A stretch of DNA of 64,000 nt, taken from positions 5,068 through 69,067 of the forward strand of contig CAYRCK010000011.1 of NCBI GenBank assembly GCA_964422745.1. The letters run 5' to 3'. The notes beneath the pieces were generated by a model. That model did not search any database. It worked only from the letters and a program-made list of their open reading frames with translations, and was not told the DNA's origin. A program made the translations under genes and the position numbers. The stretch's first letter is position 1, and each line of letters begins with the position of its first letter. Shown one piece after another: positions 1 through 64,000 of this stretch. Origin of the DNA: an uncultured bacterium (GTDB lineage Bacteria > Krumholzibacteriota > Krumholzibacteriia > Krumholzibacteriales > Krumholzibacteriaceae).

Positions 1-1791
1 ATCCAGGGAATCCTTATCCTCATCGCACTCACTTTCCGGCTCCGAGTCACTTGGATCTTCCATCTGCTCCGTGCCGGAAAATGCTTCTAATCCATTAAGG
101 CCGTCCTCACATTCATGATCGTTGCTGTCACATCCATCCAGTCCGGAGACAAGCAAATCCTGTATCTTGTCGAAGCGGCGGTTGGCCCCCGCCTCCAGCA
201 ACTCGATCAGCTCATCCCCGGGCTCCATGTCGACCGAATGCCGAACCTTGCAAGGTTCGGTCAAGAAATGATCACCAAAAGCAATGTAGAAATCCATTCC
301 GGTATATCGCTTGTTGATCTTGGATCCTTCGATAATGGCGTCGATCGCACCCTGAAAATCCTCTTCTCTCAGCGATATCATCCCCTTTAGGTAGTGCGCA
401 TCGCTGTGACCGCGGTCGAGGGAAAGGGCGCTTTCCAAATCGAATAGTGCCAGGGTCATACGGTTTAGCTTATAGTTCAGAAGCGCACGTTTTTCATATA
501 GAAGAGCACTTTTCCCCATAAACGCCTCCAGCCGCTGGAGGAGGTTTTCGGCCATCAGGTATTCTTCCTTGAATAATATGCACGTCATGAAGTTGTAATT
601 CAGCTCCATATTGTACAGATGCTTGTTCAAGCCCATCTTGAACATCTTCTCCGCATCCTCGAGAAGACCGACCTGATACAGAAGCACACCGATATTGTTC
701 ATGGCATCGGCATCCGTCGAATTGAGCCGGTAAGCCTGCAGATAACATATAGCGGCCTTTCGCAGGCTCCCCATGCGGTGGTACAGACACCCGCACAACC
801 TGTACGCGTCGGGATTCTCCCTGTTTTCCACCAAGGCCTTATGAAATGTGGACAGCGCCTTGTCATCGTTGTTATCAACCAGATGAACCTTGCCTATCTC
901 GATAAGAACACGGTCCTTGTCGGGCATCTCCTGAAGAGCTTTTCTGAACTCGTTCAAGGCCTCAGCGAGATACCCGCGCTCCCTGTAAGCGGAGCCGAGC
1001 GTAAAGGACGTGCTCTCGAGGCTAGGAATCTCCTTCCCCATTCCTCCACTCCCGTATTTCTCCCTTTCCTCCTCGCGATCGGAGAGCGCCAGGTTGGCCT
1101 CCGAGCTCTGGAACGTGGGATTCAGCCTAGACGCTATACGGCTTTCCTCCAGTGCCTCTTGGAGTTGACCAACATCGCCGTATGCGAAGGACAGGAGAAA
1201 ATGTGATCTCCAGTATTCGGCGTCCAGCTTTATGGCTTTTCTAAGCTCCGAGATCGTCTCCTCGGTCCTACCGAGGTTGTAGTAAATCTCCCCGAGATCG
1301 GTATGAAACACCGCGGATTTGGAGGCGTCCTTACTGACGTATTGGTAGTGCTCGAGCGCTTGCTGATAGAGCCCACGTGCTTTCAACACGCTGCCCAAGT
1401 GCATCCTGGCAAGAAAATGATCCGGCTTCTTCTCCACAATCCCACCAAAGGTCCTTGCAGCTTCCTCGAACCTTCCCATGTTTTGATAACTCACACCCAG
1501 TCTGAGAGCAGCCTCCATGCTTTCGGGATCTTTCTCGACCTCCGTCCTCCACCGGTTCACGTCCGGATCTTCCATCTTTGTTTCCTTGAATAGGAAACGG
1601 AGGTTTTCCCTTGCCAGATCGAATCTGGGATCGATTTTGACGGCTTCCTTGAATTGGGCTATCGCCTCTTCATACATCCCCTTTCTGAAGTACAATACCC
1701 CGAGATTATTCAATGCACCTGGATCGTTGCGATCCACCCTCGATGCAAAACTTTTAAGAACCTTATGATCCCTTTTCTTCAATTCAGCCAT
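1..1791 (-). CDS. TPR-repeat protein, last gene of the che operon (partial: C-terminus runs past the window start)
   Basis: Manual reverse-strand translation from the ATG at 1791 gives an uninterrupted frame to position 1 (MAELKKRDHKVLKSFASRVDRNDPGALNNLGVLYFRKGMYEEAIAQFKEAVKIDP...). TPR-like A/L/Y/G periodicity recurs throughout. The ORF track omits it because the window edge truncates it. The short plus-strand ORFs here (619..1206, 1303..1593 and others) are antisense artefacts. Confidence 0.7.
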   Translation of the reverse strand, partial: MAELKKRDHKVLKSFASRVDRNDPGALNNLGVLYFRKGMYEEAIAQFKEAVKIDPRFDLARENLRFLFKETKMEDPDVNRWRTEVEKDPESMEAALRLGVSYQNMGRFEEAARTFGGIVEKKPDHFLARMHLGSVLKARGLYQQALEHYQYVSKDASKSAVFHTDLGEIYYNLGRTEETISELRKAIKLDAEYWRSHFLLSFAYGDVGQLQEALEESRIASRLNPTFQSSEANLALSDREEEREKYGSGGMGKEIPSLESTSFTLGSAYRERGYLAEALNEFRKALQEMPDKDRVLIEIGKVHLVDNNDDKALSTFHKALVENRENPDAYRLCGCLYHRMGSLRKAAICYLQAYRLNSTDADAMNNIGVLLYQVGLLEDAEKMFKMGLNKHLYNMELNYNFMTCILFKEEYLMAENLLQRLEAFMGKSALLYEKRALLNYKLNRMTLALFDLESALSLDRGHSDAHYLKGMISLREEDFQGAIDAIIEGSKINKRYTGMDFYIAFGDHFLTEPCKVRHSVDMEPGDELIELLEAGANRRFDKIQDLLVSGLDGCDSNDHECEDGLNGLEAFSGTEQMEDPSDSEPESECDEDKDSLD

Positions 1792-1815
1792 ATACGGCCC
1801 TCTCTATCTGTAGGA

Positions 1816-2196
1816 TTAGACGTTCGCGGCCTGGTTGAGCACCTTGGTCACGACCTCGATGACACGAGAAGGATTGAACGGCTTAATCAAAAAATCCTTT
1901 GCTCCTGCATTCAATGCTTCCCTGACCAGAGCCTGCTGGCCGAGCGCACTGCACATGACAATCCTGGCTCCGGAATCCATCGATATTATCTCGCGTACCG
2001 CGTCTATTCCGTTCTTTTCCGGCATGATGATATCCATCGTGACGAGATCCGGCTTGAGCTCCTTGTAACAGTCGACAGCCTTCAATCCGGTATCCGCCTC
2101 TCCTATGACCTCCATACCGTTCTCAACCAGGATCTCGGAGATCATCTTCCTCATGAATATCGCGTCATCGACTACTAGCACATTGCCTTTAATCAC
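1816..2196 (-). CDS. cheY: Chemotaxis response regulator CheY (single REC domain)
   Basis: 126 aa beginning MIKGNVLVVDDAIFMRKMI. The DD pair, the phospho-acceptor Asp in VTMDIIMP, and the conserved Lys near the C-terminus are all present. It sits inside the che operon. Confidence 0.85.
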   Translation of the reverse strand: MIKGNVLVVDDAIFMRKMISEILVENGMEVIGEADTGLKAVDCYKELKPDLVTMDIIMPEKNGIDAVREIISMDSGARIVMCSALGQQALVREALNAGAKDFLIKPFNPSRVIEVVTKVLNQAANV

Positions 2197-2211
2197 AGCT
2201 GCTCCTTTCTT

Positions 2212-2829
2212 TTATTCCACTCCTAATGCATTGAAAATAACCTCGACTGACTCGGTAGTCGGAACGAAGAACAAAAATCCCTTGCATTCATCTCTTGCGA
2301 TCGTAAATGCCGTTTCCAAGACAAGCGCGTAGTCGGATTCGAAACTCAAATCCACGAGTATCGAATCCACGACGGCCCCGAGCATATCGTGCGATAACTG
2401 AGGGACGGAATGCATGAGCGGCTTCTCGACGAACGAGGCAAGGCTGTTGAGATAGCAACCGCACATTATGTTGCCGATCTCCTTGAGGACCGACAGGGAG
2501 TACTCGTCGTCCAGCTGATCGCCGTCCACATTCCTGCCCGTCGCCATCTCGACCATCCTCTTGGCCTCCGGATAGGGAAATATCAAGAACATCATCCCTC
2601 GGAAATCCTCGCTATACCCCTCGATATAGACAACCGACACCATTGATTCCGGTCCGTTGAATAACGTGTAAATGATCTGAAGCGGGATGATATCCACGTT
2701 CGTTATGGATATATCGACCCTTTTGTCAAGCAATTCCGAGAGTCCGGTCACGGCGTGTGCCGAACCGATATTCCCGATTTCCTTTAAAGCGTCAACTCTC
2801 AAGTACGACGGCCTCTTGATTTGATTCAT
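2212..2829 (-). CDS. cheC: CheY-P phosphatase of the CheC family
   Basis: Two copies of the CheC signature are present (ALKEIGNIGSAHAVTGLSELL and LKEIGNIMCGCYLNSLASF). The start is placed at the ATG on minus 2829 (MNQIKRP), which is preceded by AAGGTG. The listed ORF extends to 2922 and would overlap cheA. Confidence 0.7.
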   Translation of the reverse strand: MNQIKRPSYLRVDALKEIGNIGSAHAVTGLSELLDKRVDISITNVDIIPLQIIYTLFNGPESMVSVVYIEGYSEDFRGMMFLIFPYPEAKRMVEMATGRNVDGDQLDDEYSLSVLKEIGNIMCGCYLNSLASFVEKPLMHSVPQLSHDMLGAVVDSILVDLSFESDYALVLETAFTIARDECKGFLFFVPTTESVEVIFNALGVE

Positions 2830-4465
2830 TACCACACCTTCCTTCGAAGAAGATTCTTGGATCCCATATGAAGGCAATGTTCCCACTGCCCAATATTGTC
2901 GCACCCGACACGCCACCGGCACCCCTCACTATCGTTGGAAGACTCTTGATCACGACATCCTGCTGACCGACGATCCTATCCACAACGATCCCCAATGTCC
3001 CCTCGTCGATTTCAACAATGATGATCTTCATGTAACGTGATTCGCCTGAACTTGCGTCGAAATTGAAAACCTCCCATGGCTTCACCACCCTTACCGGACC
3101 ATCCCCTGAAGTGAATACCGTTTTACCACGGACGGTTTTCAGCAATGTTCGGTCTACGCGGACCGTTTCCCTCACATATTCGATCGGGAGCGCGTGAATG
3201 CTATCACCCACGTTGAATATGAGCGCCTTGATTATGGACAGGTTGATCGGCAGTTGCAGAAAAACAGTCGTTCCCTCCCCCTCAGTAGAATCTATTCGCA
3301 TGGAGCCGCCCAGGGAATCCGTCGCTTCCTTGACCACGTTCATCCCAATACCTCTGCCTGAATACCTGCTGATATTCTCTCTGGTGCTGAATCCGGGTGT
3401 CGTGAGTATTCTGCACAGATCCTCCTGCGATAGCTCCGGCTCGGAAATCCCGCCCGGCCCGTCGGGAGCCTCCCTTTTCATCACCTGCTTCAGATCTATT
3501 CCCCTTCCATCGTCCCGGACCTCGATGACGACGAAGTTTCTCTCCCTCTCGGCCTTGAGAACCAGTTTTCCCTCGGCTTTTTTCCCGGCTGCCTCACGCT
3601 CTTCCGGAGATTCAATGCCGTGATCGATGGCGTTTCTTATCAGGTGAATCAAAGGATCAACCATGTTCTCAAGGACGGTCCTGTCGAGCCCTATGTCTGA
3701 GCCTACGATTTCGTAGTTGACCTTCTTTCCGAGTTCTTTCGACACATCCCTGACCAGACGCTTGAATCTTTGAAATACTTGTCCGACCGGAACGAGCCTG
3801 GCCTCCACGACCTCTTTCTGAATATCCGAGATCATCCTCCCGGCAGAAGCAAGCTCTTCTATGAGTGGTTTTGAGTGTAGCTCACGTGCAATGCTCCCCA
3901 GGCGGATATGGCTGATTATCAGCTCGCCTACTATATCCATCAGAACATCCAAACGGTCCAGATCGACCCTGGTCGATTGGACGCTGGAATGATAGTCCCG
4001 TTGCTGTTCTCCGTCAGGAATCGCCTTTTTTTTCATTGATGAACCGATACTGATGGAACCGTCTCCAGATGAGATCTGACGGTTGCAGATCGGAGACAGG
4101 AGCTTCATGATCTCCGAGAGAATGTCCTCTTCCGAATTGCCTATACTGCCGTTCAACACGCACTCTACCAGCTCGCGGATCAGATCACTGGCACGAAGCA
4201 TGATATCCGCCTCACCCGGAGAAACGGTTATCTCTCCCTTTCTGTATCTATCCAGAACATTTTCCAGGGTATGACTCGCCCTCACCACGGATTCGTATCC
4301 CATGGCTCCCGACATGCCCTTCAGATTGTGGGCGTTACGGAACAGCTCATCTATGCAATCCTTCACATCCTCCTCGCTTTCGAGCTTCATCACCCCGTTC
4401 TCCAGGGCCTGGAGGATGTCCCGTGATTCATTCATGTAGAGCGTCTTATAGTCATTAACTTTCAT
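2792..4465 (-). CDS. cheA: Chemotaxis histidine kinase CheA (HPt, dimerisation, HATPase and CheW-like domains; apparently no P2 domain)
   Basis: HPt motif HNLKGMSGAMGY, HATPase motifs (RNAIDHGIE, DDGRGID, GRGIGMNVV) and a C-terminal CheW-like domain. At 557 aa the P1 domain is followed almost directly by P3. Confidence 0.9.
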   Translation of the reverse strand: MKVNDYKTLYMNESRDILQALENGVMKLESEEDVKDCIDELFRNAHNLKGMSGAMGYESVVRASHTLENVLDRYRKGEITVSPGEADIMLRASDLIRELVECVLNGSIGNSEEDILSEIMKLLSPICNRQISSGDGSISIGSSMKKKAIPDGEQQRDYHSSVQSTRVDLDRLDVLMDIVGELIISHIRLGSIARELHSKPLIEELASAGRMISDIQKEVVEARLVPVGQVFQRFKRLVRDVSKELGKKVNYEIVGSDIGLDRTVLENMVDPLIHLIRNAIDHGIESPEEREAAGKKAEGKLVLKAERERNFVVIEVRDDGRGIDLKQVMKREAPDGPGGISEPELSQEDLCRILTTPGFSTRENISRYSGRGIGMNVVKEATDSLGGSMRIDSTEGEGTTVFLQLPINLSIIKALIFNVGDSIHALPIEYVRETVRVDRTLLKTVRGKTVFTSGDGPVRVVKPWEVFNFDASSGESRYMKIIIVEIDEGTLGIVVDRIVGQQDVVIKSLPTIVRGAGGVSGATILGSGNIAFIWDPRIFFEGRCGNESNQEAVVLES

Positions 4466-5549
4466 GCATGTGTTCCGTATGTCTTAATTCCCTGATTTCC
4501 GTAGATATGCTCTCTGCAATCTCATGAAGAGGGACAATCCTGTCGGCATAACCCTCCTCGATAACAGCTCCGGGCATACCGAAGATCATGCTGGTCGCTT
4601 CATCCTGAGCTATGATTCTCCCACCGTACCTACGGATCGCGGCGCAACCGGCCAGCCCATCCTTGCCCATTCCGGTCAGCACAACACCAAGTAATCTCCT
4701 TTTGAATACAGGAGCGAACGATGTCATGGCGAAATCCAGAGAGGGACATGCGGTTTTCAATCGGACATTACGAGGGAGGAACATAACACCCGGCTCCCCG
4801 TCGTGATCGTCGTACAGGAGATGTCCTCCACCGGGCGCCACCAGCACCGTCCCCGGCAGGATCAGGTCGCCCTCTTCCGCTTCACGAACGGTCAGACCGG
4901 ATATACTGTCCAGTCTCTCGGCCAAGTAGCGTGTAAAATCGGGCGGCATGTGCTGTGTTATAATTATGCCGGCCGCAAGATCACCGGGAAGCCGCGGGAT
5001 GATATCCACCAGCGCATGCGGGCCGCCTGTGCTTGCCCCTATGATGACAACACCCGCCAGTTCTTTTGAATGCATCTTGGATCGCTTAATATCGAAATCA
5101 TACTCAGTCGGTGCGAATCTCACCTTGGAAACGTCGACCGCGGCCGCCAGCCTGACCTTGGATATGAGCTCTCCCACCGGAAAGCTCATTCCTTTTCTCG
5201 TCTTTGCCACGAAATCGACCGCTCCATACTCGAGGCTCGTCAGTGCCTCTCGAGCGCCCTCCGATTTATATGCGCTGAGAATGACAACGGGAGTCGGCCA
5301 TTCACTCATTATGTAGCGTAGCGTCTCGACACCGTCCATAAGGGGCATCTCCAGATCAAGTGTCACACAGTCCGGTTTTAATTCGACGATTTTCCTCAAC
5401 ACCTCCCTTCCGTCCTCCGCAGTACCGACGACCTTGATCCCGGGATCGCTTTCCAACGTGTCGATTATCATTCTACGCATGAAGGTCGAATCCTCTCCGA
5501 CAAGTACTTTAATCCTGCTTTTGTTCCTATCCCTGTCATCCTGTCCCAT
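4455..5549 (-). CDS. cheB: Chemotaxis methylesterase/deamidase CheB (REC plus CheB methylesterase domains)
   Basis: N-terminal REC domain (KVLVGEDSTFMRRMI ... VTLDLEMP) and the methylesterase active-site region VVIIGASTGGPHAL. It overlaps the cheA start by 11 nt and the cheD stop by 1 nt. Confidence 0.9.
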   Translation of the reverse strand: MGQDDRDRNKSRIKVLVGEDSTFMRRMIIDTLESDPGIKVVGTAEDGREVLRKIVELKPDCVTLDLEMPLMDGVETLRYIMSEWPTPVVILSAYKSEGAREALTSLEYGAVDFVAKTRKGMSFPVGELISKVRLAAAVDVSKVRFAPTEYDFDIKRSKMHSKELAGVVIIGASTGGPHALVDIIPRLPGDLAAGIIITQHMPPDFTRYLAERLDSISGLTVREAEEGDLILPGTVLVAPGGGHLLYDDHDGEPGVMFLPRNVRLKTACPSLDFAMTSFAPVFKRRLLGVVLTGMGKDGLAGCAAIRRYGGRIIAQDEATSMIFGMPGAVIEEGYADRIVPLHEIAESISTEIRELRHTEHMHES

Positions 5550-6055
5550 TAATAAATCTCCTTATTGCCGTATGCGTCTCTTACCTGAACACTCCCGTCC
5601 GAGACATCGAATACGATGCTTCTTCCCTTGGTTCCACCGACACATTCGGCCACTATCGGAATCCCTTCCCTGCCGAGCTCCAACCTTGCCGCATCGATAT
5701 TGGCGGTGCCTATCTGAACGATGCTCCTGCTGCCGGCAACGTGACTGAACATCCTGGCTCCTCCGAAAATCTTGGCCTCGAGCCTATCCCTCACGCCCCC
5801 CCTACTGAGCATCCTCGACACCATCAACTCGACCGCAGAATCAACAAACTTGGCTCTGTTGCAATTGTTCTTCACCTTGTTTCTCTCCGGGTGCATAACA
5901 TGCGCTAGAGCGCCTATTTTCGATCTCCGATCATATATCACTATCCCCAAACATGATCCCAGGGCCAACGTCATCATCCTCATGGGGGCCATTCCAATCC
6001 TGTACTGGGCCAGTCCAACCTTCACAAGCGGTCCCTTTATGCTGAAGTTAACCAT
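5549..6055 (-). CDS. cheD: Chemoreceptor glutamine deamidase CheD
   Basis: 168 aa with the CheD-family core (MAPMRMMTLALGSCLGIVIYD ... ALAHVMHP). Confidence 0.8.
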   Translation of the reverse strand: MVNFSIKGPLVKVGLAQYRIGMAPMRMMTLALGSCLGIVIYDRRSKIGALAHVMHPERNKVKNNCNRAKFVDSAVELMVSRMLSRGGVRDRLEAKIFGGARMFSHVAGSRSIVQIGTANIDAARLELGREGIPIVAECVGGTKGRSIVFDVSDGSVQVRDAYGNKEIY

Positions 6056-6134
6056 GTGTTGTCCGTCCGGAAACCGCGCCCGTTATCAAATGCCGGCACA
6101 CAGATGGAAGGGATACCGCTCCTTGCAATCGCCT

Positions 6135-6641
6135 CTATCCGGCCGTCTTGCAGTCCGAGGCCAGTTCCTTGATATTTTGCATGCCGTAAACCAGTTTGCC
6201 GGGATCAATACAGACGATCATCCTTCCCGACATCTCGATTATTCCTATTACCGTATCGCCGCAATCATGCTCATCCCGAATATCGGGAGAGGATTTAATA
6301 GAATCCGGCGAGACCCTGACGACCTCCATGACTTGATCCACGATAAATCCAAATCCTCCACCCTCCGAATCCAGGATAATCACGCGCCTCTTTTTAGGTT
6401 CAGTCTCCAGCTCGGTTTCGATCCCCAGGATCTCATGGATTCTTATTACCGGAACGATCTCCCCGCGAAGGTTGATCACACCCTCGAGAGGATTTTCCAT
6501 TCCCGGAACATGGAACGTTTCCATCGGACGAATGATCTCCTTGACCATCCATACCGGAATCCCGTAATTTTCTTCACCGAGCTTGAATGTAACCAGCTGT
6601 ATATCCTGCTTGCGGCTTCCGCCGCCTTTTTCTAAATCCAT
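6135..6641 (-). CDS. cheW: Chemotaxis coupling protein CheW
   Basis: CheW domain (GIPVWMVKEIIRPMETFHVPG...VINLRGEIVPVIRIHEILG). The start is set at the internal Met (MDLEKGGG), preceded by GGAG. The listed ORF reaches 6728 and would overlap the MCP. Confidence 0.8.
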   Translation of the reverse strand: MDLEKGGGSRKQDIQLVTFKLGEENYGIPVWMVKEIIRPMETFHVPGMENPLEGVINLRGEIVPVIRIHEILGIETELETEPKKRRVIILDSEGGGFGFIVDQVMEVVRVSPDSIKSSPDIRDEHDCGDTVIGIIEMSGRMIVCIDPGKLVYGMQNIKELASDCKTAG

Positions 6642-6669
6642 GTTTCTCACTCCAGATCCTTCGCTGCGA

Positions 6670-8346
6670 TCAGATAGTTGTTGCGCCCTCCACCTGGAAA
6701 CCATCAACCGAAGAGAAGCACCTGACATGCTCCCTTAGTTGTATGGCGAGTTCGCTTAGTTTTTGCGCTGAAGACGCTACATCCTCCATACTCGAACTCA
6801 TCTGCTCCATGGATGCGGCGGTTTCCTGTGTGGAAGAGGCGTTCTTGCCGGCGCTGCCCGATATTTCATCGATGGAGCCGATAACGTTATTCATACCTCG
6901 GCTCAGCTCCCTGGTCGCCGCCGAGATGCGCCTGACCATATCGCTGGAACTGTTCAGTACCTGAACGATTTCATCCAGTGAACCTCCGGTTCTGGTGATG
7001 ACTTCCTTACCCTCGGTTACTTCCTTCGAACCCAGCTCGATACTCCTGACCGCTGTATGGGTGTCCTCCTGGGTCTGCTGGATCAACGACGCAATCTCTT
7101 CGGCGGCTTTTGCGCTGCCTTCCGCCAGCTTCCTCACCTCGTCGGCGACGACGGCGAATCCGCTACCCGCTTCACCCGCCCTGGCCGCCTCTATAGCGGC
7201 GTTGAGAGCAAGTAGATTCGTCTGATCCGCTATATCCGTGATCACGTCCACGATCTCACCGATCTGATTGGATCTTTCCCCTAGATGACGTATTATCTCC
7301 GCGGATTCCTTTATGACATTGTAAATCTCGTTGATCTTCTCAACGGCCTCTTTTGCCGAATCCCCGCCCTTAGTTGCAGTTTCCGATGCGTTTGCAGCTG
7401 CGGACGCCGCCAGCTCGGCGCTGTTCACTACCTGTTTCACCGAGCGTTCCATATTCTTGATTTCCCTGGTCATTTCCTCCACCTTTTGCGCCTGCAGATC
7501 CGAGGACTTTGCAATGTTCTGTACAGTGAAGGATGTCTCTTCGGAAATTGAATTTACTTCCTCGGTGGAGGCTGAAAGCCCCTGTGCAGACATATTGACC
7601 TTGTCGGACGTGTCACGGATCAATCTGATGATCGAGTTGATATTATTGAATATTTCGTTAAGCTTCGAGGCCAGTTCCCCCAGCTCGTCGTCGGAATTTA
7701 TCTCTATCCTCTCACTGAATTCTCCCGCATTCATAGCCAGGGCCGTGCTTTTGCCGATTATCCTGCGCAGCGGTTTTTTAACCACAAAATATATAATTGA
7801 GCTGTATATCAAGCAGAGAACCGTCATGCTGATAGCCACCGCCATAAACACGGATAAACGCATGCTCGAATGCATTTCTTTCTCAATGCCATCTTCAAAC
7901 GATATCCTTACCTTCTTTTGACCGCTCGTTCCGAGCGGGAACACGGCCTCGAGATGCTCCTTCTCCGGTACCGCGCGATTGCCTCCAGTTGCGTCCACCA
8001 GGGCTGCATCGGTGGGCATTAGATCCGCGGATACCAGAACGTTGCCGGAAGAGTCCAGGATTTCTATTCCCCCTATACAGGGATAGATATTTTTGAGCTT
8101 CTCCGTCGTTTTCAGAAGTTCCTCCTGGCTTTCATCACCCCCGACCGAGGACAACGCCGAAGATATCGACGCAGCCATAAGACTGCTCCTTCTCTTCTGC
8201 GCTTCCGTTACATTCTTGTCTGCAATTCTTTCGATTGCAAAAGTGACGAAAAGGCAGAGAATCAAACCAACCGTCATCGTTGCATAAATGATCCTGCTGT
8301 TTATGGATCTTCCTATTTTGAAGAAACTCATTCTAGACCTCCTCAA
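6670..8346 (-). CDS. Methyl-accepting chemotaxis protein (two transmembrane segments, periplasmic sensor, HAMP and MCP signalling domains)
   Basis: N-terminal TM segment, a sensor of about 150 aa, a second TM segment and HAMP. The highly conserved MCP hairpin motif [33 protein letters not shown] is present. Confidence 0.85.
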
Positions 8347-9181
8347 AGCGAATCGGATTTAACCTCTTCCTGTAGATCTTGCTGCGGGGAACGACCAGCT
8401 CGAATATTTCCATCCCTTTGCTCGTTACCGCTTCACACTTGCCCAAGATAAGAATCCCTCTTTCATTCAACGAAGCACCGAAATTGCCGATCACATCATC
8501 GCGCACGGAATGGTTGAAATGTATGAGCACATTCCGGCAAACGACCAGATCCAGCATCGTGAAAGGTGATTTTGAAAACAGATCGTGCACAATGAATTTC
8601 ACATTGCGCCTGATCCTATCGGAGATCCGGTAACCATCACTGCAGGTTTGAAAGTAGCGCGGCCTAAGGATATGAGGTGGCACATACTTCACCTTGCTTT
8701 CGCTGTAAATTCCCGCCCTGGCAACAGAGCAGGAATCCTCCGATACATCGGTGCCGAAAACCTCTATTCCCAATGGAAGCGTTTCTTTTTGTATTAGATG
8801 ATCCAGAAGAATCGCTATGCTGTATGCCTCTTCGCCCGTGGAGCACCCGGCGCTCCAGACCCTGATAGTATTATAACCCGACATCCGTTTTCTCTCGACC
8901 AATCCGGGGAATACTTTCTTGGTTATGGCTTCGAAGACATCACTATCGCGGAAAAACTCCGTAACGTGTATCGTCACGGTATCGAGCAGCTCATCTATCT
9001 CCCCGGGAGCCTCTCTGAGCCTGTCTAAATAATCATCGAGGTTACGGCAGGACAGTTGCGCCATTCTGTGCCATACCCTTCGTCTCAAGCATGAACAACG
9101 GTATTTGGAAAAATCGATTCCATGCCTCGTGCGCACGAATTCGATCAATTCACCTATGTCCAGAACGTTGCTCGATACCAT
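8333..9181 (-). CDS. cheR: Chemotaxis protein methyltransferase CheR
   Basis: CheR N-terminal helical domain and SAM-methyltransferase core ([21 protein letters not shown]). It is the first gene of the minus-strand che operon. Confidence 0.85.
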
Positions 9182-9254
9182 TAGTGCCCCGGAGTTATTG
9201 AATCACCCGACCGCTTCTTCCCCCGTTACGCAATATCGCGATCAATCAAACAGC

Positions 9255-9281
9255 TAAAGTTTTTTATCAATTAACCGATAA
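9255..9281 (+). promoter_or_regulatory. Sigma-28 (FliA/SigD)-like promoter, TAAA-N15-aCCGATAA, reading toward the PhzF-family gene
   Basis: Read directly from the sequence: cTAAAGTTTtttatcaattaaCCGATAAg. This matches TAAA-N15-GCCGATAT at 7 of 8 positions in the -10 element with the correct spacer. Confidence 0.3.
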
Positions 9282-9311
9282 GAATCGGGGGATTGTATTG
9301 GGAATCGAATT

Positions 9312-9327
9312 TGCAAATGGCATACCA
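9312..9327 (-). promoter_or_regulatory. Sigma-54-like -24/-12 element (TGGTATGCCATTTGCA) upstream of cheR
   Basis: The minus strand reads TGGtatgccatTTGCA with GG-N10-GC spacing, matching TGGCAC-N5-TTGCW. It lies about 130 nt upstream of the cheR ATG. Confidence 0.25.
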
Positions 9328-9525
9328 TTAAAGCACCTAGCTTCAATTATAGATAAATCATCGGGCGTCCCTGGTATTGTGATAACTAACTTAATTAAAG
9401 ATAGTTGCTTGTGAGGAACCAGAAATCGAAAGACCGAATAGGGAAGGATTGGGAAGTATAGAGATAATCAAGTAATTATGCACCGCTATATTGCTTTTTG
9501 CAATCGAGGTGCCGTGGAGGATGAC

Positions 9526-10524
9526 ATGCATGATTTAACGATCAAATACGTCGACGCCTTTACAACAAATACATTCAGCGGCAATCCGGCCGCTGTGATA
9601 ACTGACGCCGCAGGACTCACAATCGAGGAGATGCAAAGCATAGCAAAGGAAATCAATATCTCTGAGAGCACGTACGTCACTAAACCGGAATCTAAAAACG
9701 CGATGTTCCGGATAAGATTCTTCACTCAGAGCAATCAGCTCGATCTGAGTGGACACGCAGTCATCGCTACCTGCTACGCCCTAATCGAGGAGGGTAGAGT
9801 GCGGCTGGATGACGGAAAGACCACCGTTATGATTGAAACCAACCTGGGTGATGTACCTCTGGATATTTATTTCTCCAAGGATACATACCAAGGAAACGCC
9901 GATAGCACCACCGGGAACCGTGACGGAAAGATTCTGAATGGTGTCAACAAAGGCAGGCTCGATCGCATAATGATCCATCAGGATGCCGGAACTCACGAAA
10001 AATCCAGGATATCCATAGAAGAGATTTCAGATATCCTGGATATCGATCCCATGGAAATCAAAATGACGGGACTACCGATGGAATTCGTCTCGAACGGCCA
10101 GCACCAATTCATGATACCGGTCGGACACAGGGAAACCCTTCTCAACCTGAAACCGGATCTGATAAGACTGAGCTTAATGAACGCTAGATACGGAATAGAG
10201 ACAAACGACATCTTCACTCTCGATTCAATATCCGAGGAATGCATCTCATACTCCAGGCATTTCGCCCCTGCGATCGGACTATGGGAAGACCAGGGTTCGG
10301 GCAATGCCGCAGCAACGATCGGGACTTATCTGACGAGGCACGGAATCACCTCTACAAGAAACATGATAATGGAGCAGGGTAAAGATGTGCACAAGCTGGC
10401 CAGGATATTCGTTGAGATAGACTATGCCGACGGCTCCTTCAATTCCGTTAAGATGGGCGGACTTGCAACAACTTCCATATCACGAAAGATCAATGTATCC
10501 GAAGGCAAGGTAGTGATAATTTAG
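9526..10524 (+). CDS. PhzF-family isomerase (phenazine biosynthesis PhzF/YddE-like fold)
   Basis: MHDLTIKYVDAFTTNTFSGNPAAVI ... ESTYV ... FRIRFFT is the typical PhzF N-terminal half, and the C-terminal half is also present. The start is placed at an internal Met; the ORF track begins at 9478. Confidence 0.8.
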   Translation: MHDLTIKYVDAFTTNTFSGNPAAVITDAAGLTIEEMQSIAKEINISESTYVTKPESKNAMFRIRFFTQSNQLDLSGHAVIATCYALIEEGRVRLDDGKTTVMIETNLGDVPLDIYFSKDTYQGNADSTTGNRDGKILNGVNKGRLDRIMIHQDAGTHEKSRISIEEISDILDIDPMEIKMTGLPMEFVSNGQHQFMIPVGHRETLLNLKPDLIRLSLMNARYGIETNDIFTLDSISEECISYSRHFAPAIGLWEDQGSGNAAATIGTYLTRHGITSTRNMIMEQGKDVHKLARIFVEIDYADGSFNSVKMGGLATTSISRKINVSEGKVVII

Positions 10525-10621
10525 CATCCCGGGCACCTAGGGATGGCTTGAAATAATAGCTGCTGCAACCCGGTCGCAAAACGGTCGCCCGCCGTTCGAT
10601 TCCGCAGTTGGCAATCTGAAG

Positions 10622-12640
10622 TTACTTGATTGGTTTCAGGCCTGTTACAGTTTCTTTGACTTCCTTTGGCTTGTAGTACAAAGGAAGTGAAAAATAGAAG
10701 GTCGATCCCCTTCCACGTTCGCTGTCCACCCAGACCTTCCCCCTGTGAAGATCTACGTAGTGCTTCACCAGCCTCAGCCCGATGCCCATTCCATCTGACG
10801 ATCTCGCAACGCCGCCATCTATCTGAGTGAAGTTGTCGAACAGATACGGGATATCCCTTTCGTCGATCCCTTTTCCGGTGTCCTTCACCGAAACCACAAT
10901 TTCCCTCTCGAGTTGTCTCGACGAGACAACGACCTGTCCATTCCTGCCCGTGTATTTTATAGCGTTGTTGAGCAGGTTGACACATACCTGTCTCATCCTC
11001 AACGGATCGAAAAACATGATCGGGATTCCCGGATCGAGGCTGCAATTGATTTCGATGTTACGCTGCTGCGCCAGAGGTTCTACCAGCTCTATCGAGATCC
11101 TTATTATCTCATTGATGCTGCCCTCCGTGACATCCAGCATCGTTTCCGAGATCTCCACCTTCGACAAATCCAGAAGATCGTTTATCAAACCGAGGAGCTT
11201 ATTGGATTGTTCCTCAATGATCTTTAGAAACTGCGTTCGTGTTTCCAGGTCGATGGATTCATCATCCTCATTAAGAGTACTGGCATATGCCATAATGATA
11301 GAAAGAGGCGTTCTAAGCTCGTGGCTGATCCTCCCGAGGAATTCGCTCTTGAGGTGATCGAGTTCCCTCAGCTTCTTGTTGATGGTCTTGAGTTCCCTGT
11401 TCTGAATGGTTATCTTCTCCTGCAACACCTTCCTGTCCGTCACATCATGGGCTATCATTATTATATATGGATGCTCCTTTATCTTTATAGTGGTCGCGTC
11501 AGTATCCATGTATATTATTTCACCGTTTTTCTTGAGAAAGGGCGTTTCGGCCAGCTTACATACCTCCCCACGCACAATCTTGTAGAAAATCCTTTTGACC
11601 TCGTCGCGACGGGAGGGCGAGGTGAACATGAACAGTTCGTTGCCGATAACATCTTCCGCGGAATAGCCGAACAGCTCGAACGTGTAATGATTGCACTCGA
11701 TGATCTCACCCGCGAAATTGACAAGAATTATCACATCGGTTGCGTTGTCAACAAGTTGCCTGTACTTCTCCCCCAGGTCTTTCAGATCCAGCAGCAACTG
11801 TGATTTCTCGATTGCGATAGATGTAAACTGGCTGAATTTCTTGACGAGCTCAAGATCGAGCGGCGTGAAATGATTATTTTCGTAACTACCTATGTTCACA
11901 GTCCCTATCAATGAGTTTTTGGCGATAAGAGGCACAACTATATCCGATTTCAGGTTGTCCTCCTTCATGATCTCATTGAATCTTTTATCTTCGGGAATAT
12001 TGCCACGTAAAATCGGTTTCTTGTGAATAGCTACCCATCCAATGAGATTCGACTCATCAAGGGGAACATATCTTCCCTCGCTCAATTTCTCCCCGCTTTT
12101 ACGTGCGACATGGCGAATATAAAGGCAGTTTTCGTCCTTTTCGTAGATCGCCACACATCCTATATCGTAGTCTATGACCCTTGATAGCTCGGTCGAGATC
12201 GTAGATAGAATATGCTCTAGACCAAGCTTCGAATTTATCGCACTGGCGATTTCCATAATAGCCGAGAGCTGAAGTTGCTCTTCGTTGCCGATCGAATCCC
12301 CGGTGCCCTGCCAGACGGCTATATCATCCGGTATTGAAAGACCGGACATATTATCTCTTGCTCCGGAGCCCACTGCAGTAGAATCAGCTTCGACCATTCC
12401 CGCTGAAGAATGCGTCACCGCGAACAAGGGATCGGCATCAATCGGCGGACCCTTACCGTTGCAGTTTAATCCTGTATCATCGTCGATGGGAGGGGCTTCC
12501 CCGGAGGCCGCCGTATCCCCGTCAGCCGGATTCTCCATTCCCTGCTCCGGCTCCCCCCCGTTCGTTCCACCGGGATAGAATGTCTCTGAAATCGGATCTC
12601 CGCCCTTATTCAATACCGTTTCCTCCAACTCATTTTGCAA
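10622..12640 (-). CDS. Cytoplasmic sensor histidine kinase (disordered N-terminus, GAF, PAS, HisKA and HATPase domains)
   Basis: H-box HELRTPLSIIMAYAS, followed by the N, G1 and G2 boxes (NLLNNAIKYT, DTGKGI, GMGIGL). GAF and PAS segments lie upstream. The N-terminal 150 aa are Gly/Asp/Pro-rich low-complexity sequence and there are no TM segments. Confidence 0.8.
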   Translation of the reverse strand: MQNELEETVLNKGGDPISETFYPGGTNGGEPEQGMENPADGDTAASGEAPPIDDDTGLNCNGKGPPIDADPLFAVTHSSAGMVEADSTAVGSGARDNMSGLSIPDDIAVWQGTGDSIGNEEQLQLSAIMEIASAINSKLGLEHILSTISTELSRVIDYDIGCVAIYEKDENCLYIRHVARKSGEKLSEGRYVPLDESNLIGWVAIHKKPILRGNIPEDKRFNEIMKEDNLKSDIVVPLIAKNSLIGTVNIGSYENNHFTPLDLELVKKFSQFTSIAIEKSQLLLDLKDLGEKYRQLVDNATDVIILVNFAGEIIECNHYTFELFGYSAEDVIGNELFMFTSPSRRDEVKRIFYKIVRGEVCKLAETPFLKKNGEIIYMDTDATTIKIKEHPYIIMIAHDVTDRKVLQEKITIQNRELKTINKKLRELDHLKSEFLGRISHELRTPLSIIMAYASTLNEDDESIDLETRTQFLKIIEEQSNKLLGLINDLLDLSKVEISETMLDVTEGSINEIIRISIELVEPLAQQRNIEINCSLDPGIPIMFFDPLRMRQVCVNLLNNAIKYTGRNGQVVVSSRQLEREIVVSVKDTGKGIDERDIPYLFDNFTQIDGGVARSSDGMGIGLRLVKHYVDLHRGKVWVDSERGRGSTFYFSLPLYYKPKEVKETVTGLKPIK

Positions 12641-13014
12641 TCCGTGATGGACTGATGGGTATACCGAAAGTGCGCCGTCGTCGGACGAGATAACATAACA
12701 TCTACGGTTAAGCGCCGTGGAATCCGCATTGACGCTTAAGTTGCTGAAAATACAATTCGTTCGTCAACCGGCTAACGGAGCGCAAGATGCAGGAAATATT
12801 CCATTTTATTGGCAACCGGGACATCTTTCTAGAGCGGGAAGTCTAATGGAGGGAATAAGCGCATATCCCCTTGATCGATCGCCGATCGCAAAGGCGCACC
12901 CGGCATCTCAGAGATGGCAGAAACTAAGGATGGATATGTCTATAGTGAAATGATAGGCCGGCCCGCGTATGAGCCGTGGAATAACGGTGGCGGCTTTAAG
13001 ATTTATAATGGCGG

Positions 13015-14658
13015 CTATTTCTTGAAGGAGAACCTGCTCTTGAAATGTCTGAGCTTTAGATCCCTCCCGTACTCGACGTTGACACCGGGCACCTTATCCC
13101 TGAATTCATTGAGGATCTTTATCGACTCAACTACCGAGAAAAGATCCTGATCCTCGTATGTCAGCCGGGGCACGGCGGCTCTGACGAAATTAACGCGAGG
13201 CTCGGGTGGGATCTCTCTCTTACCGTCGAATCTGCCGAAGGCATATGTCCCGAGTTCACATACCCTGTGCCCCGCAATCAGCAAAAGTGCCGTAAAAGCT
13301 ATACCCATGAATTCGCCGCTTTCACCGGCGCCATCGAAGAACCTGTCCATATCGATATAAACTGCATGTCCACCCGCCGGCTTGATTACGGGGATCCCAC
13401 TATCCGACATCTTTTCGGCGAACCTTCTTACCTGGCCTATCCTGGCCTCGAGGTAATCCCTTCCCGTAACCGTACGCAGACCGCAGGAGATACCCTTCAG
13501 ATCTCTCCCGGCGAGCCCTCCGTATGTCGGGTGTCCCTCAGTCATAATTTGAAAATCTACAAGCTTCTCCCTGAAATGCGGGAATATCGAATCGAACAGG
13601 CTGTCACTCTTGATGCACATTGCACCACCGATGTTGACGAGACCGTCCTTCTTGAGACTGATATGAAAGCCGTCCACGTGTTCGAACATCTCGTGGACGA
13701 TTTCACCGATCTCCTTAACCGCATAACCCTCTTCATTGCGTTGAATGAACCAGGCGTTTTCAGCGAACCTGCATGCATCGAAGAAGAACGGTATACGATG
13801 GCGTTCGGCTATGCCGTGGATCTCTCTAATATTAGCCATCGAAACGGGCTGCCCGCCGCCGGTGTTGTTGGTTATCGTAAGATAAATAAGCGGCACCCTG
13901 TCCGGTTCGTTCTCCAGTAGGTTCTCGAGCTCCTCCGTATTCAAATTCCCACGGAAGAAGAAATTCTCGTTGTTCGCTATATGCTCTTTACAGGGCATAT
14001 TAAGGGGTATCATCATCTTGTCTTCTATGTTACCTTCTGTCGTATCGAAATGGGAATTGCTCGGAATAATATGGAACGGCCTGTTATCCGCTCCTGTATC
14101 CCTCCGGTTGACCGAGATCTTCGATTCGATCCTCTCTCTCAACCCTTCAAGTAGTCCGTTCGAGAGAGCCCTTGCCGTTCCCTCCGGCCTGTTTTGAAGC
14201 TCCCTGCGCAGAACCGAGAAAAAAGCGTTTTCGGCAGCCCTGCCCTGATGAAATATGAAAAGGTTTTCATCTCCTACAATACCGGAGCCTTCTCCACCCA
14301 TCCACCCACTTCCGAATGTGCTGCCAAACTGCTCTTTCATCTCGAAGTAGCCCTGGTTGGAGCCATATGCCTCATCGCCCATGAGCATTGCCGCCCATTG
14401 CTGAATTGTCATCGTGGTCGTTCCGGAATCGGAGAGGAGATCACAGCCCGGTATCTTGTCTGCTCTGAACAGGAAGGGATTGAGTCCGGCTTCACCAATG
14501 AGAATATCCCTTCTCTCCTCGAACTCCTCGATCGAGCAGTCCCTGAAACGAACAGCAGCGTTCCTGTACGGTCTGGGCCTGAAATAATCGCCCGGCAGAA
14601 ATTCCTTTTTGAGATTCTCTCGAAACTTGGAGATGAAAAAATCAACCTTTCGAGACAT
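13015..14658 (-). CDS. Beta-eliminating lyase family protein (tryptophanase / tyrosine phenol-lyase-like, PLP-dependent)
   Basis: It aligns by eye to TnaA: DSGTTTMTIQQWAAMLMGDEAYGSNQGYF, HQGRAAEN, FFFDACRFAENAWFI, and the PLP-lysine region SLKKDGLVNIGG. At 547 aa it carries two insertions relative to E. coli TnaA. Confidence 0.8.
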   Translation of the reverse strand: MSRKVDFFISKFRENLKKEFLPGDYFRPRPYRNAAVRFRDCSIEEFEERRDILIGEAGLNPFLFRADKIPGCDLLSDSGTTTMTIQQWAAMLMGDEAYGSNQGYFEMKEQFGSTFGSGWMGGEGSGIVGDENLFIFHQGRAAENAFFSVLRRELQNRPEGTARALSNGLLEGLRERIESKISVNRRDTGADNRPFHIIPSNSHFDTTEGNIEDKMMIPLNMPCKEHIANNENFFFRGNLNTEELENLLENEPDRVPLIYLTITNNTGGGQPVSMANIREIHGIAERHRIPFFFDACRFAENAWFIQRNEEGYAVKEIGEIVHEMFEHVDGFHISLKKDGLVNIGGAMCIKSDSLFDSIFPHFREKLVDFQIMTEGHPTYGGLAGRDLKGISCGLRTVTGRDYLEARIGQVRRFAEKMSDSGIPVIKPAGGHAVYIDMDRFFDGAGESGEFMGIAFTALLLIAGHRVCELGTYAFGRFDGKREIPPEPRVNFVRAAVPRLTYEDQDLFSVVESIKILNEFRDKVPGVNVEYGRDLKLRHFKSRFSFKK

Positions 14659-15682
14659 CGAAAAGCTCCTTTGAAGACAAATGCATTATATCTCTTACCT
14701 CTTCCATGGTTGATCTTGCGATCTTCCCGGCCCTTGCCGCACCATCGGTCAATATTTCTACAATGAGTCCGGGTTGTCCTTCCAGCTCCACACGTCTTTC
14801 TCTTATCGGGGAGAGAGCCCCGTTCATCCTGTCGGCAAGTTCCATCTTGCAATCCACGCAACCCCTATCACCACCCTCACATTCCGTTCTGATCGATTCC
14901 AGTACCGCCAGGCTGTAGATATTGTGAAACGCGTATACAACGCAACCTTCGGGATGACCCTTGTCGTTTTTCCTGATCTTCTGAGGATCCGTAAACATTT
15001 CCCTTATCTTCGCGGTCGTTTCCTTCTCGCTGAACGATAGGGCTATATAGTTACCGGCACTCTTGCTCATCTTCCTGTCCACTCCGTCCAGGCCCGGCAC
15101 CTTCGGGACCTCGGTCAGCAATGTCTCCGTAATCGGAAAGACCTGCTTACCGTACATACTGTTGAACCTCTGGGCCAGATCCCTTGTCATGTTTACATGT
15201 GCCTCTTGATCCCTGCCCACGGGGACGTAATCCCCCTTGTAGAGCAGGATATCGGCCGACTGAAGAGTCGGATAGCCGAGAAGGCCGTAACTCGGTGACT
15301 CTATCCTGTAGCTTTGGACCATTTCCCTGTACGTCGGATTTCTCTCGAGCCATCCGAGCGGTGTGACCATGGAAAAAAGCAGATGCAGCTCGGCAACTTC
15401 AGGTACGTGGGACTGGACGAATATAGCGCTCTTCCCCGGATCTAGACCGGCCGATATCCAGTCGAGTGCCATCTCCCATATATTACGGTTGAGGGCTTCA
15501 AGGTTCTCGTAACCGACGGCGTTCCCACCGCCGGGAGTCGTCAGCGCATGCCAATCCACAATGAAATAGTAGCAATCGTAATCGTCCTGGAGCGCTATCC
15601 AGTTATTCAGTGCGCCGTATAGATTTCCCAGGTGGAGGCTGCCGGTTGGCCTCATTCCGCTTGTTACCCTCTTCTTGGGCAT
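14642..15682 (-). CDS. trpS: Tryptophanyl-tRNA synthetase, with a C-terminal Cys4 motif resembling Fe-S-type TrpRS
   Basis: HIGH motif (GSLHLGN) and KMSKS motif (KMSKSAGN). The start is at MPKKRVTSG with a perfect AAGGAG seven nt upstream. The C-terminus carries C-x20-C-x6-C-x2-C (CVVYAF...ECEGGDRGCVDC). Confidence 0.9.
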   Translation of the reverse strand: MPKKRVTSGMRPTGSLHLGNLYGALNNWIALQDDYDCYYFIVDWHALTTPGGGNAVGYENLEALNRNIWEMALDWISAGLDPGKSAIFVQSHVPEVAELHLLFSMVTPLGWLERNPTYREMVQSYRIESPSYGLLGYPTLQSADILLYKGDYVPVGRDQEAHVNMTRDLAQRFNSMYGKQVFPITETLLTEVPKVPGLDGVDRKMSKSAGNYIALSFSEKETTAKIREMFTDPQKIRKNDKGHPEGCVVYAFHNIYSLAVLESIRTECEGGDRGCVDCKMELADRMNGALSPIRERRVELEGQPGLIVEILTDGAARAGKIARSTMEEVRDIMHLSSKELFDVSKG

Positions 15683-15748
15683 TACATTCTCCTTATGAGC
15701 CGCTCGACGGGAATCATACAGCAATTACAGTGATTGTTAACAAAAAAA

Positions 15749-15822
15749 TAGGGGTGGCAGGACTCGAACCCGCAGCCCCCGGTTTTGGAGACCGGTGCTC
15801 TAGCCACTTGAGCTACACCCCT
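15749..15822 (-). tRNA. tRNA-Trp, anticodon CCA, no encoded CCA tail
   Basis: The reverse complement folds manually into a cloverleaf: AGGGGTG-TAGCTCAAGTGGCTAGAGCA-CCGGT-CTCCAAA-ACCGG-GGGCT-GCGGG-TTCGAGT-CCTGC-CACCCCT-A. A 7-bp acceptor stem, TTCGAGT T-loop and CCA anticodon are all present. It lies 66 nt upstream of trpS on the same strand. Confidence 0.9.
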
Positions 15823-15928
15823 GATTCCGTTTAATCCTCCACAAAAATACCACTTAGCAATCGAATGTCAAGCCATTTGGCCCGCCGGGAAAGACCTTCC
15901 GATCCCTTGAAGCAGATCATTTCAAGGA

Positions 15929-17380
15929 TCAGGCAAGCTCCTCCAGAACCGCTGTAAGAAGCTTCCAGAACGTCCCGACGGATTCTATGTTGACCCTCTC
16001 CTCAGGGGAGTGCGGATGCTCTATCCAAGGACCGATCGAGATCATATCCATACCGGGGAATTTCTCTCCTATGATACCGCATTCGAGGCCCGCATGGATC
16101 GCCTTCATCTCGGGCTCCTTGCCGAACTGTTCCTTGTGAACCTTCTTGACCACGGCCAAGAGATTCGAGTCCAGATTCGGCTTCCAACCCGGATATGCTT
16201 CCTCTATATCGATCTGTGCTCCCGCCAGCTCCGATATCGAACGGATCGTCTCTCTCAATGCACCCAGGGCGCTTGATATCGAGCTTCTCGTCGAAGTGCA
16301 GATCACCATCTCGTTTTCGCTCGTGCCGACGGTCGCCAGGTTATTGGACGTTTCAACGAGGTTCTCTATATCGTAGCTCATGGCATGTACCCCGTGCGGA
16401 ATACCTTCGAGAAGATTCAGGGCCTTCATCTGTGTGCCCGCATCCATAACCTTCTGAGCCTTCTCGCCTGCAGGTTCGAGACCGATCGCTAGATCATGCT
16501 CCCTTCCGCCCAGCTCGGCACTGATATATTCCTTTTCCTCCCCGATGATCTCTTTTACCTCGTCAACCGCCGTATCCAGGACATACAGCTCCGCCTCAGC
16601 TTCACGCGCTATTGCGTTTCTCTTGTTTCCGCCATTGATCCCAGCAAGATGGCATGGCTGAGTCCTTACAAGCCTGAGAAGAATTCTCGTCAGGATCTTG
16701 AGTGCATTTCCTCTCTGTTCGGATATATCGATCCCTGAATGTCCGCCCCTTAGACCGGTCACCTTGAGCAGAAACCTCTTGGTACCGGCAGGCGCATCCG
16801 TAAAGGTCAGGGGCAGCTTGATTACAGAATCACCACCACCTGCACAACCGATATACACTTCGCCTATCTCCTCGCTGTCGAGGTTCAGCATGATCTTTCC
16901 CTTGACGAAACCCGCTTCGAGTTTTCCGGCGCCCGTCAGGCCCACTTCCTCGTCAACCGTACAGAGTATCTCCAGCGGTCCATGCACATACTCATTCTCC
17001 TCCGCAAAAGTCAGCGCAGCCGCCAATCCTATGCCGTTATCGGCGCCGAGCGTCGTGCCTTTCGCGGTAACCCAGCCCTCCTTGACCTCCAGGTCCAGTG
17101 CATCCTTCGAGAAATCATGGTCTACATCTGAGTTCTTCTCACAGACCATGTCCATGTGCCCCTGGAGAACGACCGTCGGTGCTTTCTCGTGACCCTTTGT
17201 AGCTGGGATACGGATTACGACGTTCCCGTTCTTATCCTTATCCGCTTCGAGATTCTTATCCCGGGCATACGAGAGAAGGTGATCCGCAAGCTGTTCCTCG
17301 TTACCCGAACAGTGCGGTATAGAAGTAATCTTTTCGAAATGCTCCCAGAGCGCCTTCGGTTCGAATCCACTCAAAACCAT
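15929..17380 (-). CDS. pepD: Aminoacyl-histidine dipeptidase PepD (M20C family, Xaa-His dipeptidase)
   Basis: It is co-linear with PepD: WEHFEKITSIPHCSGNEEQLA ... VVLQGHMDMV ... GTTLGADNGIG ... VHGPLEILCTVDEE. Confidence 0.8.
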   Translation of the reverse strand: MVLSGFEPKALWEHFEKITSIPHCSGNEEQLADHLLSYARDKNLEADKDKNGNVVIRIPATKGHEKAPTVVLQGHMDMVCEKNSDVDHDFSKDALDLEVKEGWVTAKGTTLGADNGIGLAAALTFAEENEYVHGPLEILCTVDEEVGLTGAGKLEAGFVKGKIMLNLDSEEIGEVYIGCAGGGDSVIKLPLTFTDAPAGTKRFLLKVTGLRGGHSGIDISEQRGNALKILTRILLRLVRTQPCHLAGINGGNKRNAIAREAEAELYVLDTAVDEVKEIIGEEKEYISAELGGREHDLAIGLEPAGEKAQKVMDAGTQMKALNLLEGIPHGVHAMSYDIENLVETSNNLATVGTSENEMVICTSTRSSISSALGALRETIRSISELAGAQIDIEEAYPGWKPNLDSNLLAVVKKVHKEQFGKEPEMKAIHAGLECGIIGEKFPGMDMISIGPWIEHPHSPEERVNIESVGTFWKLLTAVLEELA

Positions 17381-17728
17381 AATCCTTACCCTCCTTGAGA
17401 TAAGACAACATTTATAAGACAGATACGCGCGGCTGCACCATTAGCTCCACATCACTGCTTTCGGTAAAACCGCCGAATCTCCTGCTCTCCACTGTTCATC
17501 CGAATCAAAGCAACAGGGATGTGCATTATAATTGACACCAGTTCTTCGGTCAAGCCCTCAAAACTGTGTGTCGTCACCGGAAAATACAGGAAAATAGCTG
17601 AATATTTTCTTCCGCTGTCATAGAATACACGCGTCATACATGCAAATGCCGTATGCGGTTTCCGGGAACTGCCCGGGGAGGGCGGTCCTGTGCTTTTGTC
17701 GACACGTCGATCCGGCAAGGAGGTGAAT

Positions 17729-18127
17729 ATGCTCGAGGAAATAATATTGCGGACTGGAAGCCGCTGTGAATTGGTGAATATCACCGACAAGATTCGCGGG
17801 ATAATAGCCGACAGCGGCATATCCTCCGGTGACTGCCATATTTTCGTACCTCACACAACTGCAGCCGTGACAATCAACGAGAAAGCAGATCCTGATGTCG
17901 CAAAAGACATAGAAGCTTCGATGAGAAAACTGATTCCGGAAAACTGGGGATACCGGCACCGGGAGGGCAACTCCGACGCTCATGTCAAATCGTCCCTGAT
18001 AGGAGCATCCGAGATAGTTCTTATCGAGAACGCCGAACCTGTTTTGGGCACCTGGCAGGCTGTCTTCTTCTGTGAGTTCGACGGTCCCAGGACCAGAAGA
18101 TGTGTGGTACGCATCAGTGAAAAATGA
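17729..18127 (+). CDS. YjbQ/UPF0047-family protein (secondary thiamine-phosphate synthase-like)
   Basis: CHIFVPHTTAAVTINE ... D ... HREGNSDAHVKSSLIG is the YjbQ signature. The start is at MLEEIIL with GGAGG upstream. Confidence 0.75.
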   Translation: MLEEIILRTGSRCELVNITDKIRGIIADSGISSGDCHIFVPHTTAAVTINEKADPDVAKDIEASMRKLIPENWGYRHREGNSDAHVKSSLIGASEIVLIENAEPVLGTWQAVFFCEFDGPRTRRCVVRISEK

Positions 18128-19312
18128 TCACCACGGATAAAGATCGAATGTGAACTTTATCATCACCTTCTTCTCGTCTTCGAGAAGCGGAAGTTTTCTT
18201 CCCCTATCATAGGACAATTCCAGATCGGGATGATATCGTTTGCCGCCTGGCTTATCGAGCACATCACGGAGAAGAAGCCTTAGCCTGATAGAGTGAAATT
18301 CCTCGAAATTCTCACCGTGCGATGTAGGCCAGTACGATTCGAGAGAGTAGGACAGCTGGAAACCGTATAGAAACGTCCAGGTAAAACGCGTCATAAGATA
18401 GGGCGTTGTTCGCTCGAATCCGGAATCCGCCCATACCTCTTCATCGTTCGACTCATACCACGCGTACCCCAATCCAAGATCCACACCCTTGAACACGCTC
18501 GTGCAGTAGCTGTTCAGATGATCGAATAAATTATCCAAACGCACCCTGCCCCCAAAGGTAACCGAATGGGAATATTGGACGGATTCGCCTCCATCCGACG
18601 GCGAAGAGCGTTCGTGTTCGTATCCGGCCTCTACGCTCAGGCCGAGTTTTCCCGCCCATCCGGACTTGGACAGTTTAACGGCGACTGTCTGACGTAAAGC
18701 GTTCGATGAACCGGATCCGCCGGTCAGATAGGTCACACTGCCATACTCGAATCCAGGCTCGAAAGCCCAGCCCCGAAACTCGAAACAGGGCTGGACTGCC
18801 AGGTGGGACGTGGATCTTTCGGCACTGAAATCGTATCCGTAGTCGAATCGATTGAGGTTGTACATGCTCCCGCTTCGGGAGAACGCGGATGCGATGTATT
18901 TCCTGAAAAACTCTCTTTCAGCGCAGAAGCGGCTGCGGGGCTCACTAAGGAAGGGATCGCAGATTGAATCGACGGCTACTTCATCACCTTCTGGTAACCT
19001 AAAGATCACGCTGTAGCACCTACGCCCTTTGAGCTTGCCGGATGAGAGCACAAGAACCGTTTTTCCGGGTTCATGCTCGAGCAGCTCGACCCTGTACGGC
19101 TTGAATGGAGAGCCTCCATCTATGGCTCGAATCTCGAACCGGGAAGGATCTGATACTGTTTGCTCATCCAGGGATCCTTCCAGGCCGCCCAGAGTCAGTT
19201 CTATCCAGTAATGCCCCCTGTCGAAATATAGAACGCCATCAGCGGAACCGGTAGCACCGGCAGCCTGGACGGCTGCAAGGAGAATCCATGAAGCTGCAAG
19301 AAGAGATCTCAT
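18128..19312 (-). CDS. Secreted protein, probably an outer-membrane beta-barrel with an N-terminal soluble domain
   Basis: Signal peptide MRSLLAASWILLAAVQAAGA. The C-terminal half has alternating hydrophobic, Y- and G-rich strands and ends ...FTFDLYPW, the C-terminal aromatic signature of OMP barrels. Confidence 0.5.
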   Translation of the reverse strand: MRSLLAASWILLAAVQAAGATGSADGVLYFDRGHYWIELTLGGLEGSLDEQTVSDPSRFEIRAIDGGSPFKPYRVELLEHEPGKTVLVLSSGKLKGRRCYSVIFRLPEGDEVAVDSICDPFLSEPRSRFCAEREFFRKYIASAFSRSGSMYNLNRFDYGYDFSAERSTSHLAVQPCFEFRGWAFEPGFEYGSVTYLTGGSGSSNALRQTVAVKLSKSGWAGKLGLSVEAGYEHERSSPSDGGESVQYSHSVTFGGRVRLDNLFDHLNSYCTSVFKGVDLGLGYAWYESNDEEVWADSGFERTTPYLMTRFTWTFLYGFQLSYSLESYWPTSHGENFEEFHSIRLRLLLRDVLDKPGGKRYHPDLELSYDRGRKLPLLEDEKKVMIKFTFDLYPW

Positions 19313-19393
19313 CTCTGCTCCCGACCGCCGGCATCCACATTAATGGAGCATTCACATACACGTACCATCAGTAAAATCCGACCGGAGTATATA

Positions 19394-19705
19394 TCAAGAA
19401 TACGCCCCGCTTCGCAGCAGACGCTCCCCGTACTGCATGAAGCTTTCATTCCTTTTGAAATGCGATTCGATCCTTTCACGGTCAAGGCCGGTCTGTTCCT
19501 CCAGTCTGGAGAAAATATCATCAAGGGTATCATCGGATGGAATGTACCTGCTGTTGAAATCACCGATGGGAGGAGGGGAGGGAGGATCATAAAAAACCGC
19601 AAGGAAATCTATTTCGCTTATTCCTGTGAAACCGCTGAAAGCGGTAGCTATATCGAGACGGATACGGATTCGCTTTTCCAGCCATGTCGGATCTAATTTG
19701 GTCAT
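19394..19705 (-). CDS. Hypothetical small cytoplasmic protein, upstream partner of the OMP
   Basis: 103 aa ORF with AAAGGTGA seven nt upstream of the ATG. It has no recognisable motif and is co-directional with, and 81 nt upstream of, the OMP gene. Confidence 0.4.
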   Translation of the reverse strand: MTKLDPTWLEKRIRIRLDIATAFSGFTGISEIDFLAVFYDPPSPPPIGDFNSRYIPSDDTLDDIFSRLEEQTGLDRERIESHFKRNESFMQYGERLLRSGAYS

Positions 19706-20310
19706 TCGTCACCTTTCGGATAACCCAGCCCGCTTTCAATGATAACCGCACTGTTAATAGCTCTTGAACCGTTGGGATTGCAAATTAATGCCGCTCGAGT
19801 AGAGGGAGTGAGTCTAGACTGAAATGCCCGGTCAGAGCAAGCAGAAAGTAGAAGACCGGCTGATCCGCCGCATAAAAAAATGCCGTCTGAATCAATCCCA
19901 GCTCCAAGGAAGTGTAAAAAAGCGATCCTAAGGGACTCTCACCGGAGCGTAGCGGATCTGCAACCTGGTTTCCCAGGCGGGAGCCTTTTCCCGTTAAGCG
20001 GCTCATCTCCTAGGGGAAGAGATGGGGTTTTTGTGGTAGGAAAGGAAAAGACTCCCATTAATGCTTCAGACGGCATTACCAGTTTACTTTTTTAATCAAG
20101 CTCTATATATCCTCCAGACTCCATCCTGACACATAAAAACGCTCAATATCAGAACTTTTTTATTTTTTATTTTTACTTTCTACCCCAGATCCAGCCTCTA
20201 TATCAGATCTTTTCGTTACCGTTAAAGCATAAAGGTTTGTCCATGTTTATACAATAGGGAATACTGCTCATTTTTTGATTGGGTGTTAGGAAGGCTTTTT
20301 AAGCTCTATT

Positions 20311-20967
20311 TCATGATTCCGTCAGGCCTATCCTGATTGCATACCTTACGAGTCCCGCCGTGTCGTGGATATCGAGCTTATTCATTATATTCGCCCTGTG
20401 GTTCTCCACGGTCTTGACACTGATAAAAAGCATTTTCGCTATCTGCTTACTGGTGTTGCCTTCCGACAATAACTGAAGTATCTCTCTCTCCCTGTTCGTC
20501 AGACGGCTGAATTCGTCAACCTTCTTTCCGGAACTCAGCATCTTCCTGTAATCGTCGAGGAGACCAGGTGGAAGATTGGGACTAAGATATATTTTACCGG
20601 CATTGACGGTTTCAATAGCATCGATAAGATCATCCGCCGCTGTATCCTTGACGAGATAGCCGTTAGCTCCCGCATCCAGTGATTTGAACAGGTAGTTCTC
20701 TTCCTTATGTATCGTCAGGATTATAACTTTCGTATCCGGCATCTCCTTCCTGATCCTGCGTGTCGCCTCAATGCCGCTCATGCTGGGCAGGCTGATATCC
20801 ATGATCACTATATCCGGTTTCTTTTCCTGAGCTATTCTTAATCCTTCATGTCCGTTCTCGGCCTCACCGACTATCTCCAAACCCCTCTCTTCAAGGATAC
20901 CACGCAATCCCTGCCGGACAATCGTGTGGTCCTCCACGAGCAATATCTTGATTCCATCAATCATCAT
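20311..20967 (-). CDS. NarL/LuxR-family response regulator (REC plus HTH_LuxR)
   Basis: REC domain (ILLVEDHTIVRQG ... IVIMDISLP) and LuxR HTH (LTNREREILQLLSEGNTSKQIAKMLFISVKTVENHRANIMNKL). Confidence 0.85.
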   Translation of the reverse strand: MMIDGIKILLVEDHTIVRQGLRGILEERGLEIVGEAENGHEGLRIAQEKKPDIVIMDISLPSMSGIEATRRIRKEMPDTKVIILTIHKEENYLFKSLDAGANGYLVKDTAADDLIDAIETVNAGKIYLSPNLPPGLLDDYRKMLSSGKKVDEFSRLTNREREILQLLSEGNTSKQIAKMLFISVKTVENHRANIMNKLDIHDTAGLVRYAIRIGLTES

Positions 20968-23524
20968 CGACCTCCAACGGTATCGTTACCCGTATAGCGG
21001 TTCCCTTGTTGGGTGCCGACTTTATCTGGAACGATCCGCCGAGTCGTTTTACCCTTTCCTTCATGCCAATTATTCCCAGCCCCTTATCGGGTGGAGCATC
21101 CACCATCGAGAAGCCTACACCGTTATCCTCGACTTTCATTATCACCCGAGGATACCCTTTGGTGAGTGTAAGCGCGATCCTGTCCGCCTTCGCATGCTTG
21201 ACCGCATTCGCTAACGCCTCTTGGATAACACGGTACAGCGTCAGTGCAACCTGAGGCGAAAGCTTCTCGTCGAATCCGATCGCTTCGACATCGACATTGA
21301 GACTATCGCTCTTGATAAACCTGTCCACGTAATAATGGATGGCCGGAATCAGCCCTAGCTCTTCGAGCATCGAAGGATGCAGCGAATACGAGATGCGGCG
21401 TGTACTTTCCGTGATATCTTGCAACAGCCCCCTGATCTTTTTCAACAGTTTAGCCCCATCCTTATCGCTCTGCAAGTATTTATTCTCGAGGATATCAAAG
21501 TCCACGTTCAACGCTACAAGGTACTGTCCCATCTCATCATGCAGCCTAAGCGCCATCTGGCTCCTCTCCTCCTCTATGGAATCGATAAGCCATGCATAGA
21601 GCCTCTTAAGCTCTTTCTCCCTCTTTTCGAGCGTCTCGAGCAGTGCAAACCTGTCGTATGCGATCCCCAGCTGGTTTCCGACAATCTCCAGGAACCTTCT
21701 TATCCCGGAACCAATTACGTTTTCCTCGGAACATCCTATCACAACCATCGCGTTCGCCTGATTGCCGTATCTTAGAACCAGCACCCCGGTCCATCTGAAA
21801 TTCATTTCCTTCTTCAGTTCATCCCAAGGAGTGGTCAAATTCCCAATCTGTTCTTCGATGATGACCAGGTTTCCGACGGAAAGAATGCGCTCGATCGCAT
21901 CATTCTTCATGTCGATGCAGTCGACCTTCGAATCCAGCTTTTCCGGGACCGAAACCGAGGCGAGCTTCACGGCTTCGTTCGCCTCATTATCCACTTCGTA
22001 AATAATTGCCGCTTCCGCTCCGCAGAATTCCGTAAGCGTTTCAAGCGTTTCCCTCATTACCGCTTCCTTGTTTTTTGATGAAGCCATAATAGAGAGCAGG
22101 TCGTTCAACAGTCCACGCTCGTAATTTCGCCTCTCCAGCTCCTCCTCGGCCAGTTTGCGTTCCGTAATATCCTTTACGGCCCCGAAAATCTGCACGATTC
22201 GGCCATCCTCCTCATTGAAAATCGGTCGTCCGTAGTCAAGAACCCAGCGCACAGCTCCTTCCTTTGTCCTTATCCGGAACTCGCTGGAGTTTTTCCGGCC
22301 GGATAGGATTACTTCATGATGCCTATTTACAGCATCTACATCGTCGGGATGGACAACACCCCTCATTCCACCAAGTGACATGGTCTCTGAATGATTGAAC
22401 CCTATCATCTCGAATAGTGTGTCGGTGACCCAGTCTTCTTTTACGGTGCCGTCCGGTTCCACAGTAAAGGAGTACAGGAAATCGGATGTCATTTCAGACA
22501 CATGTCGGTGGCGCATTTCTGAATTCCTTAGATCTTCCTCGGCCTTTATGCGCTCTTTCACCTCCCGCTCAAGCCTCTCGTTGGCAAGCTCCAATTCAGC
22601 CGTTCTCTTGTCCACGAGTTTCATGAGTTTATCACGGTGCTCCTCCAGCTCTTCCTGCGATCGTTTTCGCTCGGATATGTCCGTGATGAACATAGTAGCG
22701 GCGACAACCTCTCCATCTCTCACAACAGGACCGATGCTTGCCGAGAACCATGCGATTGAGCCATCCAACCTATGGGCTTCACATTCGATTCTAGCCGTTT
22801 CCCCCCTTTTGAAAGTCCGATCGATGACCTCTCTCATCCTTTCGTGGTACTCTGGCAACATGTAATCGTAAGGTTTCTTACCCATCAAGACTTCCAGACT
22901 TGCACCTTCATCCGCACGGTTTATGAACATTATATTGTGGCCAGGGTCGATGACGATTATGAAATCGGGTACATTTTCCAGCACGGAACGCCACTTGATC
23001 CCCGCATCCTGCAGCATCTCCTCTGCACGAATGTGATCTTCGATCTCCTTCTTCAGCATATCGTTCATTTTTTTCAATTCGACCGTCCGCTCCTCGACGA
23101 GCGCCTGAAGGTTGTCACGGTACCGTTTCAATTCCTCTTCGGCTTTAATCAGTTCGGTGATTTCTCTTATCACTATAACCACGAACGGAGGATCAAGATG
23201 ATCTATGATATTGGAGACGACATGGACATGATGATATCCACCTCCACGCCTCCCTATGCCGAATTTCCTCGTGGCAAAACCCTTCTCCAGCAGCTCGGAT
23301 TTCATATCTATGAATAGCGGCATCATCTTTTCCTGCTGAAGAGATCCGACCTTGCGGCCGACATAGTTCTCATCCGTGCCGAGGCCGTGAATTTCTATAA
23401 AGGCCCTGTTATAGTAGAGGAGTTCCTCATCAAGGTTTACAATCGCAATGCCGTCCTTGGAAAACTCGAACGCCTCGATTATCGTTGATTTCAGGTCATT
23501 ACCACCATGAGCCATGTCGTTCAA
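20957..23524 (-). CDS. Multi-PAS/GAF sensor histidine kinase, NarL-type (HisKA_3 plus HATPase)
   Basis: 855 aa with several PAS blocks separated by coiled-coil linkers. It carries the HisKA_3 H-box (LHDEMGQYLVAL) and HATPase motifs (NAVKHA, DNGVGF, GLGIIGMKER). It overlaps the cognate LuxR regulator gene by 11 nt. Confidence 0.85.
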   Translation of the reverse strand: MNDMAHGGNDLKSTIIEAFEFSKDGIAIVNLDEELLYYNRAFIEIHGLGTDENYVGRKVGSLQQEKMMPLFIDMKSELLEKGFATRKFGIGRRGGGYHHVHVVSNIIDHLDPPFVVIVIREITELIKAEEELKRYRDNLQALVEERTVELKKMNDMLKKEIEDHIRAEEMLQDAGIKWRSVLENVPDFIIVIDPGHNIMFINRADEGASLEVLMGKKPYDYMLPEYHERMREVIDRTFKRGETARIECEAHRLDGSIAWFSASIGPVVRDGEVVAATMFITDISERKRSQEELEEHRDKLMKLVDKRTAELELANERLEREVKERIKAEEDLRNSEMRHRHVSEMTSDFLYSFTVEPDGTVKEDWVTDTLFEMIGFNHSETMSLGGMRGVVHPDDVDAVNRHHEVILSGRKNSSEFRIRTKEGAVRWVLDYGRPIFNEEDGRIVQIFGAVKDITERKLAEEELERRNYERGLLNDLLSIMASSKNKEAVMRETLETLTEFCGAEAAIIYEVDNEANEAVKLASVSVPEKLDSKVDCIDMKNDAIERILSVGNLVIIEEQIGNLTTPWDELKKEMNFRWTGVLVLRYGNQANAMVVIGCSEENVIGSGIRRFLEIVGNQLGIAYDRFALLETLEKREKELKRLYAWLIDSIEEERSQMALRLHDEMGQYLVALNVDFDILENKYLQSDKDGAKLLKKIRGLLQDITESTRRISYSLHPSMLEELGLIPAIHYYVDRFIKSDSLNVDVEAIGFDEKLSPQVALTLYRVIQEALANAVKHAKADRIALTLTKGYPRVIMKVEDNGVGFSMVDAPPDKGLGIIGMKERVKRLGGSFQIKSAPNKGTAIRVTIPLEVDDD

Positions 23525-23534
23525 CTCCCGCCAA

Positions 23535-25262
23535 CTACGTATTGATATTTTTCTTCTTCACTGAAAGAGAACGCATCCTGTTTATGGCCGCCGCAACCTC
23601 GAATATACGGGGAAGCGCGTAATCGCCTTTCTTCATGCCGGACAGAATATCCAATCCACTTCTCTCTATTTCCTTCTCCACCGCAAGCAATCCTCCCCTC
23701 AACGAAATGTTCCCGCTGCTGCATAAGCCCGCGTAGTAATGTATGATATCTCCGATCGCACGTGTCTGGCTCCGATGCACGAGCTGCTCCACAGCCGAAA
23801 GGTCAATGATCTGTGTTCCGTAATTAATCGTCTTGAGCCCCCTTGCTTCGATCCTGACATCCCTTCGCCCCCTTCTGGGATCAAAGCTCCGTTGAAGAGG
23901 CATTCTCTCGGTCAACCCATCGAACCCCCCCTCGCCTTCCCCGACCCTTCCCGTTCTGTTGCCGTCTACTATCTTCTCCGCCTCGGCCGTCACATCTTTC
24001 GGAACATATTCATCCATCATTATCACCTTGTCCGCTTCATCAAAATAATCACCTGATCCGCCCATGACCAGAATAGTGGAGACACCCATGTCGCTGCATA
24101 GCGTTCTCACCCTGTCCAGGAACGGCGTGATGGGCTCCTTGTCCTTGCTTACCAGCGCCTGCATTCTTTTATCACGTATCATGAAGTTAGTGGCCGACGT
24201 GTCTTCGTCTATAAGCAGAAGCCTGCATCCGACTTCCAGGGCTTCCATTATATTTGCAGCCTGTGATGTGGAACCGCTCGCATTATCCGTCGAGAAGCTC
24301 TTCGTGTCTGAGCGGAATGGAAGATTGTCAATAAATGGGCTGATATCGACGCCGGCTACGCTTCTGCCATCCTCAGCCCTGATCTTAACGGCATCACCCC
24401 GCGTGACCACGAGTTCGCGGCCGTCACCCGGTATATGGTTGTAAACACCTCTTTCGAGCGAACGAAGAACCGTCGACTTACCATGGAATCCCCCTCCCAC
24501 GATCAATGTAATCCCCTCCGGTATAGCAGCCCCAACGACTTCTCCGGTATTGGGAAGACCGACAGTAAGTCTCATCGAATCGGGAGACCGGAACTCTATT
24601 ACCGGGCACTCACCGGAACCCGACAGCGGCCTGTCGTCCACACCGCTTGCTCGCGGAAGGATCGAGCCGTCGGCGATGAACGCGACCAGCCCCCTCTCTG
24701 TCAGCATATCCCTCAATGCATCCTGATCCTCGTTCGCGTGGAGGTGGCGCATGAGCGTATCGTGATTATGGCTGCTGTGCAGGAGAGAGTCTTTCACAAG
24801 CGAAGGTATCTCCAGGAAGAACATCTCCTCGGCTTCCCTGCCCAGCACCCTCCTTCCCGAAGCCGGAAGCCCAACCCCGAATCTGATCTCGACGGCCCCG
24901 TTGTCAACCGAGCAGGATGTCCTTTCCAGAATTTCCTGGCCGGGATCATCTACAGAAACGATCCCGCTCTTTCCCGATCCACGCCTTCCCCTGACATGCC
25001 TTCTTATGGCGGAGGCGAAGGCCCTGGTTATGAAATCCTCGAGCGCTGTGCATCGGGATCTCGAGCGATACGTTTCTTGCGGGAAACGCGCGACCGCTGC
25101 ATCGACAACGGCACGGACCCTCGAGACTGCAGCGAAGGGATCACCCTGCACATGATCTATGAAAAGCCTATAATCCCGGAACACATAACTTCCGCGCACA
25201 TCCTTGTAGGCCTTATAGCCCCTTCCGTCGATCCTTCCAAGCAGCTTTTTAAGATTATCCAT
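23535..25262 (-). CDS. ABC-class ATPase family protein (COG3044/PF09818-like), function unknown
   Basis: 575 aa with a P-loop IVGGGFHGKSTVLRSL and a Walker-B-like LLLIDEDTSATNF, matching my recollection of the predicted ABC-class ATPase family. It ends 11 nt before the HK start on the same strand. Confidence 0.5.
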   Translation of the reverse strand: MDNLKKLLGRIDGRGYKAYKDVRGSYVFRDYRLFIDHVQGDPFAAVSRVRAVVDAAVARFPQETYRSRSRCTALEDFITRAFASAIRRHVRGRRGSGKSGIVSVDDPGQEILERTSCSVDNGAVEIRFGVGLPASGRRVLGREAEEMFFLEIPSLVKDSLLHSSHNHDTLMRHLHANEDQDALRDMLTERGLVAFIADGSILPRASGVDDRPLSGSGECPVIEFRSPDSMRLTVGLPNTGEVVGAAIPEGITLIVGGGFHGKSTVLRSLERGVYNHIPGDGRELVVTRGDAVKIRAEDGRSVAGVDISPFIDNLPFRSDTKSFSTDNASGSTSQAANIMEALEVGCRLLLIDEDTSATNFMIRDKRMQALVSKDKEPITPFLDRVRTLCSDMGVSTILVMGGSGDYFDEADKVIMMDEYVPKDVTAEAEKIVDGNRTGRVGEGEGGFDGLTERMPLQRSFDPRRGRRDVRIEARGLKTINYGTQIIDLSAVEQLVHRSQTRAIGDIIHYYAGLCSSGNISLRGGLLAVEKEIERSGLDILSGMKKGDYALPRIFEVAAAINRMRSLSVKKKNINT

Positions 25263-25486
25263 CGCTGTTTCCCAAACCGGTCAGCTCCACACGGCAGTTC
25301 CCTTACTATTCCATGAATTAAGCCTATTGTATACATTCTCCGGTAACTTCGAAAGTATAATCATTAAAACTTAAAATGAACTTGACTGACCGCCTCATTC
25401 CGTTACAAGGTGTATAACGTTCGGCTCCGGAGTCAGGAGTGATGATATCGGGGAGTGCGGCGGCGATATTTAGCAAGGAGAAAATA

Positions 25487-26275
25487 ATGCCTCTCGATGA
25501 AAAGACGATCAGCGAAGCGATCATCAAGCGATATACCGACAAGCTACTCGATTCTCTCCTGTGCGACGTCGCGATTGTGGGGGGAGGACCGTCGGGTCTC
25601 GTGGCAGCAGCGGACCTCGCCCGTGCCGGTTGGAAAACATGCCTTTTCGAGAGGAAGCTCAGCATAGGAGGAGGCATGTGGGGAGGGGGTATGATGATGA
25701 ATGAAATAGTGGTGCAAAAGGAAGGCAAGGAGATCCTCGACGAGTTCGGTATAAATACCGTAGCTTTCGGCAAAGAGTACTACACCGCCGACGCCGTGGA
25801 GGCCGTCAGCACCCTTTGCTCGCGTGCCGCCAGGGCGGGGGCACGAATCTTCAACCTGATAAGCGTAGAGGATATAGTCCTGAAGGAAAAAAAGGCCAGG
25901 GGAGTAGTAATAAACTGGACCGCAGTCGAGACGGCCGGTCTTCATGTCGATCCACTTACCGTTGAATCGAAATTCATCATCGACGCAACAGGACATCCGG
26001 CCGAGGTAATAAAGGTGATCGAGAAAAAGGCGGATGCCGCGCTATCGACTCCAAGCGGCAAGATACTCGGCGAAAGGTCGCTGTGGGCGGACAGGGCTGA
26101 ACAGAGCACGCTGGAGAACACACGCGAGATATTCCCAAACGTTTATGTCGCGGGGATGTGCGCAAACGCAGCATTCGGCTCGTACAGGATGGGGCCGATA
26201 TTCGGCGGGATGCTGCTTTCCGGAAGAAAAGCGGCGAGGATGATCATCGAGAGGCTGGAGTCGGAAAAGTCATGA
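25487..26275 (+). CDS. thi4: Thi4-family thiazole synthase (archaeal/eukaryotic-type thiamine thiazole synthase)
   Basis: Dinucleotide-binding motif [19 protein letters not shown] followed by the Thi4 core ([19 protein letters not shown] ... GMCANAA ... [13 protein letters not shown]). Confidence 0.8.
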
Positions 26276-26353
26276 TTCGGGGCGTTTCGACAACGCTGCA
26301 TCCCTACATGGCTCGGCTCGGAGGACCGAACGGCCTCTGGCAGAGGTGAACAT

Positions 26354-27418
26354 TTGAATACAGCGACCACCCGGACCAAGCTGCTGCTACAGCATACATT
26401 CCGCACCTCCCATTCAGCCGACGATTTTCGTGAAACGATTCTTATTAAAATCGGCGACGGTGATCTGGAAGGCATCGGCGAGGCGGCACCGAATCCCAGG
26501 TACGGTCAGACTCCGGATTCAGCCGAAGAAGCGCTCTCGGCTATTGATCCGGAGCTGATTGGATCGGCGGACGGATTAGACGACGCTATCGACAAGGTGT
26601 CCAGGCTCATCGGCCGTGAAAGAGCATCACTCGCGGCGGTCGACATCGCGCTCCACGATCTCCACTGCAAAAGGCTGAAATTGCCGCTCTACGGATTGTT
26701 CGGCTTCGACCCTGTTGAGACTCCGATTACATCATACACGATAGCCATTGATACCCCGGGCGGGATCGAGAAGAGGATCGCAGAGGCCAAAGATTACAAG
26801 ATTCTCAAGGTAAAGATGGGAAGCGCCAATGACCGGCAGATGATTGAAATGATAAGGAAGCATACCGACAGGCCGATTCGCGTGGATGCCAACGAGGGAT
26901 GGACCCGGGAGGAGGCTCTGGAAAAGATACAATGGCTAGAGGGACAGAACGTGGAGCTCGTGGAACAGCCCCTCCCGGAATTCGATCTCGAGGGGATCCG
27001 TTGGCTGTCGGAAAGGGTCTCGATACCTATCTTTGCGGATGAATCCGTGCGCAAGGCCGGCGATATACCTCGATTGGCCGGAATCTACCAGGGAGTGAAC
27101 ATAAAACTGATGAAGTGCGGCGGCATCAGGGAAGCCGCCAGAATGATCGAGATCGCCAAGGACTTCGAATTGTTGGTGATGCTGGGCTGCATGATAGAGA
27201 CATCAGTGGGGATAACGGCGGCCGCTCACCTTTCACCGTCAGCTGATTATGCCGACCTGGACGGGAATCTGTTGATCAGCAACGATCCGGCCACAGGGGT
27301 CGTCGTATCGAAGGGCAGGCTCGTGCTGCCCACAGGCCCCGGCCTCGGAATATCTATCCTAGATGAGGAGGTTCGAACCGATCTCATGATCGTGGAAGAC
27401 CGGAAACCGCAGACCTGA
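26354..27418 (+). CDS. Enolase-superfamily enzyme (L-Ala-D/L-Glu epimerase / muconate cycloisomerase family)
   Basis: MR/MLE family architecture: KVKMG metal/base lysine, DANEGW, and ligand residues in the ELVEQP and FADES regions. Confidence 0.75.
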   Translation: MNTATTRTKLLLQHTFRTSHSADDFRETILIKIGDGDLEGIGEAAPNPRYGQTPDSAEEALSAIDPELIGSADGLDDAIDKVSRLIGRERASLAAVDIALHDLHCKRLKLPLYGLFGFDPVETPITSYTIAIDTPGGIEKRIAEAKDYKILKVKMGSANDRQMIEMIRKHTDRPIRVDANEGWTREEALEKIQWLEGQNVELVEQPLPEFDLEGIRWLSERVSIPIFADESVRKAGDIPRLAGIYQGVNIKLMKCGGIREAARMIEIAKDFELLVMLGCMIETSVGITAAAHLSPSADYADLDGNLLISNDPATGVVVSKGRLVLPTGPGLGISILDEEVRTDLMIVEDRKPQT

Positions 27419-30400
27419 GCAGTTCTTCCACGTACCCGAGCATACCGCCGCCGACCTCCATCTTCCTTGCCTGGCCTGAACGCACGAAATAGAAAACCAT
27501 CCCCCCGTTAAGATCCATACCCATCTTCGACAGGGATACGGCATAAAGACTGCCCTGGGGACGGTACATCTCGAATCTCCGGTCGACGTCGGCGGCCGGC
27601 ACACTGTCTGTCTTGTAATCGACCGCCGTCCACCCGTTTTCGGTTTCGAACAGCAGATCTATCCTTCCCTCGATCATCCCTCCAGGTACGGTTCCGGCTT
27701 TCGCGACAGCAGCGAAATGAGAATCGATGGAAATCGTGAAGGGTGTCTCCCGCATTATCCTACGGGCCCCGGAAGCCTCGACAAGAAGATCCGATCGAAG
27801 CACAGACCGGATCAGAGTGGCGAGCTCCTCCACCCTGTCTTCAATCCCGAATTCCTCTGCGGCATACTCCACCGATCGGTCCGGCATCTTCAGAGACCTC
27901 AGGTCCGCCAATTCCATAAGCCGGTGAAAAGCCGCTCCAAAACGCAGGGCACGTCCACCCTCCACATCATCCACCCCCGGGAGATGTCCGGGCATGCTTC
28001 CGGCATCCTTTGCAGAGGCACTCACGAGTTGGTCGACCCTTATTGTTTTCAGTTCCTCGGTATCTTCCGCTGCCGTGCCGCCGGCATTCGACTGTGACCG
28101 TGTCTTTCTATCCTCGAGCCCCGTAGGAGTCAATACAACCGGCGCTATCGATCCGGCTTCGATCAGCCCCTTCCTCTCCGCCACCCATCGCTCTCTTTCC
28201 GCCGCCCCGTAACCGTCTCTTCCCCCGACGTAGAGCTTCAAGGCGGTGAATGACTCCGCCTTGCCGGTGAGCGAAGGGAGGACCGATACGTTTATCAGAT
28301 CGACGAGGTCTGCAGCATCGGCTCCACTTTTATCGCCCGAGCCCGAATCCCCGACCCCGTCCCCCGCCTTACCTTCGTTTTCACTGTCTCCATCACCCGG
28401 ATTCTCATCCGGCAGGAATCTCGAAAGAAGCTCGAAGTAGCTGCCTCTGCGGGGAGTCCGGCCGATCACGAGAAGGTCCTCGGCCCTCGTAGCGGCGACA
28501 TACAGCAACCTTGCGGCCTCCGCCTCGTCCCGGGACCTTTCTTCGGTCCTGAACGATTCGAAATCGCTAGTTTCCATAACGGCTCCAACCCTAAAGGCCA
28601 TCCTGCCATCCCTCAGCAGCAATCTATCGATCCTGTTTTCGCGTTTCTGCACGAGGTTAGCCATGATAACAACTGGAAACTGAAGTCCCTTTGACTTGTG
28701 TATCGTAAGCAGCCTCACTGCATCCTCATCCGTAACGGGTGAGTCACCTTCGTCCGCGCCTAGAGGCTCCCGATCCCGGAACCATGAGGCGAACCTCCTG
28801 AAGGAATAGCCGCCCTCGTCAAATTCCCTGGCGAAATGAACGGCCTTCCTTATATTGGCCACCCTTTGCTCCCCGTGAGGTCTGAGTGCCGACAGTTCCA
28901 GATAACCCGTCCGGCGCAGAAGTTCCAGCAGCGTCGAAGCGCACCCTCTCTTGTCTTTTCCGCGGTGAAGGTCCCGAAGTATGTCGAATGCATCTTTGAA
29001 ATCTTCGAATTCATCGCCGTCGGACGCCTTTCCTCCCAGGTAATCCAACCTTCCTCCGGACCTGGAGAACAGGAATATCTCCTCGTCGCTGAACCCGAAA
29101 ACGGGGGAGCTCAGTACTGCGAACAGGGCCAGGCCGTCCCATGGCTCCTCGATCGACCACAGGGCCGCCGCGATATCCCTTACCTCCTGACGCATGTAGT
29201 ACAGCTTGCCTCCCTCCACGCTGTACGGTACGCCCTCACGTCTCAAAGGATTCTCGTAGAAGTCGATTCCGGTTGTTCTCGGGTATAGAACGGCAATATC
29301 TCCGTACCGAAGAGGCCTGTATCCGGGATGCTCCGAACATCTCACGCTTCGCCCACTCTGCATGAGCCAGTTCACAAGCCTCGCTATCGACTCGCCTTCG
29401 CGCTCTCTCACCGAGTCGGTGTTCGGCTGTTTACCATCCATTTCGAGATCGAGCAGGGCCACGGCCCTCCGCTCACCCTCTCTGAAGGGGCGTATAGGCT
29501 CGTAGTCGGGTTGGTATCTACCTTCATCCGGTCTGCGGATGATCCCTGAAAACGCCGAATTGACCCAATCTACTATCCCCGGGACGGATCTGAAATTCTG
29601 GCTTATCCTCAGCACAGAGTCGCGCTCGGAGAATGTATCCTTGGTCTTCTCGAATATCTCGACATCCGCCTTCCTGAACCTGTAGATGCTTTGCTTGGGA
29701 TCGCCCACGATGAAGAGCCTTCCACTCCCGTAGCCTGAAGCCTCCCCCCGCCCGCCCGCGAGCCTCATTATCATTCGCGCCTGTACGGGATCCGTATCCT
29801 GAAACTCGTCCACGAGAACGTACCGGTACCGCTTCCTGAGTTTCTCCAGTGTGGTTGGATCGTCCATTAGAGCTCCGGCCCGAAGAAGCAGATCATCGAA
29901 GTCGAGAACCCTCCTCTCAGCCTTCTCCTTCTCCACGAAACCGCTGAACTCCACGAACCATCTCGTGAGGCCCTCCCTCATAACGTCTGTGTATCTCTTT
30001 CTGATCTCATCCCTTGCCGCCGCAAGATCCCGGGCGACCCTCTTGTACTCGGCGCACTTTTCCTCCGGATCCCAGTTCTGCTTGTTACCCTTGCTCGATC
30101 GAGGCAGATCTATCGTGAGGAGGTTTGTATCGAGCTCTACTCCATCCAACATTCGTAAATTTTGGACCTCTCCGTAAAACCTCATTATCTCTCTGTAACC
30201 GAGGTCCCCGGTATCGGTGCAGTGGCTGGTTGCCGTGGAGTGCAGTGATCCGGCGGCATCTTCGATCTTTTCCCTGAAAGATTCCATGTGGGGGCAGAAG
30301 CCGGCGGCATCCGATACTGTTTCCTCCGTTGCATTAGATTCGACCTCAGCGCGCCCATCAAGCGGCTGCCCTCCGGACGCTCCGTTTCCCCCCGGCACCT

Positions 30401-30953
30401 CACACCGCTTTCCATAGAATTCGAATGCCGATTCCCTCAGCCTGTCGACACTGCCTCCCAGCGATAGAAAGCGAGTAACCGGCTGGGCTTTGATCTCATC
30501 AATCCGGTTGATGAACCTGTCCCAGCACTCTTCGAGCAGCATACCCCTTTCAAGATCATCGAGCTGCGAGAACAGAGGATCCACACCCGCCTCGACGGGG
30601 TGCTCCCTCAGTATCCACGACGCAAACGAGTGTATCGTTGAAATAGGGGCCCGCTCCAGCTCCTCCAGGGCTCCTGCCAGCCTTTCGCTCTCCTGAGCTC
30701 CGACCCTGCCTGACTCCAGCAGCCGCCCGATCCCGATCCTCAGGCGAATCTTCATCTCCAGGGCGGCCTTTTCGGTAAAGGTTATCGCCACGATCTGTCC
30801 GCATTCCGCCTTTCCCTCGCTTATGATGGAGATATACCTATCGACGAGAAGGGTCGTTTTGCCCGTACCAGCACCGGCTTCCATGCACAGGGAGGTGTCC
30901 AGGTCGCTTACGGCTCTGCTCCGCGCCTTCTGATCGATGATACCACCGGTCAT
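27384..30953 (-). CDS. addA: ATP-dependent helicase/nuclease AddA (UvrD-like SF1 helicase with a C-terminal PD-(D/E)xK nuclease)
   Basis: Walker A EAGAGTGKTT, UvrD helicase motifs, and the C-terminal nuclease motif GRIDLLFETENGWTAVDYKTD. It contains an acidic Gly/Asp/Ser low-complexity insert. Confidence 0.85.
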   Translation of the reverse strand: MTGGIIDQKARSRAVSDLDTSLCMEAGAGTGKTTLLVDRYISIISEGKAECGQIVAITFTEKAALEMKIRLRIGIGRLLESGRVGAQESERLAGALEELERAPISTIHSFASWILREHPVEAGVDPLFSQLDDLERGMLLEECWDRFINRIDEIKAQPVTRFLSLGGSVDRLRESAFEFYGKRCEVPGGNGASGGQPLDGRAEVESNATEETVSDAAGFCPHMESFREKIEDAAGSLHSTATSHCTDTGDLGYREIMRFYGEVQNLRMLDGVELDTNLLTIDLPRSSKGNKQNWDPEEKCAEYKRVARDLAAARDEIRKRYTDVMREGLTRWFVEFSGFVEKEKAERRVLDFDDLLLRAGALMDDPTTLEKLRKRYRYVLVDEFQDTDPVQARMIMRLAGGRGEASGYGSGRLFIVGDPKQSIYRFRKADVEIFEKTKDTFSERDSVLRISQNFRSVPGIVDWVNSAFSGIIRRPDEGRYQPDYEPIRPFREGERRAVALLDLEMDGKQPNTDSVREREGESIARLVNWLMQSGRSVRCSEHPGYRPLRYGDIAVLYPRTTGIDFYENPLRREGVPYSVEGGKLYYMRQEVRDIAAALWSIEEPWDGLALFAVLSSPVFGFSDEEIFLFSRSGGRLDYLGGKASDGDEFEDFKDAFDILRDLHRGKDKRGCASTLLELLRRTGYLELSALRPHGEQRVANIRKAVHFAREFDEGGYSFRRFASWFRDREPLGADEGDSPVTDEDAVRLLTIHKSKGLQFPVVIMANLVQKRENRIDRLLLRDGRMAFRVGAVMETSDFESFRTEERSRDEAEAARLLYVAATRAEDLLVIGRTPRRGSYFELLSRFLPDENPGDGDSENEGKAGDGVGDSGSGDKSGADAADLVDLINVSVLPSLTGKAESFTALKLYVGGRDGYGAAERERWVAERKGLIEAGSIAPVVLTPTGLEDRKTRSQSNAGGTAAEDTEELKTIRVDQLVSASAKDAGSMPGHLPGVDDVEGGRALRFGAAFHRLMELADLRSLKMPDRSVEYAAEEFGIEDRVEELATLIRSVLRSDLLVEASGARRIMRETPFTISIDSHFAAVAKAGTVPGGMIEGRIDLLFETENGWTAVDYKTDSVPAADVDRRFEMYRPQGSLYAVSLSKMGMDLNGGMVFYFVRSGQARKMEVGGGMLGYVEELLRSAVSGLPRS

Positions 30954-30957
30954 GCTT

Positions 30958-33900
30958 TCACCCTCCGGTCCGGCAACGCTTGATTGATTCCTGATATGCG
31001 CCTACACGCCTATCACCGTCGATCTTCATATCGAACAACCGGTCCCTGCCCGACGGGCAGGCGGATTTCATATCACAGTACTTACAAGTCTCCCTGTCTG
31101 GTAGGGGGAAGAACATGCACTCTTCAATGCCACCTACCAAGCAGCCGATGAGCCTCTCGAAGTCACCGCCGTCATCATCCCAAAGTTCCCCGCTGAACGT
31201 CACAAGCCTCTTCCCGCTCCCCGCTCCGACACGCCTGTACATCGCTACCCCCCTTGACACGGGAGACCCGAGCAATACAGAGGCCGCAAGAAGGTATACC
31301 GGAAGCTGAAGGGCGGCGCCTCCGGCCAGATCCTGATCCTTCATCCGGTTCAATCCACCCGTCTTGTAGTCAATGACCCTGTAGCGCCCATCACTCCGCA
31401 TGTCGATCCTGTCGATCCTGCCGTGGAAGAAGACACCGCAATCCTTCAATCCGACCGGTGCGCCGCCCACATCCCCCAAAGCTCCGAATCCGCATTCGAA
31501 GCTGTAAGGCACATAATCTTCACCCGCCCTCATCTCCTCATCCAGCATCAGCCTCACTCCGGTCATCATATTCCCCTTCTCCCAGCTCCAGAACACGGGC
31601 AGCCCGACGGGATTAGCCTTCAGGTAGCCTGAAAAAGCGCAGGATGCTGCTTCGCGGGCCATATCCAGCACCCTTTCCCTGTCCCGCTCTCTGATCGGTA
31701 GCAGCCCGGCCGCTTCCAAATCGCGATACAGTCCCGCGAGGAGTTCATGAACGATAATTCCCCTTTGCAATGGTGTTATTGAAATCAACCTCTCGGGTTC
31801 TTCGATCGATTCAATTCTAAGAATGTGCTTCAAGAAATATGAGAACGGGCATTTCGCATACGACTCCAACGATGTAGGGGAGAAACTCCGCCCCTTTTCC
31901 CCCAGAATCTTTCCGAGCTCTTCCAGCGCCCTGCCGGAGGAGAATACGCCATCGTACGGCGTAAAGGCGCGTCTTCCCCACCTAGCCATTACGAGCTCTG
32001 CACCCCTCGAAATAAAACGGTCCGCCGGTGGCAGTGAGGGACCCCCGGTTCTGCCGGACGCGAGCAGATATCGGCATTCATGGATGCTCACTGGATCAGG
32101 GGGCAGCGGACTTCCTCGGCGTGGCGGAAGCCGTTTGAATCCCAAACATCCGTCATGGTTCCCGTCAGGCGAGTAGCCTTCGACGGTCCTTAAAAACGAC
32201 GACGGTGTTAATTCCTTTCCGGTTCCCATCTCCCTTTCCGGATAACTGAGCACTACAACCTCCTCAGCCGAATTGAGCTCCAATTCGAACACGAGCTTCT
32301 CCTCATCAAGCCTATCCCCCTTAAGGGACAGCATCACCCTTCCGCCGGAGCTCCTGTTCAGGATGACCCTTTCATCATCCTTGAGAAATGGATCCTGCCT
32401 GATCCTGCCGGGCAATGCGCTCTCCGTGATTCCAGGAAGAAACACGGCTCGGAATAAAAGCCCCCTGGCCCGGCTGCTGCGCAGCACCTTGATCCCGCTT
32501 GCGCCCTCGGGCACCGATTTAACGCGTGAAGATGCAAGGACGGTCCTGACATGCCTCGAAAACGTGTCGAACGATACCGGACCGGAAATCCGGTCCAGAT
32601 CTTCGAGACGGTTGATCGCAGCGCAGGTTAGCATTGTATCCTCACATTCAACGAACAAGTCCTCCAAGCATTCCGTGAAGGTCCTCGCATAGTGCCGCCA
32701 GCCGTGCTCTCCCCCCATTGACGCCTTCGCATGTTCTATGCTTCCTATCACTTCACACATGATCACGGCCGACGCAACCGCCTCGGCACCTTCCCCGTCA
32801 CCGTCCGTCGAGGATTCAAGCCTTTCCACGAGCTCGCCGCTCTCCGCAACCCAGCCCCCCTCCCCCGTCATTCCGGCAGATGCGCTGTTCTTTATCCATA
32901 GAGAATAGGGATCGTAACTGAAATTCCAGCTTTCCGGGATCTCGAGCGGGGCGGAGGAGATAAAGTCGACGAGCTTCCACCTCTCCAGCTCGCCGCCAAC
33001 AAGTTGAAGAAGGCGTAATGCGCTTTCAGATGCGGGACTCTTTCCCGAGAGCATGGATTCATCCGCACGGTACGGGATCTCCGCCTCTCCCAGGATCTCC
33101 CTCATTAACGGCCAGTACTCGTCCCACGAATGAATAACCACCGCCACTTCGCTGAATCTGTATCCATCTTGCCGCACGAGGCCGAGAATCCTGCGCACTA
33201 TTTCGCGAACCTCTTCCTCGGCGTCGATCGCGCTGAAGAGCCTTATTTCAGCCGGGCTTCGTCCGGCTGGTTCGGACCGTACGGCATCACCGTCGGCCAA
33301 GCGGTCGGCAAGGCGTCTCAGGGTTCTTCCGGTGAATCCATCACGCCCGCCTGAGCTGCATGGAACAAAGAATATCGCCTCGTTTTTACCGGAAAGCTCC
33401 TCGATGAGCTTCCACTGAGCCTCGTTGAAGTCGTAGAATCCGTAAAAGATAAGCAGACCGCCGAGCGCCTCGTCACGGGCGAACTCTGCGGCCCTTTCAA
33501 ACCGGGAATGTATGTCACCTCCCCTTACTCCGATCACGTCCCTGAATCGTGAATAGAATGAAATCAGCTCCAGAGTCCGCTCATCCAGACCGCTCGAATG
33601 TGATTTACCGCTCATTATCCACGAGACGGCATCCGCATTACAGCCCCCTTCGGCAAGATCGGTGAAACAAGAGAGGACGGAATCTGCCGCAGTGCCGCCG
33701 CCCGAACGGTCATTAAAAAAATCCGGCGCGTATCGCGATCTGAGCAGCTCTTCTAAAATGATCCCCGATTCGAATTCCGAAAGACAGCCCGGCGCCCCCA
33801 GCAGCTTTCTACTCTCTAGAAGTGAAACAAGATCCAGTAATGTCAGGAAGTGAACATTGAGCAGCTCTCCGATGCGTCCGGCGAGCCTCTTTCTCAGTTG

Positions 33901-34050
33901 GCCGCCCAGCAGGTTGGATCCGGTGATTATGCGGATAGGGGAAAACGGGTCCACGGCTCTTCTTTTCCCGAGCAGCATTTCCATGCCGTTTTCCAGGCCG
34001 GAATAATCACCGGAGATTATCACCCTCCCAGACATACGACGCCTCGACAT
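30958..34050 (-). CDS. addB: Helicase/nuclease subunit AddB (inactive helicase-like N-terminus, C-terminal RecB-type nuclease with an Fe-S cysteine cluster)
   Basis: 1030 aa. The nuclease motif is GRIDRIDMRSDGRYRVIDYKTG, and the terminal cysteines (…C…PDRETCKYCDMKSACP) fit the AddB 4Fe-4S staple. It lies directly upstream of addA with a 4 nt gap. Confidence 0.8.
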   Translation of the reverse strand: MSRRRMSGRVIISGDYSGLENGMEMLLGKRRAVDPFSPIRIITGSNLLGGQLRKRLAGRIGELLNVHFLTLLDLVSLLESRKLLGAPGCLSEFESGIILEELLRSRYAPDFFNDRSGGGTAADSVLSCFTDLAEGGCNADAVSWIMSGKSHSSGLDERTLELISFYSRFRDVIGVRGGDIHSRFERAAEFARDEALGGLLIFYGFYDFNEAQWKLIEELSGKNEAIFFVPCSSGGRDGFTGRTLRRLADRLADGDAVRSEPAGRSPAEIRLFSAIDAEEEVREIVRRILGLVRQDGYRFSEVAVVIHSWDEYWPLMREILGEAEIPYRADESMLSGKSPASESALRLLQLVGGELERWKLVDFISSAPLEIPESWNFSYDPYSLWIKNSASAGMTGEGGWVAESGELVERLESSTDGDGEGAEAVASAVIMCEVIGSIEHAKASMGGEHGWRHYARTFTECLEDLFVECEDTMLTCAAINRLEDLDRISGPVSFDTFSRHVRTVLASSRVKSVPEGASGIKVLRSSRARGLLFRAVFLPGITESALPGRIRQDPFLKDDERVILNRSSGGRVMLSLKGDRLDEEKLVFELELNSAEEVVVLSYPEREMGTGKELTPSSFLRTVEGYSPDGNHDGCLGFKRLPPRRGSPLPPDPVSIHECRYLLASGRTGGPSLPPADRFISRGAELVMARWGRRAFTPYDGVFSSGRALEELGKILGEKGRSFSPTSLESYAKCPFSYFLKHILRIESIEEPERLISITPLQRGIIVHELLAGLYRDLEAAGLLPIRERDRERVLDMAREAASCAFSGYLKANPVGLPVFWSWEKGNMMTGVRLMLDEEMRAGEDYVPYSFECGFGALGDVGGAPVGLKDCGVFFHGRIDRIDMRSDGRYRVIDYKTGGLNRMKDQDLAGGAALQLPVYLLAASVLLGSPVSRGVAMYRRVGAGSGKRLVTFSGELWDDDGGDFERLIGCLVGGIEECMFFPLPDRETCKYCDMKSACPSGRDRLFDMKIDGDRRVGAYQESIKRCRTGG

Positions 34051-34132
34051 AACATGAATGATAGACCCGTAACACCCTGTTCAGAATAGGACTCAACGCC
34101 GGAGGGACTCCGAATCCGCCGTTATATGAACG

Positions 34133-35743
34133 TCACAGCTTGGGAAGGTACCTGACTTCGAGGGAAGGTATCAGCTTACCTCCCGGAGCGACCGATGTTC
34201 TCTCCTTCTTGCCGATCTCGATAGCCGTTGAAGCGAGCTCGTACATCATGCTCGGCCACCACGACATCTCGACCTTTACCACGTACTCCCCCTTCTTTGC
34301 CCTCTCGCCGTCTCTGTCGTTCAGGTCCCAAACGAATATATGATGTCCAACGTCTATGCTTGCGCCCGTGACCGCATCGACATCATCATAGTTCGTGATC
34401 TCCGCGAACACGGGGAGCACCACCTGAACGTCTTTCGCGAACCCGCTGAAACCCGAAACGTAAACGGTTTTTATGTGATTGCCCTTTCTATCCTCGATCC
34501 ACACAGCAGTCTGAGGAGGAAGCTCATCCCGGAATCCCATCACAAAATCTATAACGAGGACAGGAACCTTGTAACTCGATGGATCGAAACGTGCTACGCT
34601 TGGACGCATCCCATCTAGAACCCGGCCCGCGGCTTCTGTGCCGGAATACTTTGTGGCTACCTCTATCCAGTAGCTCATCGCCTTTCTCTGATGGGCGACG
34701 CCCAGCATATACATGGCCTCGGCCTTCATGGAATCCGGAGCTTCGCTCTTCAGCACGATCTCCAGGTCCGCCACTCCCTGCTCGTGCTTTTGAAGGAAGA
34801 AAGGAAACATAATGCCGAAAATGCCCCTGACAAGCCTCAGCTCCAGGTTATCCGGATCGAGTGATACGGCCTTGTCCAGGTAGCTCATTGATCTGAAGAC
34901 CAGATTGGTGCGATAGTCGGTATCCTCGGCGATCTTCCCGTCGTACCCCTTCTCGCCCAGTCCTGCCAGGGTCAGCGCCATCAGCCTGTTTGCCTCGACA
35001 CTCTCGGAATTGGCGCTCAGGGCTTTCTCCAATGCCGCCTCGGCCTTTTCGAAATCACCGGTACCGTAAGCTTCTCTGCCGGCGGCAAGCAGGCGTTCGA
35101 ACTCCTCGCTGCTGATTTCCGGTTTTTCCTCGCCGCCCGCGGCGGCCGAGGCGATCCTCTCGATCTCCGCCTGAGCTCTCTCGGCGGCTTTCGTACCCGG
35201 GGCCATCTCGATAACCCTCTTCCAGGCGGATTCGGCCTTCGACGTGTCTCCGCTTTTAATGTAACCCTCACCTAGAAGCTCGTACGAGGTCAACATGTCG
35301 TTATCGTCCACAGAATCAGGGGACTTTCCGCGGATCGATTGAATGTGCTCGAGATCAGCAATCCCACCTTGAAGCTTCCCGAGAAACTCGGGCACCTTCA
35401 CGCCCATCAGGCCCCTGTAGAGGCGTGCTTTCGGATCCTCGGGGTCCAGCGAGACAGCCTTGTCGAGTAATTCGAACGACTTAGCGCTATACTCCCCCGC
35501 TTTCATGTAATCGCTCGCCTGTCCCGCCATGATACCATACAACAATCCGAGGTAGGCATGGCAGGTCGCGTTCTCCGGATGCTCGCCGACCGCTTCTAGC
35601 ATAGTCCCTAAAGCCTTCTCGATATCGCCGGAATCCCTGTAATTCATCGCCCTCTCGATATATGCATCCACCGTATCGGCACAGAGCACGCCCGGAACGG
35701 CGGCCGTAGAAACCAGCAATAAGCACAACGTAACGATCTTCAC
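34133..35743 (-). CDS. Secreted TPR-repeat protein with an uncharacterised C-terminal beta-rich domain
   Basis: Signal peptide MKIVTLCLLLVSTAAVPGVLCAD. TPR-like repeats follow (EKALGTMLEAV..., YLGLLYG...). The C-terminal 150 aa or so are non-TPR. Confidence 0.65.
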   Translation of the reverse strand: MKIVTLCLLLVSTAAVPGVLCADTVDAYIERAMNYRDSGDIEKALGTMLEAVGEHPENATCHAYLGLLYGIMAGQASDYMKAGEYSAKSFELLDKAVSLDPEDPKARLYRGLMGVKVPEFLGKLQGGIADLEHIQSIRGKSPDSVDDNDMLTSYELLGEGYIKSGDTSKAESAWKRVIEMAPGTKAAERAQAEIERIASAAAGGEEKPEISSEEFERLLAAGREAYGTGDFEKAEAALEKALSANSESVEANRLMALTLAGLGEKGYDGKIAEDTDYRTNLVFRSMSYLDKAVSLDPDNLELRLVRGIFGIMFPFFLQKHEQGVADLEIVLKSEAPDSMKAEAMYMLGVAHQRKAMSYWIEVATKYSGTEAAGRVLDGMRPSVARFDPSSYKVPVLVIDFVMGFRDELPPQTAVWIEDRKGNHIKTVYVSGFSGFAKDVQVVLPVFAEITNYDDVDAVTGASIDVGHHIFVWDLNDRDGERAKKGEYVVKVEMSWWPSMMYELASTAIEIGKKERTSVAPGGKLIPSLEVRYLPKL

Positions 35744-35982
35744 TAGAATCCCCTTTCCGCCGGATCGACCGGCTGTGACTCTGGCGGCATCAAGCGCCCT
35801 TTACAAGGAACATTTCAGGTTTTCTCGCCAGCCTCCGGTGCGACCGGAGGGTGGTCCACCCATATGAACCACCTCCCGGTTCATCAACGGATGAGAACGA
35901 ACACCGGCGGTTGTCATAGGATTGTAATTCATCCCTCACATTCAAGAAAGCTTTTTTGATAATCCCCCCGTTATCGATGCGC

Positions 35983-36016
35983 GAAAAAAAATAGTGCGGG
36001 GGTCTTCCCCCGCACT
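35983..36016 (-). terminator. Rho-independent terminator downstream of the C1 protease gene
   Basis: The minus strand reads AGTGCGGGGG-aaga-CCCCCGCACT followed by ATTTTTTTT, giving a perfect 10-bp stem. It lies 44 nt after the protease stop. Confidence 0.6.
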
Positions 36017-36059
36017 ATATCGGGTTCTCTTTCCGATTGGCCTTACTATCGAAGCAATG

Positions 36060-38240
36060 TCATGCTTTGCTCGTGGCGCGTCTCCTCATGAGCACGGCGG
36101 CAGCGAGAAGCATGGCAAGAACCAGGATCGTCACTACCGGAGCGCTGAACAGAGGTACGGGCACGGGATCCACGATATGAATCAGCTGCACGCACGTATC
36201 GTACGTATCGCCGGCCCAGGCGATGATCGTCAGCGTATCATAATCGCAGGTCTCGGCCAGGGACGCGTCGACCTCACCGTATATCGTCGCACACTCTCCG
36301 CCCGGAACGTCGGTCGCCTGACCGGCCTGGTTCATCGGGGCTCCTACGTGACCCTTGCTCGTGATCAGGAAATCATAGGTCGTAGGAGGAGCGCACGGGT
36401 CGCCGTTGCAGATATCGAACGGCACGAACGCTGGGCTGGCACCCTCCTCGATGTAGAATATGCTGTCCTGAATGATCTCGAGCGCCGGGGGCGCCGGGAC
36501 AACATGCAGGTATAGTGTATCGACATCGTATCCTGCAACGTCCGAGATACAGTCAGGAGAATGCGTGCAATCGCCATCCGGATCACAGTACGAGATGTAC
36601 AAGTAGACCGTATCCCAGTCGCAGACCTCGGCATCGCACGGGGCCTCGACAGTGACCGTCCAGTAGCCGAAGCAGCCGTCTTCTATAAAGAAACAGTCGT
36701 CGAGTTCTCCGCCTACCGTCCATCCCTGGTTCGAGTGCATCCAGAGGCAGGCCGTGTCACCAGGCAGCCCGGCACAGACAGCGATTTGGTCGAATGTGAG
36801 TACCTGTCCGGCGTAGATGTCGGCGTAGTCGCCCAGATCGAGAGGAGGACCGTAAAGCTCGATGGAGCCGTCCTTGATGCAATCCCCTTCCTCCTGCTCG
36901 GGACCCACCCTCAACCGGATACCCACATCACCCATCGCATAACCACCATTATCCAGAGCAGCCCAGGAGGCTCCTGTGCTGCTTACATATGTCTTGTTTG
37001 TCTCCATCGGTCCGCCGTCGTCCATCGGAACCGGATAATTGTAACCCGGTGTCTGGAAATTGATCGTCGGGTAGATCGTGTCCCCCGCGCTTACCGGCAG
37101 GGGGGTCGTCAACGGGATGCTGTAGTAGCCGGCCTCGTTGAATGTGCCGGTCAACGGTCCGGCGAGGATGTTCGTCGGCATTGTTGAACCGTCGAAATCA
37201 TCGTAGATCCAAGCGGTGTAAGTCGTAGGACCTGAAGGAGCCCAGGTAATTATCTCATATACATACTCGTTATCCGCCTGCATCACGTACTGCGCCAGTC
37301 CCCAGTCGTCCGTATCACCGTAGCCGACCGAAGACCACCATCCCCAATCGTCCCAGTAATAGATGGTTTCGTTCGGATCGTATTCCTTGTACTCGGTTAT
37401 GACGTTCGTGTACTCGCCGATGCGGGCATTCTCGTACTGGATGTAGAAGTAGCCGAGTATCCCCCAGCCCGTGCCCCAGGAGTTCTTGCATATCCAGGCA
37501 CCGGCACCGCCGCATTCGTCATCGTCCCATCCGACGATGAGGACGGCGTGGTTCGGATCATCGGTCCCGGTGTAGGTCAGGCACTGCGGCGTACCGTTGT
37601 AGGAGTTGAACGCGGGGAAACCGGCATACAGTGATGTGTAGCAGGGTCCATAGTTCTGTACCGCGTTCTGGATCGCGGGAACATTGTTAGGTATGACTCT
37701 CCACTCTATCACCTGCTCGAAGAAGCTGCATGCGGGATTGACGCATGTAGGGGTCGGACAGCCGCCGGGGTAAGTATCGCATGATTCATCGACCGATCCG
37801 AGCAGCGCCAGATAGTTTGTGGACATCCAAGCGTTTCCACCTGCGTTGCAGTTGGTGTTAGTCGGGTTGCATGCCTGTATGTTGAGCTCGGATAGATCCT
37901 TTGTGATCGATTCATCTATAATGATCTGAGATTCGAGGTTGCCAAGAGCAGCGAAGCACCAGCAAGTCCCGTAGGGATTCTGATTCTTCACCGGTGTCAC
38001 CCCCCCCAACGCACGCCAGTCCCACGTTGAAAGAGGCGCCTGAAGCGTTGAAAGGTAAAGCTGAGTGGGCACAAGGTGGTCCAGGTTCATTGGAGGAGCA
38101 ATAAATCCGTAGTTCTCCTCTGGCGATTCCCATGTAGTCTTAGGCGCTTTGCTGATCGTCTGCGCTATGCTGATCTCTCCTGCCGCCGACAAAAGCGCTA
38201 TGACAGTTACAAGCAGAACCGACAATTTTACATATTTCAT
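36060..38240 (-). CDS. Secreted papain-family (C1A) cysteine peptidase with a long C-terminal extension and a C-terminal TM/Arg-rich anchor-like tail
   Basis: Signal peptide MKYVKLSVLLVTVIALLSAAGE. Catalytic Cys in QNPYGTCWCFAALG, His in NHAVLIVGWDDD and Asn/Trp in NSWGTGWG. The last 34 aa are VPVPLFSAPVVTILVLAMLLAAAVLMRRRATSKA. Confidence 0.8.
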   Translation of the reverse strand: MKYVKLSVLLVTVIALLSAAGEISIAQTISKAPKTTWESPEENYGFIAPPMNLDHLVPTQLYLSTLQAPLSTWDWRALGGVTPVKNQNPYGTCWCFAALGNLESQIIIDESITKDLSELNIQACNPTNTNCNAGGNAWMSTNYLALLGSVDESCDTYPGGCPTPTCVNPACSFFEQVIEWRVIPNNVPAIQNAVQNYGPCYTSLYAGFPAFNSYNGTPQCLTYTGTDDPNHAVLIVGWDDDECGGAGAWICKNSWGTGWGILGYFYIQYENARIGEYTNVITEYKEYDPNETIYYWDDWGWWSSVGYGDTDDWGLAQYVMQADNEYVYEIITWAPSGPTTYTAWIYDDFDGSTMPTNILAGPLTGTFNEAGYYSIPLTTPLPVSAGDTIYPTINFQTPGYNYPVPMDDGGPMETNKTYVSSTGASWAALDNGGYAMGDVGIRLRVGPEQEEGDCIKDGSIELYGPPLDLGDYADIYAGQVLTFDQIAVCAGLPGDTACLWMHSNQGWTVGGELDDCFFIEDGCFGYWTVTVEAPCDAEVCDWDTVYLYISYCDPDGDCTHSPDCISDVAGYDVDTLYLHVVPAPPALEIIQDSIFYIEEGASPAFVPFDICNGDPCAPPTTYDFLITSKGHVGAPMNQAGQATDVPGGECATIYGEVDASLAETCDYDTLTIIAWAGDTYDTCVQLIHIVDPVPVPLFSAPVVTILVLAMLLAAAVLMRRRATSKA

Positions 38241-38746
38241 TAGCTGATCTCCCTTACTGAAAAAGTGCGACGAGGGTAAATGCCGACCAACCTGATAGAA
38301 TTGTTACCACCTCCTCTCGACTCCAGAGTGAGCGATCTTGGCTCGTTTAGTTACCCTCGAAATTGCACCGAATAATCCAATATCGATGCAAGGCATCTTC
38401 CCGTCGCCATAAGTTCGCATATTGTATCACGTTTCACTTATTATTTCAATAGGCTTCTTTCAGGCTCCGTCCCGGTTGATCCCCCAATGCGCAGGATTCG
38501 AGATATTTTCCGGTTTTCCTCCCTCTCCCGTACCGGGACGGGACTACAGCAGCATCAAGAGAAATGCCAGGAATGACAATCAACGGCGGGATGCCCGGCT
38601 CAAGCTCTACCGTACACCATGAACCAAGGACACCTCGGTCCGGGCTCGTTGCATGGATAGGGTGGCGCACGAGGAGCGACGGAGCCTTTTCTATTGCCCG
38701 ATGTCCCTCTTTGGTGTACCTTTGAGCTTCTTCACTCGGTTTCGGG

Positions 38747-40405
38747 ATGGAGTGCTCCATGACTTCAGGCAAAAGATATGTAAAGCTCATGCTTTTGATC
38801 GGCATCGCCGCCATGATCTCGCCTCACGCGATTCAGGCGCAGGATCGCCATTCGGCAAGAATCAGCGCCCTGGGCGGCAAGCACGTCTCGGGGATCATCC
38901 CCGATTTCTACACCGACCTCTTCATCAATCCCGCGTACGCCCTCTTCGCGGACTCGATGACGCTAAGCTACGGCTACAGGAGCGCCGCACTGCCCGCATG
39001 GCCCTACAAGTATCTGGACTATAATCTCGATTTAGAGAACGAAAGTGGTGGGACCTTGCATACGAACGAGTTTATGGCCTACGGCATAGGACTCGGGGGC
39101 TGGAGGCTCGCCGCGGCGGCCGATTGGCGAATATCAGAAGACGAAGGCTCCGATTCATGGCTAACCGACCGCTACACCAGCAACTACTTCGAGTATGTAT
39201 ACCATAATGACTACAGTATCAATAACCTGGAGTTCTGGCGAACCTCGCTGACCGCCGCCCATCCGCTGGGCGGAGGCTCCGCGCTGGGATTCAGGCTCGG
39301 CGGGAAAGGGTACTATAGATCGAACAAGCACCGTTTTAAGTACACAACGGAACAGTTCAACTCCTCCTCCCTATCGAAGACGGATATGGATACAAGAGAT
39401 CGTCTTGATTCAAATACGGAGAGGCACGTCTCAGGATACGCCCAGGCCGGACTGTATCTGGACCGGGGCGGTTCGGGAAGCAGCGAGATCATCCTCAGCC
39501 TGTCGAGAGATCCCGTGTTTTCCGAGCACCACACATATACTCTCTACACCAGCAGGGGATTCAGCAGCCTCCTGGAGGAGATCGATGAGTACAGCTACGA
39601 TCTAGACGAGTGGATGGAACGTCATGATGGAATATCGTGGACATTCTCCCTGACGGGACGCCACAGCTTCCGGTCGGGTCTGAAGCTCTTCGCAAGAGGG
39701 GCCTTCGTTACTTCCACGTACGAGACGGGATGGACGGAGATATTTAACTACTACAGCTGGGATCGTGGAGATGAGAGCAATATGCTGAACACTCTCGGTT
39801 TGCCGGGTGACGGGCGGTCGAAGAACATGCTCTTCATAGCAAAGGCGGGAAAAACTCACTGCATAAGACGTTCCCTGAATATCACTGCCGCGATCAAGTG
39901 CGCCTTAGAGAGGTCCTGGGCGGATGAGAAGGCAGACGGACGGTTCGACATGTTCTCGGAGAAGGAAGTAGTAAACGAATACCGGTACATATCCGTACCG
40001 GTGCCGATCGATATCAATTATTCAGAAACGGATGCCGCTCTTATAGTCCCCGTAGCGGTTGAGTTCGAGCCCTGCAGGTATTTCTCTTGTTTCGCGGGCT
40101 TCTATTCGAGAATCGTATGGAGGGATAGAAATGAGAGGATCTCCTTCGAGATACCCTTCGATCCACTGAGCATAGAGTCCCGGTCCCGGCGTGCTTCCGT
40201 TTATGCGTCCGGCCAGACCGAGTACTTCGATTACGGCGACAGATCCATGAGCGACAGCGGTGAGATCTTCGAAAGCGATTATACCGCGACCTTCGGATTT
40301 TCCCTCCACTACGGTGAAAGGCTGTTCTTCGACGTCTGCACCGGTTCGGATCTCACTCCGGACAACGTAACGTCCATGATAATGGACGTGCGCTACAGAT
40401 TCTAG
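38747..40405 (+). CDS. Secreted protein, probably an outer-membrane beta-barrel
   Basis: Signal peptide (MTSGKRYVKLMLLIGIAAMISPHAIQAQD) and amphipathic beta-strand periodicity. The C-terminus ...DVRYRF ends in Phe, as OMP barrels do. It is divergent from the protease gene. Confidence 0.5.
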   Translation: MECSMTSGKRYVKLMLLIGIAAMISPHAIQAQDRHSARISALGGKHVSGIIPDFYTDLFINPAYALFADSMTLSYGYRSAALPAWPYKYLDYNLDLENESGGTLHTNEFMAYGIGLGGWRLAAAADWRISEDEGSDSWLTDRYTSNYFEYVYHNDYSINNLEFWRTSLTAAHPLGGGSALGFRLGGKGYYRSNKHRFKYTTEQFNSSSLSKTDMDTRDRLDSNTERHVSGYAQAGLYLDRGGSGSSEIILSLSRDPVFSEHHTYTLYTSRGFSSLLEEIDEYSYDLDEWMERHDGISWTFSLTGRHSFRSGLKLFARGAFVTSTYETGWTEIFNYYSWDRGDESNMLNTLGLPGDGRSKNMLFIAKAGKTHCIRRSLNITAAIKCALERSWADEKADGRFDMFSEKEVVNEYRYISVPVPIDINYSETDAALIVPVAVEFEPCRYFSCFAGFYSRIVWRDRNERISFEIPFDPLSIESRSRRASVYASGQTEYFDYGDRSMSDSGEIFESDYTATFGFSLHYGERLFFDVCTGSDLTPDNVTSMIMDVRYRF

Positions 40406-42129
40406 GGGCCACCGCCCGGCTCGAATTCCTCGGGCAGCTTCCGATTCATGATGAGCTCGCTGCGCCGGTTGAACCTGCGTCCGATCATCCTGTAAAGGAG
40501 GCGCGCGGCGGTATCCTCGACGGTTCTCCCCGAGAACAATCCCCGTAGAAGCCCGATCCTTCCAGGCATGTGAATCATGTGGACGCCTTCGGGATCATCG
40601 ATGCCGGCCAGCTCGCATGCGACCTCGAACGCCCTGTCGATCCCGCCCGTCCCGTCCACGAGACCCACCTCTTCGGCCTGACGCCCTGTCCATACACGAC
40701 CCCTTGCGACGGAATCGACCTCACCGATCCTCATATCGCGGAACCGCGCTATCTCCTCTATCCAGTTCCTGTAGAACTCCCAGTGCTCCTCCCTCAGCAC
40801 ATCCCATTCCGACTCAGAGAAATCACGGTAATCGGATAAAATGAGCGCATTGTCCCCGACGCCCATCTCATCCTTGGTAACGCCTATCTTACCGTAAAGG
40901 CCCCTCATGTTCATCTTTCCTGTGATAGATCCTATAGAGCCCGTTATGCTCGAAGGCATGGCTATTATGCGGTCGGCCCGGTACGCGATCTCGTATCCCC
41001 CCGATGCCGCCACGTCGGACATCGACACGACAACCGGCTTCACCCTCGATGTCATCTCCACCTCTCGCGATATCATGCCGCCCGCGATCCCGTCACCGCC
41101 CGGTGAATCGATCCTGAGGATGACGGCCTTTATCCTGCCGTTCCTGCGGGCCCTTTTGAGCTCTCTTATCACGGTCTCCGTTCCCGCCGTCTGACCGGTG
41201 AACGCGTCCCACCCCCTTTCCCCCATGACTATCTCCCCCTGGGCATGAACAACAGCCACCGCGGGCCCCGAACCCGACCCGTACGCCGGGCCATAACCTT
41301 TGAGGTAGTCAGACGCCGGAATTATGCCCACATCCCCGCCCTCGAGGGAACCCCTCACCTGATCCCAGTGGCGCATCCCGTCTATCAAGCCGTTCTCGAG
41401 CGCTCTTCTCGGGCTGTAGAGCCCCCTGTCGATCCACGTCCTGACGGTGTCCTCGCTACGCCCGCGGTCGGAGGCGACAGAGGCGACGAAGCCCTCGTAC
41501 ATATCCTCAAGCAGCCACTGGGTCATCCGCCTCGACTCCGGCGTTCGCCCGGTTTCGGTGATCATTTCTGCCGCCGACTTGTAATCCCCTATCCTGTGGA
41601 TGTTCGGGTTGATGCCGAGCTTGTCCAGCATGCCGCGGATGAACACCGCACTCGAGGCCGGACCCGGTATAACCAGGTAACCGCTCGGAGGCATGAAGAT
41701 CGAATCTGCGCCGCATGCGAGCATGTAATGGTTGCCGACGAGAACCGGTGAATATGCGATGACCTTTTTCCCCGTTTCCCTGAACGAGCCGAGAGCCGCC
41801 CTTATCTCCCCGCATTTCGCCGCACCGGCTCCCGACGGGAAGATACGCAGTATCAGAGCCTGGACCCGGCCGTCCTCCGAAGCCCTCTTTATCGTCGACA
41901 GGATACCGGTCAGATCCGGCTCCCTCTCCGTGAAGATCGATAGTGGTGTGGAGTAGGGCTGATAGTCCAGAAGCTCTCCATCGATATCGATGACGACCAC
42001 GGCATTTCCGCCTTTCAACGCGGAGCCCGCATCCTTCCCCATCAGTCCTATCAGCGCGACAACCGGAACAACGACCAGAAATAGCGCGAAGAACAGGAAC
42101 AACAACAGCTGTTTCCATTGTCTGGACAT
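40402..42129 (-). CDS. sppA: Signal peptide peptidase SppA, 67K type (two tandem S49 domains)
   Basis: N-terminal TM anchor and two ClpP/crotonase-like S49 repeats, with the Ser motif in MSDVAASGGYEIAY. Confidence 0.8.
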   Translation of the reverse strand: MSRQWKQLLLFLFFALFLVVVPVVALIGLMGKDAGSALKGGNAVVVIDIDGELLDYQPYSTPLSIFTEREPDLTGILSTIKRASEDGRVQALILRIFPSGAGAAKCGEIRAALGSFRETGKKVIAYSPVLVGNHYMLACGADSIFMPPSGYLVIPGPASSAVFIRGMLDKLGINPNIHRIGDYKSAAEMITETGRTPESRRMTQWLLEDMYEGFVASVASDRGRSEDTVRTWIDRGLYSPRRALENGLIDGMRHWDQVRGSLEGGDVGIIPASDYLKGYGPAYGSGSGPAVAVVHAQGEIVMGERGWDAFTGQTAGTETVIRELKRARRNGRIKAVILRIDSPGGDGIAGGMISREVEMTSRVKPVVVSMSDVAASGGYEIAYRADRIIAMPSSITGSIGSITGKMNMRGLYGKIGVTKDEMGVGDNALILSDYRDFSESEWDVLREEHWEFYRNWIEEIARFRDMRIGEVDSVARGRVWTGRQAEEVGLVDGTGGIDRAFEVACELAGIDDPEGVHMIHMPGRIGLLRGLFSGRTVEDTAARLLYRMIGRRFNRRSELIMNRKLPEEFEPGGGP

Positions 42130-42204
42130 AACTCGCCCCCCTTGGTTTCGAACGAGATCCGCTTGTATCCATGATGGTGATCTAATCTTAGAAGTCGGCC
42201 GTCT

Positions 42205-44640
42205 TCAGCTCTTTGCTGCGATCTCCTGCCTCATCGCGATGAGAACCGCCAGCGAGATCGAGGCCAGCTTCGAACGGGCCGAATCCCCCCTGGACGTCAG
42301 TATTATAGGAACGCCCCCGCCTACAACCGCACCGGCCAGGTTGGCGCCCGAGGAAACGGTCAGGGTCTTGTATACGACATTCCCGGCTTCTATATCGGGC
42401 ATGAGCAGGATATCGGCGTTTCCACTAATCTTTCCCGTGTAATGCTTCTCCTCGGCCGAGCGTGGATCCAACGCCACATCGAGCGACAGCGGACCCTCCA
42501 CTATGCAGTCCGTGCGGTCGCGGTACCCCTCCGCAAACTCTCCCGCCAGTATGGAGGACTGCACACTTGGATTCCTGGTCTCCACGGCGGAGATAACCGC
42601 GACCTTAGGCGTTTTTATATTGAGGTAACCGGCCACGGCAAGAGCATTCTCCAGGATCAACTTCTTCAACTCCTGATCGGGATGAGGCGTCACGGCCGCA
42701 TCGGTCACTATGAGCAGCTTGGGATACGCCGGAAACTGGAAAACTCCGACATGACTGTATACCTTTCCCTTCTCGAGCCGTCCGCTGCTCTTCATATAAC
42801 GCAGGGCGCCTCTCATGATCTCATCCGTTTTCACTCCACCCTTCATCAGAAGATCGACCTGGCCCGAATCAAGGAGCTCTATCGCCTTCTCAACTGGTTT
42901 GTCGGTATCGATGATCATGTAATTTTCATCGTCGACCTTGATGTCGTACTCCCACGCCAGCTTGTTCACTTCGTAGAAATCGCCCACGAGCAGGAATTTC
43001 GCTATAGGATACCTTCCCTCCTCGTTGGCCTGTTTGGCGGCGGCGACGGCATCCTCGTTCTCGGCTCCGACCAAAGCTATCCGGGGGGCCCTGTGCATGG
43101 CGACGAGGGACCTGGCCGCGTAGATAACCTCATCGAGGCTCGTGATGGGCTCGTTCTCCTTCTTGCGAAGATGGGGATGCGCGAATATTTCAGTATCCAG
43201 AAACTCCTTCTCACCCGCCCGCTTCTTCCTCAGGGCGTCCCGCTCGACCCTGTAGTCCTTCAATTCCTCACGGAGAAACCGCGCCCTCATGTGCCCGGCT
43301 ATCATGGACTCGTGCTCCACGGAGCCCGGAACGACGGCCACCGGGAAATAAGGATAAAGCTTGCGTCTTATAATCCCGGAGAACTCGGTGCTCTTGGACA
43401 GACCTCCGGTCAATATCACGGCATCGATCGCACCCTCTACGGCGGCCAGCTTCATTACCTCCCCGGCGATATTGCGGGCCAGAAAGTCCACGACAACCTT
43501 GATCTTCTCCCGCTGCCTCTGAACCGCCCCCGTATCCATGAAATGCATCAGGGCGCGGAAATCGTTAGTGCCGGCCAAGTCGACAAGCCCCCCTTCTCCG
43601 AACAGGTACCTACTGAGCTCCTGTAGGGTCAGTTTCCTGCTGTCCAATGCTCTCATCAGGCAGTCGAGAGGAATGTTGCCGCACCTGTTCGCGCTGGGCA
43701 CCCCGGAGAAGGCGTTCACTATATCGACTATCTCCCCGTTCTTATGCCTGCCTATGGAGATGCCCCCCCCTATGTGAGCGCTCACTGTAGTGATCTCATC
43801 ACGCTCGTAGCCGAGCAGGTGGCAGAAGAGCCCGTGAACAGCCCTGTGGTTCAGATAGTGGGCCCCCGCCCCGTCTCTCAGAATCTTCCTTATACCGGTC
43901 AATCTGGCCGTGATCTCCATCTCGTCCGTTGCGACCGGATCGCTCATCGTTATCAGCAGATCTCCCCCTCCGGCGAGCCTCTCTCCGAGCTTCAATCCAA
44001 TCGGGATCGCCATGTTGGATGCATGATCGATCCTCGGTTCCTCGAGATCCTTCACCATCTCGTCACAGACCTCGTAAGTGCCGGACGGCACCGGTTGGAC
44101 AAAGCCGCCGCGGCACACTATTCCGGTTAGCCCCCCGGGGACTATACCACGCTCGTCGATCCACTCCACTATAGCCTTTGTTCTGTTCTCGACACCGTCG
44201 TCGAAATCAGGAGGAATATGAACCTCGTCGGCCGCTTCGAGTTCGAAGCCCCTGAAAAGCGCCAGCTTCGTAGAAGTCGATCCGGGATTCACGCACAGCA
44301 CCAGCTCCGATTCCGCCTCTTCGGGGATCTTCTCCCTTCCGTACAGGGCCGAGATGATCCTTCGTGTACCGCTCTTCGATGACATTATGAGTTGGATCAG
44401 GTGCGAGAACAGGTTCCCCCACGCCTCTTCCCAGTCGGAGGACAGGATGGGCGGCCTGGAGGAACTCACAACGGACCTAAGAAGCTCGAACAACTCCTCC
44501 TCCGTTGCGGCCTTGCCGTAATGAACAGAGTTAACGGCCTCCGCTACTTCACGCTCGATATCATTCGATCCGCCTATGCCGCGTATCACCCGAAGCAGTG
44601 CATTCAATTGTGATTCTGCGATTCTGAGCTGGTCTTCCAA
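42205..44640 (-). CDS. Fused butyrate kinase (Buk) and phosphate butyryltransferase (Ptb), with an N-terminal domain of about 115 aa of unknown function
   Basis: Residues about 120-480 carry ASKHA/Buk motifs (LVLCVNPGSTSTKLALF, SAHIGGGISIG, ILTGGLSKS). Residues about 500-811 form the PTA_PTB family (MIIDTDKPVEKAIELLDSGQVDLLMKGG ... AVISAVETRN ... GNADILLMPDIEAGNVVYK). One continuous 811 aa frame has no internal stop. Confidence 0.8.
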   Translation of the reverse strand: MEDQLRIAESQLNALLRVIRGIGGSNDIEREVAEAVNSVHYGKAATEEELFELLRSVVSSSRPPILSSDWEEAWGNLFSHLIQLIMSSKSGTRRIISALYGREKIPEEAESELVLCVNPGSTSTKLALFRGFELEAADEVHIPPDFDDGVENRTKAIVEWIDERGIVPGGLTGIVCRGGFVQPVPSGTYEVCDEMVKDLEEPRIDHASNMAIPIGLKLGERLAGGGDLLITMSDPVATDEMEITARLTGIRKILRDGAGAHYLNHRAVHGLFCHLLGYERDEITTVSAHIGGGISIGRHKNGEIVDIVNAFSGVPSANRCGNIPLDCLMRALDSRKLTLQELSRYLFGEGGLVDLAGTNDFRALMHFMDTGAVQRQREKIKVVVDFLARNIAGEVMKLAAVEGAIDAVILTGGLSKSTEFSGIIRRKLYPYFPVAVVPGSVEHESMIAGHMRARFLREELKDYRVERDALRKKRAGEKEFLDTEIFAHPHLRKKENEPITSLDEVIYAARSLVAMHRAPRIALVGAENEDAVAAAKQANEEGRYPIAKFLLVGDFYEVNKLAWEYDIKVDDENYMIIDTDKPVEKAIELLDSGQVDLLMKGGVKTDEIMRGALRYMKSSGRLEKGKVYSHVGVFQFPAYPKLLIVTDAAVTPHPDQELKKLILENALAVAGYLNIKTPKVAVISAVETRNPSVQSSILAGEFAEGYRDRTDCIVEGPLSLDVALDPRSAEEKHYTGKISGNADILLMPDIEAGNVVYKTLTVSSGANLAGAVVGGGVPIILTSRGDSARSKLASISLAVLIAMRQEIAAKS

Positions 44641-44925
44641 AACTCACCTTTTCTCTGAAGCGGCAGGGAGGGCGCTGCGTTTCGAAATACTATCCGCTCC
44701 CCGCAATCTTGATATAGGATTTGTTATTAACTTCATCGACGGATCCATGGCTTCTCCTCAAACAGCCTTTCGAATCGGGATTCTTCCATACACCGAGCCG
44801 GCGCTGGAACTCAGGGATCGATAATCCGCACGGAACCTGGAACCGCGGTATAACCGATGCCCCGGATTCGGATGATAAATATATACTCCCTCAGAATAAA
44901 ACCCAAGTTTTATCGAATTGTCAGG

Positions 44926-46089
44926 TCATCGGTTCCGGTCCTGCAGCAGAGGAAGTATCCCACGGCGGTAATTTGAGATCATATCCTGTGTGTAGTGCTC
45001 CAGCCTCTCTTTCTCCGGTCCCGATAAATAAATCCTCATATCCCTGAGATCCGAGTCTTCGATCGAGCTGTCTCCCAAGAATACGCCGCCGAGGGCTCCT
45101 CCATAGCCGCTCTGCTCTATCCCCTTACCTGCCAGTTCGGCCCAGAGAAGGGTCCAGCTCTTTGTAACATCCTGCTGGTTGTAACCACCGCCGCCAAGGG
45201 CCACTATCGCCGGAAATTCCCCGTGCAGGATCTCCACGGCCTCGATATAACCGTTATTCGTCAACCTGAGATGTGTAAGGGGATCAGTGGAGAGCATGTC
45301 GGTGCCGAACTGACCGACTATAACCTCGGGGTCGAAGATCCGAAGCGCATCCATAACGATATCATTGAACAGACGTAGAAAGTTATCGTCATCGGTGCCC
45401 GGCTCGAGCGGCACGTTGATGTTATAACCCATTGCATCCCCCTCACCAACCTCCCAATCGAATCCGCCCCAGGGGAAGAGTGTCTTGCCTGACTCGTGCA
45501 TCGAGACGGTCAGAACCGATCTATCGCCGAAATACGCATGCTGGACGGCATCTCCATGGTGGGCGTCTATATCGACATACGCGACCCTTCTGCCCCTCTT
45601 CCTCAACTCGTCTATGGCGATGGCAACATCGTTAACGTAGCAAAATCCCGCCGCCCTGTCCGGGTAGGCATGATGAAAACCGCCGCACGGGTTGAACGCG
45701 CTTCCGCCCGAATCAGCAACGAGCCTGGCCGCGGTCAGGCTCGCGGTGGCTGAAAGGGCCGAAAACTCGAAGACGCCCTCGAACACTGGATTCTCCGCGG
45801 GTCCTATACCGTGGTGGATCATATCGAGGTCCACATCATCGCCCCTGTCCGCCCTTCTCAGCGCCTCGATGTAATCCTTTGTATGAAACCGTTCGAGCAC
45901 ACGATCCTCTGCATTCTCGATCTCGACGACGCTTATGCCTGCGCCGTCGAGCAGACCTCTCCTTCTGCACATTTCGTACACGGATGTCTGCCTGTCCGGC
46001 CTGAACGGATGCTCCTGACTGAACTGGAACTCGCCGCACCTTCTGGCTATCACGAATGAGGCCTTCGCACCCGATGGTCGGTCATCCAT
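44926..46089 (-). CDS. Histone-deacetylase-superfamily protein (AcuC / acetoin-utilisation-type lysine deacetylase)
   Basis: HDAC motifs GGFHHAYPDRAAGFCYVNDVAIAI, DIDAHHGDAVQHAYF and GGGGY. The start is set at MDDRPSG, whose ATG overlaps the stop of the upstream CoAT-GNAT gene by 1 nt. Confidence 0.8.
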   Translation of the reverse strand: MDDRPSGAKASFVIARRCGEFQFSQEHPFRPDRQTSVYEMCRRRGLLDGAGISVVEIENAEDRVLERFHTKDYIEALRRADRGDDVDLDMIHHGIGPAENPVFEGVFEFSALSATASLTAARLVADSGGSAFNPCGGFHHAYPDRAAGFCYVNDVAIAIDELRKRGRRVAYVDIDAHHGDAVQHAYFGDRSVLTVSMHESGKTLFPWGGFDWEVGEGDAMGYNINVPLEPGTDDDNFLRLFNDIVMDALRIFDPEVIVGQFGTDMLSTDPLTHLRLTNNGYIEAVEILHGEFPAIVALGGGGYNQQDVTKSWTLLWAELAGKGIEQSGYGGALGGVFLGDSSIEDSDLRDMRIYLSGPEKERLEHYTQDMISNYRRGILPLLQDRNR

Positions 46090-47951
46090 CACTTCTTCTC
46101 CGAGAAATCGACTCTCACGATATATACTCCGTCCTCCAACCTGCTGTGCAGCGGATAACCGCACTCGTGAAAAACGTGCATCATCTTCTTGTTCTGTCCC
46201 AGAACATCGGCCTTGAACCCCCTGATCCCCATCTCCAGCGCTATATCGATCAAATGTTGCATGAGATGTGTTCCGATACCACGGTTCTGCCAGTTGTCCC
46301 CGACGAGAAACGCAACCTCCGCGTAGTTGTCCGACGGATCGTGCTTGAACCTCCCGATCGCTACTATCTCCTCGTTTTCCGGCTCCCCCAGCAATCCAAC
46401 GATCGCCATCTCCTCACTGTAATCGATGTTCACCATCGGCTGGATCTTCTCGTGCGGCATGGCCTTTACGAGATTGAAGAAACGATAGTAGACGCTCTCG
46501 TCGCTCAAAGAATAGAAGAACTCGCGCTCCATCGCCTCGTCGATGGGCTTTATGGGCCTGAAGAATACGCTGACATCACCGAAATCCTTCACATGCTCGT
46601 ATTTCTCAGGGTAGAAACGGCCGACCTCCGTCAACGGCATCTGGTCCATATGAACGATATTTCTCTTCTTGGCATAGCTGAGAAGATCGTCCCTGAAATC
46701 CGGGTGCGTAATGCTGATGAGAGCGAGGGCCCTCTCCCTGAGGTTCTTTCCATGAAGGTTCGCAATTCCGTACTCGGTGACTATGTAGTGCACATCCCCC
46801 CTTGACGTCACGACCCCGGCACCCTGGTCCAGGTGCGCGACGATCCGTGAGATGGTCCCTCCCTTAGCCGTGGACGGAAGGACTATGATCGGTTTTCCGC
46901 CCTTCGACCGCGCCGCGCCGCGCACGAAATCGACCTGCCCCCCTATACCCGAGTAAAAATACTCACCGATCGAATCGGCGCACACCTGACCGGTGAGATC
47001 GACCTGCATGGCGGCATTGATGGAGATCATCTTGTCGTTCCTGGAGATTATGAATGGATCGTTCGTATAGTCGCAGGGATGGAACTCGATCAGGGGATTA
47101 TCGTCGACGAAATCGTATAGCCTTTTCGTGCCCATGCAGAACGTGGCGATGATCTTGCCGTTGTGAATGCTCTTCTTCCTGTTATTTATGACCCCGGACT
47201 CGACCAGGTCTATTATCCCGTCGGAGAACATCTCTGTATGGATTCCTATATCCTTCTTGTCAACGAGGAACGAAAGTATCGCATTCGGGATCATGCCTAT
47301 CCCGGCCTGGATCGTCGCTCCATCACCTATCAATCTCGATACATGCTGCCCTATCCTGGCGGCCACATCATCCGGTTCGGGTGGCGACAAAGTGAGAAGC
47401 GGCATGTCGCTTTCCACTATATGGTCGATGTCCTTGACGTGGATGAAGCAATCTCCAAGGGTCCTGGGCATCTGCTTGTTGACCTCGGCGATGACCAGCC
47501 TTGCGCTCTCGGCACCCGCCTTCACGACATCGACCGAGACTCCGAGGGAGCAGAAGCCGTAGCTGTCCGGGGGTGCCACCTGTATGAAGGCGACATCGAT
47601 CTTGAGGCGCCCCGATCGCAGCAGTGCCGGCAATTCGGAGAGGAATATCGGAGTGTACTCCGCCCTTCCCTCGTTGACAGCATCCCTCACATTCTGTCCT
47701 ATGAAGAACGCGTTCTGCCTGAACGGCTTGCTCAGCACCGACTCGGCGTACGGGCTCGTTCCCAGCTCTATGAGATTGATCGTCTCGTGATCCTGGATGT
47801 ATTTGCCCTTATCGATGAGCATCTTGATCAGTGTTTGGGGTTCGGCCGCGCCGGAGCCGATGAAGATACGGCTGCCGGGATTGATAAGCTTGAAGACCTC
47901 GTCCACGGTGCATTTCTTTCGCTCGTATATATCATTAACCTTTTCAATCAT
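46089..47951 (-). CDS. Fusion of a 4-hydroxybutyrate/butyryl-CoA:acetate CoA-transferase-family domain to a C-terminal GNAT N-acetyltransferase
   Basis: The N-terminal 440 aa or so are co-linear with the Cat2/AbfT CoA-transferase family (GSGAAEPQTL ... GIGMIPNAIL ... MGTKRLYDF ... SGIGGQVDFVRGA ... VTEYGIA). The C-terminal 170 aa or so form a GNAT fold with the acetyl-CoA motif A (QNRGIGTHLMQHLID). Confidence 0.8.
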   Translation of the reverse strand: MIEKVNDIYERKKCTVDEVFKLINPGSRIFIGSGAAEPQTLIKMLIDKGKYIQDHETINLIELGTSPYAESVLSKPFRQNAFFIGQNVRDAVNEGRAEYTPIFLSELPALLRSGRLKIDVAFIQVAPPDSYGFCSLGVSVDVVKAGAESARLVIAEVNKQMPRTLGDCFIHVKDIDHIVESDMPLLTLSPPEPDDVAARIGQHVSRLIGDGATIQAGIGMIPNAILSFLVDKKDIGIHTEMFSDGIIDLVESGVINNRKKSIHNGKIIATFCMGTKRLYDFVDDNPLIEFHPCDYTNDPFIISRNDKMISINAAMQVDLTGQVCADSIGEYFYSGIGGQVDFVRGAARSKGGKPIIVLPSTAKGGTISRIVAHLDQGAGVVTSRGDVHYIVTEYGIANLHGKNLRERALALISITHPDFRDDLLSYAKKRNIVHMDQMPLTEVGRFYPEKYEHVKDFGDVSVFFRPIKPIDEAMEREFFYSLSDESVYYRFFNLVKAMPHEKIQPMVNIDYSEEMAIVGLLGEPENEEIVAIGRFKHDPSDNYAEVAFLVGDNWQNRGIGTHLMQHLIDIALEMGIRGFKADVLGQNKKMMHVFHECGYPLHSRLEDGVYIVRVDFSEKK

Positions 47952-48215
47952 CGTACACCCCCTGAGCGGTTCATATACCCCGATTCCGGCACGGTTTCGA
48001 TCACGAAAGGATAATGATCCAACGATGAAGATAGTTCAAGAGAAGAGAGCATGCAAATCTTGATCTGGCAAAAACTATACGATTCAATTAGATTAGCGAA
48101 GAGGACGGATCGCCGGTATGGCGCGAAGAACCGGACACCGCGCTCCGTGATCCCCTCGGAAGGGCCGTGTGCTCCTTTTTTCCGTTTTATCAACGCATCT
48201 CGAAAGGATCGTGAT

Positions 48216-49145
48216 TTGGAAAGGATTTTCGGACCGGTGCCGTCGAGACGGCTGGGCAGGTCGCTCGGCATAGACGTGGTTCCATACAAAACTTGTACAT
48301 TCGACTGCATCTACTGCGAATGCGGGGGCACGACGAACAGAACATGCAGCCGAAGCGAATTCTATCCCCTCGACGATATACTCGAAGAACTGGAGGGAAG
48401 GCTCTCCGAGATCCCGCAGATGCCCGATGTGGTAACCCTGTCGGGAGCGGGCGAGCCGACATTGTACTCGAGAACGGGAGAGCTGATAAGGCGGGTGAAG
48501 GGGGTGACCGGCATCCCTGTGGCCGTCATCACGAACAGCTCTCTCCTGTCCCGCCCCGAGCTCAGGGAAGAGGTGTCGTTCGCCGACATCGTTCTGCCGT
48601 CACTTGACTCCGTCATCGAGGAGACCTTCTCTTCGATGAACCGTCCGCACGAGGAATGCGACATAGGCGAGATACAGGCAGGACTCGAGGAATTCACACG
48701 GGTGTACACGGGAAAGGTCTACCTGGAAATAATGCTTCTGGAGGGATTCAATACGGATGAGAGAAACCTGTCTGAGCTGAAACTTGCCATCGAGGGGCTG
48801 AGGGTCGACGAGGTGCAGCTCAACACGGCCGTAAGGCCCGGGACGGTAAAGGGCATCGGGCCGCTGGACAAAGAGAGCCTGATAAGCATAAAAGAATACT
48901 TCGGCTCCGCATGCGAGGTTGTCGCCGAAACACCTGCCAGGGCCTCACACGAGGACCTCGCAGCCGAGCAGAAAGTCATCTCGATGCTGGAACGGCGTCC
49001 GTGCACGGCAGAGGATATGCACAACTCACTCGGGATCCCCGTCCCCGGGCTCGCCAAGCTGCTCTCGGAGCTGGTCTCGAGAGGAACGATAAAGGCCGAA
49101 TCCCACGGCGGGAAGATATTCTACACGGCGATAATTCGTGGATGA
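48216..49145 (+). CDS. Radical SAM protein (CX3CX2C; COG0731-like, function unknown)
   Basis: The motif KTCTFDCIYCEC follows the N-terminal signature FGPVPSRRLGRSLGIDVVP. The start is tentatively the TTG at 48216, with AAAGGA seven nt upstream. The ORF track begins at an ATG at 48051, probably too far upstream. Confidence 0.65.
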   Translation: MERIFGPVPSRRLGRSLGIDVVPYKTCTFDCIYCECGGTTNRTCSRSEFYPLDDILEELEGRLSEIPQMPDVVTLSGAGEPTLYSRTGELIRRVKGVTGIPVAVITNSSLLSRPELREEVSFADIVLPSLDSVIEETFSSMNRPHEECDIGEIQAGLEEFTRVYTGKVYLEIMLLEGFNTDERNLSELKLAIEGLRVDEVQLNTAVRPGTVKGIGPLDKESLISIKEYFGSACEVVAETPARASHEDLAAEQKVISMLERRPCTAEDMHNSLGIPVPGLAKLLSELVSRGTIKAESHGGKIFYTAIIRG

Positions 49146-49219
49146 TCAAGGTGGGCGCCCCGGCCGCTCGAGGAGGATCCCCGGCAGGCCGAAACAATCG
49201 AATCTTGGGACCCGATCCG

Positions 49220-50467
49220 TTACATGCTCCACTTGAGCCTTTTCGCCGCAATCAGCAAAAATACAACCCCGAACGCTAGTAGCGCGGCGATGTGAGGTAC
49301 TACGCCGGTCAATCCGAATCCGAACGATATCAGCTTATGAATCCCGCTTATCGCCCAGCCGGTGGGGAAGAAGAAGGCCAGCACCTGAAACGGCCTGGAA
49401 ACGACCTCCAAGGGCCACCAACACCCTCCGAGCGCAGACATAACCAGGGTAGTAATGACGGCGAATCCGGTTACCTGGTCGGGATTTTTCAGTAGAGAGG
49501 CGAATAGGATGGAAAACGAGCCCGTGCAGAAGGCGAAGGCCAGCATAAGCAGGAACAGGGCTATCGGACTGCCCCCAAGCGAAATCCGAAAGAGGAGCCT
49601 GCCCGCGGCCAGCAGGAATACTATCTGAATCATGGCTATCTCTACCCTGCCCAGCAGCTTGCCGGAGACGACCTCCGCCCTGCCCGCAGGGGTTGTGCCC
49701 AGTCTCTTCAGAACGCCCGTCACCCTCTCCGCCGTGATACCCGCTCCGCTGAAAACCATCGACATGAGCACGAACATGATCAGGCTTCCCGGCACGGAGC
49801 CCTGGAAACCCCTTGGAATATCCGCCGCCCTGCCGGCGTTACCTGACCGCACGGTCACCAGAGGATCTCTCGCCATGATCGTGTCCAACCGCACCTGCAG
49901 TGTCTCGAGAGCCCCGATACGCCCGCCGGAGAGTTTCCAGAGGCTTCCACTCAGGCTGTCGCCATCGATGGAGATACCCGCCGCGCCATGCTCCAGCTCA
50001 TCGCCCTCGATTTCTATGAGCCCGCTCACCACCCTGATGAGACCTTTGAATATGGAAGCCGAAGCGGCCTCGGCGGCGTTCATATTCGTCCCCTCCTCCC
50101 TGCTCAGCACAAGCCCGACGCGCTCCCTATCCAGAACAGACCTGGTGAATTCCCCCGGTATCACGAGGGTTCTGACCGCATCGTCGCCTTCCGGCAGGCT
50201 GTCGACTATGTAAAGCGACTCGTCTTCGAGCGCCTCGACCAGCTTGCCGGACAGAAAACCGCTGTCCCTGTCCTCCACTGTCAGTCTCGCCCTGACCGCA
50301 GAGCTTCGCGAATCCCTCGAGGTCATACCGAAGACGAACATGAATGTGAGCGGCATTATGAACATCCAGAAAACATAGCTGCGCTCCTTCATTGTCATCC
50401 TCAGATCACAGCCCGCTATCTTCGACACTATCCAGAGAGATCCGCCGCGCATCCTAGGACCACCCAC
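49220..50467 (-). CDS. ABC-2 type transporter permease
   Basis: Polytopic membrane protein with the ABC-2 layout (one N-terminal TM segment, an extracytoplasmic loop, a cluster of 5 TM segments). It overlaps the upstream permease gene, so its start is uncertain. Confidence 0.7.
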   Translation of the reverse strand: MGGPRMRGGSLWIVSKIAGCDLRMTMKERSYVFWMFIMPLTFMFVFGMTSRDSRSSAVRARLTVEDRDSGFLSGKLVEALEDESLYIVDSLPEGDDAVRTLVIPGEFTRSVLDRERVGLVLSREEGTNMNAAEAASASIFKGLIRVVSGLIEIEGDELEHGAAGISIDGDSLSGSLWKLSGGRIGALETLQVRLDTIMARDPLVTVRSGNAGRAADIPRGFQGSVPGSLIMFVLMSMVFSGAGITAERVTGVLKRLGTTPAGRAEVVSGKLLGRVEIAMIQIVFLLAAGRLLFRISLGGSPIALFLLMLAFAFCTGSFSILFASLLKNPDQVTGFAVITTLVMSALGGCWWPLEVVSRPFQVLAFFFPTGWAISGIHKLISFGFGLTGVVPHIAALLAFGVVFLLIAAKRLKWSM

Positions 50468-51710
50468 CCTTCTCTATCCTCCGCCTGAGCATGATGGTCC
50501 CCGGAATGATCGTAATCGCCGATACACCGAATAGTATTCCGAGGTGCTCGAGGATATCACCCATGGCGGCATCCAGGATGAAGATCCGCTTGAAGCCGTC
50601 GACGGCCCAGAAGACCGGAGAGAAACGCCCTACCGCAGATAGTGCGCTCCCCATCTGTTCAATCGGGATCATGCTCCCCCCGAGCAGGCACATTACTATG
50701 ATCACTATGGAGATCACTGCGTCCACAGCCTTTTCCGATCTTATGAAGCCGTAGAAGAAAACGATGATACCGGTGCACATCAGAATAGTCGCGACGAAAT
50801 GGATTATGAGCGGGAGCGGCCGTCCCAGATCGATTCCGAATCCCAGGCGCCCTATCACCATGAGAATGATGCATGAGAGACCGGTTACCGCCGCTGTTAC
50901 AAGCACCTTGGCCGTCACAACCTGCCTGGCATCGATAGGAGCCACGAACATCCTCGCAAGCGTCCCGTTGTTCCTCTCCCTGAACAAATCCCTCAATGAT
51001 ATTTCGCTTATGAAAAGGAGCCCTATCAGCAGACTGCCCGGTAAAACGTACGCGAACAGATTGAATCCCCCATCCCCCTCATCCTGCGATGCAACGGTCT
51101 CGCTTCTCAGCGTGATCAGGGAGTCGCTCAAATATCCCTGTGCCAGCAAGATCTTGTCCCTTGCGCTGTCCAGCAGCCCCTGAAGCTCACCGCCCGAGGG
51201 CCATGCCTCGGCTTCGAGCATAGACCGAACCCGCTCTATCGGTTCCCTGAAGTTATACATCCCCCCGTGGATTATTATGGCCATCGTCTCCACTATCTCT
51301 TCGACTATAATCGGCAGGAAAGTCTCCGCCGGGTTCTTGACCAGCACTATCTCCGCGCTCTTCATGTCCAGGACACTCTCTGAGAATCCTTCGGGAACCT
51401 CTATAAGCGCCGAGGCCTTGCCTCTCTCCATGCGGCGCATCCCCTCTTCCATCTCCACGCTTTCCAGATCAATGAGCTCGGCCAACCGGTCCTGCCTCAT
51501 CGAGTCCCGGATGAACCTGCCGAATATGCCCCCGTCCCTGTCCACCAGCAGCACCTTGATCCTGGGCAACTCCACCGTTCCCGATCTGCCGAAGACAAGG
51601 CCGATGATAAGCGTCATGGCAAGGGGAATGAGCATCATGAGCAGCACGGCGACAGGGCTGCGCATCCTGCGCCTGAGATCCTTCAATACTATATTAAAGA
51701 GATTATGCAC
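50454..51710 (-). CDS. ABC-2 type transporter permease (paralog)
   Basis: Same architecture as the neighbouring permease. Confidence 0.7.
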   Translation of the reverse strand: MHNLFNIVLKDLRRRMRSPVAVLLMMLIPLAMTLIIGLVFGRSGTVELPRIKVLLVDRDGGIFGRFIRDSMRQDRLAELIDLESVEMEEGMRRMERGKASALIEVPEGFSESVLDMKSAEIVLVKNPAETFLPIIVEEIVETMAIIIHGGMYNFREPIERVRSMLEAEAWPSGGELQGLLDSARDKILLAQGYLSDSLITLRSETVASQDEGDGGFNLFAYVLPGSLLIGLLFISEISLRDLFRERNNGTLARMFVAPIDARQVVTAKVLVTAAVTGLSCIILMVIGRLGFGIDLGRPLPLIIHFVATILMCTGIIVFFYGFIRSEKAVDAVISIVIIVMCLLGGSMIPIEQMGSALSAVGRFSPVFWAVDGFKRIFILDAAMGDILEHLGILFGVSAITIIPGTIMLRRRIEKGGWS

Positions 51711-51804
51711 CCTCCACCGACCTTCCGGGTCCTCTGCGCCGAATTCGGAACCGAACTGGGAACAGGCACGGCGATTAATCGTACGGAGACCGCCACCCCG
51801 CCCG

Positions 51805-52722
51805 TCAGTCCCTGAGCTCCCTCCCCGTGAGCTTTATGAAAACGCTTTCAAGGCTCGGTTCCTTGATCGACACCTGACCTACGTGAACCCCTGCGGAAAA
51901 AAGTTTCCCGAATACCTCTCCTATCTCTCCCTTGTTCGAAACGAAAAACCTTAGTGAATCGTCCTCCAGGCTGTCCACCTTGACTCCCGACAGCAGTTGA
52001 TTCACCTGCTCCGCGCTGAAGTTGCCGGTGACCGTCACGATATCCTCCTCACCAACGAGGCGTGTCAGCTCCTCCAGGGATCCCTCCGCCAGTATGCTGC
52101 CGTGATCTATTATCGCTACCCGGTCACACAGGCTCTCGGCCTCCTCGAGGTAGTGGGTCGTGTAGATAACGGTCGTGCCCGAAGCGACCTCGTTCTTGAT
52201 TATATCGAGTATATTCAATCTCGCCTGAGGATCTATTCCCAGTGTCGGCTCATCCAGCAGCACGATGCGAGGATGGTGGACGAGACCGATGCAGAGATTG
52301 ATCCTTCGTTTCATACCGCCCGAATATTGACGAACGGGATCGTCCGCTCTCTCCGTCAGCTCCACGAGATCGAGCACCCGATCGACCGATTTCCTGAGCT
52401 CCTTTCCCGACATCCCGTACAGGCTCCCCCAGAATCGCAAGTTCTCCCGCCCGGTCAGCTCCTCGTAAAGCGCTATCTCCTGTGGGATCACGCCCAGGAT
52501 CCTGCGGATCTTCTTCCCGTGCCGGTGAACGTCCATCCCGTTCACCTGCACGGTCCCCGAATCGGCACGCATGAGCCCCGATATAATGGAGATAGCCGTT
52601 GTCTTCCCCGCCCCGTTCGGACCCAGGAAACCGAAGATCTCGCCCTCCTTGACCTGGAATGCTATACCGCTCAATGCGACCACGCTGCCGAACGATTTTC
52701 TTATATCATGAACCTCGATCAT
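51805..52722 (-). CDS. ABC transporter ATP-binding protein (ABC-2 exporter ATPase)
   Basis: Walker A GPNGAGKTT, ABC signature YSGGMKRR and Walker B VLLDEPTLGID. Confidence 0.85.
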   Translation of the reverse strand: MIEVHDIRKSFGSVVALSGIAFQVKEGEIFGFLGPNGAGKTTAISIISGLMRADSGTVQVNGMDVHRHGKKIRRILGVIPQEIALYEELTGRENLRFWGSLYGMSGKELRKSVDRVLDLVELTERADDPVRQYSGGMKRRINLCIGLVHHPRIVLLDEPTLGIDPQARLNILDIIKNEVASGTTVIYTTHYLEEAESLCDRVAIIDHGSILAEGSLEELTRLVGEEDIVTVTGNFSAEQVNQLLSGVKVDSLEDDSLRFFVSNKGEIGEVFGKLFSAGVHVGQVSIKEPSLESVFIKLTGRELRD

Positions 52723-53013
52723 TCCAATCCTCCATGGGGGAGATTATAAATGAATCCACCCTGTCCCTACCGAGCTGCATGAAATCCCCTGATGTCCGAT
52801 ATTCCCAGAATTACGTCGGGTTTGCAACCTCTATAATCCGCCTATGCCGGCTGCATGGCACGATCATTTTGCATCACGAGGGAAAAATCCCCCGTTGAAA
52901 TTAATGAGTTGCCTGTAATCCGTTCGTTCATTAGAATTCGCAGTTGCCCGCAGAGATTAGTACTCGACCTTCCGGCTCGAAGCCGGCGGCAATTCATTAA
53001 GGGAGTGTGTACA

Positions 53014-55062
53014 ATGGTACGTTTCATCGAGAGTGTGGGCGGTTTCGCCCTGGCCGTTCTATTGGTCATCTCGTTCCCCGCATCGGGGGGCGAGCGGCAT
53101 GCGATCACGTTCGACGATCTGATATCGCTCGGTCGGATCGGTGGATTCGAGATCGCCCCGGACGGACGATCAGTGGCCTTCACCGTCACCTGGTTCGACA
53201 AGGAGGAAAACACGTCTGACACCGGGATATATATCGTACCGATCGATGGCGGAGAGGCGTGGAAGTTCACGGAAAGCGAAGGTAGTGATTATTCTCCGTG
53301 CTGGTCACCAGACGGGAAGAGCCTGGCCTTCGTCTCGGACCGGGAAGGAACACCGCAGATATGGACGATACCATCAGACGGCGGCGAGGCCAGGCGCATA
53401 ACCGACATCCCGACGGGAGCATCATCTCCACTCTGGTCGCCAGACGGGAAAACAATCTCCTTCACATCGAACGTTTACCCCGGATGCGAAGACATGGACT
53501 GTAACGGGAAGATGCTCGAAGAGTTCGAAAGCGGCAAGGTGAAGGCCCGGCTGATCGACCATCTGCTCTACCGCCATTGGAACAGCTGGCGCGAAGGCAG
53601 GTGGAGCCACCTGTTCCTGACAGATGTAGAGGGGAACTCCCTCATTGAACTAAACGACGGGCGAACCGATGTTCCTCCTATATCGCTGGGCGGCGAGCGG
53701 GACTACGATTTTTCGCCGGATGGAGGCGAATTGTGTTTTTCGATGAACCCCGATGAGCTGGTGGCCGCCTCCACGAACAACGATCTCTACATCGTAAAGC
53801 TCCCCGGCGGGGAGAGCGAGCCTATCACTGCTGGTAACCTGTCAAACGACAACAATCCCCGGTACTCTCCGAACGGCAGATTCATTGCTTACAGGGCTCA
53901 GCTGACGCCGGGATTCGAGGCGGATCGTTACCGCCTTATGATCTATGACCGGAAAAACGGCAAGAGAAAGAACCTCACGGAGAATTTCGATTACAGCATA
54001 GCAAACTTCGCATGGGGTCCGAAAAGCAGCACTATATACTTCAACACGGAGGACAAGGCGCGTCGCTCAATCGGCAGTGTATCGATAGAAGGAGACGATG
54101 CCAGGATACTGATCACGGGAGGATACGACACAAACCTACGCATAGCTCCTGATGGTAAGCACATCGTGTTCTCCAGGCAAAACGTAGACCACCCAACAGA
54201 CTTATACATCGCCAAGTCCAACGGCGGTGGGATCAAGCAGCTGACCGACATAAACAGGAAGATCCTGGATAATATAGAGATGAACGAGCTGGAGGAATTC
54301 TGGTTCGAGGGCTCGGGCTCGAAACAGGTCCACGGCCTGCTGGTAAAGCCTCCCTTCTTCATCGAGGGAAGGAAATACCCCATGATCCTTCTCATTCACG
54401 GCGGACCCCAGGGTTCGTTCGGGGATGAATTCCACTACAGATGGAACGTGCAGATGTTCGCTTCTCCGGGTTACGTGGTCGGTATGATCAACTTCACCGG
54501 CAGCACCGGATACGGTCAGGCCTTCACCGATGCCATAAGCGGGGATTGGGGCGGAGCTCCCTATACCGACATCATGAAGGGTGTCGATTATATAGTGGAG
54601 AATTTCGACTTCGTCGACGCAGACAACATCGCGGCAGCGGGTGCATCCTACGGTGGTTACATGATCAACTGGATCGAGGGCCATACGGACCGCTTCCGCT
54701 GTCTCGTGTCGCACGCCGGTGTTTACAACCTCGCTAGCATGTACGGAGCGACGGAAGAGCTCTGGTTCCCTGAATGGGAATTCGAGGGTATGCCGTGGAC
54801 TAACAAGGAGATGTATGAGCGATTCTCGCCGCACAACTTCGCCGAGAGCTTCAAGACACCGTGTCTTGTTGTACACGGCGAAAGAGATTTCCGGGTGCCC
54901 TATACACAGGGACTCGAGTTCTTCACCGCCCTGCAGAGAAACGGCGTGCAGTCGAAGCTGCTATTTTTCCCGGACGAAGACCATTTCGTCAGGAAACCGC
55001 AGAATGCCGAGCTGTGGTGGGAAACGATCCATGAATGGTTCGATGAGCATCTGGAAAGATGA
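53014..55062 (+). CDS. Secreted S9-family serine peptidase (beta-propeller plus prolyl-oligopeptidase / acylaminoacyl-peptidase catalytic domain)
   Basis: Signal peptide and TolB-like WSPDGK repeats. The catalytic Ser is in AGASYGGYMI, with Asp/His in the C-terminal alpha/beta-hydrolase fold. The start is set at MVRFIESVGG; the ORF track begins at 52855. Confidence 0.8.
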   Translation: MVRFIESVGGFALAVLLVISFPASGGERHAITFDDLISLGRIGGFEIAPDGRSVAFTVTWFDKEENTSDTGIYIVPIDGGEAWKFTESEGSDYSPCWSPDGKSLAFVSDREGTPQIWTIPSDGGEARRITDIPTGASSPLWSPDGKTISFTSNVYPGCEDMDCNGKMLEEFESGKVKARLIDHLLYRHWNSWREGRWSHLFLTDVEGNSLIELNDGRTDVPPISLGGERDYDFSPDGGELCFSMNPDELVAASTNNDLYIVKLPGGESEPITAGNLSNDNNPRYSPNGRFIAYRAQLTPGFEADRYRLMIYDRKNGKRKNLTENFDYSIANFAWGPKSSTIYFNTEDKARRSIGSVSIEGDDARILITGGYDTNLRIAPDGKHIVFSRQNVDHPTDLYIAKSNGGGIKQLTDINRKILDNIEMNELEEFWFEGSGSKQVHGLLVKPPFFIEGRKYPMILLIHGGPQGSFGDEFHYRWNVQMFASPGYVVGMINFTGSTGYGQAFTDAISGDWGGAPYTDIMKGVDYIVENFDFVDADNIAAAGASYGGYMINWIEGHTDRFRCLVSHAGVYNLASMYGATEELWFPEWEFEGMPWTNKEMYERFSPHNFAESFKTPCLVVHGERDFRVPYTQGLEFFTALQRNGVQSKLLFFPDEDHFVRKPQNAELWWETIHEWFDEHLER

Positions 55063-55293
55063 CCCTGTGCATGCGGCGGCCGGTTCCGCAGCATACACAG
55101 GCTTCAATGCATAAAAAACCGGAAAAGAGATCTATTGAAGGGGTCACGCGGGCCACCTCCTTAGAACCTTCTCCGGTTATAACCGAATCTTTTACTTGCT
55201 GAATTAGCCTCTGGTTGCAGCACAAAACCGCCCTGCATCCCTGTATCACTCTACATTATAGCAAATTCCGAGTAAAAATTAAATCATTTTTAT

Positions 55294-56187
55294 TCAGGTA
55301 AGCGAAATCGTCCCCTCCCCCACCCGCACAACGCTCCCCGAAACCTTCACGCTTTCGAGCATCCCCCTGTCACACCGCACATCAACACTGATAATACTGG
55401 GTCTCGACACCTCGATGCCCTGCTCGATAACGAGGCGCAGGCTCAGTGGAAACTTCAATATCCTCGCCAGGTAACCCCCGAGAGCGCCGGATGCCGAACC
55501 CGTGGCGGGATCCTCTATCACCTGAAGGGTCGGTGCAAAACAACGTGAATGAATGTTCTTCTTCTTGCTCTCCAAACGTGCAAAGAGATAGATAGCATTA
55601 ACCCCGTATCTCTCGATTACAAGCACGGCCTCGTTGATGTTCAGCCTGGCACGCTTGACCGCATCGGTGGAACTCGCCTCGACTATGAGAAAGTCAAGCC
55701 CGTTCGACACAACGCCCCCCCCCACGATCTCGAATGTCTTGATGCCCAGGGCACTTGCCACCTGCCCCCTGTTCTGCAGGGCTGATCCGAAATCAGGCAG
55801 GGGCTGGTGCATCGTCAACCGCTTTATCTTCCTTCCGGTGTAATCGATATCTATCTCGATATCGCCCGCATCGAGTTCCAGAAAGATCTTCTTGGCCTTC
55901 TTGCTCTTGCCCTTCACGGATGAAACCAACACGAAAGCCGTCCCCAGTACCGGGTGGCCGGCGAAGGGTATCTCATCACCCGGCGTGAATATCCTGACCT
56001 TCGCAGCGGTCTCCTTCCCCTTAGACGGAAAAACGAACGTCGTCTCCGAAAAGTTGATCTCCCTGGCTATCTTCTGCATCTGGAGCTTGGTCAGCTTGCC
56101 CGGTGATGGAAAAACGGCCAGCTGATTACCGCCGAATAACTTATCCGTAAAAACATCCACATGCTCGTATTTCAGTTTACGACTCAT
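55294..56187 (-). CDS. PhzF-family isomerase (second paralog)
   Basis: KYEHVDVFTDKLFGGNQLAVF ... ETTFVFP ... RIFTP are PhzF hallmarks over the full 297 aa. Confidence 0.8.
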   Translation of the reverse strand: MSRKLKYEHVDVFTDKLFGGNQLAVFPSPGKLTKLQMQKIAREINFSETTFVFPSKGKETAAKVRIFTPGDEIPFAGHPVLGTAFVLVSSVKGKSKKAKKIFLELDAGDIEIDIDYTGRKIKRLTMHQPLPDFGSALQNRGQVASALGIKTFEIVGGGVVSNGLDFLIVEASSTDAVKRARLNINEAVLVIERYGVNAIYLFARLESKKKNIHSRCFAPTLQVIEDPATGSASGALGGYLARILKFPLSLRLVIEQGIEVSRPSIISVDVRCDRGMLESVKVSGSVVRVGEGTISLT

Positions 56188-56370
56188 CTCGATCCCTCTA
56201 TTACGATCACGTTATACTTCTATGCCGCATCCGCGAATATACTATCAAACAACGGTGTTCCGGCAAAAGAAAAAATTCTCCTCCACGGTGATTTCATGCA
56301 ATCTTCCTTATAAGTGCAATGTTTGCTGTATATTAGACCAAACCACCAGGGCTAGGCGGCCCATGAAATA

Positions 56371-56390
56371 CTGTAAACTTATATTTACAG
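56371..56390. promoter_or_regulatory. Perfect palindrome CTGTAAA-cttata-TTTACAG in a divergent promoter region (candidate operator)
   Basis: Seen directly: a 7-bp inverted repeat with a 6-bp spacer in the AT-rich 333-bp spacer between PhzF-2 and the cyclophilin gene. Confidence 0.25.
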
Positions 56391-56520
56391 TCCGGTGTGC
56401 CGGCGGTCGGATCGAATGGATCCCCGCACTTTTCCCTTTAATTAACAAAGCATAGTATCTATATTGTATCACTACTATACGCGATCAAACTATGGATTGA
56501 ATGCAGGAGGTGATTCATTT

Positions 56521-57144
56521 ATGCGTTTCATCTTGATCTTGGGCGCCATGGTAATATCCGTGGCACTGGTTTCCACCGTCGTGCCGGGTCCGGCCGCATC
56601 AGAGGAGAAGAGTGAAAATCCCCTGGTGAAAGTAGAAACAAACATGGGTTCGTTCACGATAGAGCTCTACGAGGAGAAGGCTCCGATCACGGTAAAGAAT
56701 TTCTTGAACTACGTGGACAAGAAATTCTACGACGGGACGATCTTCCACAGGATTATTCCCACATTCGTGATCCAAGGTGGAGGATTCACGAAGGATATGA
56801 CCAAGAAGGCCACGGCGGCGCCGATAACGAATGAAGCCGATAACGGTCTCAAGAACCTCGAGGCCACACTCTCGATGGCGCGAACAATGGACATAAACAG
56901 CGCAACATGCCAGTTCTTCATAAACCTCAAGGACAACACCGCACTCGACCACAAGGGAAAAGGCGCAAGGGAATACGGTTACGCCGTTTTCGGAAAGGTG
57001 ATCGAGGGCTGGGATGTAGTGGAGAAGATAAAAGGCGTAAAAACCACAACCAAGGGCAGTTACAAGGATGTGCCTGTGAAGCCGGTTGTGATCAAATCGA
57101 TGAGAAGGAAAGAAGCGGAGAAGACCGGGGAGAAAGAGGAATAG
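56521..57144 (+). CDS. Secreted cyclophilin-type peptidyl-prolyl cis-trans isomerase
   Basis: Signal peptide MRFILILGAMVISVALVSTVVPGPAA, followed by the cyclophilin core (FHRIIPTFVIQGGGF ... LSMAR). Confidence 0.85.
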   Translation: MRFILILGAMVISVALVSTVVPGPAASEEKSENPLVKVETNMGSFTIELYEEKAPITVKNFLNYVDKKFYDGTIFHRIIPTFVIQGGGFTKDMTKKATAAPITNEADNGLKNLEATLSMARTMDINSATCQFFINLKDNTALDHKGKGAREYGYAVFGKVIEGWDVVEKIKGVKTTTKGSYKDVPVKPVVIKSMRRKEAEKTGEKEE

Positions 57145-57168
57145 AGGGGTATAGAGATTATCGACCAA

Positions 57169-57205
57169 GGCCGGCGGCTTATCCTATATTGCCGCCGGCC
57201 TTTTC
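57169..57205 (+). terminator. Rho-independent terminator after the cyclophilin gene
   Basis: GGCCGGCGGC-ttatcctatatt-GCCGCCGGCC followed by TTTTC, 25 nt after the stop codon. Confidence 0.6.
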
Positions 57206-57559
57206 ATGCCCATCAGGCGGTTCGGGCGACCGCCGAGGATCGATCTCCCGCCGATGCCCTCCTGAGGAAAAATCTTCCCTCCAAGCGAAAATAAGGCCCG
57301 GTGAGTGCGCTATCCGGTGTGACGGGACATAGCTTCTAGAGAAGCTCTACTATAACTTACATATAATCAACATCATACGGTCTTGATCCCGATGCCGGAT
57401 CCGGCCCTTCTGGAATGAATCTTGATTGCTGCAACCATGTGATCAAGTACCCGGGTGCATCGGTCGCGAGGCGGGGTGTCGTAAGATCCTCGATCGAAGG
57501 CGATCCGAGATCAGGTGTAAGGCGAATCTGACACAATCCACGATGAGGTATGATCCAGG

Positions 57560-58516
57560 ATGCACAAGATGGAAGTAGCATCGATTACACAGCTGTTCGG
57601 GGCCCTGGTGAAGTGGAGGAGGTTCACGGCCGTTGTCGTCGTAGGCGGCTCCCTGGCGTTTTTTATACTGGCATTCACCCTGCCGAAGAGGTACACGGCG
57701 AATGCCACTATTCTGCCGTCGGGGGGATCGGGCGGCTATAGGAATCTCGGGAGAGCACTGGACCTCTCGGACCTCGGACTGGACCTGGGCATGAATATCT
57801 CTCCAAACAGCTCGTTCCTATTTCCCACGATCCTCAGAAGCAGGCACGTAAGGGATAAACTGCTATCGAGCCGGTTCGGCGAAGAAGGCTCAAAGGAGCT
57901 TCTCTCGGATATTCTCGGCACAAGGGGCGAGGAGCAGTCCCGCAGGGCGCTCGACAGGATCATCCGGATCGACACGGATAGGAAAACCGGGATCATATGG
58001 ATCAGGGCGACGACCGGCGATCCCGGGCTCTCCGCGATGATCGTAAACCGCATGCTGTCTCTTCTGAAGGAGTTCGGAGGGGAGAAGAGGCGTACGAAGG
58101 CATGGCTGAACTACCGCTTCCTGCGTGATGAGTTCGAGAGCACCAAGCTGGCCCTGTTCGAGATGGAGGAGGAACTGGCCGCCTTCGAGAGGAATCACAG
58201 GGACTACGCCACGACCACTGATCCAAAGGTGATAATGGAGCATGAGCGCCTGCTCCACAACCTGACGCTCGAACACGAAATCTTCATAGACCTGAACAAG
58301 CAGCTCGAGCTGGCCGACATCAATCTCAAGAGGGAAGAGCCCCTTGTAAAGGTGCTCGATGAAGCGTCGGTCCCGCAGATCAAAAGCGCCCCGCCACGAA
58401 AGATCATATTCATCCTCGGTTCAACCCTGTCTCTTCTCGTGGGGCTCGTGTTCCCGCTTGTGAGGGAAGTGTCCGTCGGAGATATTATCCGCAGGTTTCT
58501 GAACGACAGCCCATAG
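57560..58516 (+). CDS. Wzz-like polysaccharide chain-length-determinant / co-polymerase family protein
   Basis: One N-terminal and one C-terminal TM segment flank a coiled-coil periplasmic region. The motif KRYTANATILPSGG matches the Wzz N-terminus and is shared with the paralog at 59897..60952. Confidence 0.55.
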   Translation: MHKMEVASITQLFGALVKWRRFTAVVVVGGSLAFFILAFTLPKRYTANATILPSGGSGGYRNLGRALDLSDLGLDLGMNISPNSSFLFPTILRSRHVRDKLLSSRFGEEGSKELLSDILGTRGEEQSRRALDRIIRIDTDRKTGIIWIRATTGDPGLSAMIVNRMLSLLKEFGGEKRRTKAWLNYRFLRDEFESTKLALFEMEEELAAFERNHRDYATTTDPKVIMEHERLLHNLTLEHEIFIDLNKQLELADINLKREEPLVKVLDEASVPQIKSAPPRKIIFILGSTLSLLVGLVFPLVREVSVGDIIRRFLNDSP

Positions 58517-59900
58517 CGCCGCGCACGCCCGCCGGCAGCGAGAAAATGGCCATCATCACCATCGAATAGCGCGAAAGCAGAAGCGTATGCGAGAAGAGGT
58601 GATGTATCAGGTAGGCCGAGAACATAAGCAGAAGGCACCCCCTCATCGCGGTCTCACGCCTGCCGGCCTTCCCTCGCCTATAAAGGAGGCCCGCAAAGAC
58701 CGACGCGAGGAAGATCAGATAAACAGCCAGAGGAAATACGCCAGTCTCCGATAGAATGAGCACGAAAGTGTTATGCGGGCCCTGGGGCATGCACTCACCG
58801 CTGTACCCGAACGTTCTGATCGTGCGGTCGGTGGCCGAATACAGACCTTTGCCGGTTATCGGGGATTCGAGAAACCTCCCCATGTGCAGACTCAGCAGGT
58901 CCAGCCTGTCGTTATCGTCGACCCTGCCCCCGGCAAGAGCGGATATCCTTCTAAACGATAACCGGACGTCACCTTCTGCGGCCGTGTCTATGTAGCGCAC
59001 GGCCCGGTATGAACCGAACCATAGAACTGTTATGGAAAGACAGAGGACCAGGGCCATGCGCGACCTTCTCTTTATGTAGAAGAACTGGGCGAGAAATATC
59101 AGGGCGAAGAGTATAATCCCCTCCCGCGAAAAGGTCAGAAAAACACCGAAGAAAAACAGCCCCTGGAGCAGGGTCATACAGAGCACGAGCCTTTTCGACT
59201 CGGAGATCTTCAGAAGATACAGGGAGGCTATCATCGACACATTGACTATGAAGGCCGATGTGTTGGCATTCTTCAGCAGCCCCGCAGCCCGGCCTTCCGA
59301 ATGCGAAAGCCCTATTCCGGAGGGATCAAAAAATTCGAGGATATTGATGAAGCCGGCCAACGCGCCGATTAGAACGATCAGTATCATAATCCTTTCGAGC
59401 CTCTCGAACCGGTTGACGAGCAGAAAAACCACCGCGAAGTAGGAAGCCGCATACATGCTCTCTGAAAGCCAGGGCAGAATCCCGTCCCCGGATGATGCGA
59501 TGCTTCCGAACACCAGGGCGGAGAGCAGGTAGCATCCGAACAGAAGCGCCTGCCTACCCGGTCTGTTCAACCGAGATTCCGTCAAGAGCAGGACGGCGGA
59601 CACCGACAGTACCGTGAAGATAAGGAACACCTTGCCGAAGGGCAGAGACATCCAGCCCGAAAGCCATGCATCCAGGCGAAGGAAGCCTACAGCGACGAGT
59701 ATGTAGACGATCGTGCAGGGCTTGCGAAGATAGAGGACGAAGGTGAGAAACAGTGGAATCGCAATGAGAAATGAGCGGTTGAACCTGAAAACCGCCAGCA
59801 CCGCAAGGGAAGCGGCAAGGGCGAAGAACAATTGCTCGACGGAGACCAGAAAGGCCCGCGCTTCCCGCTGCGGAATCGTCTGCCCTCTCGATCTCATCAT
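58485..59900 (-). CDS. O-antigen ligase / Wzy_C-family polytopic membrane protein
   Basis: About 10-12 TM segments and a Wzy_C-type motif (SPITGKGLYS ... GPHNTFVLILSETGVF) containing the conserved His. Confidence 0.55.
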   Translation of the reverse strand: MMRSRGQTIPQREARAFLVSVEQLFFALAASLAVLAVFRFNRSFLIAIPLFLTFVLYLRKPCTIVYILVAVGFLRLDAWLSGWMSLPFGKVFLIFTVLSVSAVLLLTESRLNRPGRQALLFGCYLLSALVFGSIASSGDGILPWLSESMYAASYFAVVFLLVNRFERLERIMILIVLIGALAGFINILEFFDPSGIGLSHSEGRAAGLLKNANTSAFIVNVSMIASLYLLKISESKRLVLCMTLLQGLFFFGVFLTFSREGIILFALIFLAQFFYIKRRSRMALVLCLSITVLWFGSYRAVRYIDTAAEGDVRLSFRRISALAGGRVDDNDRLDLLSLHMGRFLESPITGKGLYSATDRTIRTFGYSGECMPQGPHNTFVLILSETGVFPLAVYLIFLASVFAGLLYRRGKAGRRETAMRGCLLLMFSAYLIHHLFSHTLLLSRYSMVMMAIFSLPAGVRGAMGCRSETCG

Positions 59901-60952
59901 CCACTCCCGACCCGCTCGCCTATAAAGGGCACCGCTCTAATATCCTTCTTCAACTCAGACAGAAGCTTATCCACCGTTTCCCTGTCGTTACCCGCCCTCC
60001 ACATACCGAAGGATTCCACGGCTCCGAGATAGATCAATCCAAGCAACAACCCGGCGGTGGTTATCGATGACAAGAACAGGGCCGGTTTCGGCCACGACGG
60101 CCTTTCAGGCACGCCGGCATAATCGAGAACGTTGAGGATCGGAGTGTCCCTCTCAACATCGACAACCGCCTGCTTTAACTGCTTTCCCAGCTCGAGGCAA
60201 AGAGCCTTTTCGAGCTCCACGCGCCTTATGAGGCGCCTGTGGTCCTTTTGCAAGTCTGGTTCGGTCGAACTGTCGTAGTTCCTGTTCTTCTCCCTGAAAG
60301 CCATGAGACTCTCTTCGGCCTCTCGCATTTCCAAGCGGCAATCGGCGAGCTTCCCCTCTATAAAATCATAGACCTCTTTCGCGCAAGACCGTCTCTCCAT
60401 GCGGTTGAACCTCTCGAGCCTGCTGATGTACGCGTTGATCACGCGGGCTGAAAGCTCGGCATTGTTCATGGTCGCCTGAAGCACAAGGGTCTTGGATTCC
60501 GTGTCCACCCTGAAACTGACCGCTTTCGAGAGCGCAATGAGGGCCGCATCTTCATTCTCCATGCCGAAGTGGTCTTTAAGGGTCCTTGTGACATCATTCC
60601 CGTTTTCGTGAAAGGTGAAGTTTTTACGCAATATATCCCTCGCCACCAGGCGGCTTCTGAGTATGTCCGGATAGAGCGGCAGAAGGTTTCCGCTATCCTG
60701 AAGGCTCAACATCAATCCGATATCGGAGAGATTCCTGCTCGTGAACGCCAGCTCAGGTGCTCCCGAAGATGCCGATGGCAGAACCGTGGCCGTAGCCGTG
60801 TACCGTTTCTCGGCGAGGACCAACGATACCAAGGCGGCGGAAAAGGAAAATATTGCCATCAGCGCGAGAAAATATTTTCCCCTTTTCAATACACCGAACA
60901 CCATCTGGAGTTGCGGTTTCCACGATCCATCAGGACCGGCTTCACGATCCAT
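59897..60952 (-). CDS. Wzz-like chain-length-determinant family protein (paralog)
   Basis: Same topology, with KRYTATATVLPSASSG and a coiled-coil region. It overlaps the ligase gene start by 4 nt. Confidence 0.5.
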   Translation of the reverse strand: MDREAGPDGSWKPQLQMVFGVLKRGKYFLALMAIFSFSAALVSLVLAEKRYTATATVLPSASSGAPELAFTSRNLSDIGLMLSLQDSGNLLPLYPDILRSRLVARDILRKNFTFHENGNDVTRTLKDHFGMENEDAALIALSKAVSFRVDTESKTLVLQATMNNAELSARVINAYISRLERFNRMERRSCAKEVYDFIEGKLADCRLEMREAEESLMAFREKNRNYDSSTEPDLQKDHRRLIRRVELEKALCLELGKQLKQAVVDVERDTPILNVLDYAGVPERPSWPKPALFLSSITTAGLLLGLIYLGAVESFGMWRAGNDRETVDKLLSELKKDIRAVPFIGERVGSG

Positions 60953-61106
60953 ATCCGTATCTCTCCGGTTCTATGAGTATTACAGCCGGATCGAACAGCC
61001 ATTGCACCGGAAGACCAGGCGGCTAGCACGTCTCCGGAGCGGCTGATACGGGCCGGGCGTCTGTTTTCGCTGGAAATCTGCAAGAAGGGAGCCACCCTCG
61101 GGCTTA

Positions 61107-62648
61107 TTACGATCCGTTCGAGGGAAGCCAAATGGAGAATTCAGAACCATCACCTGGAGCACTTCTGCAGAACATCCTCCCCCCGTGATCCCTGATGATC
61201 TTCTGTGAGATTGTCACACCCACACCGGCGCCCTTTATATATTCGACCGGTGTGTTGGAAGCCCTGCGGAAGGGCTCCGACAGACCGCCTATCTCGTCAC
61301 GAGGTATGCCGATCCCATCGTCGGACACCCGGATGACAAGATGGGACGCCATACCCTCCCTATCAAGGAATTCCTCGACCGCCCCCGGGCGTGAGCCCGA
61401 AAGCAATGACCGAATCGGATCCGGTATCGATTCCTCCTCATCCCGTCCGGAAGCCGATTGCCAGTCCTCGATTTCCACACCTTCATCACCACGAGGTCCG
61501 GATTCGGATATCAGCGTCTTAACGGATATGTTGCCGCCCCTCCCGGTGTACCTGACAGCATTGTCAATTATGCATCTGATCGCGATCTTTATCTTATCGG
61601 CGTCACCGATCACATCCCGGTTTCCGGCCCCATCGTCCACCCTTACCGTTATCCTCTTTTCCTCGAACTCTGGTATCATCTCGCGCAGGCAATCCTCCAG
61701 CAGCGACGAAACATCCACCCTATCGTTCCGCAACTCCGCCCTGCCCGGTTCGATCTCGTTCAATGACGCCAGCTTCTGCACCATGCTCTCGAGGCTGCGC
61801 ACGGAATCCTTGGCCATGCTGATCATTACATCACCCTCGATCCCGTCCGGCTCGATCGAACAGAGCGTGCTTTTCAGGACGGAAAGCGGCGTCATGATAT
61901 CCTTAGAGATACCTTCGATCAGTTCCCTCTTGAATTTCGAAAATTTCTCCATGTCCAACCTGGACGAGACAGCCTCCCTGCGGCTGCGCATGTTTCGGAC
62001 CTCCAACGCCGCAGCCCCGCAAATCATCCCGAGAAGCTTCCCGTCGTCGGGTCCCAACGCCGCAGCACCCCCCCCGAATATCAGGATCCCCTCGAGCTCA
62101 CGGCGTATCGACAGGGGACAGGCATATGAGAATCCTAGGTTGACGAAGGTCTCGTGCAGATTCATCTCTTCCCGGGACGCCTCGCCGGCGTCGTTGAAGA
62201 ATTCATCTATATGAACGGGGCCGTCGGCCCCGCTCAGCATTCGAGCGAACCGAGATCCTCTATCGACAGGCGGTGTGTCAGGCTTTCCGTTCTCCGGGAC
62301 CGCCGTATGGGGTTTCATCATGCTTCCCCCGGATACGGATAGGTAAAGCAAACAGCGCTCGAATCCGAAGACCGTCTTCAGCGCATCCAGGAAACGGGAG
62401 GCCGCGTCTTCATCATTTTGCGCTTCGGAAAGGCTGATGAACGCTCCGAACAGTGCCTCGCCGCTTCGCCCGCGCTCCACCGGGTCACCGGACCGCCCGT
62501 TCCTGCACGCTCTGCTCGTTGAGTAAGAGGTCTCACTCCTCGATCCTTCAAGGGATTCTTCCGGTTTTCCTCTCGAACTGGAACCGCTCACCATCCTGCC
62601 TTTCCAACTCTTCCGGGACCTGCCGCCGCGAGCGTTTCCACGTATCAC
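61107..62648 (-). CDS. Orphan cytoplasmic sensor histidine kinase (disordered N-terminus, GAF, HisKA and HATPase)
   Basis: HATPase motifs (NAVRYTGRGGNISV, DDGIGIPRDE, GAGVGVTISQKII). The N-terminal 70 aa or so are Arg/Ser/Gly-rich low-complexity sequence. There is no adjacent response regulator. Confidence 0.75.
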   Translation of the reverse strand: MIRGNARGGRSRKSWKGRMVSGSSSRGKPEESLEGSRSETSYSTSRACRNGRSGDPVERGRSGEALFGAFISLSEAQNDEDAASRFLDALKTVFGFERCLLYLSVSGGSMMKPHTAVPENGKPDTPPVDRGSRFARMLSGADGPVHIDEFFNDAGEASREEMNLHETFVNLGFSYACPLSIRRELEGILIFGGGAAALGPDDGKLLGMICGAAALEVRNMRSRREAVSSRLDMEKFSKFKRELIEGISKDIMTPLSVLKSTLCSIEPDGIEGDVMISMAKDSVRSLESMVQKLASLNEIEPGRAELRNDRVDVSSLLEDCLREMIPEFEEKRITVRVDDGAGNRDVIGDADKIKIAIRCIIDNAVRYTGRGGNISVKTLISESGPRGDEGVEIEDWQSASGRDEEESIPDPIRSLLSGSRPGAVEEFLDREGMASHLVIRVSDDGIGIPRDEIGGLSEPFRRASNTPVEYIKGAGVGVTISQKIIRDHGGRMFCRSAPGDGSEFSIWLPSNGS

Positions 62649-62992
62649 AACGTCACGGCGGGTGCTCTAACCGGCATAAAACAGACCATCCGGCGGTAAA
62701 TATCCTTGAGGCTGCATCGACGGGCTCCGTTTGGATTCGTTAAACCCGCAAGTCGTTAAACCACAGTTTGTTACTGATGGCAATCCGGGAGGCCGGCGGG
62801 CCCGGCCATTTCGTTACCCGTTGCGTTGCATAGAGTTGAGAACAGCCCTTCGCCATCTGAGAACCTGCAATTATCGGGATACGCAAGAACCGTTCACAAT
62901 CGCATATCATTGAGGGAAGATGCGCCACGAAGGGAGCAGCACCGTCGGCTGGGATCTTACTGTGAAGGGTGTTAGTGTGGGAGATCTGGCCG

Positions 62993-64000
62993 TTACCGTG
63001 AACCCCGGTCGACCCTGAAAAGCACTATCCTGCCGCCTGATCTGGAGGTGAATGTGTTAACCTTTGTCAGTCCCTCTATGGAGGAAGCGCCTACTACGCC
63101 GGCGGCCAGTTGAGGACGGTAATCGATGAAATACGCCTCATCGACGAGCAGGTAACCGTACCCAGCGCGGCGGGCGAAATCCAGCAGCCCGTCAAGATCC
63201 GTCCATGGAATAAAAGTAGCCTCCGGATTTCCAGCGTAGTAACTCACCGGGCACCCTGAGTGCGCCAGAAGGCGGTCATCACCGATCCCGTTATCCTTCA
63301 TCCACGTTCCAATCTCCCTGTACTTCACCTTCTGAGTTGCGGAAACAGCCGAGTGCCTCCGTATGGTGAACGGCACCAGGCTCAGGAAAACCACCAGCAG
63401 CAGCGCTAAACCGAAGACCGGCCGCCGGGATATATTGCCTGCAAACCAATCCGTGATCACGGTGCACCCCACCGCACCCCACATCAGGTAAACAGGCAGA
63501 AGGGGAACCAGGTACCGGAACTCCACACGGAAGATGGAATAGAGTACGAGTGGAAAGGCTCCCATGACGAGCAGGAACATCTCCGACCCCCTGCCAGAGA
63601 CCTTCCACCTTCTTCCGAATATCCCCAGGGGAACAAGAAGCAGCATGAAAGGCGACGAGAGCAGAATCGGGAAAAGGACAACACCCCGGTTCAGATTAGT
63701 GAAGTAACCGGATGCTACCTCACCCCTCCTGCTCCAGAGTATAGCGGCAGCGCTCTTCCGGCCCGTCTCCACTATTCTACGCTGTGTCCCCTCATCGTTG
63801 AGGCCGTAAACGTACCGCTCCCTGCTCATCCCTTCATCCCAAACCAGCTTAGAGCTCAAGTTCACCGAAGCTTTGGTACCGGTCCATTTCCCGGTCTTCC
63901 TATGTACGAGCATCATATAAGGCGTAATCACGCCCAGGAAGAGCACGAGAACGAGCGAGGCGTTTAAAATCCTCCGCTTGAAGGGCGCCCCGAGACCCCC
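62993..64000 (-). CDS. Polytopic membrane glycosyltransferase-like protein (ArnT/PMT GT39/GT83-like), partial: N-terminus runs past the window end
   Basis: Manual translation shows the frame stays open upstream of the listed start to the window edge (…GGLGAPFKRRILNASLVLVLFLGV…). Several TM segments are followed by a C-terminal soluble domain of about 130 aa. Confidence 0.4.
   Translation of the reverse strand, partial: GGLGAPFKRRILNASLVLVLFLGVITPYMMLVHRKTGKWTGTKASVNLSSKLVWDEGMSRERYVYGLNDEGTQRRIVETGRKSAAAILWSRRGEVASGYFTNLNRGVVLFPILLSSPFMLLLVPLGIFGRRWKVSGRGSEMFLLVMGAFPLVLYSIFRVEFRYLVPLLPVYLMWGAVGCTVITDWFAGNISRRPVFGLALLLVVFLSLVPFTIRRHSAVSATQKVKYREIGTWMKDNGIGDDRLLAHSGCPVSYYAGNPEATFIPWTDLDGLLDFARRAGYGYLLVDEAYFIDYRPQLAAGVVGASSIEGLTKVNTFTSRSGGRIVLFRVDRGSR

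Follow-up and report, generated by a model that had tools for sequence, protein, structure and literature searches.

The window, a 64-kb stretch of DNA from an uncultured sediment bacterium of the Krumholzibacteriota, carries a tRNA-Trp gene, the gene for tryptophan--tRNA ligase (trpS) and a gene for a tryptophanase-like enzyme (the lyase) in close succession on one strand (Table 1). The tRNA gene, supported by Rfam (RF00005, 67 bits, E=1.9e-13), is the only tRNA gene that ARAGORN finds in the 64 kb. Its end is separated from the trpS ATG by 66 nt (15683..15748) that open with TTTTTTT (15748..15742). The trpS frame, 14642..15724(-), opens at an upstream TTG. Its likely start is the ATG at 15682, because AAGGAG stands at 15694..15689 and because this sequence, in four other assemblies, was independently called as encoding the 346-aa product. 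The lyase frame, 13015..14658(-), starts with an ATG whose RBS (AAGGAG, 14671..14666) lies inside trpS. With the lyase ATG at 14658 and the trpS stop codon, TGA, at 14644..14642, the two genes overlap by 17 nt, which implies that their translation would be coupled. This anatomy agrees with an earlier note on the same DNA, which had described a beta-eliminating lyase of 547 aa with insertions relative to TnaA, the 17-nt overlap with the 3' end of trpS, and tRNA-Trp(CCA) 66 nt upstream of trpS and followed by a T-run.

Table 1. Features of the tRNA-Trp, trpS and lyase locus, in window coordinates.
Feature	Position	Strand	Basis or remark
Sigma-70-type promoter-like site, TTGACA, 16 nt, TG-TATTTT	15844..15871	-	About 21 nt 5' of the tRNA; candidate promoter for all three genes
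tRNA-Trp, anticodon CCA	15749..15822	-	ARAGORN and Rfam RF00005
7-T run, directly 3' of the tRNA	15742..15748	-	Putative 3'-processing or leaky termination signal
Rest of the 66-nt tRNA-trpS spacer, with trpS RBS AAGGAG at 15694..15689	15683..15741	-	Sequence
trpS, tryptophan--tRNA ligase, 346 aa	14642..15682	-	Gene call, PF00579, TIGR00233
trpS-lyase junction, with lyase RBS, lyase ATG and trpS stop	14642..14671	-	Sequence
Long-form tryptophan indole-lyase (tryptophanase) homologue, 547 aa	13015..14658	-	Profiles, residues, model
Conserved motif AAAATGGAATATTTCCTGC in the lyase-to-histidine-kinase spacer	12789..12807	-	Spacer alignment of the window, L167 and L172

The gene directly upstream of the unit is pepD, and genes for a GAF-PAS kinase and PhzF and che genes lie downstream. 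The kinase gene call begins about 400 nt past the lyase stop, and the motif AAAATGGAATATTTCCTGC between them marks a putative separate regulatory region of the kinase, hence the predicted downstream boundary of the unit. Membership of the kinase in the operon was considered and rejected because a conserved motif of its own precedes it and it keeps its position where the lyase is absent. The surrounding window is rich in peptidases (PepD and members of the C1, S49 and S9 families) and includes phosphate acetyltransferase/acetyl-CoA genes.

The trpS product has the features of a bacterial tryptophan--tRNA ligase: the class Ib domain (PF00579, 204 bits), an equivalog score above cut-off (TIGR00233, 273.2 bits against 176.75), and both the HLGN (HIGH-type) and KMSKS motifs. 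Its best match in the PDB is the Thermotoga maritima enzyme (2g36, E=3e-86), and the four cysteines of its C-x20-C-x6-C-x2-C motif align with the cluster-binding cysteines of that protein. The motif published for [4Fe-4S] TrpRS, in the anticodon-binding domain, is C-x(21-24)-C-x6-C-x2-C, with a first spacing of x22 in T. maritima (PMC2954223); the x20 found here falls just below this range. That paper reports no linkage of T. maritima-type TrpRS to a lyase or a tRNA. The window protein is probably the ordinary tryptophan--tRNA ligase of the cell, of the four-cysteine, Fe-S type. An apparent second, specialised trpS paralog proved spurious: P0146 and P0194, on one 308-kb contig, are a single gene with differing start calls. 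The tRNA has the cloverleaf and CCA anticodon of bacterial tRNA-Trp, and its CCA end is not encoded. The usual identity element for bacterial TrpRS is the discriminator G73, but the window tRNA has A73, as do all 15 related Krumholzibacteriota-type tRNA-Trp genes; G73 occurs in the Melioribacteraceae locus L007.

The lyase matches PF01212, the beta-eliminating lyase domain of fold-type I PLP enzymes (180.9 bits against a cut-off of 27, E=4.5e-53), and, in NCBIfam, the tryptophanase subfamily NF009709 (452.6 bits against 285); these matches uphold the family assignment made in the earlier note. Its scores against the TnaA equivalogs are far below cut-off (TIGR02617, 290.5 bits against 825.8; NF053783, 330.6 against 750), which places it in a divergent clade and not as a close TnaA ortholog. 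It shares family and fold with E. coli TnaA at 33% identity, and adds an N-terminal extension of about 20 aa and two insertions, of about 12 aa at 118-130 and about 45 aa at 150-195. The residues that correspond to E. coli Tyr74, Asp137, Lys270, Arg419, His463 and Phe464 are identical. Lys337 (preceded by Lys336), Asp294, Arg297, Arg493 and Tyr98 are the counterparts of Lys270, Asp223, Arg226, Arg419 and Tyr74; this PLP and catalytic set is invariant among relatives and fills all the roles examined, namely the PLP lysine, the PLP-N1 aspartate, the carboxylate-binding arginine and the general-acid tyrosine of the partner subunit. The indole-binding pair is Asp205 and His538, the latter followed by Phe539 (E. 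coli Asp137, His463 and Phe464), and Arg140 (E. coli Arg103), Phe204 and Asn265 also align with TnaA. With all PLP and indole-NH residues present, the lyase is predicted to interconvert L-tryptophan and indole, pyruvate and ammonium. Two active-site changes are specific to its clade: His376 (Phe in E. coli) and Cys467 (Val in E. coli).

Among solved structures, the long-form gut tryptophanase of Butyricicoccus sp. BIOML-A1 (8sl7) is the best match both for the lyase sequence (E=4e-88) and for an AF2 model of it (pTM 0.85; TM 0.76). Both proteins are long, about 550-570 aa, and carry extra segments in the same region; they are about 34% identical, and 8SL7 has Asn where the window clade has His376. 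In a neighbour-joining tree, 8SL7 and Asgard-archaeal sequences form the sister group of this clade and fall outside it. Citrobacter freundii tyrosine phenol-lyase has the same fold and PLP machinery, and the sequence score against its model (TIGR02618, 291.9 bits against a cut-off of 720.7) is similar to that against TnaA. We nevertheless reject this identity, since all three phenol-binding residues, Thr124, Arg381 and Phe448, are swapped for tryptophanase equivalents, Asp205, Leu469 and His538. Judged by these residues, the basis on which the earlier note had proposed to decide between tryptophan and tyrosine, the enzyme is tryptophanase-like and not tyrosine phenol-lyase-like, and the grouping with tyrosine phenol-lyases that would have undone that note's proposal therefore falls away.

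The promoter-like site before the tRNA matches at 10/12 positions, with an extended -10 TG (pattern scan). A single match of this kind does not exceed shuffle expectation, and the evidence is its conservation: TTGAC[AT]-N17-TAnnAT stands at the same position in 12/13 related loci inspected (it is not evident in L104), and also in the lyase-less L167. The tRNA-trpS spacers of relatives measure 31-90 nt and hold no conserved promoter. A candidate internal trpS promoter at 15740..15713 (pattern scan) was dismissed, as it is not conserved and these spacers are too short for it; so was a hairpin with T-run at 14667..14644 (pattern scan) as a terminator, being neither significant nor conserved in relatives. 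Nearly all related loci, again including L167, have T-rich sequence after the tRNA, and the pattern scan did not detect the 7-T run of the window as a canonical hairpin-plus-T terminator. The genes thus lie on the same strand with overlap or minimal spacing, behind one conserved promoter and with no internal terminator found. That trpS and the lyase are co-transcribed has strong comparative support in the stop-start overlap and internal AAGGAG of relatives, described below. Co-transcription of the tRNA with both is supported as well, because the conserved promoter lies 5' of the tRNA, the spacers are short and promoterless, and the tRNA stands mid-unit in L007. The comparisons thus support the co-transcription that the earlier note had thought probable, but the coordinated control of tryptophan catabolism and charging that it suggested is not established. 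No Rfam family, T-box or riboswitch matched the tRNA-trpS spacer or the trpS-lyase junction at E<=1, and the folds of the spacer (z=0.34) and the junction (z=-0.49) are no more stable than those of shuffled sequences. A riboswitch, T-box or attenuator at these sites was rejected on both grounds.

Looking across relatives, tRNA-Trp and trpS lie directly upstream in 12/12 close lyase orthologs with enough upstream DNA and in 0/59 canonical tryptophanase loci, so that the synteny check called for in the earlier note came out in favour of the trio. A 1-nt stop-start overlap (TGATG/TAATG) with an internal AAGGAG is kept in most loci (>15) and is upheld across about 65% protein identity; other trpS-lyase junctions have an 8-nt overlap (L174) or gaps of 2-35 nt. 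In another phylum the order differs: L007 has trpS, 10 nt, tRNA-Trp, 40 nt and the lyase, and its TrpRS is 35% identical to that of the window and has no Cys motif. This rearranged trio with a different TrpRS type means that chance or simple synteny does not explain the linkage, and on this comparison the clustering of tRNA-Trp, trpS and lyase is more than chance. An Eisenbacteria locus retains a trpS remnant directly upstream of the lyase. Adjacency fades with distance, as 16/19 clade members at 55-63% identity and 40/42 at 45-54% are not beside trpS. The clade, marked by His376, occurs in Krumholzibacteriota, Latescibacterota, WOR-3, DPANN archaea and CPR bacteria. Among genes other than trpS, no neighbour is universally conserved in the clade; ClpB, GlnRS, SerRS, PFOR-like and ferredoxin genes are lineage-specific, and in distant members the adjoining gene is that of a PFOR-beta-like TPP enzyme in L015 and of a 4Fe-4S ferredoxin in L010. 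Among seven relatives sampled via trpS, three (L167, L173 and L175) lack the lyase, and the next gene then comes directly after tRNA-Trp-trpS. Judging from these loci, the lyase is an optional accessory third gene, lost or never gained in some close relatives. Recent horizontal acquisition was considered and rejected: the GC content of the lyase gene is in line with that of its neighbours, and lyase divergence parallels TrpRS divergence. One complete genome among the relatives, CP070727.1, is without the lyase.

We tentatively prefer a reading, held at a little under even confidence, in which promoter, tRNA-Trp, trpS and tryptophanase form one unit and the lyase clears surplus tryptophan. The conserved, near-consensus sigma-70 promoter before the tRNA would drive all three genes, presumably as a single transcript. 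The tRNA would be cut from this primary transcript, in keeping with the unencoded CCA and the U-rich trailer, and the U-run would probably let only part of the transcripts continue. Translational coupling on one mRNA would then yield TrpRS and lyase at a fixed ratio. Both enzymes would draw on one pool of free tryptophan, and the low-Km synthetase would probably be supplied ahead of the lyase. The latter, whose Km would be high as is usual in its family, would remove surplus tryptophan derived from peptides and feed pyruvate to fermentation. It would be made in proportion to the translation machinery and not under a tryptophan-sensing switch. The peptidases and phosphate acetyltransferase/acetyl-CoA genes of the window, the PFOR-beta-like and ferredoxin neighbours in L015 and L010, and the dispensability of the lyase in L167, L173 and L175 fit such a role, and to our knowledge every enzyme with these residues that has been characterised has a catabolic role. 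Against it, known tna operons are tryptophan-induced and permease-bearing, and a constitutive tie to the synthetase and tRNA of the enzyme's own amino acid, with no induction element or permease, would be an odd design. Translational coupling in a fixed ratio to a synthetase of moderate expression is more fitting for a supply enzyme than for one of bulk catabolism, and the clade is also present in DPANN archaea and CPR bacteria, organisms that are not known to make amino acids. The T-run could also be a real terminator, and the site at 15740..15713 a genome-specific trpS promoter, either of which would count against a single unit. The low equivalog scores (290 bits against 826) and the His376 and Cys467 substitutions also count against this reading.

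Alternatively, the lyase may be mainly synthetic, salvaging environmental indole and handing tryptophan to TrpRS and tRNA-Trp, with indole and serine or cysteine, or indole, pyruvate and ammonium, as substrates. We regard this as possible, if on the unlikely side. Newton and Snell, in the 1960s, reportedly found that tryptophanase allows E. coli mutants in tryptophan synthase to grow on indole, but we know of no characterised family member that runs synthetically in nature. The reaction is reversible (PMC11301627), so that the layout is at least as natural for a supply role as for catabolism. The order of tRNA, synthetase and enzyme and their conserved coupling would match supply to charging demand; the trio was also assembled with a different TrpRS type and gene order in Melioribacteraceae, it has no tryptophan-inducible leader or permease, and the clade reaches DPANN and CPR genomes. 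However, synthesis depends on serine at a high level or on pyruvate together with ammonium, and no gene for serine supply or indole uptake recurs consistently beside the lyase; three close relatives manage without it, and the PFOR-like and ferredoxin neighbours point to pyruvate production. The fuller form of this idea seems unlikely to us: a self-contained supply-and-charging cassette, with the lyase an in vivo indole-salvaging tryptophan synthase coupled stoichiometrically, perhaps physically, to the Fe-S TrpRS and the A73 tRNA-Trp.

The layout could instead be a historical accident, in which a catabolic tryptophanase landed 3' of a housekeeping tRNA-Trp-trpS pair and was then inherited with no functional meaning. 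The flanking genes (pepD; GAF-PAS kinase, PhzF and che genes) are conserved just as well as the trio in the same genomes, so that synteny is generally stable in this lineage; the lyase is dispensable, and most clade members (16/19 and 40/42, as above) are not beside trpS. We still judge an accident improbable, because adjacency to trpS and the single cognate tRNA amounts to about 2 in several thousand genes per event, at least two arrangements arose with unrelated TrpRS subtypes, the Eisenbacteria trpS remnant lies directly upstream of a lyase, and the stop-start overlap has persisted across so much protein divergence. Less probable still is a substrate other than tryptophan, the enzyme being a cysteine/serine (or S-alkylcysteine) beta-lyase that makes pyruvate and sulfide, or acting on a modified tryptophan. 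The failure of the equivalog models for both TnaA and TPL and the clade-specific His376 and Cys467 would allow it, and tryptophanases accept S-ethyl-cysteine and other beta-substituted amino acids (PMC11301627). In P. vulgaris tryptophanase, however, Asp133 and His458 have roles in indole binding and catalysis, and residues of this type matter for turnover of tryptophan, not of S-ethyl-cysteine (PMC11301627). Their counterparts Asp205 and His538 show no variation in the 160 related loci examined, which speaks for selection on the binding of indole, and the link with trpS and tRNA-Trp is in itself specific to tryptophan.

Compared with known systems, the unit apparently is a real, lineage-specific operon built from known kinds of parts. 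Our search of the literature found no description of a trpS-tryptophanase operon, in line with the view in the earlier note that this is not a standard arrangement, and nothing relevant on indole salvage by tryptophanase or on tryptophan metabolism in Krumholzibacteriota/Latescibacteria. The E. coli tnaCAB operon pairs the enzyme with the TnaC leader peptide and the TnaB permease; here the partners are trpS and tRNA-Trp. Neither leader peptide nor permease occurs at the window locus: there is no room for the former because the lyase start lies inside trpS, no TnaB homolog appears in the window or in 160 related loci, and the window and 1.5 Mb of related loci contain neither trp biosynthesis genes nor a tryptophan permease. 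Unlike tnaCAB, the unit also shows no tryptophan-sensing element by Rfam or spacer fold. The closest likeness in layout is pylT-pylS-pylBCD, where the genes for tRNA-Pyl, PylRS and pyrrolysine synthesis are demonstrated to be biosynthetic and add a new amino acid; there too a cognate tRNA, its synthetase and then an amino-acid enzyme lie on one strand as one unit, but tryptophan is a canonical amino acid and the lyase, as third gene, comes from a catabolic family. In E. coli thrU-tyrU-glyT-thrT-tufB, tRNA genes share a promoter with a downstream translation-related protein gene, yet no cognate relation links those tRNAs to the protein. In Firmicutes, charging and supply are coordinated through tRNA-Trp by a T-box that controls trpS, whereas the window unit has no T-box or other Rfam element.

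If the single-unit reading is right, a tRNA would naturally be expressed as one package with its cognate synthetase and with an enzyme that controls how much of their amino acid is available, and we know of no described example of such a package for canonical amino acids. Tryptophan is the rarest and costliest amino acid, and the unit offers a testable handle on its management in uncultured anaerobes. It also bears on whether tryptophanase homologues beyond gut and enteric models make or consume indole, with consequences for reading metagenome 'tnaA' counts as indole production. Should the lyase belong to a supply cassette, peptide-fermenting sediment bacteria could turn indole from the environment into tryptophan and do without a trp pathway, and DPANN and CPR organisms with the same lyase clade perhaps likewise. 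The analysis further defines a large, uncharacterised clade of long-form tryptophanases marked by His376, and natural presence/absence variants, such as CP070727.1, ease comparative tests.

The tRNA-Trp(CCA) gene, trpS and the lyase gene follow one another on the minus strand, between a dipeptidase gene and a histidine kinase gene. The tRNA gene is the sole one within the 64-kb window; the spacer that separates it from trpS measures 66 nt in total, with a run of seven Ts abutting the tRNA 3' end. Independent gene calls on four other assemblies carrying the same sequence also predict the 346-aa and 547-aa products, and the coordinates and distances of the earlier note are all correct.

Features of the locus and of the wider window (window positions)
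Feature	Position	Strand	Remarks
Promoter-like site (TTGACA, 16 nt, TG-TATTTT)	15871..15844	-	Consensus match
tRNA-Trp(CCA)	15822..15749	-	tRNA scan; Rfam 67 bits
trpS, 346 aa	ATG 15682 to TGA 14644..14642	-	AAGGAG ribosome-binding site
Beta-eliminating lyase, 547 aa	ATG 14658 to 13015	-	Own AAGGAG; start 17 nt inside trpS
pepD, M20 dipeptidase	15929..17380		Upstream neighbour
GAF-PAS histidine kinase			Downstream neighbour, about 400 nt beyond the lyase; then PhzF-like gene, chemotaxis operon
Near-palindromic element AAAATGGAATATTTCCTGC	12789-12807	-	Upstream of kinase; candidate operator or promoter element
Hairpin over lyase start, 10 bp	14644-14667	-	Followed by GATTTTTTCA
Chemotaxis and PhzF regions	2212-9181 (-), 9478-10524 (+), 55294-56187 (-)
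Peptidase and acetate-gene regions	36060-38240, 40402-42129, 42205-44640, 46089-47951, 52855-55062

With the lyase as bait, species-representative genomes and metagenomes each yielded 80 loci, in which we scored the presence of trpS and tRNA genes. The related sequences all come from metagenome-assembled genomes, with taxon labels as in the sequence records. The clustering of the three genes that the earlier note described is retained at every close lyase ortholog with sufficient upstream DNA and is absent around canonical tryptophanases.

Genes upstream of the lyase, counted where 1.1 kb or more of upstream sequence was available
Identity to the window's lyase	trpS directly upstream	tRNA-Trp upstream
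>=64%	12/12	12/12
55-63%	3/19	2/19
45-54%	2/42	1/42
<45% (canonical tryptophanases, many phyla)	0/59	0/59

Several of these loci matter because general conservation of synteny cannot explain them. L007 (Melioribacteraceae) has trpS first, then tRNA-Trp after 10 nt and the lyase after a further 40 nt, and the tRNA gene has no room for a promoter or terminator of its own. The TrpRS of L007 is 35% identical to that of the window and lacks its cysteine motif, and the tRNA-Trp has G73; thus, the same three functions were joined from different parts. In L006 (Eisenbacteria; 1146-1540) an IS3/rve-like transposase fragment takes the place of most of trpS, and the last ~54 trpS codons lie directly upstream of a 580-aa lyase whose insertion is even longer. 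The lyases of L102 and L104 are more divergent (57% identity), yet they too lie downstream of trpS.

Because lyase-based retrieval is biased, relatives were also sampled through trpS. The lyase occupies the same slot in four of the seven related genomes obtained in this way (L168, L171, L172 and L174). In the other three (L167, L173 and L175) the kinase gene directly follows tRNA-Trp-trpS, and no lyase remnant is detectable. These three, which include the complete 4.13-Mb genome CP070727.1 (L167, locus 101289-112314), keep pepD/Aldedh, tRNA-Trp, trpS, kinase and PhzF, and so provide natural presence/absence variants for the lyase. tRNA-Trp-trpS is thus the core of the unit, to which the lyase gene, always in the same slot, adds an accessory third member. 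In a neighbour-joining tree of TrpRS built, like our other trees, from trimmed alignments, the lyase-less genomes fall at two separate places among lyase-bearing ones, which implies that the lyase was lost at least twice or gained twice. Nothing in the GC content suggests that the gene was transferred recently. The near-palindromic element upstream of the kinase recurs in L167 (~6130-6150), where no lyase intervenes, and in L172 (~6780-6800), and is thus retained with or without the lyase. The kinase, which has no adjacent response regulator, is probably separate from the unit; PhzF and the che operon follow it in all relatives. The window's chemotaxis operon is complete (cheC/X, cheA, cheB, cheD, cheW, MCP, cheR), and there are two PhzF-family paralogs.

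Conserved consensus matches, on which our promoter and terminator statements are based, suggest that the tRNA, trpS and the lyase are most likely all transcribed from one promoter, in agreement with the co-transcription proposed in the earlier note. A TTGAC[A/T] hexamer, ~17 nt and a TAnnAT-like hexamer precede the tRNA by 20-40 nt in 12 of 13 related loci that we inspected (the exception, L104, shows no evident element) and in the lyase-less L167. The tRNA-trpS spacers are short (31-90 nt), and all share just a T-rich start and a ribosome-binding site; a promoter-like match inside the window's spacer has no counterpart in related loci and was set aside. Among the close loci, the stop codon of trpS and the start codon of the lyase nearly always overlap by one base (TGATG/TAATG), with AAGGAG a few bases upstream; the overlap is 17 nt in the window and 8 nt in L174. 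Stop-start overlap is a classic signature of translational coupling, and this pattern is preserved over ~65% protein identity. No Rfam families besides tRNA were found, and the tRNA-trpS and trpS-lyase junctions fold no better than shuffled sequence. The hairpin over the lyase start was matched in a terminator scan and rejected, as its fold does not surpass those of shuffles and it is not conserved; it could modulate lyase translation in the window's genome only. The T-run after the tRNA is kept in loci with and without the lyase. It probably serves 3' processing of a CCA-less tRNA precursor or acts as a leaky stop, either of which would raise the level of the tRNA above that of the mRNA. L104 (3288-3540) has two tandem tRNA-Trp(CCA) copies with few differing positions, 419 nt upstream of trpS-lyase, and its AT-rich spacer to trpS lacks a T-run.

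The lyase scores above the cut-offs for PF01212 and the NCBIfam tryptophanase subfamily and below those of the TnaA and tyrosine phenol-lyase (TPL) equivalog models. The two equivalog scores are nearly equal, so residues must decide. We derived equivalences from alignment with E. coli TnaA (NC_000913) and PDB chains, whose sequences were rebuilt from HMMER alignments and cover the aligned parts, with F448 restored in the 2ycp variant. Lyase residues Tyr98, Arg140, Asp205, Asp294, Arg297, Lys337, Arg493 and His538-Phe539 correspond to TnaA Tyr74, Arg103, Asp137, Asp223, Arg226, Lys270, Arg419 and His463-Phe464, respectively. All three positions that discriminate TPL from tryptophanase carry the tryptophanase residue: Asp at TPL Thr124, Leu at Arg381 (Ile396 in E. 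coli) and His at Phe448. The family assignment of the earlier note thus stands, on the tryptophanase-like rather than the TPL-like side. In tryptophanase crystal structures, this Asp binds the indole NH and is itself bound by the His, and mutating either residue severely impairs activity on tryptophan but spares that on S-ethyl-cysteine (PMC11301627). The signature is found in 160 of 160 related loci examined. An AlphaFold model (pTM 0.85, mean pLDDT 77) best matches 8SL7, a long-form tryptophanase from Butyricicoccus sp., followed by TPL and TnaA structures. The lyase clade stands out by His376, where E. coli has Phe and TPL has Met288, and by its one or two insertions and short N-terminal helix; in a neighbour-joining tree, its sister group holds 8SL7 and Asgard-archaeal sequences, with canonical tryptophanases outside both. 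From its sequence, we infer that the protein is a divergent, fully equipped tryptophan indole-lyase.

The TrpRS is probably an iron-sulfur enzyme. Residues ~237-268 form a C-x20-C-x6-C-x2-C motif, kept in relatives such as the TrpRS P0146, and all four of these cysteines align with the [4Fe-4S]-binding ones of its closest counterpart, the Fe-S TrpRS of Thermotoga maritima (2g36). Every Krumholzibacteriota-type tRNA-Trp (window, L001, L002, L004, L081-L091, L104 and L167-L175) has discriminator A73; the CCA end is not encoded, and in nearly all of these loci a T-rich tract lies 3' of the gene. G73 is the usual bacterial TrpRS identity element, and it is possible that the A73 tRNA co-evolved with the Fe-S-type TrpRS.

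The case for a tRNA-Trp-trpS-lyase unit is solid; it involves no new mechanism, and its tRNA, its bacterial TrpRS and its tryptophanase-family enzyme all belong to known kinds. From the tnaCAB operon it is set apart by its partners and its control. The earlier note did not recognize the arrangement as a standard operon, and the literature that we searched, with incomplete coverage, likewise did not describe a trpS-tryptophanase unit, with or without tRNA-Trp.

Made together, the TrpRS and a lyase predicted to interconvert tryptophan and indole would draw on one pool. We lean, tentatively and short of an even chance, towards removal of surplus tryptophan as the lyase's role, because all characterized enzymes with its residue signature are catabolic, because it is dispensable, because distant clade members adjoin a PFOR-like TPP enzyme or ferredoxin, and because the surrounding genes are those expected of a peptide fermenter (PepD, C1, S49 and S9 peptidases, phosphate acetyltransferase, acetyl-CoA genes). 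Usual Km values are micromolar for synthetases and sub-millimolar for tryptophanases; with such values, charging would be served first and excess tryptophan alone cleaved. The layout itself is better explained if the lyase salvages indole to supply tryptophan, although overall we consider this rather unlikely. The order tRNA, synthetase, enzyme would be analogous to the pyl cassette, fixed-ratio coupling fits matching of supply to demand, neither Trp-inducible control nor a permease was found, and the clade has members in DPANN and CPR genomes.

Alternatively, the lyase gene may have hitch-hiked neutrally, an improbable reading, weakened by the independent Melioribacteraceae arrangement. That the substrate is something other than tryptophan seems more improbable still, given the invariant Asp and His. 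Bearing on the preferred reading, surplus removal, the wider gene content points to a peptide-fermenting lifestyle: the window encodes a papain-family C1 peptidase with a lectin-like domain, an S49 SppA, an S9 prolyl oligopeptidase, an 811-aa protein in which phosphate acetyltransferase is joined to part of an acetate-kinase domain, and an acetyl-CoA hydrolase/transferase that carries a fused GNAT domain.

Elsewhere in the clade, L015 (Paceibacterota, CPR; 559-4708) has two tandem lyase paralogs after a PFOR-beta-like TPP enzyme, and in L010 (WOR-3; 7482-7985) the lyase stop borders directly on a gene for a 4Fe-4S ferredoxin. Such neighbours are consistent with the lyase producing pyruvate in these two lineages. 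GlnRS lies directly downstream of the lyase in a WOR-3-like group (L013, L017 at about 7459-9165, L148 and L159), and SerRS is convergent to it in L012 (Aenigmatarchaeota; 7457-8740). These adjacencies may be due to chance in translation-rich small genomes.

Follow-up and report, generated by a model that had tools for sequence, protein, structure and literature searches.

A predicted bifunctional fusion of butyrate kinase-type and phosphotransbutyrylase-type domains in a conserved acyl-CoA/acylation gene cluster of an uncultured Krumholzibacteriota bacterium

Introduction

In textbook accounts of substrate-level phosphorylation, the kinase and the phosphotransacylase are encoded by a pair of genes; in the clostridial case these are separate, with ptb followed by buk. 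The window analysed here, i.e. the whole 64-kb stretch of DNA from an uncultured member of the Krumholzibacteriota, contains a single reading frame in which an earlier note, made from the letters alone, had recognised a butyrate kinase (Buk) followed by a phosphotransbutyrylase (Ptb), preceded by an N-terminal domain of no evident relationship. The locus thus raises the questions of whether such a fusion is real, what reaction it may catalyse, and whether it is connected with the protein acylation genes beside it. Our results indicate, at a probability that we put at around 70%, that the gene encodes a genuine bifunctional enzyme interconverting acyl-CoA, acyl-phosphate and free acid plus ATP, within a conserved acyl-CoA/acylation cluster.

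Results

Gene call and architecture

The frame encodes a product of 811 residues, in which a helical N-terminal domain is followed first by a Buk-type ASKHA kinase and then by a Ptb-type phosphotransacylase, both complete (Table 1). An in-frame TGA lies one codon (GTT) before the TTG start, which is preceded by a Shine-Dalgarno-like AGGTGA. Pfam matched Acetate_kinase and PTA_PTB domains, and the NCBIfam models for butyrate kinase and phosphate butyryltransferase mapped to aa 112-463 and 515-802, respectively; together with the PDB alignments, these analyses confirm one frame with Buk before Ptb and an extension of ~111-115 aa. In place of the canonical ptb-buk organisation, the window and at least 112 homologs have one ORF with the Buk part ahead of the Ptb part. 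Rfam models matched no regulatory RNA in the 285-nt gap upstream of the gene, and a promoter/terminator scan over the cluster (41900-48400) gave a number of sites not above that in shuffled controls.

Table 1. Features of the fusion gene and its neighbours, in window coordinates
Feature	Coordinates	Strand	Evidence
Buk-Ptb fusion gene, TTG start, stop included	42205..44640	(-)	ORF list; Pfam/NCBIfam domains; 100% identical to P0001
N-terminal family-specific helical domain, aa 1-111	44308..44640	(-)	No Pfam/NCBIfam/PDB sequence match; AF2; 112 gap-free homologs
Butyrate-kinase-type ASKHA acyl kinase domain, aa 112-481, including C-terminal helix 463-481	43198..44307	(-)	NF002834; 1SAZ; invariant columns
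Inter-domain linker, aa 482-501	43138..43197	(-)	Sequence conserved; pLDDT below 50 at 488-492
Phosphotransbutyrylase-type phosphate acyltransferase domain, aa 502-811 and stop	42205..43137	(-)	PF01515; TIGR02706; 7VG9
SppA-type S49 signal-peptide peptidase, downstream same-strand neighbour	40402..42129	(-)	PF01343, 212 bits
Class-I HDAC/AcuC/HDLP-like Zn deacylase, upstream neighbour	44926..46089	(-)	PF00850, 260 bits; 1C3R, 217 bits
CoAT-GNAT fusion, 620 aa, upstream neighbour	46089..47951	(-)	Pfam and NCBIfam matches; 9VAG, 494 bits
Radical-SAM protein, divergently transcribed, conserved neighbour	48051..49145	(+)	PF04055, 48.5 bits

The fusion is not an oddity of one window but belongs to a widespread family already present in databases under the name of a single half. 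Full-length relatives of ~808-822 aa, more than 110 in number, have the same domain order and the same N-terminal extension, with carriers in Krumholzibacteriota, Latescibacterota, Desulfobacterales (isolates included) and Myxococcota; 80 genome loci from at least four phyla were collected, with the isolates Desulfospira joergensenii, Desulfobacter vibrioformis, D. latus and D. curvatus among them. Below, clade A denotes the clade of the window protein and clade B the distant clade. A literature search found no published description of a natural Buk-Ptb fusion.

The frame might nonetheless have arisen as an artefact, either of assembly or a frameshift joining a buk/ptb pair, or of untranslated read-through upstream of a later start. 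Frame breaks do occur within the gene at five of 82 related loci (L028, L029, L062, L076 and L078), two of them in the linker region; however, the L076 break is a C-run one base short in a long-read MAG, and restoring the base brings back the conserved linker peptide. An identical 811-aa product was called in three independent JGI metagenome assemblies, with unchanged neighbours, and the more than 110 homologs, isolate genomes among them, are uninterrupted, which speaks against a pair joined by assembly and supports the fusion seen in the earlier note. A true start at the Buk boundary is likewise contradicted, there being no Met at that position, while the preceding region aligns without gaps, has a coding substitution pattern and begins in the homologs where the TTG start lies. 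An artefact of either kind is therefore extremely improbable, and the Buk-Ptb fusion is both real and old. Naturally split forms of the gene were considered as a separate matter and rejected: the five breaks are at differing positions, and the one inspected results from a wrong homopolymer length in a long-read MAG.

The two catalytic halves

As the earlier note had proposed, each of the two halves is complete; both also retain the residues that are invariant in the family. The kinase half scores above the cutoffs of the subfamily model NF002834 (246 bits versus 222; aa 112-463, profile positions 3-355 of 357) and of PF00871 (55 bits versus 22), but below that of the butyrate kinase equivalog TIGR02707 (217 versus 289), and aligns end to end (aa 114-487) with residues 4-376 of Thermotoga maritima Buk2 (1SAZ). 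The ASKHA phosphate-1, phosphate-2 and adenosine motifs and the catalytic His, Arg and Glu are all present, the recognisable motifs being NPGSTSTK (118-125), HASN (206-209), AHIGGGIS (288-295) and LTGGL (410-414), each of which aligns with Buk2 1SAZ. Residues invariant across 34 diverse homologs include H206, S208, N209, D234, E240, R246, R319, E442 and E444. The phosphate-1 motif NPGSTSTK is canonical in all 76 clade-A proteins and degenerate in 19 of the 36 from clade B, so kinase activity may not extend to the whole family; the other kinase residues are still invariant in clade B.

The Ptb half, which is the most conserved region of the protein, passes the PF01515 cutoff (120 bits versus 24). 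All of the Ptb-specific NCBIfam models are covered over their full length at scores below cutoff, including TIGR02706 (243 versus 410; aa 515-802, profile positions 10-294 of 294) and NF004472 (240 versus 399). By these scores, the Ptb half is a Ptb-like member of the PTA_PTB superfamily rather than an equivalog. It aligns end to end (aa 499-802) with residues 22-318 of the 321 of Ptb 7VG9, with which it shares the family-invariant motifs EGPLSLD, ADIxxMPxIExGN and TSRxDS; in the window protein these correspond to EGPLSLDVA (715-723), ADILLMPDIEAGN (742-754) and TSRGDS (782-787). S783, R784, G785 and D786 are among the Ptb residues invariant across the 34 homologs. Since the equivalog cutoffs are missed by both halves, the window protein is, as judged from its sequence, a member of a divergent Buk/Ptb subfamily.

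Between the halves, the linker together with the Buk C-terminal helix (aa 463-501) is 0.63 identical within the clade and 0.42 between clades. The model of the full-length protein has a pTM of 0.65, with a disordered stretch of low confidence at 488-492.

The N-terminal domain

Comparison of the N-terminal 111 residues with Pfam (E-values up to 10), NCBIfam and PDB sequence profiles gave zero matches, and a Foldseek search of its AF2 model against the PDB gave no significant structural match. The model itself, which has five main helices, is of high confidence when the domain is predicted alone (pLDDT 91.4, pTM 0.81), and the region remains helical within the full-length model (pLDDT 84-94). 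A profile of the domain returned 26 matches from a library of 1.84 billion representative sequences, the strong ones that were inspected all being fragments of fusion-family members, either truncated or frameshifted; this library under-samples the fusion family, only one full-length member being among the 26. A word-index search of an alignment of the domain against a set of 5.8 billion proteins gave no match, and also missed the fusion family itself. Within these imperfectly sampled libraries, the domain appears to be restricted to the fusion family, with no relative by sequence or fold outside it, and it is previously undescribed.

That the region is translated, as well as conserved, is supported by its 112 gap-free homologs and by differences at the three codon positions of 0.39/0.28/0.62, a pattern typical of coding sequence. 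The domain changes far more rapidly than the catalytic halves, with an identity of 0.43 within the clade and 0.13 between clades, compared with 0.46-0.54 between clades for the catalytic halves. Clade A has the signature KPPxLSxxWEEAWGNLFSxL at aa 62-81, the window protein having R62. An hhalign comparison of the clade-A and clade-B domains gave a weak match over the final 30 residues only (E 0.017); from their position, length and helical character, we infer that the two are homologous. The sequence type of the domain changes in step with the neighbouring gene set between clades A and B. Because of its fast evolution, its switching of type with the neighbouring genes and its restriction to the family, the five-helix domain may be a non-catalytic module for protein-protein interaction or oligomerisation. 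The suggestion that it is a target of acylation is not supported by the comparison of clade-A and clade-B homologs, in which no conserved lysine was found in the domain; K62, the clade-typical lysine (76%), is arginine in the window protein.

The gene neighbourhood

The gene immediately upstream encodes a class-I deacylase whose top PDB match is Aquifex HDLP, and is present upstream on the same strand in all 26 clade-A loci. Its likely true start is the ATG at 46089 (387 aa, in agreement with the 387-aa product called by JGI), with a 1-nt overlap with the stop of the next gene upstream. That gene encodes a 4-hydroxybutyrate-CoA-transferase-like part (aa ~6-433), matched by the 4HB-CoA transferase 9VAG, joined to a Pat-type GNAT acyltransferase (aa ~460-616), matched by the Pat-type protein acetyltransferases 9IT0, 4NXY and 4ORF and by the NCBIfam Pat model NF058543. 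The CoAT-GNAT gene is upstream in 23 of 23 clade-A loci and downstream in nine of 34 from clade B. A functional tie between the fusion and the adjacent GNAT/HDAC pair, as anticipated by the earlier note, is strongly supported by this synteny.

In clade B, an AMP-forming acyl-CoA synthetase (Acs) gene is upstream of the fusion in 34 of 38 loci, and the encoded proteins retain the C-terminal lysine motif PRTxTGK; more distant CoAT-GNAT genes adjoin Acs even where BukPtb is absent. No Acs homolog was found in the 64-kb window or in any of 25 clade-A loci. Of the components of an Acs-type acylation module, the window thus has the Pat-type GNAT and the deacylase and lacks an Acs with the GK lysine motif, which among the fusion loci is a feature of clade B.

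The acylation cluster is surrounded by unrelated genes. The SppA-type peptidase gene is downstream in 13 of 29 clade-A loci and, being loosely conserved, is probably outside the module. The radical-SAM gene is upstream on the opposite strand in 16 of 20 clade-A loci; the C terminus of its product has a weak TrmB-like match (PF01978) that, at 17.6 bits, is below the cutoff of 25.6.

Discussion

By homology, the Ptb-type domain would interconvert a short-chain acyl-CoA and phosphate with an acyl-phosphate and CoA, and the Buk-type ASKHA domain would interconvert the acyl-phosphate and ADP with the free acid and ATP, the net reaction on one polypeptide being acyl-CoA + ADP + Pi <-> acid + ATP + CoA. 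The labile acyl-phosphate would be both produced and used on the same molecule, and channelling between the Buk and Ptb sites is conceivable.

The clostridial-type enzymes (Ptb, 7VG9; T. maritima Buk2, 1SAZ and 1X9J) are of the same two domain families, align with the halves of the fusion over their full length (181 and 157 bits), and have the same predicted two-step chemistry via an acyl-phosphate. In contrast to that pair, the fusion is one polypeptide with Buk first, has the extra 111-aa helical domain, misses the equivalog cutoffs and occurs in the context of acylation genes instead of a butyryl-CoA pathway. The phosphotransacylase fold is itself often joined to partners, as in the E. coli-type long Pta, MaeB-type hybrid malic enzymes and PRK08190, a bifunctional enoyl-CoA hydratase/phosphate acetyltransferase whose model scores 222 bits over aa 502-807; malic enzymes are also among the PDB matches. 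Unlike these other PTA_PTB fusions, the present one joins the domain to its cognate acyl kinase, such that two consecutive steps are combined, and the N-terminal domain is unrelated to those of Pta (no Pfam match). The ADP-forming acyl-CoA synthetases (ACD) are likewise single enzymes for the net reaction predicted for the fusion, acyl-CoA + ADP + Pi <-> acid + ATP + CoA, but have an unrelated fold and mechanism involving a phospho-histidine relay, whereas the predicted intermediate of the fusion is free acyl-phosphate. In Pat enzymes of types I and II, the GNAT is joined to an ACD-like domain that lacks catalytic activity (PMC8556138).

Butyrate kinase and phosphate butyryltransferase give the best HMM and PDB matches, and the neighbouring CoA-transferase domain is of the 4-hydroxybutyrate/butyryl-CoA:acetate type; both observations might be taken to indicate a dedicated butyrate-specific Buk/Ptb that completes butyrate fermentation, converting butyryl-CoA in two steps to butyrate with formation of ATP. 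We regard such specificity as unlikely. The term 'butyrate' in the family names is a name only; moreover, the equivalog cutoffs are not reached, and genes for thiolase, hbd, crt and bcd-etf are absent from the conserved neighbourhood and from the examined part of the window, so the description of the protein as a butyrate enzyme in the earlier note is not supported. The fusion family is also kept in Desulfobacter species, acetate specialists which are not known to use butyrate. Ptb/Buk homologs have been proposed for other acyl groups, e.g. HpdJ/HpdK, for which a role with aryl-acetyl-CoA is hypothesised (PMC13285125).

A different possibility is that one half is non-catalytic and binds acyl-CoA or acyl-phosphate as a regulator, with the protein having a single activity or a signalling role. 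PTA_PTB domains do occur in other fusions, including the malic enzymes and PRK08190 cited above, and in hybrid malic enzymes the PTA-like domain is regulatory; about half of the clade-B kinases, furthermore, have a degenerate phosphate-1 motif. The intact motif in every clade-A protein, the invariance of the remaining kinase residues even in clade B, and the Ptb half being the best conserved, with its S-R-G-D and EGPLSxD motifs intact, all argue against a pseudoenzyme, which we consider improbable, more so than butyrate specificity.

The conserved gene context suggests a link between short-chain acid metabolism and protein acylation. The cluster would gather alternative routes linking short-chain acids with the corresponding CoA esters, i.e. 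a CoA-transferase, the kinase/phosphotransacylase and, in clade B, an AMP-forming synthetase, and encodes in addition a Pat-type GNAT lysine acyltransferase and, in clade A, an AcuC-like deacylase. Because these routes are joined with the GNAT, and with the deacylase in clade A, the synteny most likely reflects control of a short-chain acyl-CoA node by reversible lysine acylation, or the feeding of such acylation by the node. The synteny would suit an enzyme that is a target, a supplier or simply a metabolic partner of the GNAT/HDAC pair. The arrangement resembles the B. subtilis acsA-acuABC and S. enterica pat systems in having a Pat-type GNAT and an AcuC-like class-I deacylase (AcuC/CobB) beside an acid/CoA-ester enzyme, and the clade-B clusters have Acs itself with its GK lysine motif. 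Clade A differs from the Acs systems in that the adjoining enzyme is the Buk-Ptb fusion rather than Acs; its GNAT, which carries a CoA-transferase domain, is outside the five described KAT domain types (PMC8556138). Sites of the class to which the clade-B PRTxTGK lysine motif belongs are acetylated by Pat-type GNATs (PMC8556138). The AcuA-AcsA complex responds not only to acetyl-CoA but also to acetyl-phosphate together with CoA (PMC11255334).

It may be, then, that the enzyme serves an acylation circuit rather than bulk metabolism, supplying or buffering acyl donors for the CoAT-GNAT writer and HDAC eraser, and/or being their regulated substrate in place of Acs. Acyl-phosphate can itself donate acyl groups to lysines chemically. 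The co-location of CoAT-GNAT and HDAC genes is invariant in clade A, the clade-B fusion gene is located between Acs and CoAT-GNAT, and the cluster lies among unrelated genes. KAT/KDAC genes classically flank the gene of their target, as in B. subtilis acsA-acuABC (PMC8556138, PMC11255334), and acetyl-phosphate plus CoA can drive Acs acetylation (PMC11255334). The argument is nevertheless one of guilt by association: the fusion has no PX4GK-like acceptor motif and no conserved lysine specific to clade A, comparison of clade-A with clade-B homologs outside the N-terminal domain revealed no useful clade-specific lysines, and the seven lysines common to both clades are in the catalytic halves and are most simply catalytic or binding residues. 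CoAT-GNAT, in addition, occurs without BukPtb. A role confined to such a circuit seems unlikely. An extended version of the proposal, which we offer only as speculation, would make Buk-Ptb the metabolic arm of a self-contained lysine-acylation cassette, setting the local acyl-phosphate/acyl-CoA donor pool from free short-chain acids for the CoAT-GNAT writer, or else a dedicated target of the writer and HDAC eraser that replaces Acs, with the N-terminal helical domain as a docking module for HDAC and KAT in clade A and for Acs in clade B.

With the bifunctional enzyme as the preferred reading, a natural and phylogenetically broad fusion of this type is a ready model with which to test acyl-phosphate channelling. 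The fusion pairs a domain without known relatives with a syntenic CoA-transferase::GNAT, itself an undescribed architecture, and with a class-I deacylase or Acs, such that the cluster is a testable entry into how anaerobes couple their short-chain acid, acyl-CoA and acyl-phosphate pools to protein acylation. Public pipelines label the fusion by one of its halves, as 'butyrate kinase' or 'phosphate acyltransferase', and such names can mislead pathway inference in MAGs of Krumholzibacteriota, Latescibacterota, Desulfobacterales and Myxococcota.

Gene and domain architecture

The product of the Buk-Ptb gene carries an N-terminal domain followed by a butyrate kinase (Buk) half and a phosphotransbutyrylase (Ptb) half. 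The TTG start lies one GTT codon after an in-frame TGA and is preceded by AGGTGA. Pfam detected both Acetate_kinase and PTA_PTB; with NCBIfam, residues 112-463 matched the full butyrate-kinase profile NF002834 (246 bits, above the cutoff of 222) and residues 515-802 matched the phosphate-butyryltransferase profile TIGR02706 (positions 10-294 of 294), though at 243 bits this falls short of the equivalog cutoff of 410. By sequence alignment, the Buk half aligns over its full length with T. maritima Buk2 (1SAZ, residues 4-376) and the Ptb half with the Ptb structure 7VG9 (residues 22-318 of 321); PDB sequence comparison returned no single solved chain spanning both halves. The coordinates, length, N-terminal extension of about 115 residues and Buk-then-Ptb order claimed in the earlier note are all correct, and the HMM domain mapping it had called for placed full profiles for both enzymes, with the first 111 residues lacking a match in Pfam, NCBIfam and PDB sequence searches.

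Features of the Buk-Ptb cluster (nucleotide positions) and of the Buk-Ptb protein (residues, aa)
Feature	Position	Strand	Description
Buk-Ptb gene	42205..44640	(-)	ORF, 811 codons
HDAC/Buk-Ptb intergenic gap	44641-44925		285 nt
HDAC (AcuC/HDLP-like deacylase), mechanical ORF	44926-46164	(-)	GTG start at 46164, 76-nt overlap with upstream gene
CoAT-GNAT (CoA-transferase::GNAT fusion)	46089-47951	(-)	620 aa; apparently intact 4-hydroxybutyrate-CoA-transferase domain and Pat-type GNAT
Radical-SAM protein	48051-49145	(+)	divergent from cluster; weak TrmB-like winged-helix C-terminal match, below Pfam cutoff
Buk motifs	aa 118-125; 206-209; 288-295; 410-414		NPGSTSTK; HASN; AHIGGGIS; LTGGL; all present
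N-terminal domain helices	aa 2-22, 26-40, 47-60, 68-87, 91-100; 107-110		predicted structure; five main helices, then a short turn

Conservation of the fusion

Buk-Ptb is a real, ancient and conserved tri-partite protein. Gene calls in three separate JGI metagenome assemblies include a 100% identical 811-aa product with the same neighbours. The protein search found 185 relatives; among the 120 listed, nearly all have a length of 790-865 aa and carry the two Pfam domains in this order. Scanning species-representative genomes yielded 80 Buk-Ptb loci: those in Krumholzibacteriota, Latescibacterota and UBP1 MAGs are 58-70% identical to the window protein, and those in Desulfobacterales (including the isolates Desulfospira joergensenii DSM 10085, Desulfobacter vibrioformis, D. 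latus and D. curvatus) and in Myxococcota, Polyangia and Kofleriaceae MAGs are 44-52% identical. Some relatives (locus L030, proteins P0048 and P0078) are 64-70% identical to the window protein, whose relatives are mostly Krumholzibacteriota, yet have record titles such as 'Patescibacteria group', 'Bacteroidales' or 'Bathyarchaeia'; these are probably mis-binned contigs in public MAGs.

Two explanations that would have undone the claim of a three-part enzyme, i.e. an artefactual join of separate Buk and Ptb frames and an N-terminal extension arising from upstream read-through, were ruled out. Frame breaks do occur inside the fusion gene at five loci (L028, L029, L062, L076 and L078), each at a different position. 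At L076, in a long-read MAG, the break comes from a C-run one base short, and putting the base back regains the conserved linker peptide; this, together with the identical product in three assemblies and more than 110 continuous homologs, excludes a joining artefact. For the breaks at the other four loci, a sequencing error and a pseudogene are both possible. Read-through is excluded because 112 full-length members align essentially without gaps between residue 21 and the C terminus, with homolog N termini coinciding with the TTG start, and because the N-terminal region bears a coding substitution signature relative to 11 relatives (differences by codon position of 0.39/0.28/0.62; the corresponding figures are 0.28/0.16/0.56 in Buk and 0.18/0.12/0.55 in Ptb).

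Catalytic halves

Both enzymatic halves are complete and have the family-invariant residues. In the Buk half, H206, S208, N209, D234, E240, R246, R319, E442 and E444 are invariant among 34 diverse members. The 76 relatives at least 56% identical to the window protein were assigned to clade A and the other 36 to clade B; between-clade identity of the catalytic halves is 0.46-0.54. The Ptb half, with invariant EGPLSLD, ADILxMPDIxAGN and TSRGDS, is the most conserved part (0.76 within clade A, 0.54 between clades). The phosphate-1 motif is canonical in 76 of 76 clade A proteins and degenerate in 19 of 36 from clade B (e.g. NPGTVSTR, VESSIASTK and NPAPPPTK); some clade B lineages may thus have a changed kinase activity or none. 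The other catalytic residues are invariant in clade B (Desulfobacterales, Myxococcota and Latescibacterota; proteins P0085-P0120, loci L032-L083) despite the degenerate motif.

The AF2 model places the C-terminal helix of Buk at residues 463-481, a short low-confidence stretch at 488-492 and the Ptb fold from about residue 502. With a mean pLDDT of 86.7 and a pTM of only 0.65 at full length, the single-domain folds are predicted with confidence, but their relative placement, and hence any active-site channel, is not.

N-terminal domain

Residues 1-112 are predicted to form a helical bundle (mean pLDDT 91.4, pTM 0.81; 49-sequence alignment), the same helices recurring in the full-length AF2 model. 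A Foldseek search of the PDB returned nothing significant (best E 0.89, TM at most 0.47, generic helical bundles), and a likeness to bromodomains was dismissed at E of only about 2-3. Searching 1.84 billion representative proteins with the N-terminal profile gave 26 matches. Of the 19 retrieved, nearly all read on into the start of the kinase, with NPGSTSTK or the variant of it seen in Desulfobacter, and most of the remainder are cut off by the end of a contig; they are partial or frameshifted members of the Buk-Ptb family. Within the sampling of this 50%-identity library, which returned almost only Buk-Ptb fragments and one full-length member, so that its negatives need caution, the domain is exclusive to the fusion. 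A word-index search with the N-terminal alignment gave no match and also missed the Buk-Ptb family itself, a negative likewise to be read with caution.

The clade A signature KPPxLSxxWEEAWGNLFSxL is near-invariant (P63, W70 and W74 100%, F78 99%), whereas that of clade B differs (W35, L61, E85 and R97-L98-L99), and profile-profile comparison of the two types was barely above noise. Identity in this domain is 0.43 within clade A, 0.30 within clade B and 0.13 between them, far under that of the catalytic halves. It has no conserved lysine; K62, present in 76% of clade A, is arginine in the window protein. Since the N-terminal sequence type changes with the partner gene set (HDAC and a lysine acyltransferase, KAT, versus the AMP-forming acyl-CoA synthetase, Acs), we infer from this evolutionary pattern an interaction or oligomerisation module.

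Gene neighbourhood

The gene neighbourhood of Buk-Ptb is conserved, as judged by tblastn searches of 82 non-redundant loci in which the window's neighbours were the queries. In clade A, the 620-aa CoAT-GNAT lies upstream on the same strand (23/23 loci with sufficient flank), with an HDAC-family gene between it and Buk-Ptb (26/26), a divergent radical-SAM gene upstream (16/20) and SppA downstream (13/29). In clade B, Acs (ACAS_N/AMP-binding) is directly upstream in 34 of 38 loci, abutting or overlapping the Buk-Ptb gene at L002 and L087, and the same CoAT-GNAT is downstream in 9 of 34 (12 loci in all). The clade B Acs proteins retain a C-terminal PRTxTGK lysine motif.

The CoA-transferase part of CoAT-GNAT is very close to solved 4-hydroxybutyrate CoA-transferases (494 bits to 9VAG), and its GNAT part matches Pat-type protein acetyltransferases. 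Its relatives, at least 120 at full length and annotated merely as 'GNAT family N-acetyltransferase', often adjoin Acs; more distant CoAT-GNAT genes without Buk-Ptb also occur beside or near Acs, and one such gene does not. The nearest matches of the HDAC product are Aquifex HDLP and class-I HDACs. Its likely true start, supported by homologs and JGI gene calls, is the ATG at 46089 (387 aa), one base of which is shared with the CoAT-GNAT stop codon, an arrangement suggesting translational coupling of the two genes. The HDAC/Buk-Ptb gap, between about 21 nt and 2.7 kb long in relatives (HSP-based estimates), has no Rfam match, nor did it yield a promoter- or terminator-like site. The genes of the window around the cluster have functions unrelated to it (ABC-2 transport, peptidases, polysaccharide genes); the 64 kb contain no Acs homolog, and the ORFs scanned include none for a butyryl-CoA pathway.

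Proposed function

Each half of Buk-Ptb belongs to a known enzyme superfamily; the protein differs from the described systems that we found in its natural fusion in reversed order, its extra N-terminal domain without relatives and its fixed association with acylation enzymes. Public records annotate it as 'butyrate kinase' or 'phosphate acyltransferase' alone, there is no NCBIfam or Pfam model for the fusion or its N-terminal domain, and no published description of the fusion was found in the literature searched. A 2021 review that distinguishes five KAT types (PMC8556138) likewise does not include the CoA-transferase::GNAT architecture, common though it is in databases.

From established enzymology, the Ptb half would interconvert acyl-CoA and Pi with acyl-phosphate and CoA, and the Buk half acyl-phosphate and ADP with acid and ATP, such that the reactive acyl-phosphate would stay on one polypeptide. 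Synteny would place Buk-Ptb at a short-chain acid/acyl-CoA node where a Pat-type acyltransferase and an AcuC-type deacylase preside over three activation/de-activation routes, i.e. CoA-transferase, kinase/phosphotransacylase and AMP-forming synthetase. The established model is that of acsA-acuABC and Pat/Acs (PMC8556138). The AcuA-AcsA complex also responds to acetyl-phosphate and CoA (PMC11255334), and an enzyme interconverting acyl-phosphate and acyl-CoA is therefore a logical partner. Tentatively, Buk-Ptb could be dedicated to a lysine-acylation cassette, either as its source of acyl donors or as its target, and the N-terminal domain would then be the docking module; we assign this proposal a probability of about 0.2.

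The missed equivalog cutoffs, the lack of a butyrate pathway nearby and the retention of the family in Desulfobacter species argue against assuming butyrate as the substrate. Desulfobacter species are acetate specialists. Ptb/Buk homologs have been proposed to act on other acyl groups (PMC13285125).

Follow-up and report, generated by a model that had tools for sequence, protein, structure and literature searches.

A CoA-transferase–GNAT fusion gene overlapping an AcuC-like deacetylase gene: a candidate variant of reversible lysine acylation

The window, a stretch of 64,000 nucleotides from an uncultured member of the Krumholzibacteriaceae (contig CAYRCK010000011.1), contains one gene in which a complete family-I CoA-transferase is fused to a Pat-type GNAT, with a stop codon that overlaps the beginning of a gene for an HDLP/AcuC-like deacetylase (Table 1). 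The best reading of this system is an undescribed architectural variant of Pat/AcuA–AcuC reversible lysine acylation. We consider it somewhat probable that a Pat-class lysine acyltransferase bearing a CoA-transferase works with the deacetylase as a reversible switch for carboxylate-activating enzymes, and the switched targets are probably enzymes of short-chain fatty-acid metabolism.

Table 1. Features of the fusion locus, in positions of the window
Feature	Position	Strand	Basis
Fusion gene, 620 aa (family-I CoA-transferase module and Pat-type GNAT)	46089..47951	-	ORF; Pfam and NCBIfam domains; identical public gene call
CoA-transferase module, aa 9–433, AbfT/Cat1-type, complete	46653..47927	-	phmmer against PDB
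Codon of Glu240, predicted catalytic glutamate (equivalent to AbfT Glu238)	47232..47234	-	HTEMF motif alignment with solved 4-hydroxybutyrate CoA-transferases
Pat-type GNAT with N-terminal extension, aa 446–616	46104..46616	-	PDB matches and NCBIfam
GNAT catalytic strand AEVAF (Glu545) through motif A QNRGIG (555–560)	46272..46319	-	Alignment with Pat structures
Stop/start overlap GTGATG of fusion and deacetylase genes	46087..46092	-	Sequence
Class-I (HDLP/AcuC-like) Zn-dependent deacetylase, 387 aa	44926..46089	-	Hist_deacetyl, 2.9e-77
Butyrate kinase::phosphate butyryltransferase fusion (Buk-Ptb), 811 aa	42205..44640	-	NCBIfam

The fusion protein and its two halves

The minus-strand ORF of the fusion gene was free of stops and frameshifts and encodes a single uninterrupted protein, and public gene calls agreed with the ORFs of all three genes (620, 387 and 811 aa). 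Pfam searches assigned AcetylCoA_hydro (residues 18–182, E = 2e-30), AcetylCoA_hyd_C (residues 274–427, E = 1e-69) and Acetyltransf_1 (GNAT, residues 518–599, E = 1.6e-12) to the 620-aa protein and Hist_deacetyl to its neighbour, which bore out the domain composition given in the preliminary description, including a GNAT in the last ~170 aa. The identical set of three Pfam domains was found in more than 200 full-length homologues or protein clusters, the same in-frame junction was common to 67 further full-length copies from other genomes, and the linker residues D436, Q437, Y447 and P448 were invariant among the full-length copies. That two genes were joined here through a sequencing or assembly error or a recent frameshift is practically inconceivable, since 80 independent genomes and over 200 protein clusters show the in-frame fusion with conserved linker residues; no evidence supporting such an artefact was found, and the description as one gene stands. 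An AlphaFold2 model of the whole two-domain chain reached a pTM of 0.80 with a linker of ~12 residues, and these two values suggest a fixed arrangement of the CoA-transferase and GNAT halves.

In a phmmer search of PDB, the closest match of the N-terminal half was the 4-hydroxybutyrate CoA-transferase 9vag (7e-147, query residues 9–433 against chain residues 3–425), followed by the solved 4-hydroxybutyrate CoA-transferases 3eh7, 2oas and 3gk7. The alignment with 9vag, 3eh7 and 3gk7 ran end to end over both AcetylCoA_hydro and AcetylCoA_hyd_C; full-length homology to these AbfT/Cat1-family enzymes (E = 1e-124 to 1e-147) included the catalytic Glu and the QxGhG and GxGGQ motifs, whereas the solved enzymes are 434–450 aa long and have no GNAT. 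The active-site residue of 3GK7 is E238 (PMC11659651). In 68 fusion sequences spanning bacteria and archaea, on which all conservation counts given here were made, the corresponding Glu240 was invariant (68/68), as were G217 and G219 of the QxGhG loop (residues 215–219, with Q or E at 215) and G335, G337, G338, D341 and R344 of GIGGQxDFxRG (residues 335–345). With Glu240, QxGhG and GGQ unchanged across phyla and a score of 494 bits for the module against a stand-alone enzyme of solved structure, the CoA-transferase half looks enzymatically active. A dead CoA-transferase domain was rejected on the invariance of the catalytic residues in the 68 sequences. The preliminary description had asked whether the catalytic Glu is retained and had proposed butyryl-CoA sensing; the Glu is retained, and its invariance together with that of the oxyanion and loop motifs points to an active enzyme and makes a sensor role doubtful. 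The butyryl part of the proposal found no direct support: the profile for butyryl-CoA:acetate CoA-transferase (TIGR03948) scored 319 bits where its cut-off is 675 bits, and the linked genes outside the lineage encode enzymes of acetate (Acs, ACD) rather than butyrate metabolism. The fused module missed every NCBIfam equivalog cut-off.

Top PDB matches of the C-terminal half were Pat structures 9it0 and 9isq (2e-21, chain residues 709–880 of 9it0), followed by the S. lividans PatA GNAT 4nxy (8e-21) and Pat of M. smegmatis and M. tuberculosis (4orf, 4e-12; 4ava, 2e-8), and the NCBIfam model for mycobacterial Pat (NF058543) covered residues 460–615 at 1.5e-22. Fusion and Pat share a pre-GNAT segment, YP..E...FRPI.P.DE...YYRFF, and the AEVAF strand of the fusion has its aligned counterpart in AEVAF/AEFAV of the Pat structures. 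Among the 68 sequences, 57 have E at residue 545, 10 have D and one has Q (E or D in 67/68), and Q555, G558 and G560 of motif A, the acyl-CoA-binding motif that had been recognised earlier, are kept in 66–68 of them. Matches to phosphinothricin/ArsN-type acetyltransferases were weak, the E-values of the Pat-type matches being better by 10–15 orders of magnitude. As judged from these alignments and profiles, the GNAT of the fusion is specifically Pat-like.

The deacetylase, the gene neighbourhood and the distribution of the fusion

The best PDB match of the deacetylase was Aquifex HDLP (1c3r, 5e-63), followed by HDAC1/2/8, and alignment with HDLP revealed a complete active site (H139-H140 dyad, Zn ligands D175, H177 and D264, and Tyr303 in GGGGY), in agreement with its first assignment as an AcuC-like member of the HDAC superfamily. 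It groups with class I/HDLP and not with the ApaH-type polyamine deacetylases; the class I group of HDLP includes B. subtilis AcuC, a known Acs deacetylase (PMC11532494). At the minus-strand junction, ...AAG TGA TGG..., the TGA stop of the fusion gene shares its A with the deacetylase ATG at 46089, so the 1-nt overlap described before is seen in the sequence, and a GTG codon (46092) directly before this ATG makes a 4-nt GTGA overlap equally possible. The 4-nt form is the commonest among relatives, and overlaps of −1, −4, −17 or −20 nt occur at most of the 47 loci in which an HDAC gene follows the fusion gene.

Verified fusions comprise only the 80 loci retrieved, 36 from Krumholzibacteriota/Latescibacterota and 44 from other phyla. 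The HDAC gene lies directly downstream at 35 of the 36 loci of the first group and adjacent at 12/44 of the second, such that the writer/eraser pairing noticed in the preliminary description recurs in unrelated phyla. Buk-Ptb, in which NCBIfam models placed butyrate kinase at residues 112–463 (246 bits, above the cut-off) and phosphate butyryltransferase at residues 502–804, lies downstream at 28 of the 36 Krumholzibacteriota/Latescibacterota loci, and one deltaproteobacterial locus has it immediately upstream of the fusion; as a lineage-specific conserved neighbour, it may belong to the module or be one of its targets. At the loci from other phyla, adjacent genes encode an ADP-forming acetyl-CoA synthetase (ACD) with an intact SHTGSLAG histidine motif (16/44), an AMP-forming Acs (11/44) or MFS (carboxylate) transporters (6/44). 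All 11 adjacent Acs proteins bear the PxxxxGK lysine motif, as PKTRSGKIMRR in 10 and as PRTKTGKLVRR in one (locus L076). At least one of HDAC, ACD, Acs and Buk-Ptb accompanies the fusion at 25/44 of these loci, and 19/44 have none of the linked genes within 8 kb. We also considered that the ~700-aa upstream protein in other phyla might be the inactive synthetase-like domain of a split type I Pat acting in trans; its SHTGSLAG phosphohistidine motif is kept, which marks it as a normal ADP-forming acetyl-CoA synthetase. By analogy, the recurrent synteny of the fusion gene mirrors acsA-acuABC. In the window, tblastn found no homologues of Acs, ACD or MFS, so that any target named for the present organism is a guess. 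Scans of the 42.0–48.4 kb region gave no promoter or terminator above chance and no riboswitch in Rfam.

Fusions spanning the junction occur in at least 80 species-level genomes of about ten bacterial phyla and of Thermoplasmata/Methanomassiliicoccales archaea, and all carriers found are uncultured MAGs. The architecture is common among uncultured anaerobes, those of the Krumholzibacteriota, Planctomycetota and Chloroflexota among others, and among methanogenic Thermoplasmata. A total of 520 genome matches is an upper bound, as two of the six search patterns fall in the CoA-transferase part; among the 150 best 50%-identity clusters retrieved with the GNAT part, ~42 are fusions. This breadth in bacteria and archaea rules out that the fusion is rare. 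Database names are generic ('GNAT family N-acetyltransferase', 'acyl-CoA hydrolase/GNAT', occasionally '4-hydroxybutyrate CoA transferase'). Full-text literature searches for a CoA-transferase–GNAT fusion returned nothing relevant, and papers of 2021 and 2024 on acetylation and deacylases make no mention of one (PMC8556138, PMC11532494). A widespread fusion annotated as a plain CoA-transferase would, according to the preliminary description, have counted against it, and half of this objection stands, as the fusion is widespread under generic names. Its architecture is absent from the published five-type classification of bacterial lysine acetyltransferases (PMC8556138).

Relation to known acylation systems

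Type I Pat/PatZ (YfiQ) of Salmonella enterica and E. coli (9it0, 9isq) resembles the fusion in its C-terminal Pat-type GNAT with pre-GNAT extension, catalytic-Glu strand and motif A, in a large N-terminal module drawn from an acyl-CoA-handling enzyme family, and in its link to acyl-CoA synthetase control. The N-terminal modules differ, however, being a 430-aa family-I CoA-transferase in the fusion and a 700-aa NDP-forming acyl-CoA-synthetase-like domain in type I Pat; the former has kept its catalytic residue whereas the latter has lost its His (PMC8556138). The erasers differ as well, an HDAC-type enzyme from the overlapping gene in one case and the unlinked sirtuin CobB in the other. Since the Pfam domains that precede the GNAT are AcetylCoA_hydro and AcetylCoA_hyd_C alone, with none of the type I/II Pat domains CoA_binding_2, Succ_CoA_lig and ATP-grasp_5, the fusion is not a type I or II Pat. 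Type III acetyltransferases (mycobacterial cAMP-Pat 4ava/4orf, ACT-GNAT and NADP-binding MxKat) also have an N-terminal metabolite-binding module before a homologous Pat-type GNAT, but these modules are small non-catalytic ligand-binding domains (PMC8556138), while that of the fusion is a complete enzyme.

The acsA-acuABC locus of B. subtilis, like the fusion loci, encodes a GNAT writer together with a class-I HDAC-type eraser (PMC11532494), and many fusion loci likewise adjoin an AMP-forming acetyl-CoA synthetase with the conserved RSGKIMR lysine. AcuA is, however, a stand-alone GNAT of a different subtype that gave no match in the PDB search with the fusion GNAT, whereas the writer of the fusion system carries a CoA-transferase; the fusion system lacks AcuB, and in the window its neighbour is Buk-Ptb instead of Acs. 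A precedent in trans for the proposed order of CoA-transferase donor, GNAT writer and deacylase eraser exists in E. coli, where the CoA-transferase YdiF makes lactyl-CoA as donor for the GNAT YiaC, and the mark is removed by CobB (PMC9636275). These three proteins are separate and unlinked, whereas the fusion would place the first two steps on one polypeptide, and they are of other kinds than those of the fusion system, YdiF being of another CoA-transferase subfamily, YiaC a minimal GNAT and CobB a sirtuin.

Proposed function and its alternatives

In the reading that we prefer, the 620-aa protein would be the writer, a Pat-class protein-lysine acyltransferase in which a catalytically competent AbfT/Cat1-type CoA-transferase takes the place of the inactive ADP-forming acyl-CoA-synthetase-like domain of type I Pat, and the HDLP/AcuC-like zinc deacetylase from the overlapping gene would be the eraser. 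The pair would control enzymes that interconvert short-chain carboxylates with their CoA or phosphate esters. Where Acs is encoded nearby, it would be the target, modified at its conserved C-terminal lysine, and from synteny and the class-I sequence affinity we infer that the linked HDAC deacetylates acetyl-lysine of the Acs type; a plausible target in the Krumholzibacteriota lineage is the adjacent Buk-Ptb or else an unlinked synthetase. The CoA-transferase half would bind and turn over acyl-CoA, and the turnover may gate the GNAT by the balance of acyl-CoA and carboxylate, supply its acyl donor, or both. A bolder and quite tentative view is that a working CoA-transferase wired to a Pat GNAT constitutes a sixth, undescribed class of prokaryotic lysine acyltransferases in Bacteria and Archaea. 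Glu240, free or as its CoA thioester, might then signal through its covalent state how much acyl-CoA there is relative to free carboxylate, and gate the GNAT; alternatively, the transferase might turn incoming acetate, butyrate or 4-hydroxybutyrate into acyl-CoA for the GNAT, so that the type of lysine acylation would report which acid is present, and the HDAC would reset the mark.

A mainly metabolic role, in which the protein serves fermentation as a butyryl-, 4-hydroxybutyryl- or acetyl-CoA:carboxylate CoA-transferase alternative to Buk-Ptb and the GNAT only autoregulates by acetylating itself or a partner subunit, without being a general Pat, is unlikely in our judgement. It would account for a complete CoA-transferase half as near to solved enzymes as many orthologues are, with an invariant active site, for neighbours (Buk-Ptb, ACD, Acs) that offer alternative routes for the same carboxylate/acyl-CoA interconversion, and for the name 4-hydroxybutyrate CoA-transferase in some databases. 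The GNAT nevertheless belongs to the Pat subtype, in which the substrates of characterised members are other enzymes, a dedicated deacetylase gene overlaps or adjoins in several phyla, and the neighbourhood includes Acs genes that encode the canonical target lysine; such a role is, moreover, compatible with the writer/eraser switch and does not exclude it.

Distinctly unlikely is a CoA-transferase half that has lost turnover and serves the GNAT only as an allosteric activator, by binding acyl-CoA or CoA in the manner of the His-less synthetase-like domain of type I Pat; this reading corresponds to the butyryl-CoA sensor of the preliminary description. The large domain of type I/II Pat binds acetyl-CoA and is needed for activity (PMC8556138), and the fusion point relative to the GNAT extension is the same as in Pat; but invariance of Glu240, Q/E215-x-G-x-G and GGQ-D-F-R-G in the 68 sequences, set against the lost His of type I Pat, fits an active enzyme, and there is no indication of butyryl specificity. 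Very improbable, finally, is a system without a protein switch, in which the GNAT N-acetylates small metabolites, for example polyamines, amino acids or antibiotic-like compounds, and the HDAC is an amidohydrolase of the acetylpolyamine/acetoin type. Many GNATs and bacterial HDAC-family enzymes do act on small molecules (PMC11532494), and the weak matches to phosphinothricin/ArsN-type acetyltransferases point the same way, yet the top relatives of the GNAT are all protein acetyltransferases at far better E-values, the HDAC falls with class I/HDLP, and the fusion is linked to Acs genes with the acetyl-lysine motif.

The textbook case of bacterial metabolic control through protein acylation is that of acyl-CoA synthetases, whose lysines are reversibly acetylated by Pat/CobB or AcuA/AcuC; among writer architectures, only the fusion has an accessory module that seems to be a working enzyme of the regulated pathway. 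Re-annotation could extend to hundreds of database entries that now read simply 'GNAT family N-acetyltransferase' or 'acyl-CoA hydrolase'. Should the two halves communicate, the fusion would link the carboxylate/acyl-CoA pool directly to the state of protein acylation, and the pairing of an HDAC-type eraser with a Pat-type writer would extend to archaea.

Gene junction and domain anatomy of the fusion

The fusion gene was found as a single open reading frame whose product bears three Pfam domains, AcetylCoA_hydro (residues 18–182, 2e-30), AcetylCoA_hyd_C (residues 274–427, 1e-69) and the GNAT domain Acetyltransf_1 (residues 518–599, 1.6e-12). The coding-strand sequence at its junction with the deacetylase (HDAC) gene reads AAG-TGA-TGG, so that the TGA stop of the fusion and the ATG of the HDAC gene share one base at 46089, as the preliminary description had stated; the preceding GTG (46092) is an alternative start that gives a 4-nt GTGA overlap. 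Stop/start overlaps of −1, −4, −17 or −20 nt were observed in most of 47 loci with the order fusion > HDAC. A scan between the fusion, HDAC and butyrate kinase::phosphate butyryltransferase (Buk-Ptb) genes found no sigma-70-like promoter, terminator or Rfam element. The public gene calls on the same contig give products of 620, 387 and 811 aa, identical to the reading frames found here, and the gene arrangement first described was thus confirmed by the uninterrupted frame, the Pfam domains, the junction and these calls.

Features of the window at and around the fusion locus
Feature	Position	Strand	Details
CoA-transferase–GNAT fusion	46089..47951	−	620 aa, no interruption
Fusion residues 63–98	47658–47765	−	strongly conserved
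Histone-deacetylase-family gene	44926..46089	−	387 aa, Pfam 2.9e-77; next downstream of fusion
Buk-Ptb	42205–44640	−	811 aa; butyrate kinase aa 112–463, phosphate butyryltransferase aa 502–804
Radical-SAM protein	48051–49145	+	weak C-terminal TrmB-like winged-helix match; divergent from fusion gene
ABC-2 type exporter	49220–52722	−	two permease genes and ATPase; kept near locus in several Krumholzibacteriota relatives
AddAB-like helicase-nuclease pair	27384–34050	−	UvrD helicase and PD-(D/E)XK; ordinary context
Papain-family C1 peptidase	36060–38240	−	726 aa, lectin-like domain; ordinary context

By PDB comparison, residues 9–433 matched solved 4-hydroxybutyrate CoA-transferases over their whole length (9vag, 7e-147; 3eh7, 2e-134; 2oas; 3gk7, 6e-124), and this half reached 319 bits with the NCBIfam butyryl-CoA:acetate CoA-transferase equivalog, whose cut-off is 675. 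By sequence it can be assigned to the Cat1/AbfT subgroup but not to a particular substrate. The active-site glutamate of AbfT in 3GK7 is E238 (PMC11659651), and its aligned counterpart in the fusion is Glu240, located in an HTEMF motif. When 67 full-length fusions, taken from 80 loci retrieved from other genomes, were aligned with the window protein (n = 68), Glu240 and His238 were kept in 68/68, as were G217 and G219 of the QxGhG loop (residue 215: Q in 58, E in 10) and each of G335, G337, G338, D341 and R344 of the GIGGQxDFxRG motif. The CoA-transferase module is therefore complete and apparently active. Residues 63–98 and the positions next to them are also strongly conserved (F77, N80, A81, F83, G85, R89, G95, R96, Y99–P101), and this segment, the sole stretch of the AlphaFold2 model with pLDDT <50, could serve the module as a mobile or interface element.

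Residues 446–616 matched protein acetyltransferases (Pat) specifically, including full-length Pat 9it0/9isq (2e-21, chain residues 709–880), the Streptomyces lividans PatA GNAT 4nxy (8e-21), M. smegmatis Pat 4orf, M. tuberculosis Pat 4ava and Sulfolobus Pat 3f8k. The homology takes in the segment preceding the GNAT core of Pat (YP..E, FRPI.P.DE, YYRFF) and spans both motif A (QNRGIG, 555–560) and the AEVAF strand, in which Glu545 is the general base. Residue 545 was E in 57, D in 10 and Q in 1 of the 68 fusions, and Q555, G558, G560 and N587 were kept in 66–68 of them. The two homology regions are separated by about 12 residues (434–445), and the AlphaFold2 model, built with 64 homologues (mean pLDDT 82.9, whole-chain pTM 0.80), suggests that the two domains adopt a defined mutual arrangement.

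Among solved structures, the HDAC protein came closest to 1c3r, the histone-deacetylase-like protein of Aquifex aeolicus (5e-63); eukaryotic HDAC1, 2, 3 and 8 ranked next. Its catalytic set is complete, comprising the His139–His140 dyad, the zinc ligands Asp175, His177 and Asp264, and Tyr303 in a GGGGY motif. The class I bacterial deacetylases listed by Graf et al. include both the Aquifex enzyme and AcuC of B. subtilis, which acts as eraser on acetyl-CoA synthetase (PMC11532494). In a Phycisphaerales locus (L078:8929–10050), tblastn spread the HDAC gene that follows the fusion over three frames, possibly because of a pseudogene or a sequencing error.

Distribution and genomic neighbourhood

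Searching 5.8 billion proteins with the window protein returned >120 full-length matches of 57–82% identity that share its three Pfam domains. They belong to Krumholzibacteriota, Latescibacterota, Gemmatimonadota and other groups, and go by the name 'GNAT family N-acetyltransferase' or 'acyl-CoA hydrolase/GNAT superfamily N-acetyltransferase'. When one genome per GTDB species was scanned with residues 318–620, which cross the junction, 520 tblastn-confirmed matches resulted. This number is a maximum, since two of the six search patterns fall in the transferase part; the junction was covered in all of the best 80. Carriers were Krumholzibacteriota, Latescibacterota, Planctomycetota, Verrucomicrobiota, Bacteroidota, Sumerlaeota, Acidobacteriota, Chloroflexota, 'Deltaproteobacteria' and Armatimonadota, together with archaea of the Thermoplasmata/Methanomassiliicoccales, and full-length in-frame fusions were confirmed in the retrieved loci by tblastn with the full protein. 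An archaeal copy used as seed again retrieved >120 full-length fusions, every one MAG-derived and generically named. With the GNAT part as query, an exhaustive 50%-identity library yielded 12,172 relatives, and the top 150 cluster representatives include about 42 proteins of 585–665 aa with a C-terminal GNAT. These protein and cluster matches, with full-length in-frame copies across phyla, indicate that the fusion is real, old and widespread; the possibility of an artefact is thereby refuted. A Thermoplasmata contig also carries a trimethylamine methyltransferase (MTTB) gene near the fusion (L052:2355–4226, −), which is consistent with a true methylotroph of the Methanomassiliicoccales as host and strengthens the case for archaeal occurrence. 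Two Phycisphaerae loci (L037:7077–13061 and L041:7077–16094) each have two paralogous fusion genes, either one sharing about 50% identity with the class of the other, on the two sides of a gene for ADP-forming acetyl-CoA synthetase (ACD).

The 36 Krumholzibacteriota/Latescibacterota loci follow the order of the window, radical SAM (divergent) / fusion > HDAC > Buk-Ptb > SppA (HDAC in 35/36, Buk-Ptb in 28/36, radical SAM in 22/36). Buk-Ptb has an N-terminal extension of about 110 aa without a Pfam match; in Krumholzibacteriota relatives, conservation of this extension starts at residue 1. At least one of HDAC, ACD, AMP-forming acetyl-CoA synthetase (Acs) and Buk-Ptb was found in 25 of the 44 loci from other phyla. 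ACD genes (16/44) lay mostly directly upstream with the SHTGSLAG histidine motif intact; HDAC genes of the same subfamily (12/44) lay directly downstream in 11; Acs genes (11/44) all encode the PxxxxGK lysine motif (PKTRSGKIMRR in 10 loci, PRTKTGKLVRR in the deltaproteobacterial L076); and MFS transporter genes were present in 6/44. A Buk-Ptb gene was seen in 1/44; L076 has an 818-aa counterpart immediately upstream of its fusion. In some Planctomycetota loci, ACD > fusion > HDAC is followed by opposite-strand MFS, Acs and DcaP-type porin genes, which looks like an island for carboxylate uptake and activation. No Acs, ACD or MFS homologue was found within the 64-kb window.

A candidate reversible lysine-acylation system

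Five writer architectures for bacterial lysine acetylation were distinguished in a 2021 review: an ACD-like domain before a GNAT, the reverse order, a cAMP-binding, ACT or NADP-binding domain before a GNAT, a GNAT alone and tandem GNATs; a CoA-transferase is in none of them (PMC8556138). Nor does a CoA-transferase–GNAT partner appear in a 2024 census of bacterial deacylases (PMC11532494), and full-text literature searching found nothing on the combination. The fusion falls outside type I Pat, since a test for the synthetase-like domain that defines this type showed it to be absent, but it probably functions like one. In type I/II Pat that domain no longer has its catalytic histidine and works as an acetyl-CoA-binding regulator (PMC8556138), whereas the transferase active-site residues of the fusion are invariant. 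An intact ACD gene lies directly upstream of the fusion in L054, L056, L058, L059, L062, L068, L070, L073, L074, L078 and L079; since type I Pat has as its regulatory domain a degenerate member of the ACD family, one may speculate that ACD–GNAT (Pat) fusions arose in such neighbourhoods.

The anatomy and synteny repeat the logic of Pat/CobB–Acs and acsA–acuABC, a writer and an eraser whose genes lie together among those of carboxylate-activating enzymes, and we are therefore somewhat inclined to see in the pair a reversible lysine-acylation system that acts on enzymes of short-chain acyl-CoA metabolism. The Pat-type GNAT fusion would be the writer and the class-I HDAC-type enzyme the eraser, the accessory module of the writer differing from those systems in being an apparently active CoA-transferase. 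This module might supply the donor to the GNAT, gate it through a covalently bound CoA intermediate or do no more than co-localise with it. For donor supply, the E. coli route from YdiF via lactyl-CoA to YiaC/CobB (PMC9636275) is an in-trans precedent by analogy. That the protein is instead primarily a metabolic CoA-transferase with an autoregulatory GNAT seems unlikely to us. The preliminary description had proposed a candidate butyryl-CoA-sensing switch; the invariant transferase active site makes a catalytically silent sensor decidedly doubtful, and the butyryl specificity has as its sole footing the Buk-Ptb neighbour in this lineage. A pair that acetylates and deacetylates a small molecule is very improbable.

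The general principle is established, databases contain a wealth of fusion sequences filed under generic names, and the window protein is an ordinary member of a large, uncharacterised family. What is noteworthy to the specialist is an accessory domain that appears to be a live enzyme, and the spread of the family across bacteria and archaea.
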